Shown here: in pieces, positions 1 through 40,649 of the stretch
Layout of the letters: each line of letters begins with the position of its first letter
Numbering within the stretch: the stretch's first letter is position 1
Assembly (NCBI GenBank): GCA_038255685.1
Contig: JBBSLC010000003.1
Span: forward strand, 1 to 40,649
Length of the DNA: 40,649 nt
Direction of reading: 5' to 3'
DNA from: Acidimicrobiales bacterium
GTDB lineage: Bacteria; Actinomycetota; Acidimicrobiia; Acidimicrobiales; CADCSY01
Notes under the pieces: generated by a model
The model's input: only the letters and a program-made list of their open reading frames with translations
Databases searched by the model: none
Told to the model about the DNA's origin: nothing
Program-made: the position numbers and the translations under genes

Positions 1-258
1 CTCGCCTACCCGCTCCACCCGCCGGGCCGGCCCGATCGGCCGAGGACCGCCCACCTGTGCGACATCGCCGTGCCCTGCCTGTTCGTCTCCGGCACGCGTG
101 ACCCGTTCGCCACGACCGACGAGCTCGAGGCGGCGGCGGCGTCCATCCCCGGCAACGTCACCCACCACTGGGTCGAGGGCAAGGGCCACGACCTGCGAGG
201 CGTCGACGATGCCGTCGCTGAGGTCGTCGCCGCCTGGGTGGCTGGTCTGCCTGGCTGA
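1..258 (+). CDS. alpha/beta hydrolase (KANL3/Tex30-like), 5'-partial
   Basis: Frame 1 is open from base 1: LAYPLHPPGRP...PCLFVSGTRDPF...GKGHDL. YPLHPPG, GTRDPF (catalytic Asp) and GHDL (catalytic His) fit this family. Confidence 0.8.
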   Translation, partial: LAYPLHPPGRPDRPRTAHLCDIAVPCLFVSGTRDPFATTDELEAAAASIPGNVTHHWVEGKGHDLRGVDDAVAEVVAAWVAGLPG

Positions 259-272
259 CGCAGGGCGCAGCC

Positions 273-1835
273 CTACGCCAGGGGGAGGGGCGGCAGCCCG
301 CCGAGGTCGTCCTCGGGGTTGATGTCCTCCAGCTCGCGGTGGGCCGTCTCGGGATAGGCCACGAGCACGAGCGCGACGAGGATGGCAGGGCCGATGGCGA
401 GCACCGCGAGCGCGGGGCCGAGCCCGCCGAAGCGGTCCGAGAGCACGCCCGCGGCGAGCAGCCCGGCGCTCGCACCGAGGACCCCGCAGACACCGATCAG
501 GCCGTTCGCCTTGCCTCGCAGGGAGGTCGGGAACAGCTCGGGGCCGTAGACGCCGAGCGCCGGCACCGTCATCGCTCCGAGGATGGCGCCGATGACCGAC
601 CAGACGTAGATCCCTGTGCCTCCGCTCAGGTACATGAGCACCGTCGCGCCGACCCCACCGACGAGGCCGATCGCACCGATGAGCCGTCGCCCCCTGATGT
701 CGGCGAGGCGCCCGCCGATGACGATGCCGATGCCGCCCGGGGTGTTCGTGAGGATCGTGAAGGCGGAGATGCCGGCTGCGCTGAAGCCCCGCTCGTCGCG
801 CAGGAACTCGTTCTGGAACTGCGATGCCGGGGCGGTGAACAGCGAGAGCAGGAAGGCGGAGCCGGCCAGGAGAGCGAGGCGCCCACCGTGGCCGACGAGG
901 CCCACGTCGTTGTGGGGCTGGCCGAAGCGTCGGCTCTCGGGCAGGCGCCGAGCGATGCCACGCACGAGGGGCAGGGCGAGCAGGGGCAGCAGGTAGAGGA
1001 TGCGCCAGCCGCCGTCGGCGACATCGGCCAAGGGCAGGAAGAGCACGCACTGGCCAGCGCCGAGCGCAGCCGCCATGCCGAGCACACTGACGGCGTAGGC
1101 GCGCGAGCCGCGCGGCATCTCCTCCGCAGCGACGATGGCGATGAGCAGTGCGAGCGCGGTCGAGAAGGCTCGTGAGGCGGTCTGGCTCGCCGTGAGCCAG
1201 GGGAGCGACGGCGCGAGCGCGCCGGACGCGGCGAAGAGGATGCCGCCGGTGGCAGCCACCAGGAGGACGACCCGGCGGCCCTTCCGGTCGGCGACGGCCA
1301 CGAGCACGAGGGCGAGGGCGATCCCCACCCGGACCGTGGCGAGCGCGGCCCCCTGGGCTCGGTTGTCGGTGATCCCGAAGTCGTCGACCGCGTAGGTGAT
1401 GGTCTGGGTCAGCAGCGTGCCGAGGTAGCCCGCCACCAGCGATGCTGCGGCGAGGACGCCGAGGATGCTGGCCGCCCTGGCATCGAGCCGGTCGGGCGGC
1501 GCCCACCAGGGCTGGCGGCCTGACTGCGTCGGCTGCCGACGGAGCGCTCGCACCGCCCCGGGCAGGAAGATGAACCCGAAGTAGGGCACGGCGATCGAGA
1601 ACCTGGCCTCGGAGGCGACCTCGTAGTGCCCGTCGCCGACGGGTTCGACGGTCACCTCGCGGCGGTAGCCGGTGACCGGCCCGGCCTCGGCCGAGAAGGT
1701 CGCCCGGTGCGGCCCCGATCGGTCGAGGTCCACGGGCGGGCCGTCACGCACCTCGACGACGAGGTCGTCCCGCTCGCTCAGCCACGCCTCGGCCCCTGCC
1801 CGGTCGACGACCGGGCGGGCCACCGCTCTCGCCAC
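273..1835 (-). CDS. MFS transporter with extra ~110-aa N-terminal soluble domain
   Basis: About 12 hydrophobic segments, motif A copies ADRKGRR and GRLADIRGRR, ELFPTSLRG and PET C-terminal motifs. Confidence 0.9.
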   Translation of the reverse strand: MARAVARPVVDRAGAEAWLSERDDLVVEVRDGPPVDLDRSGPHRATFSAEAGPVTGYRREVTVEPVGDGHYEVASEARFSIAVPYFGFIFLPGAVRALRRQPTQSGRQPWWAPPDRLDARAASILGVLAAASLVAGYLGTLLTQTITYAVDDFGITDNRAQGAALATVRVGIALALVLVAVADRKGRRVVLLVAATGGILFAASGALAPSLPWLTASQTASRAFSTALALLIAIVAAEEMPRGSRAYAVSVLGMAAALGAGQCVLFLPLADVADGGWRILYLLPLLALPLVRGIARRLPESRRFGQPHNDVGLVGHGGRLALLAGSAFLLSLFTAPASQFQNEFLRDERGFSAAGISAFTILTNTPGGIGIVIGGRLADIRGRRLIGAIGLVGGVGATVLMYLSGGTGIYVWSVIGAILGAMTVPALGVYGPELFPTSLRGKANGLIGVCGVLGASAGLLAAGVLSDRFGGLGPALAVLAIGPAILVALVLVAYPETAHRELEDINPEDDLGGLPPLPLA

Positions 1836-1838
1836 GCG

Positions 1839-2027
1839 CTACCGCCCGTCGGGGTCGGGCTCGGGGAGGACCGCGCCGTCTGCCCCTGCGCCCTCGCCCT
1901 GCTCGGCGGCCGCCCGCCTCTGGGCGAGCCAGAGCAGCCCGACCAGCACCGCCATCGGCACCGCCACGAACAGCGCCTCGTCCCACCCGCCCTGGTGGGC
2001 GAGCACGACGTCGGGGAGGCGGCTCAC
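1839..2027 (-). CDS. small single-TM membrane protein (62 aa)
   Basis: GTG at 2027 is preceded by TACGCT plus 6 nt. Protein reads VLAHQGGWDE, one TM helix, acidic tail. Stop lies 3 nt before the MFS start. Confidence 0.65.
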   Translation of the reverse strand: MSRLPDVVLAHQGGWDEALFVAVPMAVLVGLLWLAQRRAAAEQGEGAGADGAVLPEPDPDGR

Positions 2028-2057
2028 GAGGGGAGCGTAGGACGCTGCGGGCGGGGT

Positions 2058-2083
2058 GGAACATCGACCCGCCGGACCGTGTT
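2058..2083 (+). promoter_or_regulatory. SigH/SigR-type ECF promoter (GGAAC-N18-GTT)
   Basis: GGAAC 2058-2062, 18-nt spacer, GTT 2081-2083, just upstream of the nfuA-like start. Matches the actinobacterial GGAAY-N18-GTT consensus. Confidence 0.7.
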
Positions 2084-2096
2084 CACTGGAGACGTG

Positions 2097-2321
2097 ATGA
2101 AAGACCGCATCCGCCAGACCATCGACGTCATCCGCCCCGCCCTCCAGGCCGACGGTGGCGACATCGTGGTGCGCGACGTCAACGAGGAGACGGGCGAGAT
2201 CACCGTCGAGCTCGTCGGGGCGTGCGGTACGTGCCCGGCCTCGACCCAGACGATGAAGGCCGGGATCGAACGGATCCTGAAGGACCGCGTCGAGGGCGTC
2301 ACGTCGGTCGTCGCCGTCTGA
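2097..2321 (+). CDS. nfuA: NifU/NfuA C-terminal-domain Fe-S cluster carrier
   Basis: IRPALQADGGDI and GACGTCPAS (CxxC) then TMKAGIERIL. GGAG lies before GTG/ATG at 2094/2097. Confidence 0.9.
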   Translation: MKDRIRQTIDVIRPALQADGGDIVVRDVNEETGEITVELVGACGTCPASTQTMKAGIERILKDRVEGVTSVVAV

Positions 2322-2356
2322 TCCGAGCCCGATCGCGGCTGTCCTAGGGTGCGGTC

Positions 2357-3337
2357 GTGGCCGCCCCCCGCCGTGATCCCGAGGCTCTCGTCGCCGCGCT
2401 GCGAGCCGGTGACCGGGCGGCGCTCGCCCGGGCGCTCTCGCTCGTCGAGCGCGGGGGTGAGGACGCTCGCACCGTCGGGCGCCTCTCGTTCCCACACGGC
2501 GGGCGCACGTACACGGTGGGCCTGACGGGCGCGCCGGGTGCCGGCAAGTCGACGCTGACCAGCGCCACGATCGCCGAGCTCCGGTCCGTGGGCGACGAGG
2601 TCGCCGTCCTCGCCATCGACCCGTCGTCGCCCTTCACCGGCGGGGCGATCCTCGGCGACCGGGTCCGCATGCAGGACCACGCGCTCGACGTCGGCGTGTT
2701 CATCCGCTCGATGGCCACCCGCGGTCACCTCGGCGGCCTCGCCCTCGCCGCCCCCCAGGCGGTGCGGGTGCTCGACGCGGCGGGAGCGCCGTGGGTCCTG
2801 CTCGAGACGGTCGGCGTGGGGCAGGTCGAGGTCGAGGTCGCAGGGGCGGCGGACACGACGGTCGTGGTCGTCAACCCGGGGTGGGGTGACGCCGTGCAGG
2901 CGGCCAAGGCGGGTCTGCTCGAGATCGCCGACGTCTTCGTGATCAACAAGGCGGACCGTCCGGGGGCTGCCGAGACCCGACGCGACCTCGAGGGCATGCT
3001 CGACCTCACCATGAGCATCCACGACGCCGGCACCGAAGGCTCCACGTCGTGGCGCCCGCCGATCATCGAGACCGTCGCCTCCCGGGGCGAGGGTGCGAAG
3101 GCGATGTGGGAGGCGGTGTGCGCCCACAAGGCCCATCTGGAGCGGACGGGCCAGCTCGAGGAGCGTCGAGCCCGTCGCGCCGGCGACGAGCTGCGCACGA
3201 TCATCGCCCGCAGCCTCGAGCAGCGGGCCCTCGGCATCGCCGGTGGCGAGCGCTTCACCGAGCTCCACGCCGCCGTCGTCGCCCGCACCACCGATCCCTA
3301 CCAGGCAGCGGACGAGCTCATCGCCGCCGCCAGCTGA
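2357..3337 (+). CDS. meaB: methylmalonyl-CoA mutase-associated GTPase MeaB/ArgK
   Basis: GAPGAGKST, DPSSPFTGGAILGDRVRM, RSMATRG, ETVGVGQ and NKAD motifs. Confidence 0.93.
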   Translation: MAAPRRDPEALVAALRAGDRAALARALSLVERGGEDARTVGRLSFPHGGRTYTVGLTGAPGAGKSTLTSATIAELRSVGDEVAVLAIDPSSPFTGGAILGDRVRMQDHALDVGVFIRSMATRGHLGGLALAAPQAVRVLDAAGAPWVLLETVGVGQVEVEVAGAADTTVVVVNPGWGDAVQAAKAGLLEIADVFVINKADRPGAAETRRDLEGMLDLTMSIHDAGTEGSTSWRPPIIETVASRGEGAKAMWEAVCAHKAHLERTGQLEERRARRAGDELRTIIARSLEQRALGIAGGERFTELHAAVVARTTDPYQAADELIAAAS

Positions 3338-3356
3338 CCGGACGTAGGGTTCGGCG

Positions 3357-4145
3357 ATGAGCGCAGACGGGGCGGAAGAGCTGGTCGTGGTCGAGCGGGG
3401 GGAGGACGGGGTCGCCACCCTGCGCCTGAACCGGCCCAAGGTCAACGCCATGTCGAAGGCGCTGCTGACCGCGCTGCGCGAGGCAGCCGAGGGACTGATC
3501 GCCGACCCGCCCGGTGCGGTCGTGGTGACCGGCGGTGAGCGGGTCTTCGCCGCAGGTGCTGAGATCTCGGAGTTCGCGGGACCGGCCGAAGCCAGGGAGA
3601 TCGGGGCGCTGTTCCGGGACGCGCTCGGCGCCGTCGCCGCCATCCCCCGGTTCACGATCGCCGCCATCACCGGCGTGGCCCTCGGTGGGGGCTGCGAGCT
3701 GGCGCTCGCCTGCGACTGGCGGATCTGCGCAGAGAACGCCCGCCTCGGCCAGCCGGAGATCCTCCTCGGCATCATCCCTGGCGGCGGCGGCACACAGCGG
3801 CTGCCCCGCCTCATCGGTGCTGCCCGGGCGAAGGAGATCATCCTCACCGGCCGGCAGGTCAAGGCCGAGGAGGCGCTGCGCATCGGGCTCGTCGACGAGG
3901 TGGTCCCTGCCGCCGAGGTGCTCGGCAGGGCGAGGGAGAAGGCAGCGGAGCTCGCAGCAGGCGCCGTCGTCGCCCAGGGCCTCGCGAAGCGGGCCGTGGA
4001 CGAGGGCACCGAGACCACCCTGGCATGGGGCCTCGACCGTGAGATCGACCTGTTCGGGGAGGTCTTCGCGACCGACGACAGCCAGATCGGTGTCCGCTCG
4101 TTCCTCGAGTCCGGCCCGGGCAAGGCGACCTTCACCGGAAGGTGA
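3357..4145 (+). CDS. enoyl-CoA hydratase/isomerase
   Basis: FAAGAEI, ALGGGCELALACD and GQPEILLGIIPGGGGTQRL, with both catalytic Glu residues present. Confidence 0.93.
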   Translation: MSADGAEELVVVERGEDGVATLRLNRPKVNAMSKALLTALREAAEGLIADPPGAVVVTGGERVFAAGAEISEFAGPAEAREIGALFRDALGAVAAIPRFTIAAITGVALGGGCELALACDWRICAENARLGQPEILLGIIPGGGGTQRLPRLIGAARAKEIILTGRQVKAEEALRIGLVDEVVPAAEVLGRAREKAAELAAGAVVAQGLAKRAVDEGTETTLAWGLDREIDLFGEVFATDDSQIGVRSFLESGPGKATFTGR

Positions 4146-4219
4146 AGGTGAGCAGCGCCACCGGGCGGTAGACGCAAGTCCGCCGGGACTCGGAGCAGGG
4201 GGCGGGCTAGGTTCGACCT

Positions 4220-4240
4220 GTGGTCCAGGGCGGTCGATGA
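4220..4240 (+). other. candidate leaderless 6-codon uORF (MVQGGR) coupled to the nfeD-like gene
   Basis: TAGGTT 4208-4213, 6 nt, then GTG 4220. Its TGA 4238-4240 overlaps ATG 4237. Confidence 0.4.
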
Positions 4241-4767
4241 CGGGGCTCTACCTGTTCGCCGCCGCTGCGGGGGTCCCGCTCGTGCTGTGGTTCCTGTTCA
4301 GCGGCGGGGACGAAGGTGCTGACGGCGGTGACGAAGGTGTCGCCGGCGTCATGCTCCGCCTCCTGCCGCTGAGCACGATCGCCTTCATCCTCGCCACCTT
4401 CGGTGTGTGCGGCCTCGTCCTCGGCGCCGTCGGGACCGGTGCCGGGACCACGTTCGTGGGTTCGGCTGCGGCGGCAGCCGCGGCTGGCGCGCTCAACACC
4501 ACCTTGTTCTCCTATCTCCGCCGCTCCGACTCGGGCAGCGGGGTCAGCGACCGCGAGCTCGCCGGCTCGGTGGGGCGCGTCGTGCTCCCGGTCGCTGGCG
4601 AGCGACGTGGGCGGATCGCCCTCGACGTCGGCGGCCAGCAGATCTACCTGTCGGCCCAGACCATGCCCGACGCCCCCGCCGAGCTCGAGGTCGGGGCCCC
4701 TGTCCTCGTGGTCGAGGTCGAGGGCGGCATCGCTCGGGTCACCCGTCTCGACCCGGAGCTCTCGTGA
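4237..4767 (+). CDS. short NfeD-like membrane protein (TM helices plus C-terminal OB fold)
   Basis: Three hydrophobic segments, then LAGSVGRVVLPV...GRI...GAPVLVVEVEGGIARV. Directly upstream of flotillin. The 3535 start in the ORF track is an overextension. Confidence 0.8.
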   Translation: MTGLYLFAAAAGVPLVLWFLFSGGDEGADGGDEGVAGVMLRLLPLSTIAFILATFGVCGLVLGAVGTGAGTTFVGSAAAAAAAGALNTTLFSYLRRSDSGSGVSDRELAGSVGRVVLPVAGERRGRIALDVGGQQIYLSAQTMPDAPAELEVGAPVLVVEVEGGIARVTRLDPELS

Positions 4768-4813
4768 GCGCCGGCCTGCACCACCTCACCAACCGCCAGG
4801 AGCTGAACCACCC

Positions 4814-6136
4814 ATGACCGGTCTCATCATCGGCATCATCCTCGCCTTCGTCGTGCTGCTCATCATCACGACCGTCCGGAGCCTCATCATCATCTGTCCG
4901 CCCAACCGCGTGGCGGTGATCTCGGGTCGGACCCGCCAGCTGAGCGACGGGCGCACCGTCGGCTACCGGGCCATCAGGGGTGGTCGGACCTTGCGCGTGC
5001 CCCTCCTCGAGCGGGTGTCGTGGATGGAGCTCAACACGATCCCCATCGAGGTGTCGGTGCAGAACGCCTACTCACGCGGCGCCATCCCGCTCAACGTGCA
5101 GGGCATCGCCAACGTGAAGGTGTCGAGCGTCGAGGGCCTGCTCCAGAACTCCGTCGAGCGCTTCCTCGAGGTGCCCCAGGCCGCCATCGCCGCCATCGCC
5201 AAGGAGACCCTCGAGGCGAACCTCCGCGGCGTGCTGGCAACGCTGACGCCCGAGGAGGTCAACGAGGATCGGCTGAAGTTCGCCCAGACGCTCATCGACG
5301 AGGCGGACGACGACATCAAGACGCTCGGCCTCGAGCTCGACGTGCTCAAGATCCAGAACGTCACCGACGAGGTCGGCTACCTCGACTCGGTCGGGCGCCG
5401 CCAGACCGCCGAGGTGCTGAAGGAGGCCAGGGTCGCCGAGGCCCAGCGCAAGGCCGAAGCCGAGGAGTCCGAGGCGCTCTCCCGCCAGCGGGCCGAGATC
5501 GCGACCGCCCAGGCCGACCTCAAGATCGTCGAGCAGCAGAACAACCTCCGGGTCCGCCAAGCCGAGCTCGAAGCGCTCGCCGGCGCCGCTGAGGCCGAGG
5601 CCAAGGTGGCGGGCGAGAAGGCCAAGGTCGTCGCCGAGCAGGCGCTCGAGACCGAGCGGGTCAAGCTCGAGACGAAGCGGCTCGAGGCCGACGTGGTGGC
5701 CCCTGCACGTGCCGACCTCGAAGCCAAGCAGCTCGCCGCGCAGGCTGACGCAGCGAAGATCCTCGAGGCGGGCAACGCCCAGACCGAGGTCTTCCGCCGG
5801 CTCGTCGAGCAGTACCAGGCTGCAGGGCCCGACGCCCAGCGGGTGTTCGTGCTGCGGATGCTGCCCGAGATCATCAGCAAGATCGTCTCGACCGTCGACA
5901 ACGTCGACATCGGGAAGGTCTCGATCATCGACAGCGGCGGTCAGGGCAGCGGCATCGGCAACTTCATGAACCAGCTGCCGGCCGCGGTGATCGGCCTCAC
6001 CGAGCAGCTCGAGAACGCGACCGGTGTCGACCTGCTCAAAGCGCTCCGGCCCGACCCGACGGTCCCTGCGCTCGCCGTCGTCCCCGAGCTGGACGAGGAA
6101 GAGGTCTGGGACGAGGAGACCGACCCCGAGCTCTGA
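4814..6136 (+). CDS. flotillin (SPFH domain plus EA-rich coiled coil)
   Basis: N-terminal TM, ICPPN.VAVISGR, ETLEANLRGVLATLTPEEVNEDRLKF, LKIQNVTD and Ala/Glu-rich coil. AGGAG upstream. Confidence 0.92.
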   Translation: MTGLIIGIILAFVVLLIITTVRSLIIICPPNRVAVISGRTRQLSDGRTVGYRAIRGGRTLRVPLLERVSWMELNTIPIEVSVQNAYSRGAIPLNVQGIANVKVSSVEGLLQNSVERFLEVPQAAIAAIAKETLEANLRGVLATLTPEEVNEDRLKFAQTLIDEADDDIKTLGLELDVLKIQNVTDEVGYLDSVGRRQTAEVLKEARVAEAQRKAEAEESEALSRQRAEIATAQADLKIVEQQNNLRVRQAELEALAGAAEAEAKVAGEKAKVVAEQALETERVKLETKRLEADVVAPARADLEAKQLAAQADAAKILEAGNAQTEVFRRLVEQYQAAGPDAQRVFVLRMLPEIISKIVSTVDNVDIGKVSIIDSGGQGSGIGNFMNQLPAAVIGLTEQLENATGVDLLKALRPDPTVPALAVVPELDEEEVWDEETDPEL

Positions 6137-6144
6137 GCCCGGGG

Positions 6145-8670
6145 TCAGCCCCAGGCGATGAGGCCGAGCTCCACGGGTGTGGTGAGATCGGGGTGGGACG
6201 GCACCACGCGCACGGTGACGCCGTAGCGCCCCGGGCGCTCCATCCGGAACCGGCCCTCGAACGAGAGGTGCCCGTCGTCGGCGCTGCCGGCGGGGGCCAT
6301 GGCGACGGCGACCGGGGTCTCGAGCTCGTCGCTCTGGCCGACCGGGCCGTGGAGCAGCTGGACCTCGACGTCGCCGACGTCGAGGCTGCCGAGGGACACG
6401 GTCGCTCGCACGACTCGCTCCTGGCCGAGGTCGGAGGCGTCGTCCTCGCTCTCGACGGCATCGACGTGCACCGCCTTCCAGTCAGCCCTGACCCGGGCCT
6501 TCCAGGTGGCCAGCGCCGACGCCCGGGCGTGACCCCCGGCGGCGAGTGCGTCCGCACGAGCAGCGGTGGGCTCGTACAGGTCGGTGACGTAGTCCTGCAC
6601 CATGCGGCTGGCGACGACCTGGGGGCCGAGCGACGCGAGGTTGTGCTTCACCCGCTCGATCCAGCGCCTCGGCACCGGCCCCGGGCCCCGCTCGTAGAAC
6701 TGGGGCACGATCTGATCCTCGAGCAGGGAGAAGAGGCTGTCGGCCTCGAGCTGGTCGCGCTTGGCCAGGTCGGCCTCGCCCTCCGCCGAGCTGATGGCCC
6801 ACCCGTTCTCGCCGTCGAACATCTCGTCCCACCAGCCGTCGAGGATCGAGCAGTTCAGCGCCCCGTTGAGCGCAGCCTTCTCCCCGCTCGTGCCGCACGC
6901 CTCCTGCGGGCGGCGCGGGTTGTTCAGCCAGACGTCAGCTCCCTGGTAGAGCACGCGGGCGACGGCGATGTCGTAGTCGTCCACGAAGACGAAGCGGTGG
7001 CGGATCGCCGGGTCGCTCGAGAAGGCGACGATCTGGCGGATGATCTCCTTGCCGAGGTCGTCGGCCGGGTGGGCCTTGCCGGCGAACACGAACTGCACCG
7101 GGCGCTCGGTCGAGGTCAGCAGCGCCTTGAGCCGCTCGGGCTGGCTCAGCAGCAGCGTGCCCCGCTTGTAGGTGGCGAAGCGGCGCGCGAAGCAGACGGT
7201 GAGCGCCTTGGGGTCGAGGACCTCGGCGGTCCACGCAACGTCTGAGCTGCTCATGCCCCTCGCCGTGAGGCTCGACCGCAGGTGGTCGCGGACGAAGGAG
7301 ACGAGGTGCTCACGCCCCAGCTCGCGCACCCGCCACACCTCGTCGTCGCCGGCGTCGACGATGCGCGCCCAGCGCTCGGGGCCGGCCTCGTGCCACTCGG
7401 GGAGGACGTGGCGCTCGAGCAAGGCGTCGATCTCCGAGCTCACCCACGTGTGGGGGTGCACGCCGTTGGTCACCGAGCCGATGGGCACCTCGTCCACCGG
7501 CACACCCGGCCACAGCGGAGCGAACATCGCCCGGCTCACGGCGCCGTGCAGCTTGGAGACGGCGTTGCTGCGACCGGCGAGGCGCAGACCCATGACCGCC
7601 ATGTTGAACGGGGCTGCGGGGTCCTCGTCCGGCTCGTGGCCGAGCGCCATGAGCTCGTCGAGGGTGATGCCGCACTCGCTCGCCCACGTGCCGAAGTAGC
7701 GCTCGAGCAGTGCCCTCGGGAAGCGGTCGATGCCCGCCGGCACGGGCGTGTGGGTCGTGAAGATGCTCGCCCCCCGGACGGCCTCGAGGGCGTCGGCGAA
7801 CGGGAGGCCGCCGGCGACGAGCGTCCGGATGCGCTCGAGGCCGAGGAAGCCGGCGTGGCCCTCGTTGGTGTGGAAGACCTGCGGGTCCTCACCGACGGCG
7901 GCGAGCGCCCGCACGCCACCGACGCCGAGCAGGATCTCCTGGCGCAGGCGGTGCTCCGTGTCGCCGCCGTAGAGCCGGTCGGTGACGATGCGGGTGGCGT
8001 CGTCGTTCTCCTCCACGTCGGCGTCGAGCAGGTAGAGCCGGACCCGGCCGACCTCGGCCAGCCAGATCCGAGCCGACAGCGTCGTGCCGGCGAGGTCGAC
8101 GGTGATGCGCACGCCCTCCACCGGCTTCAGGGCCATGGCGAAGGGGTCGAGGCTCGGGTAGCGCTCCTGCTGCCAGCCATCGCTGTTGAGGGACTGGCGG
8201 AAGTAGCCGTGGCGGTAGAAGAGGCCGACCCCGACGAGGGGGACGCCGAGGTCGCTCGCCGCCTTCAGGTGGTCGCCGGCGAGGACGCCGAGCCCCCCTG
8301 AGTACTGGGGGAGCGCCTCGGCGATGCCGAACTCCGGGCTGAAGTAGGCGATCTCCCTGAGCGGCGTATCCCTCCGCCCCTGGAACCAGCGGTCACGCTC
8401 CTGGTAGCGCCGCAGGGCGTCGTGCACCTCGCTCAGGTACGAGCGGAAGGCCGGATCCCCCTCCAGCTCTGTGAGGCGCTCGCGGCTCACGCGGGCCAGC
8501 AGCGCCACCGGATCGTGGACGGTGACCTCCCAGGCATCGGGGTCGACCCAGCGGAACAGGTCGCGTGTGCGCTCGTCCCAGGACCACCTGAGGTTCATCG
8601 CCAGCTCGGCGAGACCTTCGAGTGCCTCGGGCAGTCGGGGCTTCACGGTGAAGCTGCGCAGCGCCTTCAC
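6145..8670 (-). CDS. glgP: alpha-glucan (glycogen) phosphorylase
   Basis: YSGGLGVLAGDHLK, NEGH, FTTHTPVPAG, ARRFATYKR and EACGTSGEKA (PLP lysine). Confidence 0.96.
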   Translation of the reverse strand: MKALRSFTVKPRLPEALEGLAELAMNLRWSWDERTRDLFRWVDPDAWEVTVHDPVALLARVSRERLTELEGDPAFRSYLSEVHDALRRYQERDRWFQGRRDTPLREIAYFSPEFGIAEALPQYSGGLGVLAGDHLKAASDLGVPLVGVGLFYRHGYFRQSLNSDGWQQERYPSLDPFAMALKPVEGVRITVDLAGTTLSARIWLAEVGRVRLYLLDADVEENDDATRIVTDRLYGGDTEHRLRQEILLGVGGVRALAAVGEDPQVFHTNEGHAGFLGLERIRTLVAGGLPFADALEAVRGASIFTTHTPVPAGIDRFPRALLERYFGTWASECGITLDELMALGHEPDEDPAAPFNMAVMGLRLAGRSNAVSKLHGAVSRAMFAPLWPGVPVDEVPIGSVTNGVHPHTWVSSEIDALLERHVLPEWHEAGPERWARIVDAGDDEVWRVRELGREHLVSFVRDHLRSSLTARGMSSSDVAWTAEVLDPKALTVCFARRFATYKRGTLLLSQPERLKALLTSTERPVQFVFAGKAHPADDLGKEIIRQIVAFSSDPAIRHRFVFVDDYDIAVARVLYQGADVWLNNPRRPQEACGTSGEKAALNGALNCSILDGWWDEMFDGENGWAISSAEGEADLAKRDQLEADSLFSLLEDQIVPQFYERGPGPVPRRWIERVKHNLASLGPQVVASRMVQDYVTDLYEPTAARADALAAGGHARASALATWKARVRADWKAVHVDAVESEDDASDLGQERVVRATVSLGSLDVGDVEVQLLHGPVGQSDELETPVAVAMAPAGSADDGHLSFEGRFRMERPGRYGVTVRVVPSHPDLTTPVELGLIAWG

Positions 8671-8708
8671 CTGGACGCCGATGGGTTGGCCGTCGCGCTC
8701 GCCTGCAT
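8667..8708 (-). other. candidate near-leaderless 13-codon uORF (MQASATANPSASR) coupled to glgP
   Basis: Minus-strand TACGGT at 8722-8717, ATG at 8708. TGA 8669-8667 overlaps the glgP GTG, which has no SD. Confidence 0.35.
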
Positions 8709-8774
8709 GGGCCGCGACCGTAGTTGGCGAGGTGTGGGGTTTCGCTCGGCGCGTTCGTTTGGAAGGGTGGGAGG

Positions 8775-10697
8775 GTGCTGCCCCGCATCGTGCTCACCGA
8801 CATCCAGCCAAAGACCCCCTCGGGCGCCTTCCCGGCAAAGGCGGCGATCGGCGACACGTTTGCCGTCTCAGCCGACATCTTCAAGGACGGCCACGACATC
8901 CTCGCCGCCAGGGTCCACGTCCCCGAGGAGGGCCTCCGGGTGCCGCTGACCCACGTCGGCAACGATCGCTGGGAGGGCCAGGTCACGCTGGCGGAGGTCG
9001 GGTTGCACCAGCTGGTGCTGGAAGCCTGGCCCGACCGCTTCGCCACATGGCGCCGTGACACCACTGCCAAGGCAGGGGCCGGCCAGGACGTCACGACGGA
9101 GATCGAGGAGGGCGCACGACTCCTCGAGGCGCTCGCCCCCGAGGTGCCCGAGGTCCGCCGGCCGATGGTGGTCGAGGCTGCCGCTGCGCTCCGTCGGACG
9201 TCGTGCACGACCGAGGTGCGGCTCAACGCCGGTCTCGACGACGCCGTGTCGGCAGCGGTCGCCGGCGTCGCGCTGCCCGACGACGTCACCGTCGAGTCGG
9301 TGCCGCTGTGGGTCGACCGGCGGCGGGGCCTGTTCTCGAGCTGGTACGAGCTGTTCCCTCGTTCCGAGGGTGGCTTCGCCGGCGCGGCCAAGCGCCTGCC
9401 TGCCGTGGCGGAGATGGGCTTCGACGTCGTCTACCTGCCGCCGATCCACCCCATCGGCACCACCGCCCGCAAGGGCAAGAACAACGCCGTCGAGGCGGCG
9501 CCGGACGACGTCGGCAGCCCGTGGGCCATCGGCGGTCCTGAGGGCGGCCACCTCGACATCCACCCCGACCTCGGCACGGCGTCGGAGCTGCGGGACCTCG
9601 TCGCAGACGCGCAGGCCCTCGGCATGGAGATCGCCCTCGACTACGCGCTGCAGTGCTCCCCGGACCACCCCTGGGTGACCGAGCACCCCGAGTGGTTCCA
9701 CCACCGGCCCGACGGCACCATCAAGTACGCCGAGAACCCGCCCAAGAAGTACCAGGACATCTACCCGATCAACTTCTGGCCCGAGGCGGAGTCCGAGCGC
9801 GCTGCGCTGTGGGAGGCCTGCAAGGCGATCTTCGACCACTGGATCGGCGAGGGCATCCGCATCTTCCGGGTCGACAACCCCCACACCAAGCCGATGGCGT
9901 TCTGGGCGTGGGTCATCCCAGCCGTGCAAGAGGAGCACCCAGACGTGCTCTTCCTGGCCGAGGCGTTCACTCGGCCCAAGGTCATGGCCCGCCTGGCCGA
10001 GGTCGGCTTCACCCTCAGCTACACGTACTTCACGTGGCGGACGACCAAGGACGAGCTCACCGAGTACGTGACCGAGCTCGAGACGGGGCCGACGTCCACC
10101 TTCATGCGGCCGAGCTTCTGGCCGAACACGCCTGACATCCTCGCCGACCCGCTGCGGGACGGGTCGCCGGCTGCGTTCCGACTCCGCCTGCTGCTGGCTG
10201 CCACCCTGTCACCGTCGTACGGCATCTACAGCGGCTACGAGCTGTGCGAGAACGAGCCGCAGAGCGAGGCCAACGAGGAGTACCTCGCATCGGAGAAGTA
10301 CGAGCTCAAGGCGAGGGACTGGTCAGACCCGGGCTCCCTCGCCCCGCTGGTCACCCGTCTGAACCAGATCCGCAACGACCACCCAGCGCTGCAGCGACTC
10401 GGTGGCACCCACTTCCACCACAGCGGCAAGGACCAGCTGCTCGTCTACAGCCGCACGAGCGCCGACGGCAGCGACGTCCTGCTGTGCATCGTCAACCTCG
10501 ATCCCGAGGTTTGGCAGGAGGACACCCTGCACCTCGACCTCGCCGAGCTCGGCATCGCCGACGGCGAGCCGTACCTCGCCCACGACCTGCTGAGCGACCA
10601 GCACTTCACCTGGCACGGATCGGCGCCGTACGTCCGACTGGACCCGGCGGAGACGCCCGGCCACGTGCTCCACCTCCGGACGGATCGGACCTCATGA
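8775..10697 (+). CDS. glgE: alpha-1,4-glucan:maltose-1-phosphate maltosyltransferase (GH13_3)
   Basis: [47 protein letters not shown] and NTPDIL. GTG 8775 follows a purine-rich SD-like run. Confidence 0.96.
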
Positions 10698-12412
10698 CCG
10701 AGCCACAGCGCCCGACGAACCTCTGGCTCCCCGACGACGACAGCTGGTTCAAGAAGGCCGTGTTCTACGAGGTGCTCCTCCGGGGGTTCAACGACAGCAA
10801 CGACGACGGGACCGGCGACCTCGTCGGGCTCACCGAGAAGCTCGACTACCTCGAGTGGCTCGGTGTCGACTGCCTCTGGCTGCTCCCGTTCTACGAGTCC
10901 CCGCTCCGAGACGGCGGCTACGACATCTCCGACTTCTTCAACGTCCTGCCCGAGTACGGCACGATCGGTGACGCCGCCAACCTCATCGAGGAGGCGCACC
11001 GCCGCGGCATCCGGGTCATCGCCGACATGGTCATGAACCACACGAGCGATGCCCACCCCTGGTTCCAGGAGAGCCGCAAGGACCGCACGAACGACAAGGC
11101 CGACTGGTACGTCTGGAACGACGACGACACCCGTTGGTCGGAGGCTCGGATCATCTTCACCGACACCGAGGTCTCGAACTGGACGCTCGACCCGGTGCGG
11201 GGCCAGTACTACTGGCACCGCTTCTTCCACCACCAGCCCGACCTCAACTACGACAACCCCGAGGTCGCCCAGGGGATGCTCGACGTCGTCCGGTTCTGGC
11301 TCGACCTCGGCCTCGACGGCTTCCGCCTCGACGCCGTGCCCTACCTGTTCGAGCGGGACGGGACCGACGGGGAGAACCTCAAGGAGACCCACGACTACCT
11401 GAAGCTGCTCCGCAAGGAGATCGACACCAGCCACCCCGGCACGGTGGTCCTCGCCGAGGCGAACCAGTGGCCCGCTGACGTCGTCGACTACTTCGGCGAC
11501 GACGACGAGTGCCACATGTGCTTCCACTTCCCGCTCATGCCCCGGATGTACATGGCCCTGCGGCGAGAGGAGCGCCACCCCATCACCGAGATCCTGGCCC
11601 AGACGCCGGCCATCCCCGACGGGTGCCAGTGGGGCATCTTCCTCAGGAACCACGACGAGCTCACCCTCGAGATGGTCACCGACGAGGAGCGGGACTACAT
11701 GTACGCGGAGTACGCGAACGACCCCCGCATGAAGATCAACGTGGGCATCCGCCGCCGCCTCGCGCCGTTGCTCGACAACGACCGACGGGTCGCCGAGCTG
11801 TTCCACGCCCTGCTCTACAGCCTCCCGGGCTCGCCGATCATGTACTACGGCGACGAGATCCTCATGGGGGACAACATCTACCTCGGCGACCGAGACGGCG
11901 TGCGGACACCGATGCAGTGGACGCCGGACCGCAACGGCGGGTTCTCCAAGGCCGACTTCGCCCAGCTCTACCTCCCGTCCCTGATGGACCCGGTGTACGG
12001 CTACAGCGCGGTCAACGTGGAGTCCCAGCAGCGCAACCCGAGCTCGTTCCTCCACTGGATCAGGCGGATGCTCGAGGTGCGCAAGGCCCACCCGGTGTTC
12101 GGGATCGGCTCCTTCGAGGTCTTGTCGGCGGAGAACCCGTCGGTCCTCGCCTTCATCCGCGAGACCGTCGACGAGGCGACGGGCCAGCGCGACGTCGTGC
12201 TGTGCGTGAGCAACCTCAGTCGCTTCGCCCAGCCCGTCGAGCTGCAGCTCGCCCACTTCGAGGGGTGGGTGCCCCACGAGCTGCTGGGCAGGGTCCCCTT
12301 CCCGCCCATCGGGGAGCTGCCCTACTTCGTGACCCTCGCCCCCTACGGCTTCTACTGGTTCTCGCTGACCGAGGGCGCCAGCTCGACCGACCCCACGACG
12401 GAGATCTCGTGA
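10694..12412 (+). CDS. treS: trehalose synthase (maltose alpha-D-glucosyltransferase)
   Basis: [23 protein letters not shown] and [15 protein letters not shown] overlap with glgE. Confidence 0.96.
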
Positions 12413-13740
12413 TCGACACCGCGACGCTCGAGAAGGTCCTGCACGACCACCTCCCGAAGCAGCGGTGGTTCGCCGGAGGCGACGACCCTGCGCCGGCGGT
12501 CCGGGTGGCGTCGGTGAAGGTCTTGAAGGGGGACTGGCCCGTGCTGCTCCACGTGGTCGCCGAGGCGGCCCACGGTGCTGCGGGCGCCACCCCCTACCAG
12601 CTCCTCATCGGCCTGCGTCCGCCCGAGGAGCTCGAGGTGTTCCTCGAGGGCAAGGTCGAGGCCTACATCGGCGAGGTCGAGACCGAGCTCGGGCCGGCGC
12701 ACGCCTACGACGCCGTCTTCGACCCCGAGCTCGCCATCCACCTCCTCCACCACATCGCACCAGGCGCCGACGCCGAACGGGCGCGCGTCCTGCACGTCGA
12801 GCAGTCGAACACCTCGATCATCTACGACGAGAAGCTCTTCCTGAAGCTGTTCCGCCAGCTCTCCGCCGGGGGCAACCCCGACATCGAGGTCACGACCGCA
12901 CTCGCCGCCGCTGGCTTCGCCGGTGTCGCTGCACCCCTCGGCGTCTGGCAGGAGGACGACTTCGACCTCGCCGTCGTCAACGAGTTCCTCGCCGGCGGTT
13001 CCGAGGGCTTCGCGCTCGCCCTCAACTCGCTCCGCGACCTCTACGACCGTCGCGAGCCTCCCGAGGCGTGCGGTGGCGACTTCGCGCCCGAGGCCCGCCG
13101 GCTCGGGATCATCACCGCCCGGCTCCACCTCGCCATGGCCGAGGCGTTCGGGACGACGGACCCTGACGCGTCGGCGTGGGCCGCCGACATGGTCGGCCAG
13201 CTCGAACGGCTGGGTGACGTCGGGATCGACACCGGCGCGGCACGAGCGGTCTACGAGCGCCTCGCCTCGGCGACGGACGTCGGGCGCGCCACCCGCATCC
13301 ACGGTGACTACCACCTCGGCCAGGTCATGCGCACCGACGCCGGCTGGTTCGTCCTCGACTTCGAGGGTGAGCCGAACCGGCCCGTCGAAGAGCGCCGCCG
13401 CCCCTCCTCGCCGTTGCGAGACGTGGCCGGGATGGTCCGCTCCTTCCACTATGCGACCGCTGTCGCCATCCGGGACCGGGGGGACGAGGTCGTCGACGAG
13501 GAGCTGGCCGAGCTGGCCCGGGCGTGGGAGGCGCGCAACACCTTCGCCTTCCGCGAGGGCTACCGCGCCGTCGAGGGCATCGATGCCCTCCTGCCGAGCG
13601 ATCCCGCTGCCTGCGACCTCGTCGAAGCCTCGTTCGAGCTCGACAAGGCCATCTACGAGGTGGGCTACGAGCTCAGCCACCGCCCCGACTGGGTCGTCAT
13701 CCCCCGAGCCGCCGTCGATCGCCTGCTGGAGGCGCCATGA
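12409..13740 (+). CDS. mak: maltokinase (Pep2/Mak)
   Basis: [35 protein letters not shown] and [12 protein letters not shown] overlap with treS. Confidence 0.93.
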
Positions 13741-16016
13741 CACCCGTGAACCGCACCACCTCGCCGAGCCCGGACCCGTCGAAGGAGGACGCCGCCATCG
13801 CCCAGCTCGTCGAGGGTCGTCACGGCGACCCGCACTCGGTCCTCGGTGCGCACCCGACCGGCGCGGGCTCGATGATCGTCCGCACGCTGCGCCCCGATGC
13901 CACCGGCGCGTCCGTGGTGCTGGCCGATGGTGTGACCGTGGCGATGGAGCAGGTGCACCCAGCGGGCGTGTTCGCGGCCACCGTCCCCCTCGCCAAGGGC
14001 AAGGCGACCAAGGGCGAGGCGAAGGGCGACGACGCATCGATGCCGGCCTACGGGCTCGAGGTGCGCTACGGCGACGACGCCTTTCCCGTGGACGACCCGT
14101 ACCGGTTCTGGCCCACCCTCGGCGATGTCGACCTGCACCTGATCGGTGAGGGTCGCCACGAACGCCTGTGGGAGGTGCTCGGCTCGCGCGTCCGCGAGCA
14201 CCAGGGCATCGCCGGCACCTCGTTCGCGGTGTGGGCGCCGAGCGCGCAGGCGGCCCGGGTCGTCGGAGACTTCAACGGCTGGGACGGGCGCCTCCACCCG
14301 ATGCGCTCCCTCGGGTCGAGCGGCGTCTGGGAGCTCTTCATCCCCGGGGTGGCTGCGGGTGCCCGCTACAAGTACGAGCTCGTCACCCCCGAGGGCGCCC
14401 TGCGGCTCAAGGCCGACCCGATGGCCTTCGAGGCCGAGCACCCGCCCGGTCAGTCGAGCATCGTCACCGAGAGCCGCTACGAGTGGGGCGATGCCGAGTG
14501 GCTGTCGCAGCGGGCCGCGGCCGACCCGATGCGGGCTCCGATGTCCGCCTACGAGGTGCACCTCGGCTCGTGGCGGACCGTGCCCGAAGAGGGCGACCGG
14601 CCGCTCACGTACCGCGAGATGGCGACGGTCCTCGTCGACCACGTCGCCGACCTCGGGTTCACCCACGTCGAGCTGATGCCGGTGAGCGAGCACCCGTACA
14701 CGCCCTCGTGGGGCTACCAGGTCTCCTCGTACTTCGCTCCCACCTCCCGCTTCGGGACGCCGGACGACTTCCGGGCCCTCGTCGACGCGTTCCACGCGCG
14801 TGGCATCGGCGTGATCGTGGACTGGGTCCCCGCCCACTTCCCCAAGGACGACTGGGCCCTCGCCCGCTTCGACGGCACCGCCCTCTACGAGCACGCCGAC
14901 CCCCGCCAGGGCGAGCACCCCGACTGGGGGACGCTCGTCTTCAACTTCGGGCGGAACGAGGTCCGCAACTTCCTCATGGCGAGCGCCCTCTACTGGATCG
15001 AGGAGCTGCACATCGACGGCCTGCGAGTCGACGCCGTCGCTTCGATGCTCTACCTCGACTACTCCCGCAAGGACGGCGAGTGGGTGCCGAACGAGCACGG
15101 GGGCCGGGAGAACCTCGAGGCCGTGTCGTTCCTCCAGGAGGTCAACACCGTCGTGCACGGCCGGTACCCGGGCGTGCTGACCATCGCCGAGGAGTCGACA
15201 GCGTGGCCCGGCGTCAGCCGTCCCGTGCACCTCGGCGGGCTCGGCTTCGGTCACAAGTGGAACATGGGCTGGATGCACGACACGCTCGAGTACTTCGCCA
15301 AGGACCCGATCCACCGGCGCTTCCACCACCACCAGCTCACGTTCGGGCTGATCTACGCCTTCAGCGAGAACTTCGTGCTGCCCCTCAGCCACGACGAGGT
15401 CGTCCACGGCAAGGGCTCGCTGCTCGGGAAGATGCCCGGTGACCGCTGGCAGCAGCTCGCCAACCTCCGGGCGCTCTACGCCTGGATGTGGGCGCACCCT
15501 GGCAAGCAGCTGCTGTTCATGGGTTGTGAGATCGCGCAGGAGCGCGAGTGGTCGGAGTCGAGGAGCCTCGACTGGCACCTGCTCGACGATCCCGGGCACG
15601 CCGGGATCCGAGACCTCGTCCGCGACCTCAACCACCTCCACGTCGCCGAGCCAGCGCTGTGGACCGGTGACTTCACCGCCGAGGGCTTCCGCTGGGTCGA
15701 CGCCAACGACGCCGACCAGAGCTGCATCTCCTTCCTCCGCCTCCCTGTCGGTGTCGACGGCGGCCCGGGCGATGGCCGACCGGTGCAGGCGATCGGCAAC
15801 CTCACGCCCGTCCCCCGCTACGGCTACCGGGTGGGCCTGCCGCAGGGTGGTCGGTGGCGCGTGCTGCTCAACTCCGACGCCCTCGCCTACGGCGGCAGCG
15901 GCATCGACGTCGGCCCGACCTTGGAGGCCGAGGACCGGGAGTGGCACGGCCTCGACCACTCAGCCGTGCTGACGCTGCCGCCGCTCGGCGTGGTCTGGCT
16001 CGCACCGGAGGACTGA
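13737..16016 (+). CDS. glgB: 1,4-alpha-glucan branching enzyme (GH13_9)
   Basis: [33 protein letters not shown] and [13 protein letters not shown] overlap with mak. Confidence 0.96.
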
Positions 16017-16062
16017 GCCCGAAGCCGTTCACCGCGGCCTGCGAACGGCCGATGGATGGAGG

Positions 16063-17802
16063 ATGAACACCAGGCTCCCGCCCGTGGCCCACGATGGGGT
16101 GGTGCACCCCCGTCCGGCTCGCGCCCTGGCCGTCCACTGCCACTTCTACCAACCGCCGCGCGAGAACCCCTGGACCGAGGAGGTCGGGATCGAGCTGTCG
16201 GCGGCGCCGGCACACGACTGGAACGAGCGCATCACCGACGAGAGCTACCGGCCCAACGGCTGGGCCGAGGTGCTCGACCACGGAGACGTGGTCGGCGTCG
16301 TCAACAACTACGCCAACCTGAGCTTCAACGTCGGCCCCACCCTGACGTCGTGGCTGGCCGCGCACGCACCCGATGTCCTCGGCCGGATGGTGGAGGGCGA
16401 CCGCGCCGGGGGTGGCGCCGTGGCGCAGGCGTACAACCACGCCATCCTCCCCCTCGCCGACGAGGCCGACGTCCGGACCCAGGTGCGGTGGGGCCTGGCC
16501 GACTTCCGCCACCGCTTCGGGCGGGAGGCGACCGGCATGTGGCTGCCCGAGGCAGCGGTCAGCGACCTCGTCCTCGCGGTGCTGGCCGAGGAGGGCGTCG
16601 GCTTCACGATCCTCGCCCCGGGCCAGGCCGCACGGGTCCGTCCGCTCGCCGCTGGTGGGGAGGTGGACCACGGACAGCCGTGGCACGACGTCTCCGGCGC
16701 CTCCGTGGACGGACGGAGGACCTACCGCTGGGTGCACCCGAGCGATCCGACGCTCGGCGTCGACCTCGTCTTCTACGACGGCTCGCTCTCCCACGACCTC
16801 GCCTTCAGCATCGGCTCGCTGCCGGCAGCCGTCCTCATCGACCGGGCGCTCGCGCATGCCCATGACGGGGGGCTCGTGTGCGCGGCGACGGACGGCGAGA
16901 CGTTCGGTCACCACCACCGACACGCCGAGCGGGCCCTGGCGTGGGCCCTGCCGCACGCCGCCCCCGAGGCCGGGCTCGACGTCACCACCGTGACCGCGCA
17001 CGTGCGCTCGCACCCCCCGACGTGGCAGGCCGAGGTGGCGATCTCGGCGTGGTCGTGTGCCCACGGCGTCGGCCGATGGTCGTCGGACTGCGGGTGCACC
17101 ACCGGCGGGCCAGGCGACACGCACGGCCGATGGCGGGCGCCGCTGAGGGCCGCGCTCGACATCGTGCGTGACGAGGGGCGCGCCGTGTTCGCCCGGCGCG
17201 CCCCCGGTGTGCTCATCGACCCGGTGGCTGCGCTCGACGCCTACGTGGAGGTGCTCATCGGCGCGCGGTCGGCCGGGGACTTCGCGGCAGCTCACGTCCT
17301 CGGCGGCAACGCCGCGTCGCTCGCCACCGTCGAGGCGCTCACCCTGCTCGAGCAGCAGCGCCAAGCCCAGCTGATGTACACGAGCTGCGCGTGGTTCTTC
17401 TGGGACGTGTCGGGTCTGGAGACGGTCCAGGTGCTGCGCTACGCCGCCCGAGCGATGGACCTGCTGGCCGAGCTCGGAGAGGAGCCCCCGCTGCGGTCGT
17501 TCCTCGAGGTCTTGGCGACGTCGGCGAGCAACCTCGCCGACGAGGGGAGCGGCCTTGACATCTGGCACCGCCACGTGGTGACGGCGCGGGTGACGCCAGC
17601 TGACGTCGCAGCCATCGTCGCCGAGGCGCTCGCCGCCTGCCTCCCGGTCGTGGGCACGGTCGTCGCAGGTCATCGCGTCGCTGCTGCCACCGGCACCCTC
17701 GACGGGCGCCACTGGGCGGGCACGGTGCTCCTCGTCCACGCCCGCACCCTGCGCCGCTCAGAGCACAGGGTGCGCAGCGAGGTCAGCGCGATCGCCGTCT
17801 AG
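16063..17802 (+). CDS. GH57 glycoside hydrolase, DUF3536-associated type (alternative start GTG 16102)
   Basis: HCHFYQPPRENPW, SFNVGPTL, QAYNHAILPLA, GMWLPE (nucleophile), ATDGETFGHH (acid/base), WSCAHGVGRW and MYTSCAWF. Confidence 0.88.
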   Translation: MNTRLPPVAHDGVVHPRPARALAVHCHFYQPPRENPWTEEVGIELSAAPAHDWNERITDESYRPNGWAEVLDHGDVVGVVNNYANLSFNVGPTLTSWLAAHAPDVLGRMVEGDRAGGGAVAQAYNHAILPLADEADVRTQVRWGLADFRHRFGREATGMWLPEAAVSDLVLAVLAEEGVGFTILAPGQAARVRPLAAGGEVDHGQPWHDVSGASVDGRRTYRWVHPSDPTLGVDLVFYDGSLSHDLAFSIGSLPAAVLIDRALAHAHDGGLVCAATDGETFGHHHRHAERALAWALPHAAPEAGLDVTTVTAHVRSHPPTWQAEVAISAWSCAHGVGRWSSDCGCTTGGPGDTHGRWRAPLRAALDIVRDEGRAVFARRAPGVLIDPVAALDAYVEVLIGARSAGDFAAAHVLGGNAASLATVEALTLLEQQRQAQLMYTSCAWFFWDVSGLETVQVLRYAARAMDLLAELGEEPPLRSFLEVLATSASNLADEGSGLDIWHRHVVTARVTPADVAAIVAEALAACLPVVGTVVAGHRVAAATGTLDGRHWAGTVLLVHARTLRRSEHRVRSEVSAIAV

Positions 17803-17814
17803 CGATGGGTCTGA

Positions 17815-18036
17815 TCAGTGCTCGTGGTCGATGCGCGCCACGATGAGCTGCTTGCCCATGTCGGCCGTGCGCCGGTAGCCCTGCTGGACCTGCTGGAAGA
17901 AGGTCTTGAGCTCGTCGTCCACCCCGTCGTCGTCGAGGTACTGCTGGATCGTCTCCGCCCCCTGGAGGGCGTGGTACACGACGCTGATCACGTTGTAGGT
18001 CGGGTCACTGGTGCCGGTTGCCTGCTTGTCGCTCAT
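17815..18036 (-). CDS. small conserved hypothetical protein (two-helix, half-ferritin-like)
   Basis: 73 aa with TGTSDPTYNVISVVYHALQGAET...DDELKTFFQQ and strongly coding-like codon usage. Confidence 0.75.
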   Translation of the reverse strand: MSDKQATGTSDPTYNVISVVYHALQGAETIQQYLDDDGVDDELKTFFQQVQQGYRRTADMGKQLIVARIDHEH

Positions 18037-18047
18037 GGGTGGACCCT

Positions 18048-18071
18048 GTCCCCGAGCGCCGATGAGCACAC
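18048..18071 (-). promoter_or_regulatory. possible SigB/SigF-type promoter (GTGT-N14-GGGGAC)
   Basis: Imperfect match to GNNT-N14-16-GGGTAC, ending 11 nt upstream of ATG 18036. Confidence 0.3.
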
Positions 18072-18079
18072 CTGCGCCG

Positions 18080-18517
18080 TCAGTGCTCGAAGCCGGCGCG
18101 CAGCCGGCGGAGGTTGCCCCGCCAGATGAGCTTGAGGATCCTCGCCCCGACGATGCCGCCGACGGGCCCCCCGAGCCACCAGGGGAAGGTGAGGCGCTCC
18201 TCCCAGGTGAAGCGGGTCCGGCCCCGGCGCGCCCGGCGCAGCGTGAAGCGCCCGTTGCCGGTGACGACGCCGACGTGACGCACGCCCATCTCCTTGCCCT
18301 CGACCCACGACGTCACCTCCATCACGTCGGTGAGGGTGATGGGGCCGACCTTGGTGTCGCACTCGAAGGTGGTCCCCATGCCGGCGCGACGGCTCGAGGT
18401 GAAGCGGATGGCTTCGGCGTCGGCCATCCAACCGACGTGGGACGAGATGTCGCGCACCTGCGCCCACACGGCTGCGGGTGGGGCTGCGATCGTGGTGCTG
18501 ACCTTGATCCGCGGCAC
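18080..18517 (-). CDS. SRPBCC/START (polyketide cyclase-like) family protein
   Basis: IKVSTTIAAPPAAVWAQVRDISSHVGWM...GTTFEC...TRFTWEE and a C-terminal helix with NLRRL. GTG is 2 nt after the galT-like stop. Confidence 0.85.
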   Translation of the reverse strand: MPRIKVSTTIAAPPAAVWAQVRDISSHVGWMADAEAIRFTSSRRAGMGTTFECDTKVGPITLTDVMEVTSWVEGKEMGVRHVGVVTGNGRFTLRRARRGRTRFTWEERLTFPWWLGGPVGGIVGARILKLIWRGNLRRLRAGFEH

Positions 18518-18519
18518 GA

Positions 18520-19497
18520 TCAGGTCGGCGGTCGGCGGAGCTCGTCGGCAGCCAGCTCGGGCGGGACGATGTTGATCAGCACGCCGGTGCCGAGCTCGAA
18601 GCCAGCGCGCGTGGTCAGCTTGGGGAGCACGTGCGCGTGCCAGTGGAACGAGCCGTCGTGGCCGTGCGGTGAGGTGTGGAACACGATGTTGTAGGCGACG
18701 TCGCCGAGGCGCTCCCGCAGCATGGCGAGCACGGTTCGCAACGATCGCCCGACGGCGGCGATGTCCGCAGGCTTGGCCCGGTCGACGTGGGCCTCGTGGG
18801 AGCGGGGGATGACGAGCAGCTCGAACGGCGTGCCGCTCCAGTAGGGGCACACCACCACGGCGAGGTCGTCCTCCAGCACCGTGCGGTGCCCGGCCTCGAC
18901 CTCGGCCTCGAGGGTCGTGCACATCAGGCAGCCGCCGACGAAGCGAGCGAAGCCTGCCTCCTCCTCGGCGATGTCGCGTGGGACGAACGGGATGCCGAGG
19001 AGCTGGCCGTGCGGGTGGGCGATCGACGCCCCTGCCTCGCGCCCGTGGTTCACGATCGCTTGGGTGTACCGCACGCCTTCGACCCCGGCGTGCGCCTCGA
19101 CTCGATCGCGCAGCGCGCCCATGACCAGGTCGACCTGGTCGTCGTCGAGGTCGGCCCAGGAGTCGTCGTGGTCGGCCGTCAGGACGAGCACCTCGTGGAT
19201 GCCCGACGCCGGCGCCTGGGTGAAGACGGGACCGAGGTGGGTCACGGCCAGGCGGTCCTCGCCGTAGAACGCCGGGTACAGGTTGGGGACGACCCGCACG
19301 AGCCACTGGCCGGACGGCCCGTAGGTCTCGAGTGCGGGAGGGGTCGACTCCTCGTTCCCTGCGCAGAACGGGCAGGGCCGGTCGGACTCGGCCTCGACGG
19401 GCAGTGCCCGCTGGTCGAAGGCCGCTGGTCGCGACGCCCGGTCACCGGTGACGGTGACCCAGCGGCCGGCGAGGGGGTTCAATCGGAGTTGGCTCAC
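18520..19497 (-). CDS. galT: GalT-family hexose-1-phosphate nucleotidyltransferase
   Basis: CPFC, PNLYPA, HEV, NHGREAGASIAHPHGQ (HxHxQ), CLMC, FHWH and AGFELGTG. Confidence 0.88.
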   Translation of the reverse strand: MSQLRLNPLAGRWVTVTGDRASRPAAFDQRALPVEAESDRPCPFCAGNEESTPPALETYGPSGQWLVRVVPNLYPAFYGEDRLAVTHLGPVFTQAPASGIHEVLVLTADHDDSWADLDDDQVDLVMGALRDRVEAHAGVEGVRYTQAIVNHGREAGASIAHPHGQLLGIPFVPRDIAEEEAGFARFVGGCLMCTTLEAEVEAGHRTVLEDDLAVVVCPYWSGTPFELLVIPRSHEAHVDRAKPADIAAVGRSLRTVLAMLRERLGDVAYNIVFHTSPHGHDGSFHWHAHVLPKLTTRAGFELGTGVLINIVPPELAADELRRPPT

Positions 19498-19509
19498 CGA
19501 TGGACGAGC

Positions 19510-20256
19510 CTACGCCTGCGGACGCTCGTACACCGTCACGTGGCGGGTGTCGTCTGACACGTGCGCCGAGCGGTCCCACGACGCCCACCGGTGGCGGCGG
19601 ACGAGGCCGGCGCCGACCGCCATCTCGTCGAGCTGGTCAGGGGTCGCCCAGCGGATGTGCCAGGGCCGCATGCGGACGCCACCCGCCGAGATGGTGATCG
19701 TCGAGCCGCTGATCGTCTGGGCGATCGGGTCGGCCATCGTCGCCTGGAGCACCACCCGGTCAGCCCCCACCGACGAGGTCGTGAGCCCGCCACCGCTCGG
19801 GGCGGCATCGGGATCAGGGATGAACGCCTCGACCACGAAGGCGCCGCCCGGTCGGAGCCGGTCGGCGACCGCAGCGAAGCAGTGCGCCTGCGCATCGGCG
19901 CTCGGCAGGTTGAACAGGGTGTTGAACGCGACAAAGGCGACGGCGAAGCCTCCGGCCACCTCGACCCCCACCTCGGTGAAGTCGGCGACCACGACGTGGA
20001 CGGCGCCACCGCCTGGCTTGGCGGCGAGGCGCTCGAGCATCGCCGGCGAGGCGTCCACGCCGTGGACCTCGAGGCCGCGAGCGGCGAGGGGGATCGCCAG
20101 GCGACCCGTCCCGACACCGAGCTCGAGCACGGGACCACCGGCAGCGAGGTCGGCGAGCACCTCGACGGTGGCGGCGGCATCGGAGATCTCGCCGTACCAC
20201 TCGTCGTACACGTCGGCGAAGCCCTCGCCGTAGGTGCTGGCGTCGTAGCCTTCCAC
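19510..20256 (-). CDS. class I SAM-dependent methyltransferase
   Basis: YGEGFADVYDEWY, VLELGVGTGRLA, GVDASPAML and LRPGGAFVVE. GAGGGGG precedes GTG 20256. Confidence 0.88.
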   Translation of the reverse strand: MEGYDASTYGEGFADVYDEWYGEISDAAATVEVLADLAAGGPVLELGVGTGRLAIPLAARGLEVHGVDASPAMLERLAAKPGGGAVHVVVADFTEVGVEVAGGFAVAFVAFNTLFNLPSADAQAHCFAAVADRLRPGGAFVVEAFIPDPDAAPSGGGLTTSSVGADRVVLQATMADPIAQTISGSTITISAGGVRMRPWHIRWATPDQLDEMAVGAGLVRRHRWASWDRSAHVSDDTRHVTVYERPQA

Positions 20257-20280
20257 GCCCCCCTCACTAGCATCGCCGCC

Positions 20281-21426
20281 GTGGCTCCCCCCGCCGACGA
20301 CGAAGCCGACGGCGCGTCGGCCCCCCGGCCGTGGGCCATGCCAGGTTCCGGCGGCGGCGCTGCGGAGCCGCCTCTGCCTCCGCCACCACCTCCGCCACCC
20401 GGGTACGGGCCGCCTCCGGGGTACGGGCCGCCTCCGGGGTACGGGCCGCCACCTGGATGGGCCGGAGGATGGCTCCCGGCACCGCCGCGACCCAAGGCGG
20501 GCGGCGCCCGCACCGGGCCGCTGCCGCTGCACCCGATGACGGTGAGCGACATCCTCGACGGGGCGTTCCGGCTCATGAAGGCGAACGCTCGGGCCGTGCT
20601 CCCGATCGTCGCCGTCTTCGTCGTGCCGCTCCAGGTGATCGCTGCCTTCGCGCAGCGGAACCTCTTCGGTGGCGAGGGCCTGCTCGATGCCATCTCCGAT
20701 CCCTCGCTCGCGACCCAGGGGGCGTTCCAGACCGACGCCGACGCCCTCGTCGGCATCGGTGCGGGCCTGCTCAACATCCTCGTGCTCCCGTTCCTCGCAG
20801 GGGCGATCAGCCAGGTCGTCGCTGCCTCCTACCTGGGCCAGGAGCTCGGCGCCGCCGAGGCCCTGCGGTCGACGCTGCGACGATCCTGGGCGCTGTTCGG
20901 TGGCTGGGTGGTCGTCCACGTGCTCCAGCTCGCCGGCTTCCTCGTCGCCGGCGCCATCCTCCTCGCTCTCGTCCTCGCCGGCGCGCCAGAGGCAGGGCTC
21001 GTCGTGGCGCTGCTCCTCGGCGTGGTGACGGGCGTGCCCGTGCTGCTCGCTGTGATGGCGCTCTCCGTCGCGGTGGCGCCCGCGATCGTCGTCGAGGACC
21101 TCGGGCCCATCGCCGGCGTCCGTCGAGCGTGGTCGCTTGCCCGCCGACGCTTCTGGGCGGTGCTCGGGACCGCCCTGCTCGCCGGGCTCATCGCGTCGAC
21201 GCTCGGGCAGATCCTCGGGTTCATCCCCTCCCTCGGTGGCCTCCTGCTCGGGCTGCAGGGGGGCTGGGTCCTGCTCGCCGTCGGGGCCATCCTCACGGCG
21301 CTCATCACCCAGCCGATCGTCGCCATCGTGGCGACCCTGCAGTACTTCGACCTGCGGATCCGCTTCGAGGGCTTCGACCTCGAGGTGATCGCCGCCGAGC
21401 TCGCCGGCTCCGCACCCCGTCGATGA
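20281..21426 (+). CDS. Pro-rich multi-pass membrane protein (Rv3689-like), first gene of the MoxR operon
   Basis: Pro/Gly-rich N-terminus, PLHPMTVSDILDGAF, about 6 TM helices and YFDLRIRFEGFDL. TAGCAT plus 7 nt precedes GTG. Confidence 0.82.
   Translation: MAPPADDEADGASAPRPWAMPGSGGGAAEPPLPPPPPPPPGYGPPPGYGPPPGYGPPPGWAGGWLPAPPRPKAGGARTGPLPLHPMTVSDILDGAFRLMKANARAVLPIVAVFVVPLQVIAAFAQRNLFGGEGLLDAISDPSLATQGAFQTDADALVGIGAGLLNILVLPFLAGAISQVVAASYLGQELGAAEALRSTLRRSWALFGGWVVVHVLQLAGFLVAGAILLALVLAGAPEAGLVVALLLGVVTGVPVLLAVMALSVAVAPAIVVEDLGPIAGVRRAWSLARRRFWAVLGTALLAGLIASTLGQILGFIPSLGGLLLGLQGGWVLLAVGAILTALITQPIVAIVATLQYFDLRIRFEGFDLEVIAAELAGSAPRR
20401..20454 (+). repeat. 18-bp tandem repeat x3 encoding GYGPPP
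   Basis: gggtacgggccgcctccg twice, then gggtacgggccgccacct. Confidence 0.9.
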
Positions 21427-22040
21427 CCGACCTCCCCGTGCCCGAGGCCGGACCAGAGGAGGTGCGTCGACTCGCCGACCGGGTGCTCGCCGACGAGGTG
21501 TTCGACCGCGCCGAGCCCGGCCTGGTCGTCCAGGCGCGCGACTGGATCTTCGAGCAGGTCGGCGAGGCCCTCGACCGCCTGCTCGCGGCTGCCGGCGGTG
21601 GGCCGCTGGGGTGGGTCATCGTGGGGATCCTCGCGCTCGCTGCGGTCGTGCTCGCCGTCCGCTTCACCAGGGGCGTCCAGGGTGACCCCGACGATGGTGG
21701 GACGCCCGCGGGTCCTCGCCGCCCCGCGACGGACTGGCTCGCCGACGCCGAGCGGCTCGAGGCAGCGGGGGAGTGGCGGGCGAGCCTCCGGTGCCGCCAC
21801 CGCGCCCTCGTCGCCGCGCTCGCCGCTCGGGGGATCGTCGAGGAGGTGCCCGGGCGCACCGCAGCCGAGTACCGGGCCGCCGCCGTCGGCGTGGTGCCGG
21901 CGGTCGCGCCCGATCTCGCCGGTGCCACGGACCTGTTCGAGGGTGCGTGGTACGGCCGACGCCTCGTCGACGCCGAGGACGCCCGCCGGTTCCGGGACCT
22001 CTCCGAGCGCGTCCTCACCGCAGCCGGCGCCCGATCGTGA
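21423..22040 (+). CDS. DUF4129 domain membrane protein (Rv3690-like)
   Basis: One TM, then AERLEAAGEWRASLR...GRTAAEY...FEGAWYG. ATGA overlap with the upstream gene. Confidence 0.85.
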   Translation: MTDLPVPEAGPEEVRRLADRVLADEVFDRAEPGLVVQARDWIFEQVGEALDRLLAAAGGGPLGWVIVGILALAAVVLAVRFTRGVQGDPDDGGTPAGPRRPATDWLADAERLEAAGEWRASLRCRHRALVAALAARGIVEEVPGRTAAEYRAAAVGVVPAVAPDLAGATDLFEGAWYGRRLVDAEDARRFRDLSERVLTAAGARS

Positions 22041-23149
22041 GCGGGGCTCCGGTGAGCGGGCCCGGCCGGCGCAGGGATCGCCCGACGGCGCTCTGGGTCG
22101 CGCTGGGTGCAGCGGTCCTGGTCGGCGCGCTCGTGATCGGCGCCCCGGAGGGGGAGGGCGCTGCGCTTGACCCGACGAGCTCGGGACCCCTCGGCGCGCT
22201 CGGCCTGGTCCGCTTCCTGGAGGAGCTCGACGCCGAGGTGGCGCTCGCCCAGGATGCGCCGGGTCGCGAGATCGACGTCGCCCTCGTCCTCGCTGACCGG
22301 CTCGGCTCGGCGCGGCGAGACGACGTCCTCGCGTGGGTGCGGGGTGGCGGCACGCTGGTCGTCGCCGACCCCGGCTCGGCGCTCGTCCCGGTCCCGGTGA
22401 TCGGTGAGCTCTCCGATCCGCGAGCAGGCGAGGCGGGGTGCGGCATCGATGCGCTCGCCGGTGTGGGTGCGCTCGACGTCGACGGACTCGGCTTCGACCT
22501 CGGGGTGCGAGATCGGGGGTGCCTCGGAGACGGGACCAGCTTCTTCGTGGCCGCATCACCGCTCGGCGATGGCACGATCGTCTCCGTCGGCGGCGCCGGT
22601 GCGTGGGTGAACGAACGGCTCGGAGACCGTGACAACGCCGTGCTCGCCGGCGCACTGCTCGCGCCGGCCCCGGGGACCGTCGTCGCCGTCCTCCTCGCGC
22701 CACTCGTGGGGGACGGGACGGCGTCGCTGACCGACCTCGTCGGCGACGGGGTCAAGCAGGCGCTGCTGCAGCTCGGCCTTGCCTTCCTGCTCTACGCACT
22801 GTGGCGGGGGCGACGCCTCGGTGGACCCGTCCCCGAGGAGCAGCCGGTCACGCTGGCCGCCTCCGAGCTCGTCGTCGCCGTCGGGAACCTGCTCCAGCAG
22901 GGTCGCCACCACGAGCGCGCTGCCGCCATGATCCGCAACGATCTGCGACGCCACCTGGCGGCGCGCCTCGGTCTCCCCGTCGACGCGTCGCCCGACGCGG
23001 TCGCCGAGGCCGCCGGAGATCGCACCGGTCTCGACCACGCCCACCTGCTGCGCCTGCTCGCACCTGCCCCGACCCGGGGAGACGGCGACCTCGCCGCCCT
23101 CGCGTCCGATGCCCACGCCGTCACCGAGGAGCTCGCCCGTGCCCGATGA
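22037..23149 (+). CDS. DUF4350 domain membrane protein (Rv3691-like)
   Basis: N-terminal TM, LDPTSSGPLGALGL, WVRGGGTLVVA, NERLGDRDNAVLA, second TM, WRGRRLGGPVPE. GTGA overlap. Confidence 0.85.
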   Translation: MSGAPVSGPGRRRDRPTALWVALGAAVLVGALVIGAPEGEGAALDPTSSGPLGALGLVRFLEELDAEVALAQDAPGREIDVALVLADRLGSARRDDVLAWVRGGGTLVVADPGSALVPVPVIGELSDPRAGEAGCGIDALAGVGALDVDGLGFDLGVRDRGCLGDGTSFFVAASPLGDGTIVSVGGAGAWVNERLGDRDNAVLAGALLAPAPGTVVAVLLAPLVGDGTASLTDLVGDGVKQALLQLGLAFLLYALWRGRRLGGPVPEEQPVTLAASELVVAVGNLLQQGRHHERAAAMIRNDLRRHLAARLGLPVDASPDAVAEAAGDRTGLDHAHLLRLLAPAPTRGDGDLAALASDAHAVTEELARAR

Positions 23150-24149
23150 GACCGACCCGACACCCTCGTCGCCGGTGGAGCCTGCTGGCAGCGGGCGCAC
23201 CCCGCAGCGAGCCGTCCTCGACGTGCGTGACGAGGTGGCGAAGCTCGTGGTGGGCCAGGAAGGGGTGGTCTCGGGGCTCGTCGCCGCCCTGCTCGTGCGC
23301 GGCCACGTGCTGCTGGAGGGCGTGCCCGGGGTGGCGAAGACCTTGCTCGTCAAGGCGCTCGCTGCCTCGCTCGACCTCCAGACGACGCGCATCCAGTTCA
23401 CCCCGGACCTGATGCCCTCCGACGTCGTCGGCCAGACGATCCTCGACCCGTCGGCGGGCACCGGCGGCTTCCGCTTCCGGGAGGGCCCGGTGTTCACGAA
23501 CCTGCTGCTCGCCGACGAGATCAACCGCACGCCGCCGCGCACCCAGTCCGCCCTGCTCGAGGCGATGGAGGAGCGGCACGTCTCCTCCGACGGCGTGACC
23601 CGCCCGCTCCCTGACCCGTTCATCGTGATCGCGACCCAGAACCCGATCGAGTACGAGGGCACCTACCCGCTCCCCGAAGCCCAGCTCGACCGCTTCCTCT
23701 TCAAGCTCGTCGTCGGCTACCCGAGCGCCGAGGAGGAGCAGGTGATCCTGGCGCGCCACGATGCCGGCCAGGTACCCCACGACGTGCGCCAGAGCGCCAT
23801 CCGTGCCGTGGCCGGACCGGAGGACCTCGCCCTCGCCCGGTCCCAGGTCGAGGCGATCCGCTGCGACGAGCAGGTGCTCGGCTACATCGTCGCCCTCGTC
23901 CGGGCGACCCGGTCGTCGCCGTCACTGACCCTCGGCGTGTCACCTCGCGGGGCGACGATGCTGCTGCGGGCAGCCAAGGCGTGGGCGTGGCTGTCGGGGC
24001 GTGACTTCGTGACGCCCGACGACGTCAAGGCGATGGCCCGTTCGACCATGCGCCACCGCATCGCGCTGCGGGCCGAGGTCGAGCTCGAGGGTGGCACCGC
24101 CGACGGGGTGGTCGAAGGCCTGCTCGCCTCCACCGCCGTCCCCCGGTAG
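23139..24149 (+). CDS. moxR: MoxR-family AAA+ ATPase (MoxR2-like)
   Basis: [13 protein letters not shown] (Walker A), [54 protein letters not shown] and SPRG. GAGGAG precedes GTG 23139. Confidence 0.95.
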
Positions 24150-24160
24150 GCCCCCCGACC

Positions 24161-25468
24161 ATGCCCGTCCCCACCCGTCGCCTGGCGCTGCTCGCCGCTG
24201 CCCTGTTCGTCGCCGTGCTCGTCGCGCCGTTCCCCCTGCCGGGCTCGCTGCTCGTCGTGAACGGCCTGCTGCTCGCAGTCGCCGCCATCGACGGGTTGCT
24301 CGCGGCGCGACCGGGGGCGCTCGCTGTCAGTCGCGACCTCCCCGCTGTCGTGGCGCTCGAGGCCGAGGGGACCGTGACGTGGCGGGTGTCGAACCCGACG
24401 GGGAGGCGTGCGGTGGTGGCGCTGGCCGACGAGCTGGCGCCGTCGCTGCGGCCTGTGGACCGCCGGGCGCACCTGTCGATCGCGGCTGGTGCCACGGTGA
24501 CGGCCAGCACAGTGATCCGACCGTCCCGGCGTGGCAGGTTCGAGCCGTCGCGCGTCGTGCTCCGCGTCGACGGGCCGCTCGGCCTCGTGGCTCGCCAGGG
24601 TGCGGTCGTCGTGCCGGGCGTCCTGCGGGTGCACCCCCGGTACCGATCGAAGGAGCAGGCGGAGCTGCGCATCGACCGGGCCCGCATCCTCGAGGTCGGG
24701 CTCCGCTCGGCCAAGGGACGTGGTTCGGGCACGGAGTTCGAGTCGCTGCGCGACTACGGCCCCGACGACGAGTCCCGCAGGATCGACTGGTCGGCGACCG
24801 CTCGCACCGGACGACCGATCGTGCGCACGTACCGGGCCGAGCGCAACCAGTCGGTGCTGTGCCTCGTCGACCTCGGGCGCACGATGGCCGCCCGCGTCGA
24901 CGACGTCCCCCGGGTCGAGCACGCCATGGACGCAGTGATGATGCTGACCCACGTCGCCGGCCGCCTCGGAGATCGCGTCGGGCTCCTCGCCTACGACCGG
25001 GACGTGCGCGCAGTGGTGGCACCCCGGGGTGGGCCCCACCAGCTCCGTCGGGTGACCGAGGCGATGTACGACCTCGAGCCGGTGCTGGCCGAGAGCGATC
25101 ACCGGGGAGCGTTCACCGCCGCGCTGACCCGGTTCCGACGGCGGTCGCTCCTCGTCGTGCTGACCGAGCTGGCCGAGGAGTCCCTCACCGACACCCTGCT
25201 CCCGGCACTCCCGCTCATCCTCCGCGACCACCTCGTCGTCGTCGCCAGCGTCACCGACCCGGCGGTGGCGCGCTGGGCGACCGAGCGCCCGGACGGCGCG
25301 AGTGGTGCGTACCGCCGGGCAGCCGCCATCGCCTCGCTCGACGAGCGCCGCCGCGTCGTCGCCCGCCTGCGCGCCCTGGGTGCCACCGTCGTCGACGCCC
25401 CCCCCGGCGAGCTCGCCCCCCGCCTCACCGACACCTACCTCAAGGTGAAGGCGACGGGTCGGCTGTGA
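24161..25468 (+). CDS. DUF58 / vWA-like MoxR partner (Rv3693-like)
   Basis: Two N-terminal TMs, GTEFESLRDY...RRIDWSATAR, MIDAS-like VDLGRTM, GDRVGLLA and YLKVKATGRL. Confidence 0.92.
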   Translation: MPVPTRRLALLAAALFVAVLVAPFPLPGSLLVVNGLLLAVAAIDGLLAARPGALAVSRDLPAVVALEAEGTVTWRVSNPTGRRAVVALADELAPSLRPVDRRAHLSIAAGATVTASTVIRPSRRGRFEPSRVVLRVDGPLGLVARQGAVVVPGVLRVHPRYRSKEQAELRIDRARILEVGLRSAKGRGSGTEFESLRDYGPDDESRRIDWSATARTGRPIVRTYRAERNQSVLCLVDLGRTMAARVDDVPRVEHAMDAVMMLTHVAGRLGDRVGLLAYDRDVRAVVAPRGGPHQLRRVTEAMYDLEPVLAESDHRGAFTAALTRFRRRSLLVVLTELAEESLTDTLLPALPLILRDHLVVVASVTDPAVARWATERPDGASGAYRRAAAIASLDERRRVVARLRALGATVVDAPPGELAPRLTDTYLKVKATGRL

Positions 25469-26127
25469 CCGCCGGTGGGGAGGCGACCCGTGCACTCATC
25501 TTCGACTTCGACGGGCTCATCATCGACACCGAGGCGCTCTATGCGTCGACGCTGCTGCAGGTGCTGGCGGCTCGCGGGGTCACCACCGACCTCGAGGCCA
25601 TCGGGCACCTGTTCGGATCGACGGGTCCGGAGAACGACGCGGCGTGGGCGGCGAAGCTGGAGGAGTGGGCCATCGTCCACGACTCCGACGCCCTCGACGA
25701 GCTCATCCGCACCCGAGCCGGGTCCGGCTTCGACGAGCTGCCACTGCTGCCCGGCGTCGTCGACCTGCTCGACGCCGCTGCGGCGACCGGCTGGCGGACC
25801 GCGCTCGCCACAGGCAAGGCCCGCTGGCGCCTCGACGAGCACCTCGACCGACTCGGCATCGGGACGCGCTTCGACGTGATCGTCACCGCCGAGGAGGTCG
25901 CCAACGGCAAGCCCGCACCTGACATCTTCCTCGAGGCCGCCCGCCGCCTCGGCGTCGAACCCGAGCGCTGCGTCGTCCTCGAAGACTCGCTCCCCGGCTG
26001 TCGGGCTGCCCACGCCGCAGGCATGGTCGCCATCGCCTGTCCCGGTCCGGTCACCGCCAGCCTCACCTTCCCCGACGGCACCCGTCGGGTCGCCTCGCTC
26101 CTCGACGTCCGCCTCGACGAGCTCTGA
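25465..26127 (+). CDS. HAD-superfamily phosphatase (beta-PGM/CbbY-like)
   Basis: FDFDGLIIDTE, KPAPDIFLEAA and VLEDS motifs. GTGA overlap with DUF58. Confidence 0.9.
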   Translation: MTAGGEATRALIFDFDGLIIDTEALYASTLLQVLAARGVTTDLEAIGHLFGSTGPENDAAWAAKLEEWAIVHDSDALDELIRTRAGSGFDELPLLPGVVDLLDAAAATGWRTALATGKARWRLDEHLDRLGIGTRFDVIVTAEEVANGKPAPDIFLEAARRLGVEPERCVVLEDSLPGCRAAHAAGMVAIACPGPVTASLTFPDGTRRVASLLDVRLDEL

Positions 26128-26157
26128 GTCGCCGGGGAGGCGTGCAGGAGCCGCACG

Positions 26158-26470
26158 TCACCCCGGTGCCAGCACCGCCATGCCGTTCGCGCGGGCCGCC
26201 AGCGCGAGCCGATCGTCGTAGGTGACGATGCCGTCGAGGTCGTCGCCGAGGTCGAGCGCGGCGGCGAGGTGGATGGCGTCGAGGCTCCGCAGGACACCCG
26301 GGTCGATGCGCGCCGCTGCCTCGAAGACCGAGGTGGTGACTTCCGTGAGGGTGATCGAGTCGAGCACCTCGCGTGCGCGGAGGCGGTGCTCCGACGCATG
26401 GCGACGGGCTGCTCGCAGAAGCTCTGTTCGGGCGAAGTCGCAGGACACCGGGGCTCGTAGCTCATTGAGG
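26158..26470 (-). pseudogene. vapC: N-terminally truncated VapC (PIN) toxin remnant
   Basis: PVSCDFARTELLRA...LRSLDAIHLAAAL...IVTYDDRLA is VapC-like. The N-terminal YLDTSA motif and any vapB are absent. Confidence 0.75.
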
Positions 26471-26554
26471 CCCTGCTCTCGTCTCGACCGCCGGTCGACA
26501 TCGGGACCTACCATGCGCCGACGGGCAGCCTGCCCGCAGAGCCGGGGGGACGAG

Positions 26555-27688
26555 ATGGCTGTGGTCGACGCTGGGGTGGACGCGAGCGCGGTGCAGGCGC
26601 TGCTGGATCGGGCGCGGCGAGAGGTCGACGAGGGCTTGGTGCCCGCCTGCCAGGTTGCGCTGGCCCGCAACGGTGAGCTCGTGGCGTTCGAGGCGTTCGG
26701 CGACGCCACCACCTCGACCCGCTTCGTGGTGTTCTCGTGCACCAAGGCGTTCGTCGCCGGTGCGATGTGGATCCTGATCGGCGAGGGCAAGGTCGACGTC
26801 TCCAAGCGGGTGATCGACTACATCCCCGAGTTCGGGGCCAACGGCAAGGACGAGATCACCGTCGAGCAGGTCATGCTGCACACCTCGGGGTTCCCCCACG
26901 CGCCGCTCGGACCTCCCTCGTGGGACACCCGGGAGGGGCGGGTGGAGGCGATGGGCCGGTGGCGCCTGAACTGGGAGCCGGGTACCGCCTACGAGTACCA
27001 CCCGACCTCGGCGCACTGGGTCCTGGCCGAGATCATCGCCCGGGTGTCGGGCACCCCCGACCACCGTGACTTCGTCGAGCAGCGCATCACGACGCCTGCC
27101 GGCCTGCCACGTCTCCTCGGCATCGCAGCCGACGACCAGGACGACATCGCCGTGCTCGAGGTGCGGGGAGAGCCGGCCACGCCCGACGAGCTCGAAGCGG
27201 TCCTCGGCGTGCGGGAGCTCCCGGTCGGCGAGGTCACCGACGCCGCGCTCCTCGGGTTCAACGACCCGGCGGCGCGAGCCATCGGCGTGCCTGGGGGCGG
27301 CGGCGTGATGCGGGCCGCCGACCTCGCCCTGTACTACCAGCACCTGCTCCACGACGACGGGGAGACGTGGGACCCGAAGGTGAAGGCCGACGTGCTCACC
27401 AACGTGCGCAACACCTTCCCCGACCGCCTCACCGGGGTCCCGGCCAACCGCACCCTCGGGCTGATCCAGGCCGGTGGGGACGGCATGGCGACCCTGCGTG
27501 GCTTCGGCAAGACGACCTCGCCCCAGGCGGTCGGCCACGGTGGCGCCGCCGGCCAGATCGGTTGGGCGGACCCGGTGTCGGGGCTCTCGCTCGGCTACTG
27601 CACGAACGGGATCGACGCGAACATCCTTCGCCAGGCACGACGAGGTGTCGCCCTCTCGAGCCTCGCCGGGGCGTGCGCGCCGAGCTGA
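26555..27688 (+). CDS. serine hydrolase, beta-lactamase class C / esterase family VIII
   Basis: FSCTK (SxxK), LHTSG, EPGTAYEYH and GHGGAAG. GGGGGA SD before ATG 26555, TACCAT -10 at 26509-26514. Confidence 0.9.
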   Translation: MAVVDAGVDASAVQALLDRARREVDEGLVPACQVALARNGELVAFEAFGDATTSTRFVVFSCTKAFVAGAMWILIGEGKVDVSKRVIDYIPEFGANGKDEITVEQVMLHTSGFPHAPLGPPSWDTREGRVEAMGRWRLNWEPGTAYEYHPTSAHWVLAEIIARVSGTPDHRDFVEQRITTPAGLPRLLGIAADDQDDIAVLEVRGEPATPDELEAVLGVRELPVGEVTDAALLGFNDPAARAIGVPGGGGVMRAADLALYYQHLLHDDGETWDPKVKADVLTNVRNTFPDRLTGVPANRTLGLIQAGGDGMATLRGFGKTTSPQAVGHGGAAGQIGWADPVSGLSLGYCTNGIDANILRQARRGVALSSLAGACAPS

Positions 27689-27701
27689 GGCGGGACCGAC
27701 G

Positions 27702-28724
27702 TCAGGTCGGTGAGGGACCGTCGGCCCGTCGGGCGGTCGACGGCTCCTCGCCGAGCAGCCCGGAGAGCCCCCGTGCCGTCGCCGCCCGTCCGAGCACGAC
27801 GACGTAGGCGGTGAAGACGAGCCAGGCGAGCGCACCGATCGAGACCCGGATCGAGGTCGGCCAGGGCTGGCCCGTCACGAACCCCTCGATGAGCCCGGCC
27901 ACGAGGAAGGCGACGACGAGGCCGAGCACGATCGTCACCGAGCGGCGGCCCTGCTCGGCAAGTGCGTCGCGACGGGTCCGGTCACCGGGGACGATCACCG
28001 CCCACCCGAGGGCGAGGCCGGCAGCGCCGGCGACGATCACCGCCGAGAGCTCGAGCAGGCCGTGCGGCAGGATGAGGCCCCAGAAGCGGCCGGGCTCGCC
28101 GGCGGCGGTGAACAGCCCGGCGGCGACACCGACCGCAGCGCCGTTGTAGGCGAGCAGGGCGGCGGTCACGACGCACAGCAGGATGCCGGCGGCGAAGGCG
28201 AGGATCGCCACGCGGACGTTGTTGGTGAAGACGTTCGTGGCGAAGGCAGCAGCAGGCCCCGAGGAGTAGTACGCCTCGAAGTCGTCTTCGACGTAGGCCG
28301 CCCGCACCGCCGCGGGCGCACTTGCCTCGAGTGCCTGGTCCGAGGTCGCGATCCACACGGCGACGCCGGCGAAGGGCACGAGCAGGAGGAGGGAAGCGGC
28401 GAGGACGAACCGACGGACGTGCCACACCGCAGCGGGGAACGTGGCGATGGCGAAGTGGCCGAGGGCCCGTCCCGTCCTCGGTCGCGTCCCGTAGACGACG
28501 GCGTTCGACGAGGCGACCAAGCCGGTCAGCCGGGCGAGCAGCGTCGGGTCCCGGTAGTTGGTGCGGGCGTAGGAGAGGTGGCTCGAGGTGCGCTGGTAGA
28601 GGCGCACGAGCTCGTCGAGCTCGTCGGGGCCGAGGCTGCGGACGCCACGACGGGCACGGGCGGTCAGCGCCGAGAGGCGCGCCCACGTCGGGGTGTTCGT
28701 GGCGATGAAGCGGTCGACGTCCAC
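27702..28724 (-). CDS. SpoIIM-family membrane protein (Rv3694c-like)
   Basis: VDVDRFIA...WARL...ELVRLYQRTSSHLS, FTNNVRVA, ILPHGLLEL and AGLIEGFVT. Confidence 0.9.
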   Translation of the reverse strand: MDVDRFIATNTPTWARLSALTARARRGVRSLGPDELDELVRLYQRTSSHLSYARTNYRDPTLLARLTGLVASSNAVVYGTRPRTGRALGHFAIATFPAAVWHVRRFVLAASLLLLVPFAGVAVWIATSDQALEASAPAAVRAAYVEDDFEAYYSSGPAAAFATNVFTNNVRVAILAFAAGILLCVVTAALLAYNGAAVGVAAGLFTAAGEPGRFWGLILPHGLLELSAVIVAGAAGLALGWAVIVPGDRTRRDALAEQGRRSVTIVLGLVVAFLVAGLIEGFVTGQPWPTSIRVSIGALAWLVFTAYVVVLGRAATARGLSGLLGEEPSTARRADGPSPT

Positions 28725-28731
28725 GTCGCTC

Positions 28732-28790
28732 GCACGGTACCGGCACCGCCCGCAGCATCGCTCTCGGTCGCGACCGAGCCGGTACCGTGC
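28732..28790. promoter_or_regulatory. symmetric bidirectional promoter with a palindromic operator candidate
   Basis: Perfect 13-bp inverted repeat GCACGGTACCGGC (28732-28744) / GCCGGTACCGTGC (28778-28790), each arm containing TACCGT. Perfect 16-bp palindrome CTCGGTCGCGACCGAG at 28763-28778. Confidence 0.6.
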
Positions 28791-28794
28791 CGCC

Positions 28795-29586
28795 ATGGCG
28801 TCGCCCCGGCTCGTCACGCCCGAGGCGGTCGAGCTCCGCTTCGAGACGGCGAGCCTCGGCTCGCGCCTGCTCGCCGCCGGGATCGACCTCGCCATCCAGG
28901 GGACGCTCCTGCTCGTCGCGGTCGTCGGCCTCGGTCTGCTGTCGTTCCAGACCGGGTCGGCCACGGCCGGCATCGTCGTCCTCGTGCTGGCGATCACCGC
29001 CATCCTCCTCGGCTACCCGATCGCCTTCGAGACCCTGTGGCAGGGGAGGACGCCGGGCAAGGCGGCGCTCGGTCTGCGGGTGGTGGCGAAGGACGGCTCG
29101 CCGGTGCGGTTCCGCCACGCCGTCGTGCGCGGCTTCCTCACCCTCGTCGACGTCGTGCTCACCTCGGGTGTGGCGGCGGTGCTCAGCATCTTGTTCACAC
29201 CAAACGACCAGCGCCTCGGTGACCTCGCCGCCGGCACCCTCGTGATCCGGGAGCGCACCGGCGCGGGCGCGCCCCTCGCCATGCGCTTCACGGTCCCACC
29301 CGGGTGGGAGGGCTACGCCGCCACCATCGACGTCGCCGGCATGGGGGCCGACGACTACGGCGCCGCCCGGTCGGCGCTGTCGCGGGCGCCGTCGCTCCCG
29401 CCCGACGTGCGCGCCCGGCTGCTCGCCGACGTCGCCACGACCGTCGCCGCCCGCCTCGGCCACGTCCCGCCGCCCGGGGTGCCACCCGAGGCGTTCCTCA
29501 CCTGTGCAGCCGCCCGCTACCAGCAGCGCGCCGCTCCGGTCAGCGGTCCCGACCCCCTCGCCCCACCACCCCCGGCTCGCTGGTAG
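28795..29586 (+). CDS. RDD family membrane protein (Rv3695-like)
   Basis: VTPEAVEL, ASLGSRLLAAGID, GRTPGKAALGLRVV and QRLGDLAAGTLV. Confidence 0.92.
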   Translation: MASPRLVTPEAVELRFETASLGSRLLAAGIDLAIQGTLLLVAVVGLGLLSFQTGSATAGIVVLVLAITAILLGYPIAFETLWQGRTPGKAALGLRVVAKDGSPVRFRHAVVRGFLTLVDVVLTSGVAAVLSILFTPNDQRLGDLAAGTLVIRERTGAGAPLAMRFTVPPGWEGYAATIDVAGMGADDYGAARSALSRAPSLPPDVRARLLADVATTVAARLGHVPPPGVPPEAFLTCAAARYQQRAAPVSGPDPLAPPPPARW

Positions 29587-29608
29587 GAGCCCTCGGTAGC
29601 CTGGCTGC

Positions 29609-30772
29609 GTGGTGACGTACCTCGACCATGCCGCCACGACGCCGCTGCGACCCGAGGCGAGGGAGGCGGTCGTCGCCCAGCTCGACGCCGCCGGCGGCAA
29701 CTCGACCGGCAGCCACGCCCTCGCCCGTGCCAGCCGGCGGGTGGTGGAGGAAGCGCGGGACGAGGTGGCGGACGCCATCGGCTGCGCCCCCGGTGAGGTC
29801 GTCTTCACGAGCGGGGGCACCGAGGCCGACAACCTCGCCGTCAGCGGCGTGCTCGCGGCAACGGGAGGGACGGTGGTGTGCAGCGCCATCGAGCACCACG
29901 CAGTGCTCCACCCGGTCGAGGCGCAGCGAGGGCACCTCGCCCCGGTGACCGGGAGCGGGTTGGTCGACCTGGACGCGCTCGCCCAGCTGCTCGACGGGCT
30001 CGACGACGTCCGACTGGTCTCGGTCATGCTCGTGAACAACGAGGTCGGCAGCATCCAGCCGCTCGCCGAGGTGGCTGCGGTCGTGGCCCGCCACGCACCG
30101 GCCGCCGTGCTCCACACCGACGCCGTGCAGGCCGCGCCGTGGCTCGACCTGCGCGTCGTGGCGGCGCCCGCCCAGCTCGTCTCGATCAGCGCGCACAAGG
30201 TCGGCGGGCCGCAGGGCGTGGGAGCGCTCGTCGTCCGGGAGGGCACGCCGCTGCGCGCCCAGCTGCTCGGTGGTGGCCAGGAGCGCGAGCGCCGCAGCGG
30301 CACCCATGACGTCGCAGGTGTCGCCGGGCTCGCCGCCGCCCTCTCGGCTGCGGTGGCCGAGCGACACGAGGCCGTGGCTCGGGTCGGACGGCTGCGCGAC
30401 CGGCTGGCCGACGGGCTGCTCGCCACCGTGCCCGGCAGCGTGGAGACGGGCGCACGAGCGACCAAGGTGGCCGGCAGCTGCCATCTGCTCTTCGACGGCA
30501 TCGAGAGCGAGGGGCTGCTGATCCTGCTCGACCAGGTCGGCATCTGCGCCACCGCCGCCTCGTCGTGCGCGAGCGGCGCGCTCGAGCCGTCCCACGTGCT
30601 GGCTGCGATGGGCGTGCCCCGTGCCGCAGCCAAGGGGTCGCTCCGGCTCAGCCTGGGCGCCACGACGACCGAGGCCGAGGTCGACCACGCGCTCGCCGCG
30701 ATCCCGGACGCGGTCGCCCGCCTGCGCGAGCGCGAGCCGCTCGTGGAGCGATCCGGTGGGGCGCGCTCGTGA
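29609..30772 (+). CDS. iscS: cysteine desulfurase (IscS/NifS type)
   Basis: YLDHAATTP, FTSGGTEADN, HTDAVQA, SAHKVGGP (PLP Lys), RSGT and ASSCASG (catalytic Cys). Confidence 0.93.
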   Translation: MVTYLDHAATTPLRPEAREAVVAQLDAAGGNSTGSHALARASRRVVEEARDEVADAIGCAPGEVVFTSGGTEADNLAVSGVLAATGGTVVCSAIEHHAVLHPVEAQRGHLAPVTGSGLVDLDALAQLLDGLDDVRLVSVMLVNNEVGSIQPLAEVAAVVARHAPAAVLHTDAVQAAPWLDLRVVAAPAQLVSISAHKVGGPQGVGALVVREGTPLRAQLLGGGQERERRSGTHDVAGVAGLAAALSAAVAERHEAVARVGRLRDRLADGLLATVPGSVETGARATKVAGSCHLLFDGIESEGLLILLDQVGICATAASSCASGALEPSHVLAAMGVPRAAAKGSLRLSLGATTTEAEVDHALAAIPDAVARLREREPLVERSGGARS

Positions 30773-31806
30773 ACGTCCTCGTCGCCATGAGCGGCGGGGT
30801 CGACTCCTCCGTGGCCGCTGCGCTGCTGGTCGAGGCGGGCCACGACGTCACCGGTGCCACCATGAAGCTCTGGGGCGGCGCGTCGGATTCGGGGTGCTGC
30901 TCGGTGGCAGACGTGGACGACGCCCGTCGGGTTGCCCAGCAGCTCGGGATCGACCACTTCACGTTCGGCTTCGGCGACGACTTCGAGGCCGACGTGGTCG
31001 CTCCGTACGTCGCCGCCCACGCCGCCGGGCGCACGCCGAACCCGTGCATCGAGTGCAACCGCCACCTCAAGTTCGACCGCTTCCTCCGCCGAGCGGACGC
31101 CCTCGGCTTCGATGCCATCGCCACCGGCCACCACGCTCGGGTCGAGCGGTCGGGTGGTGCCTGGCACCTCCGGCGTGGCACGGACCGCGCCAAGGACCAG
31201 AGCTACGTGCTCCACATGCTCGGCCAGCGGGCGCTGGCGCTGACCCTGCTCCCCGTGGGCGAGCTGTCCAAGGCCGAGGTCCGAGCTCGCGCCGCGGCGG
31301 CGGGGTTGCGCACCGCCGACAAGGTCGACAGCCAGGACGTCTGCTTCATCACCGCCACCGGCGGGCGCGCTGGCTTCCTCGGGCCCCGGCTCGACCTGGC
31401 CCCGGGGCGCGTGGTGGACGGCGCGGGCAACGTGGTCGGTTCGGTCCCTGCGGTGCAGCTCGTCACCATCGGTCAGCGTCGGGGGCTGGGCCTGCCCGGC
31501 GGCTCCGACGCACGCTTCGTGACCGGGGTCGACGTCACCGCCGGCACCGTCACCGTCGGGCGGGCCGAGGACCTGCTCGTGGACGAGGTGGTGGTCGGAG
31601 ACGTGACGTGGGTCGACGGACCGGTGACCGGCGACGTCGAGGTCCAGGTCTCCGCCCACGGGGAGGCACATCCTGCCCGGTTCGAGGTCACCGGCCAGCA
31701 CGCTGGCTGCGTGCGCCTGGAGACGCCGATCCGTCGGGTGGCCCCAGGGCAGAGCGTCGTGCTCTACCGCGGCGACGACGTCCTCGGCGGCGGCACGGCG
31801 GCTTGA
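30769..31806 (+). CDS. mnmA: tRNA 2-thiouridine(34) synthase
   Basis: AMSGGVDSS (PP-loop), TPNPCIECN, ATGHHA, KDQSYVL, SQDVCF, TIGQRRGL and APGQSVVLY. GTGA overlap with iscS. Confidence 0.95.
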   Translation: MNVLVAMSGGVDSSVAAALLVEAGHDVTGATMKLWGGASDSGCCSVADVDDARRVAQQLGIDHFTFGFGDDFEADVVAPYVAAHAAGRTPNPCIECNRHLKFDRFLRRADALGFDAIATGHHARVERSGGAWHLRRGTDRAKDQSYVLHMLGQRALALTLLPVGELSKAEVRARAAAAGLRTADKVDSQDVCFITATGGRAGFLGPRLDLAPGRVVDGAGNVVGSVPAVQLVTIGQRRGLGLPGGSDARFVTGVDVTAGTVTVGRAEDLLVDEVVVGDVTWVDGPVTGDVEVQVSAHGEAHPARFEVTGQHAGCVRLETPIRRVAPGQSVVLYRGDDVLGGGTAA

Positions 31807-31818
31807 GGTCGCTTCTGC

Positions 31819-31863
31819 TTTCTGGACGCTCAACCACCGCTCAGGTGGTCGAACATCCAGAAA
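31819..31863 (-). terminator. long hairpin between convergent mnmA and DUF4395 (terminator or REP-like palindrome)
   Basis: Minus-strand RNA TTTCTGGATGTTCGACCACC-TGAGC-GGTGGTTGAGCGTCCAGAAA forms a 20-bp stem with 3 G-U pairs. Confidence 0.65.
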
Positions 31864-31891
31864 TGGAGAGCGTCACGGTCTTGATGGACGC

Positions 31892-32398
31892 TCAGCCGGC
31901 TTGGCCGACGAGGCGGTCCTGACGTGACCAGATGTCGGCGCAGTCGACGCAGACGTCCTCGGGGATGACGCCGGCCCGCATCAAGACACTGAACACCTTG
32001 CAGCCGACGCACAGGGCGAAGACCGACTCGAGGGTGGCGAACACGACGAGCACCGCCAGCAGGCCCCATGCCCAACCGTCGAGGCCGAACCCGAGGTGGA
32101 GCACCGTCGCGGTGACGGTGAAGACGGCGCCGATCGCCTGTGCGAAGCGCTTCGGGGGACCGGCCACCAGCTTCGGGGGCACCGGGAGCCACGGTACGAG
32201 GACCTTGGTCACGAGGAGCGCCAGGGGGCTGAAGCGGGGACCGGCGAGCGCGCGGGCGACGAAGCCGTAGGCCAGCACGGGCAGCAGCCACGGGAGGTCG
32301 AAGGCGATCGCGCTGGAGGCGAGGAGCACGACACCGCCGGCGACGAGCCGTGCCGCGACCTCGTTGACGGGGTTGGGGAAGGCTGGGAGGCGGGCCAC
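31892..32398 (-). CDS. DUF4395 membrane protein
   Basis: FPNPVNEVAAR, GPRFSPLA, GPPKRFAQAIG, LESVFALCVGC and VCVDC. TAGGCT plus 6 nt precedes GTG. Confidence 0.88.
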   Translation of the reverse strand: MARLPAFPNPVNEVAARLVAGGVVLLASSAIAFDLPWLLPVLAYGFVARALAGPRFSPLALLVTKVLVPWLPVPPKLVAGPPKRFAQAIGAVFTVTATVLHLGFGLDGWAWGLLAVLVVFATLESVFALCVGCKVFSVLMRAGVIPEDVCVDCADIWSRQDRLVGQAG

Positions 32399-32440
32399 AC
32401 TGCGAGCCTACCGCGAATTCCTGACCACATCGGTCAGGTA

Positions 32441-33316
32441 TCACGCCACGGGGATGCGTCGGGCGCTGGCATCGCTCAGCACAGCACCTGGGCGCGTGGG
32501 CGTGAAGAGCACCCGGGCCGTGCGGCCCTGCTCGCCGTTCGTGCCGGGCACGACCCGGACGAGGCCGACCTTGTCGAGGAGCCGGAGCTCGAGGGCGAGG
32601 CCGGGTGCCTTCGCCGTGAGGTCCAGCGCGTCGGTGTCGGCCGGCGCAGCGCGCAGGACCTCGACCTCGGTGCGTCGGAACAGGACGGGATCGAGGATCG
32701 TGAGGTGGTCCTTCAGCACGAGCCCCGCAGGGACGAGGACGGCCCAGCGCTGCGTGAGCGAGTGGAGGGCACGGGCGGCGACGACGGCGACGGCGGCGCC
32801 GACGAGCGTGGCGACGCCCCCGGCGACCCACTGCTCGGCGGCGAGGAGGAGGGGTCCGGTGACCGCCCCCGCCACGAGGGCGGCCCAGGCGAGCGGGAGC
32901 GGGCCGAGCAGGAGCGTGCCGGGTGCCCGCAGGAGGTGACGTCGCTCGTCGCCGTAGGCAGACCCGTTCACGAAGAGCCAGCCGACCTCGGGGAAGTAGG
33001 CGAGGGCAGCGGCGACGAGGGCGCTCGACACGGCGAGCGCAGCGGGGAGCCGGTCCGCCCCGGCATCCACCACCGCTGCGACCGCGGCGACGAGGGCGGC
33101 TGGAGCCACGACTCGCAAGACGGTGAGGCCGACGTCGCGTGGGACGAGCGTGGCGACGAGGACCCCGCCCCACACCAGCCACAGCGCCACCGACGCCGTG
33201 GTGCGGACGGCGACCGAGCGTGCGTCGAGCGCGTCGGCCAGGACCGGACCGACGCTGAAGGGCAGGACGACCCACGACAGGCGCACGATCCACGGCAGGA
33301 CGGGCGAGGGGATCAT
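32441..33316 (-). CDS. hypothetical multi-pass membrane protein with C-terminal soluble domain
   Basis: About 6 hydrophobic segments, NGSAYGDERR loop, then a beta-rich C-terminus. Coding-like codon usage. Confidence 0.75.
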   Translation of the reverse strand: MIPSPVLPWIVRLSWVVLPFSVGPVLADALDARSVAVRTTASVALWLVWGGVLVATLVPRDVGLTVLRVVAPAALVAAVAAVVDAGADRLPAALAVSSALVAAALAYFPEVGWLFVNGSAYGDERRHLLRAPGTLLLGPLPLAWAALVAGAVTGPLLLAAEQWVAGGVATLVGAAVAVVAARALHSLTQRWAVLVPAGLVLKDHLTILDPVLFRRTEVEVLRAAPADTDALDLTAKAPGLALELRLLDKVGLVRVVPGTNGEQGRTARVLFTPTRPGAVLSDASARRIPVA

Positions 33317-33391
33317 GGCCTGAGACTTGCGTACAGGGAGCCCGGTGGCCAACGCTGGTCTCATGCAGGTCGGCCTCGAGGAGCGGGGAAC

Positions 33392-34456
33392 GTGAGCAGC
33401 ACCGAGCGCCACGACGACGGTCCGAGCAGCGGCGGCCGCGCTGCTGGCGTGCGCCTCCCCATGCGACCGGGGTCCGTCACCTCGATGGGCAGCCTCCCGC
33501 ACCGTGATCCCGACGACGCCGCGGCGTTCGTGCTCGAGCGTCACCCTGGCCTCCCCGCTGCGCCGCAGCTCCCACGCCGCTCCCCGCTCGAGGGGATGGT
33601 CGCCCAGTCCGCTCGGGGCATCGAGGGCGTGACCGTGACGCCCGACGGCCGCGTGCACGTCGACGCCGCCGGCCTCGATCCCGCCGCGCCTGTCCGCACG
33701 CCGGTCGATGGTGCCAGCCACGGCGGTCTGCTCGCGTTCCTGAGCGCAGCAGCAGGGCGAACCGAGCCGATCAAGATCCAGCTGACGGGTCCGATCACGC
33801 TCGGCCTCGCCCTCATCGACGCCGGTGCCGATCCTGACGTTGCCTTCCCCGTGGCCGGTGCCGCCGTCTCGGTGCAGGCGAGGGACCTGGTTGCGCTCGT
33901 GCGACGCCGGCTCCCGGACGCGCCCCTCCTCGCCGTGCTCGACGAGCCCGGCCTCGTCGCGCTGCCTGCCGGCGAGATCCCGCTCACGGCCGACGGCACC
34001 ATCGACCTGCTGTCGGGTTCGCTCGCCGCGCTCGAGGCGAGCGGCGCCACGACGGGCGTGCACTGCTGCGGGGCGACCGACTGGCGGCTCGTGTCCCACG
34101 CCGGCCCCACCGTCCTCGCGCTGCCGGCTGAGCCCGACGTCGTGCTCCCCGATGCCGGTGCGCTGGCCTCCCACCTGGAGCGGGGCGGTTGGGTGGCGTG
34201 GGGCGCGGTGCCGACCGACCAGCCCGTCGGCGCCGACGCCGATCGCCTGTGGCGCCAGCTGACGGCACTGTGGTGCGAGCTCGTCCGGCTCGGCTGCGAC
34301 CCCGGGCTGCTCCGCACCCAGGCCATGGTGACCCCGGCGTGCGGCCTCGCCGGCCACGGGATCAGCCAGGCGGCACTGTGGCTCGGGCTCGCCGCCGACC
34401 TCGCCGCCCGGGTCTCCGACCAGGCGGTCGCAGCCAAGCTCTCCATGGGCGCGTAG
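33392..34456 (+). CDS. cobalamin-independent methionine synthase catalytic-core-like protein (Rv3015c-like)
   Basis: MGSLP, PQLP, KIQLTGPITL, LDEPGL, VHCCG, WGAVPT and VTPACGLAG. Immediately upstream of ligA. Start is uncertain (33392 or 33461). Confidence 0.8.
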   Translation: MSSTERHDDGPSSGGRAAGVRLPMRPGSVTSMGSLPHRDPDDAAAFVLERHPGLPAAPQLPRRSPLEGMVAQSARGIEGVTVTPDGRVHVDAAGLDPAAPVRTPVDGASHGGLLAFLSAAAGRTEPIKIQLTGPITLGLALIDAGADPDVAFPVAGAAVSVQARDLVALVRRRLPDAPLLAVLDEPGLVALPAGEIPLTADGTIDLLSGSLAALEASGATTGVHCCGATDWRLVSHAGPTVLALPAEPDVVLPDAGALASHLERGGWVAWGAVPTDQPVGADADRLWRQLTALWCELVRLGCDPGLLRTQAMVTPACGLAGHGISQAALWLGLAADLAARVSDQAVAAKLSMGA

Positions 34457-34486
34457 GCCTCCGGGACCGTCACACCCCCTCGGTAG

Positions 34487-36511
<2,025 letters not shown>

Positions 36512-36528
36512 GCTGGGGCAGCGCGGCG

Positions 36529-36939
36529 TCAGGCGACGCCGAAGCTCCAGATGACCGAGCGAGCGTCATCCCGGGTCTCCGACGCCGTGCGCCAGATCTC
36601 CGCCTCGACGACGATCGCCCCGGCCTCGAAGGCCTCGATCTCCTTGCCGGCACCGGGTTGGAAGTAGACCTCGTTCTGCGCCTCGACCCTCCGGAGCTGG
36701 TCCTCGGGGATCTCGAGGCCGTTCACGAGCAGCACCCCGGTCCACCCCGGTGCCAGGTCGATGCCGACCTCGGCCTGGCGCACGGCGAGCGGGCTGCCGT
36801 CGGCTGGCACGAGCCGTTCGACCGCCTCGTCGGTGGCGCGGATCTCGTCCGGCCCTGAGTTCAGCGTGCCGGCGTAGACGATCGCGGCGAGCGACCCGAT
36901 CACGAGCAAGAAGGGGATCATGCGCTTGAGGACCTTCAT
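36529..36939 (-). CDS. hypothetical membrane-anchored protein with a beta-rich (Ig-like?) domain
   Basis: N-terminal TM/signal, then VERLVP...VGIDLAPGWTGVLLVNGLEIP...VIWSF. ATGA overlap with the upstream gene. Confidence 0.75.
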   Translation of the reverse strand: MKVLKRMIPFLLVIGSLAAIVYAGTLNSGPDEIRATDEAVERLVPADGSPLAVRQAEVGIDLAPGWTGVLLVNGLEIPEDQLRRVEAQNEVYFQPGAGKEIEAFEAGAIVVEAEIWRTASETRDDARSVIWSFGVA

Positions 36940-37292
36940 GGCGCCACCGGACTCGTCTCGGTCGCGAAGAGGCGGGACAGCCGCCGGTTCATGACCTCGA
37001 TCCGGATGCGCAGCTCGCCGGCGGGGAGGTCGTCCCACACCGCCTCCATCACCTTGAACAGGCGGGGGTAGACGATGCCCTCGATGTCAGCGGCGAGGCC
37101 CGGGGACACGGGACCGATCTGCTGGCGGACGAGGACCGCGTGGAGGAACCGGGCGATCTGGTGCAGCGTCGGGTCCGCCGTCTCGCCCCCCGCTGCCTCG
37201 AGCCGCTCCACCAGCGCAGCGAGCTCGATCGGGTCCCAGAGCTGGCCGCGGCCGATGAACGCCTCGAGGTCCTCCATCGCCGCAGCGCGCAC
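36936..37292 (-). CDS. hypothetical helical cytoplasmic protein (start GTG 37292 or ATG 37277)
   Basis: MEDLEAFIGRGQLWDPIEL...IEGIVYPRLFKVMEA...NRRLSRLF. CAGGAT plus 6 nt precedes GTG. Confidence 0.7.
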   Translation of the reverse strand: MRAAAMEDLEAFIGRGQLWDPIELAALVERLEAAGGETADPTLHQIARFLHAVLVRQQIGPVSPGLAADIEGIVYPRLFKVMEAVWDDLPAGELRIRIEVMNRRLSRLFATETSPVAP

Positions 37293-37394
37293 GACACGAT
37301 CCTGCCCGACCGAGGTCCCGTCGGCGACATCAGGGGGTTGCCACGTTGCGGGGGATGCCCGATCTGGCGCTCGGGCGGCGGTACCCTCCGATCC

Positions 37395-39467
37395 GTGGCC
37401 ATGTCCGGGATGACCGAGCAGCTCGGCCGTGTCCTCGGTGGCCGCTACCGGTTGACGGCACCGGTCGGGACGGGCTCGTCGGCCCAGGTCTTCCTGGCCG
37501 ACGACGTGACCCTCCGGCGACGGGTCGCCGTGAAGGTCCTGCACCCAGCGCTCGCCGCCGACGAGTCGTTCCTGCGGCGCTTCCGTGCCGAGGCCCGCAG
37601 CGCCGCTGCGCTGAGCCACCCAAACCTCATGGCGGTGTACGACTGGGGCGAGGACGACGTCCCGTACCTCGTGCTCGAGTTCCTCGGCGGGGGCAGCCTG
37701 CGCAGCATGCTCGACGCCGGCACCCGCCTGACCCCCTCGCAGGCGGTCGTGGTCGGCCTCGACGCGGCCCGGGCGCTCGACGCAGCGCACCGCCGCAGCT
37801 TCGTGCACCGCGACATCAAGCCCGCCAACCTCCTGTTCGGTGACGACGCCCGGTTGCGCATCGCCGACTTCGGCCTCGCCCGAGCCCTGTCGGAGGCAGC
37901 GTGGACCGAGCCTGGCGACGGCCTCATCGGCACCGCTCGCTACGCCGCGCCCGAGCAGGCTGCGAGCCCGCGCATCGACGGCAAGGCCGACGTGTACTCC
38001 CTCGGCCTCGTGCTCATCGAGGCGGTCACCGGTCAGGTCCCCCTCACGGCGGACACCGCGCTCGGCACGCTCATGCGGCGGGTCGACGAAGCGGTCCCCG
38101 TCCCGCCCGCGATGGGTCCGCTCCGGGCGATCCTCGAGCGCGCCGGTCGCGTCGACCCTGGCGCCCGCCCCGATGCGAGCGAGCTCGCGCGCGGCCTCCT
38201 CGCCGCCGCCAACGACCTCGATCGGCCGACGCCGCTGCGCCTCGCCGGCACGGTGCTCCCGACGTCGGCCCCGATGCAGGATCCGACGCTCCTCCCCGGT
38301 TCGGTGGTCGGTCCCCAGGTGGTCGACCTCCGCGACGGCGGGGCTGGCGACGCCCGTACCGCCCTGTTCGACGATCTCGCCGCAGACGAGGCGCACGCCG
38401 CGCCGGCGTCGACCGGTCGCACGATGGCAGGGGATGCAGGTGCGTCCGTGGCTCGCGACGTCGACGTGGCCGAGCCGAAGCGCCGTCGCCGTCGCTGGCC
38501 GTGGGTCGCGCTCGTGCTCGTCCTGCTGGCCGCAGGAGCTGCGGGGGCCACCACGCTGCTCCCCGACGTCGTCGATCAGGCGCCCGAGGTCCGGGCTGCG
38601 TCGGTGCCCAACCTGTCGAACCTCTCCCGTGCCGATGCCGAGGCGGCGCTGGCCGAGGTCGCCGCCGCCGAGACCGAGTCCGGCGTCGACCCCGAAGCTG
38701 CGATCGATCCTGACGCGCCGCCACCTCCTCCGTTCACCTGGGCGATCTCGGTGCGCCAGGAGCCGAGCGAGGCGACCGAGGCCGGCTTCGTCATCCGCCA
38801 GGTCCCCGACGCCGGCACCGAGCTGGCAGAAGGCGAGACGGTCCGCTTCTGGGTCTCCCTCGGTCCGCCGCTCCGCGTCGTCCCCGACCTCGTGAACCGC
38901 ACGCCAGAGGAGGTGCAGGTCGACCTCGAGGCCGCCGAGCTCGCTGTCGGCACGACCTCGGACCAGCCCGACGAGGTCGTCGACGCCGGCCGCGTGCTCA
39001 CCTGGCGGGTGGGAGGGGAGGACCGTCCGGCTCGCATCCCGAAGGGCACCGAGGTGGACGTCGTCTACTCGTCCGGTCCCGCCCCGAGGGTCATCCCCTC
39101 CCTCGCCGGTGCATCGCTCGACCAGGCACGCGCCGACCTGGCCGAGGACGGCCTCGACGTGACCGTCACCGAGCAGTTCTCGAACAGCGTGGCGGCCGGG
39201 GTGGTCATCGCGACGAACCCGGGCGGCGGCGCCACCGTGGCGCGAGGTGACACCGTCGAGCTGGTGGTGTCGAAGGGCCCCGATCTCGTGACGGTCCCCG
39301 ATGTGAGCGGCTTGAGCGAGGCCGATGCCATCGCTGCCCTCGAGGCGGCCGGCCTGGTCGCCGGCAGCTCCACGGGGCCTGCTGGTGGCAGCGTCTTCGA
39401 GACCGACCCCGGGGCTGGGGCGTCGGTCCAGCGTGGCACCGAGGTGGACCTCTTCCGTCGGCGGTAG
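37395..39467 (+). CDS. PknB/Stk1-like Ser/Thr kinase with TM and four PASTA domains
   Basis: GRYRL, VAVKVL, HRDIKPANLL, DFGLAR, GTARYAAPEQ, RRRRRWPW plus TM, and four VP-x-L...VS-x-G type repeats. TACCCT plus 7 nt precedes GTG. Confidence 0.93.
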   Translation: MAMSGMTEQLGRVLGGRYRLTAPVGTGSSAQVFLADDVTLRRRVAVKVLHPALAADESFLRRFRAEARSAAALSHPNLMAVYDWGEDDVPYLVLEFLGGGSLRSMLDAGTRLTPSQAVVVGLDAARALDAAHRRSFVHRDIKPANLLFGDDARLRIADFGLARALSEAAWTEPGDGLIGTARYAAPEQAASPRIDGKADVYSLGLVLIEAVTGQVPLTADTALGTLMRRVDEAVPVPPAMGPLRAILERAGRVDPGARPDASELARGLLAAANDLDRPTPLRLAGTVLPTSAPMQDPTLLPGSVVGPQVVDLRDGGAGDARTALFDDLAADEAHAAPASTGRTMAGDAGASVARDVDVAEPKRRRRRWPWVALVLVLLAAGAAGATTLLPDVVDQAPEVRAASVPNLSNLSRADAEAALAEVAAAETESGVDPEAAIDPDAPPPPPFTWAISVRQEPSEATEAGFVIRQVPDAGTELAEGETVRFWVSLGPPLRVVPDLVNRTPEEVQVDLEAAELAVGTTSDQPDEVVDAGRVLTWRVGGEDRPARIPKGTEVDVVYSSGPAPRVIPSLAGASLDQARADLAEDGLDVTVTEQFSNSVAAGVVIATNPGGGATVARGDTVELVVSKGPDLVTVPDVSGLSEADAIAALEAAGLVAGSSTGPAGGSVFETDPGAGASVQRGTEVDLFRRR

Positions 39468-39516
39468 CCGCTGTTAGGTTGCGGCGCACACGCCGACGAC
39501 GGGGGAAGGGCTGTTC

Positions 39517-40422
39517 ATGGGAGCGCTCGACGGACGGGTCGCCATCATCACCGGCGCCGGCAGGGGCATCGGGCGCGAGCACGCCCTGCTCTTCGCAGCC
39601 GAGGGCGCTGCGGTGGTGGTCAACGACCGCGGGGGCGCCGCCGATGACGGTTCGGGCGGCGGTGACGGCGGGGGCGCCGCCGAGTCGGTGGTGGCCGAGA
39701 TCGAGGCGAGCGGCGGACGAGCCCTCGCCAACGACGACGACGTCGCCGACTGGCAGGGCGGTGAGCGCCTCGTGCACGCCGCCATCGAGGCGTTCGGCGA
39801 TCTCCACGTCCTCGTCAACAACGCCGGGATCCTCCGGGACCGGTCGCTCGTCAACATGACCGAGGCGGAGTGGGACGACGTCATCCGGGTGCACCTGAAG
39901 GGGCACTTCGTGCCGTCACACTTCGCTGCGCAGTGGTGGCGCGAACAGCACCGGGCAGGCAGCACCGCAGACCGCTCCATCATCAACACGTCGTCGACCT
40001 CGGGCCTGCTCGGCAACCCAGGGCAGACGAACTACGGCGCTGCGAAGGCGGGCATCGGCGCCTTCACCGTCATCGCTGCCCAGGAGCTGCGCGCGTACGG
40101 CGTGCGGGTGAACGCCATCGCGCCAGCGGCGAGGACCCGTCTCACCGAGGCCACGCCCGGTCTCGGCGACCTCGTCCAACCACCGCCGGAGCCGGGCGCA
40201 TTCGACGTGTGGGACCCGGCCAACGTGTCACCGCTGGTGGCCTACCTCGCCACCGCCGACGCAGCCGAGAGCGGCACGACGTTCTTCGTCCAGGGTGGCA
40301 CGGTCCGGCGGATGGAGCCGTGGCAGCTCGGGACCACCATCGAGCGGGACGGCCGTTGGAGCATCACCGAGCTGGCGGCGGAGATGCCCAAGCTCGAGCC
40401 CGACGCGCACGACCTGGACTGA
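39517..40422 (+). CDS. short-chain dehydrogenase/reductase (3-hydroxyacyl-CoA dehydrogenase/MFE2-like)
   Basis: TGAGRGIG, VVVND, NNAGILRD, NTSS, NYGAAK and VNAIAP. Confidence 0.93.
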   Translation: MGALDGRVAIITGAGRGIGREHALLFAAEGAAVVVNDRGGAADDGSGGGDGGGAAESVVAEIEASGGRALANDDDVADWQGGERLVHAAIEAFGDLHVLVNNAGILRDRSLVNMTEAEWDDVIRVHLKGHFVPSHFAAQWWREQHRAGSTADRSIINTSSTSGLLGNPGQTNYGAAKAGIGAFTVIAAQELRAYGVRVNAIAPAARTRLTEATPGLGDLVQPPPEPGAFDVWDPANVSPLVAYLATADAAESGTTFFVQGGTVRRMEPWQLGTTIERDGRWSITELAAEMPKLEPDAHDLD

Positions 40423-40497
40423 GCGCACCGGCGCCTCGCACCAGGAGCCGAGTGCCCTTTCCCAGCGGCGCACCGAGCAGTATCGTCCGGAGCGATC

Positions 40498-40649
40498 GTG
40501 GCGGCGATCGGGCCCTGCGGGGTGCTTGTCATCGGCCGCGATCCCCAGCCGCAGCCGGTGGCAGGTGCCCCGGAAGACCCGATCGTCCAGGGTGCGGGCG
40601 TCGCAGGAGCGGCGTTACCCTCGCACCGTGACGACGCCGGGCTCGCAGC
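40498..40649 (+). other. possible 5' end of a CDS running off the window
   Basis: TATCGT 40481-40486, GGAG, GTG 40498 and a frame open to the window end. No recognisable motif. Confidence 0.2.

Follow-up and report, generated by a model that had tools for sequence, protein, structure and literature searches.

By homology, the seven genes of a MoxR/DUF58/SpoIIM cluster in an Acidimicrobiales-like actinobacterium match, family for family, PA4318-PA4323 of antagonism resistance cluster 2 of Pseudomonas aeruginosa (arc2A-G, PA4317-PA4323; Ting et al. 2022, PMC8926400), and the module most probably forms a machine that remodels membranes at the expense of ATP. What is new here is that, on profile and primer matches, the actinobacterial cluster is tied to the already known Arc2. 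The original prediction had called the module undescribed and without established function, which does not hold, since the homologous arc2A-G has a genetic function in P. aeruginosa (PMC8926400); a published function, the defence role of arc2, thus explains the module in part.

The gene cluster and its insert

The cluster spans positions 20281-29586 of the window (the whole stretch of 40,649 nucleotides that was analysed). All seven ORFs are real and intact, and each has a Pfam match above cut-off, which bears out the predicted composition of the module. The features are as follows.

20281-21426, + strand: gene A, DUF7544/DUF7847-family membrane protein (Pfam DUF7544 E 1.4e-8, Atlas, TM scan)
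21423-22040, + strand: gene B, one transmembrane (TM) segment and a C-terminal DUF4129 domain, predicted cytoplasmic (Pfam E 9.4e-14)
22037-23149, + strand: gene C, DUF4350 protein, PA4321 type (Pfam)
23139-24149, + strand: gene D, MoxR AAA+ ATPase (AAA_3 and lid), PA4322 type (Pfam)
24161-25468, + strand: gene E, DUF58 adaptor, PA4323 type (Pfam DUF58; VWA_2 below cut-off)
24713-24844, + strand: DUF58 finger-like segment, residues 185-228 (conservation, low pLDDT)
24869-24883, + strand: start of the degenerate DUF58 MIDAS, D237-L-G-R-T241 (alignment)
25436-25468, + strand: DUF58 C-terminal motif Y426-x3-K430-x2-G-x-L435-stop (alignment)
25465-27688, no strand: lineage-specific insert, outside the system (Pfam, relatives' loci, contigs)
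25465-26127, + strand: HAD hydrolase (Pfam)
26158-about 26500, - strand: 5'-truncated PIN gene (PIN remnant; Pfam)
26555-27688, + strand: beta-lactamase-fold serine hydrolase (Pfam)
27702-28724, - strand: SpoIIM-family membrane protein, PA4319 type (Pfam E 8.4e-41)
28795-29586, + strand: RDD-family membrane protein, PA4318 type (Pfam E 9.6e-19)

Genes A-E (A, DUF4129, DUF4350, MoxR, DUF58) form a run as tightly coupled as had been predicted, with intergenic gaps of -4, -4, -11 and +11, and a hydropathy scan agrees with the prediction that six of the seven proteins are membrane-bound; a weak MoxR window of 1.64 is taken not to be a TM segment. The N-terminus of gene A is Pro-rich and is followed by about six TM segments, and either GTG 20281 or ATG 20338 is a possible start. 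The SpoIIM and RDD genes are divergent as predicted, with 70 bp between their starts, but the operon does not face SpoIIM directly: 2.2 kb with three unrelated genes lie between DUF58 and SpoIIM. These three genes are present in 0/28 of the relatives' loci examined; a single contig of one run, which may be the source run, spans the whole insert, and contigs of an independent study span each of the two junctions. They are lineage-specific and not part of the system. We note that the chromosomal place of the cluster is steady in relatives, with iscS-mnmA alongside in 20 and 19 of 28 loci.

Correspondence with arc2

RDD corresponds to PA4318, SpoIIM to PA4319, A plus B to PA4320 (fused), DUF4350 to PA4321, MoxR to PA4322 and DUF58 to PA4323, with Pseudomonadaceae loci standing in for P. 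aeruginosa and linked to the PA numbers via published deletion primers. The annealing parts of the PA4320 primers translate to LTDASV and GWRSLF, the ends of PA4320, and those for PA4323 to MKPS and GVL-stop, the ends of PA4323, while the upstream primers give TQNPIE (before PA4323; MoxR) and FGFYIMN (before PA4320; SpoIIM); these peptides agree with both termini of the A+B fusion protein and of DUF58 in the Pseudomonadaceae loci. Acidimicrobial-only profiles found matches in the 80 primer-anchored loci, 25 of them shorter than 16 kb, as follows: A 62, B 47, C 71, MoxR 58, DUF58 60, SpoIIM 79 and RDD 77. Reciprocal best hits are clear for RDD, SpoIIM and DUF58. The cluster MoxR was the best match in 9/9 other genomes searched, and in the reverse search the competing scores were all but equal (265 vs 263 and 255 vs 255 bits); in a tree the cluster MoxRs are not one clade (3 label changes), and the AU test does not reject a single origin for them (p-AU 0.26; one row was added once the tree had been seen). 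Pfam on a Pseudomonas locus, the profiles and the primers together place homologues of PA4318-PA4323 in one locus here. This locus has no separate PA4317 (arc2A)-type gene; stand-alone PA4317-type ORFs, equated with PA4317 by position only, number 38 in the 80 primer loci.

Identity to the Pseudomonadaceae copies is about 47-51% for MoxR, 37-46% for RDD, 29-35% for DUF58 and 26-32% for SpoIIM. The PA4320 counterpart is two genes here and one fused gene in arc2. The SpoIIM gene here is divergent from RDD and convergent on DUF58, whereas the Pseudomonadaceae order is a co-directional RDD-SpoIIM-AB-C-D-E; three foreign genes are inserted here, and the actinobacterial host lies beyond the range of Gac/Rsm.

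The membrane subunits

In hhalign comparisons, for which controls gave 0.1-0.2%, gene A matched the PA4320-type N-terminal domain at 96% (E 4.5e-9, 222 columns) and the PA4317-type profile at 97%, and gene B matched its proteobacterial counterparts at 98%. By these profiles gene A is a homologue of the PA4320-type N-terminal membrane domain and of PA4317-type proteins, and gene B of the PA4320-type C-terminal part. When the whole genome was searched at E 0.01 with A and B profiles built from Proteobacteria alone, A and B of the window were missed. The two are one fused protein in Pseudomonadaceae and separate genes in Bordetella and Variovorax; B is fused to C in a Nocardia locus, and RDD to SpoIIM in two Bordetella loci.

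The DUF4350 protein (gene C reverse profile search E 5.6e-17) has a predicted layout of N-terminal anchor, outside domain, second TM segment and inside helical tail. The two cysteines that the original prediction had stressed in the outside domain fail as a family-wide argument: the C135 and C162 columns hold Cys in 18/22 acidimicrobial and 0/73 other sequences. The outside domain is missing from two actinomycete loci and is therefore not a required sensor. DUF4350 is reported to resemble GldG/IFT52-type domains (PMC5898192), and a PDB search gave weak matches of that type. SpoIIM has an N-terminal three-helix bundle (model pLDDT 92.6), and its N169, N170, H222, E226 and E281 are invariant in an alignment of 73 sequences (residue numbers count from 28727 and so run one ahead of a count that starts at the GTG at 28724). 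RDD has a soluble C-terminal domain and invariant R24, D31 and D143. The engulfment complex DMP of B. subtilis consists of SpoIIM, SpoIID and SpoIIP; no Pfam match to SpoIID or SpoIIP was found among the window ORFs scanned.

The MoxR ATPase and the DUF58 adaptor

The MoxR motifs are intact (Walker A at 61, Walker B at 123, sensor 1, Arg finger and sensor 2), and the protein matches PDB 2r44 with E 2.4e-73. DUF58 has a predicted architecture of TM hairpin (4-47), Ig-like domain (55-158), finger-like segment and vWA domain (231-432), with a model pLDDT of 87.3 that falls below 50 at 183-207 and 220-226. Its best fold match is the NorD vWA domain in NorQ-NorD (Z 17.1, rmsd 3.3, 206 aligned), followed by the MDN1 MIDAS domain (Z 16.3) and Rea1 (Z 15.6); the top rows lie within 1 Z unit, which puts NorD level with other vWA domains. 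A MoxR ATPase and a vWA partner are likewise paired in NorQ/NorD, CbbQ/CbbO and Rea1/Midasin.

The NorQ-NorD interfaces are the finger and C-terminus of NorD (PMC13036017), both of which have counterparts by position in DUF58. The finger-like segment sits just ahead of the vWA core, as in NorD, and is better conserved than any other part of DUF58 (mean column conservation 0.60 vs 0.37-0.55 elsewhere); by analogy, it is predicted to enter the MoxR pore. The hydrophobic C-terminus, with Y in 76/76, K in 72/76 and terminal L/I in 72/76 sequences, and L or I as last residue in 112/117 full-length copies, is the predicted second MoxR contact. The DLGRT motif of the window protein, which has Glu at the likely last MIDAS position, had been read as MIDAS-like; it is degenerate, and in 76 non-redundant DUF58 sequences the Asp is kept in 75 and Gly stands at the first Ser position in 61, while an intact D-x-[ST]-x-[ST] occurs in only 3. 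NorD, by contrast, uses a DxSxS MIDAS for its client, and DUF58 differs further in being membrane-anchored with an Ig-like domain. As its MIDAS is not intact, the system is not classed as NorQ/NorD-type, although it may operate as NorQD does.

Distribution and related loci

Among 149 Actinomycetota genomes (a count that leaves out two unpublished ones) the SpoIIM subtype occurs in 36 and the DUF58 subtype in 35, all within the 36, and among 151 Pseudomonadota genomes these occur in 18 and 19, all 18 within the 19, kin in both sets being not independent. This co-occurrence, a check that the original prediction had called for, is far beyond chance; the cluster is present in 20/32 genomes of the host's family, and co-inheritance of the module genes spans three phyla.

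Mycobacterial Rv3689-Rv3695 (moxR2) and its M. chelonae and M. abscessus orthologues have, by locus tags, the families, order and orientation seen here, as predicted, and we presume the identity of Rv3690, which is not in the published table. That table lists Rv3689, Rv3691 (DUF4350), Rv3692 (MoxR), Rv3693 (DUF58), Rv3694c (SpoIIM) and Rv3695 (RDD) (PMC8191103). The tags are consecutive, so the mycobacterial locus, unlike this one, has no inserted genes. The same arrangement is also found in Nonomuraea and, with the B-C fusion, in Nocardia, and the papers found give no function for Rv3689-Rv3695.

In Makarova 2015, archaeal arCOG01314 (DUF4350) together with vWA and MoxR proteins was predicted to make up a system for secretion or membrane remodelling (PMC5898192). 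By the published description DUF4350, an Ig/vWA protein and MoxR share one operon, as here, and bacterial SpoIIM lies beside vWA and MoxR (COG0714) genes, again as here (PMC5898192). That system is a prediction only and includes S-layer/Ig proteins, none of which is among the ORFs of this locus; its vWA protein is treated as secreted, whereas ours is predicted to be cytoplasmic on a TM hairpin, and RDD and DUF4129, both part of the cluster here, are unmentioned.

The arc2 phenotype and a possible mechanism

In P. aeruginosa, PA4318-PA4323 are Tn-seq survival hits under Burkholderia thailandensis T6SS attack, with ratios of 8.9, 16.1, 17.4, 6.9, 12.1 and 20.5 (replicate 6.4, 8.6, 9.8, 6.8, 2.0 and 5.0); PA4317 is absent from the hit lists (PMC8926400). 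Part of the protection, worded as 'a degree of specific protection', is against the colicin-like ColA of B. thailandensis, of predicted pore-forming activity, with ColA-specific ratios of 3.2-5.3, a modest effect, for PA4319, 4320, 4322 and 4323, four of the six genes, and a second arc2 deletion gave no extra defect (PMC8926400). Mutants grow like wild type without antagonism, arc2 is dispensable under heat, peroxide, salt and detergent, and its expression stays very low as long as Gac/Rsm is inactive (PMC8926400). Against a role directed at pores, arc2 gave no hit in a CRISPRi screen with two other attackers, A. baylyi and V. cholerae, the latter armed with the pore-former VasX; in that study the class of target of arc2 is described as unknown (PMC12663445). 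Gac/Rsm, the danger-sensing pathway that induces arc2 in Pseudomonas, is found only in gamma-Proteobacteria, so regulation must differ in the actinobacterial host. Monoderms are not generally known as targets of T6SS attack.

The reading we tentatively favour, at slightly less than an even chance, is that a membrane-tethered MoxR/vWA motor reworks a membrane assembly, which then removes or seals the pores that toxins make. The products of all seven genes would build one membrane machine, in which the MoxR ring grips the membrane-anchored DUF58 and twists it. Weakly in its favour, mycobacterial SpoIIM (Rv3694c) and RDD (Rv3695) occur together in a co-immunoprecipitation list (PMC8093794). By analogy with NorQ/NorD, the DUF58 finger would go into the MoxR pore, its C-terminal Leu would bind the MoxR post-sensor-1 loop, and ATP hydrolysis would rotate the vWA domain against the N-terminal part held in the membrane. 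Given the degenerate MIDAS, the force would not be carried by a metal-bridged acidic residue; it would travel by way of the Ig domain and TM hairpin to the assembly of A, B, C, SpoIIM and RDD, and the partner proteins, once remodelled, would clear or seal toxin-made pores. An inserted pore-former as client, and a job of the actinobacterial copy equal to that of arc2, are both putative. Of the ATP-driven trans-membrane assembly originally predicted, one co-inherited membrane-bound MoxR/vWA module stands and its novelty does not.

MoxR/DUF58 might instead be a maturation chaperone that loads metal into an intramembrane site of SpoIIM, which would then act as an enzyme cutting or modifying the toxin or damaged membrane parts. 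The NorD-like fold of DUF58, the insertion of iron into a membrane enzyme by NorQD (PMC9976466, PMC13036017) and the five invariant SpoIIM residues, unusual for a passive scaffold, speak for this, but NorD client binding needs the intact MIDAS that this subfamily does not have, the SpoIIM family in B. subtilis and archaea is mostly without these partners, and its sole characterised protein is a scaffold (PMC5898192); we consider this reading unlikely. Equally improbable in our judgement is a general machine for envelope assembly or export, or one linked to division, without a defence role of its own; the phenotype in Pseudomonas would then be indirect. It would suit the Makarova 2015 prediction, the GldG/IFT52 likeness of DUF4350, the steady place beside iscS-mnmA and the co-immunoprecipitation list, weak evidence, in which Rv3694c and Rv3695 appear with the division protein Rv0954 (PMC8093794). 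Against it stand the wild-type behaviour of arc2 mutants without antagonism and under the four general stresses, the very low expression, the patchy spread given above, and the finding of no recurrent cargo or surface-protein gene among the annotated junction genes and four flanking genes.

We regard as very unlikely a third scheme, in which the membrane subunits are an ion-exchange module (RDD as cation/proton antiporter) that offsets the depolarisation caused by the toxin, with MoxR/DUF58 as gate or assembly factor and the toxin itself untouched. The invariant charged residues of RDD and SpoIIM and the Bordetella RDD-SpoIIM fusion fit it, but by established bioenergetics an antiporter by itself cannot restore a collapsed gradient, and arc2 mutants show no salt sensitivity. 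For one RDD protein, Na+(Li+,K+)/H+ antiport activity is reported (PMC5996927), whereas the related B. subtilis RDD protein SppI is reported to be a protease regulator that leaves salt and alkali resistance unaltered (PMC7568657).

Returning to the toxin-pore reading, its broadest form is rather doubtful: a cross-phylum, ATP-driven anti-pore machine, in which a MIDAS-less, membrane-tethered MoxR/vWA twisting motor extracts or plugs pore-forming toxins that have inserted into the cytoplasmic membrane, in Gram-negative bacteria and monoderm Actinomycetota alike, including mycobacterial Rv3689-Rv3695. If true, pore formers would face a dedicated, non-cognate defence, and vWA adaptors would have a further, new means of handing force to a membrane client. 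The Arc2 match itself points to a likely widespread ATP-driven membrane-defence machine with testable working parts.

The seven-gene cluster and its setting

Open reading frame (ORF) and Pfam scans of the window, on which the gene calls are based, find all seven genes intact and in the place claimed for them by the original prediction:

20281-21426, +, gene A, Pro-rich DUF7544/DUF7847 membrane protein (ORF + Pfam)
21423-22040, +, gene B, DUF4129 (ORF + Pfam)
22037-23149, +, gene C, DUF4350 (ORF + Pfam)
23139-24149, +, gene D, MoxR (ORF + Pfam)
24161-25468, +, gene E, DUF58 (ORF + Pfam)
27702-28724, -, SpoIIM (ORF + Pfam)
28795-29586, +, RDD (ORF + Pfam)

Genes A through E are tightly coupled, with intergenic gaps of -4, -4, -11 and +11 bases. 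The earlier description of the arrangement was largely right and overlooked the 2.2 kb that separates E from SpoIIM, in which Pfam identifies a HAD hydrolase (25465-26127, +), a 5'-truncated PIN/VapC-like gene (26158-26500, -) and a beta-lactamase-fold protein. This insert is bridged by contigs from two studies, one of which is possibly the source study. With its 4-base overlap with the DUF58 stop, the HAD gene looks operon-coupled; such tight coupling is by itself misleading here, since the gene is present in 0/28 relatives' loci, and all three genes were rejected as parts of the system because none of those 28 loci carries any of them. At their own convergent DUF58|SpoIIM junctions, relatives have unrelated genes instead, e.g. 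LtrA, Uma2, UvrD, DUF222, Hsp20 and macro domain genes (loci L135, L143, L146, L152, L137, L138 and L140; in the last three the five-gene half is absent within about 9 kb). The junction is an insertion site, and the insert is outside the system. The PIN/VapC-like gene lacks its N-terminal part, no antitoxin gene was seen beside it, and it looks like a toxin-antitoxin remnant.

Close homologues carry Acidimicrobiales labels. Each non-ATPase gene of the cluster occurs once in the host genome (83% complete), which has three further MoxR-DUF58 pairs (on its contigs C5, C66 and C101) with other DUF58 subtypes. NCBIfam has no name for any of the six non-ATPase proteins, the ESM Atlas returned nothing outside already known families, and a pattern search found no sigma-70 promoter or intrinsic terminator. 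The sole PADLOC match is a weak one (E 5e-6) of RDD to the anti-phage PD-T4-6 model, which implies only a shared domain. Downstream of RDD lie iscS and mnmA (29609-31806, +), of which iscS keeps this position in 20/28 relatives' loci and mnmA in 19/28, and a methyltransferase and a galT-like gene upstream of the cluster recur in 9 and 6 of the 28; these neighbours are probably chromosomal synteny outside the system. Elsewhere the window encodes an SPFH/Band 7 protein (4403-6136), an ordinary glycogen/GlgE pathway block (6145-17802; phosphorylase, GlgE, TreS-like amylase, maltokinase, GlgB and GH57), an NAD-dependent DNA ligase (34496-36511) and a PASTA-domain Ser/Thr kinase (37140-39467). An open frame of 1283 codons that runs antisense to RDD, iscS and mnmA (27982-31833, -) is taken as a high-GC shadow frame.

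Co-inheritance of the seven families

The co-occurrence that the original prediction marked for checking is found in both the Actinomycetota and the Pseudomonadota samples, in counts whose related genomes are not independent of one another. Among relatives the SpoIIM subtype is present in 32/60 (unpublished G332 left out), and all seven families are found in 17/28 fetched loci (14/20 among loci of at least 16 kb), some MoxR and DUF58 calls having been lost from the seven-family counts and from those over the primer loci below because the ORF filter removes Arg-rich frames. In Actinomycetota, sampled evenly and without the unpublished G365 and G472, 36/149 genomes have the SpoIIM subtype and 35/149 the DUF58 subtype, and all 35 fall among the 36; in 30 of the 35 the pair lies within 10 kb on one contig, on opposite strands in 28/30. 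In Pseudomonadota the figures are 18/151 and 19/151, all 18 falling among the 19, and the count is 7/61 in the phylum to which a genome labelled Akkermansiaceae belongs. A sample aimed at Bacteroidota was centred on a genome classed in Pseudomonadota; it duplicates part of the Pseudomonadota sample and is excluded from the counts. All seven families are present in 20/22 further actinobacterial stretches, among them records named Nonomuraea and Nocardia (the remaining two come from a single genome whose cluster is split over two contigs), and in 5/9 Pseudomonadota stretches. The seven verrucomicrobial stretches have 3-6 detected families, with A detected in 0/7.

Natural fusions join A to B (Pseudomonadaceae, Lysobacter), RDD to SpoIIM (two Bordetella loci), and B to C with loss of the outside DUF4350 domain (Nocardia and L181). 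In L164 (4004-5869) and L181 (9469-10539), DUF4129 is fused to the C-terminal part of the DUF4350 protein and a short Pro-rich loop replaces the outside domain; this form is a reduced variant. Since fusions span both halves and the cluster is kept through several rearrangements, these data point to A-E, SpoIIM and RDD as one functional unit. Two individual loci, G400:C1:259654-260991 and L146, have DUF58 apparently in two pieces, through frameshift, sequencing error or decay. The cluster of L038 (genome G516, labelled Chitinophaga pinensis and sampled with Pseudomonadota) is near-identical to a Lysobacter one.

Relationship to the Pseudomonas aeruginosa arc2 genes

Ting et al. 2022 (PMC8926400) named PA4317-23 arc2A-G, remarked on the MoxR and vWA proteins, and described arc2 co-occurrence in Pseudomonadaceae and Xanthomonadaceae. 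Our map onto arc2 is anchored on the published deletion primers, with Pseudomonadaceae loci standing in for P. aeruginosa DNA. The primer upstream of PA4320 matched 120 loci, P. aeruginosa not among them, and its site is inside the SpoIIM gene in 80/80 of those with flanks; a second primer has matches in 26 genomes of 301 Pseudomonadaceae. The annealing parts for the PA4320 ends translate to LTDASV and GWRSLF, those for the PA4323 ends to MKPS and GVL-stop, and the one directly upstream of PA4323 to TQNPIE. In Pseudomonadaceae loci the first pair corresponds to the two ends of the fused A+B protein, the second pair to those of DUF58, and TQNPIE to a MoxR motif.

Profiles built from acidimicrobial sequences only, run against the 80 primer loci, find A in 62, B in 47, C in 71, MoxR in 58, DUF58 in 60, SpoIIM in 79 and RDD in 77, and iterated profiles find all seven families in 49/55 full-length primer loci. 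In profile-profile alignment A reaches 96% against the N-domain of PA4320-type proteins and B 98% (controls, 0.1-0.2%). In the reverse search RDD, SpoIIM and DUF58 are clear best matches, C is recovered at E 5.6e-17, MoxR is in a near tie with a paralogue, and A and B were not retrieved. A MoxR tree, built from 40/69 rows, needs three label changes and gives a p-AU of 0.26 for a single origin, which is neither shown nor rejected; locus L222, with no system gene in its neighbourhood, was added to the group after the tree was seen. The MoxR of L222/L241 (G514:C19) groups with verrucomicrobial cluster MoxRs and stands without system genes, and another locus of that genome, L200, holds RDD, SpoIIM and DUF58 but no MoxR; the lone MoxR is possibly a dispersed second copy.

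From the primer, profile and reverse-search mapping, the window's seven genes thus appear to equal PA4318-PA4323, the six hits of the published screen. Judged by gene content, the window cluster is of the Arc2 type, a new copy of the ordinary kind, and its function in the actinobacterium is a predicted one. In the test of survival under attack by the B. thailandensis type VI secretion system (T6SS), insertion ratios for PA4318-PA4323 were 6.9-20.5 (2.0-9.8 in the replicate), and PA4317 is absent from the hit lists (PMC8926400). The proposal of an undescribed system therefore did not hold, since the homologous cluster already had a name and a T6SS-survival phenotype. A literature search that covered mainly freely accessible papers found neither a mechanism or structure for Arc2 nor a link between Arc2 and the M. 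tuberculosis genes Rv3689-Rv3695. Two other reports were set aside: strong down-regulation of the M. chelonae locus, which extends over a contiguous block including glpK/glpF (PMC8191103, accessible part), and MSMEG_6606-6612 of a SigF paper (PMC4694148, accessible part), taken to be another MoxR/DUF58 locus.

The motor and membrane proteins

MoxR keeps all catalytic motifs. Besides a transmembrane (TM) hairpin, the DUF58 model (pLDDT 87.3) contains two domains, one Ig-like and one vWA, and a stretch of low confidence at 183-226. The fold search places NorD of the NorQ-NorD complex (Z 17.1) and Midasin/Rea1 MIDAS domains at the top, with other vWA domains tied within 1-1.5 Z. In NorQD a finger preceding the vWA core reaches into the pore of the ring, and the C-terminal end binds to the post-sensor-1 loop; removal of the two C-terminal residues abolishes co-purification and removal of the finger abolishes remodelling (accessible text of PMC13036017 and PMC9976466). 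DUF58 shares the vWA fold with NorD. The segment ahead of its vWA core is the most conserved part of the protein (0.60 vs 0.37-0.55 elsewhere) and its last residue is Leu or Ile in 112/117 copies; by their position the two may be its contacts with the MoxR ring. Y426 is invariant in 76 sequences. Unlike in NorQ/NorD, force in DUF58 would pass through the Ig domain and TM hairpin. The motif first described as MIDAS-like does keep Asp237 and is otherwise degenerate, with Gly at the first Ser position in 61/76 sequences and D-x-[ST]-x-[ST] in 3/76.

DUF58, SpoIIM, RDD, A and B have no PDB sequence relatives at a meaningful E-value (matches to B are designed repeat proteins), and DUF4350 weakly matches a glycosidase domain and IFT52. 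The SpoIIM model (pLDDT 92.6) matched only through a generic N-terminal three-helix bundle (best Z 8.8), and we make no claim of a new fold because the fold searches barely covered the membrane domain. No relation is detectable among the cytoplasmic tails of the B, C, RDD and SpoIIM proteins (hhalign 0.2-6%). Their invariant residues (Asn, His and Glu in SpoIIM; Arg and Asp in RDD) make SpoIIM and RDD the likeliest working core of the assembly; its likeliest coupling parts are A, B and C, whose genes are always next to D and E.

Possible mechanism

A MoxR ring would dock with DUF58 as NorQ does with NorD, and its twist would reach the membrane assembly by way of the DUF58 Ig domain and TM hairpin; the assembly would then clear or seal a pore. 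That Arc2-type assemblies act on pores in this way is our tentative suggestion, held at a little under even confidence. In a later screen with V. cholerae, the carrier of the pore-former VasX, and A. baylyi as attackers, arc2 was not among the hits (PMC12663445, accessible text), so Arc2 gives genuine protection of narrow range, or pores do not by themselves define its target class. Metal loading of SpoIIM is an unlikely explanation, and we give similarly low weight to a role in general envelope assembly or export (accessible parts of PMC5898192 and PMC8093794); ion exchange (accessible parts of PMC5996927 and PMC7568657) seems more improbable still.

Apart from its local three-gene insert the window copy is itself ordinary, and the value of the comparison is that a widespread "unknown" cluster, present in about a quarter of sampled Actinomycetota and an eighth of sampled Pseudomonadota, is joined to a published phenotype and a concrete motor model. 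Through the arc2 link the cluster acquires a phenotype, a model strain and, in ColA killing, an assay; the NorQ/NorD structures add Walker B and, in DUF58, the finger and the final residues as precise handles. If the cluster does this job in monoderms too, a function would follow for the mycobacterial moxR2 locus, and bacteria would gain a general machine against pore-forming toxins.
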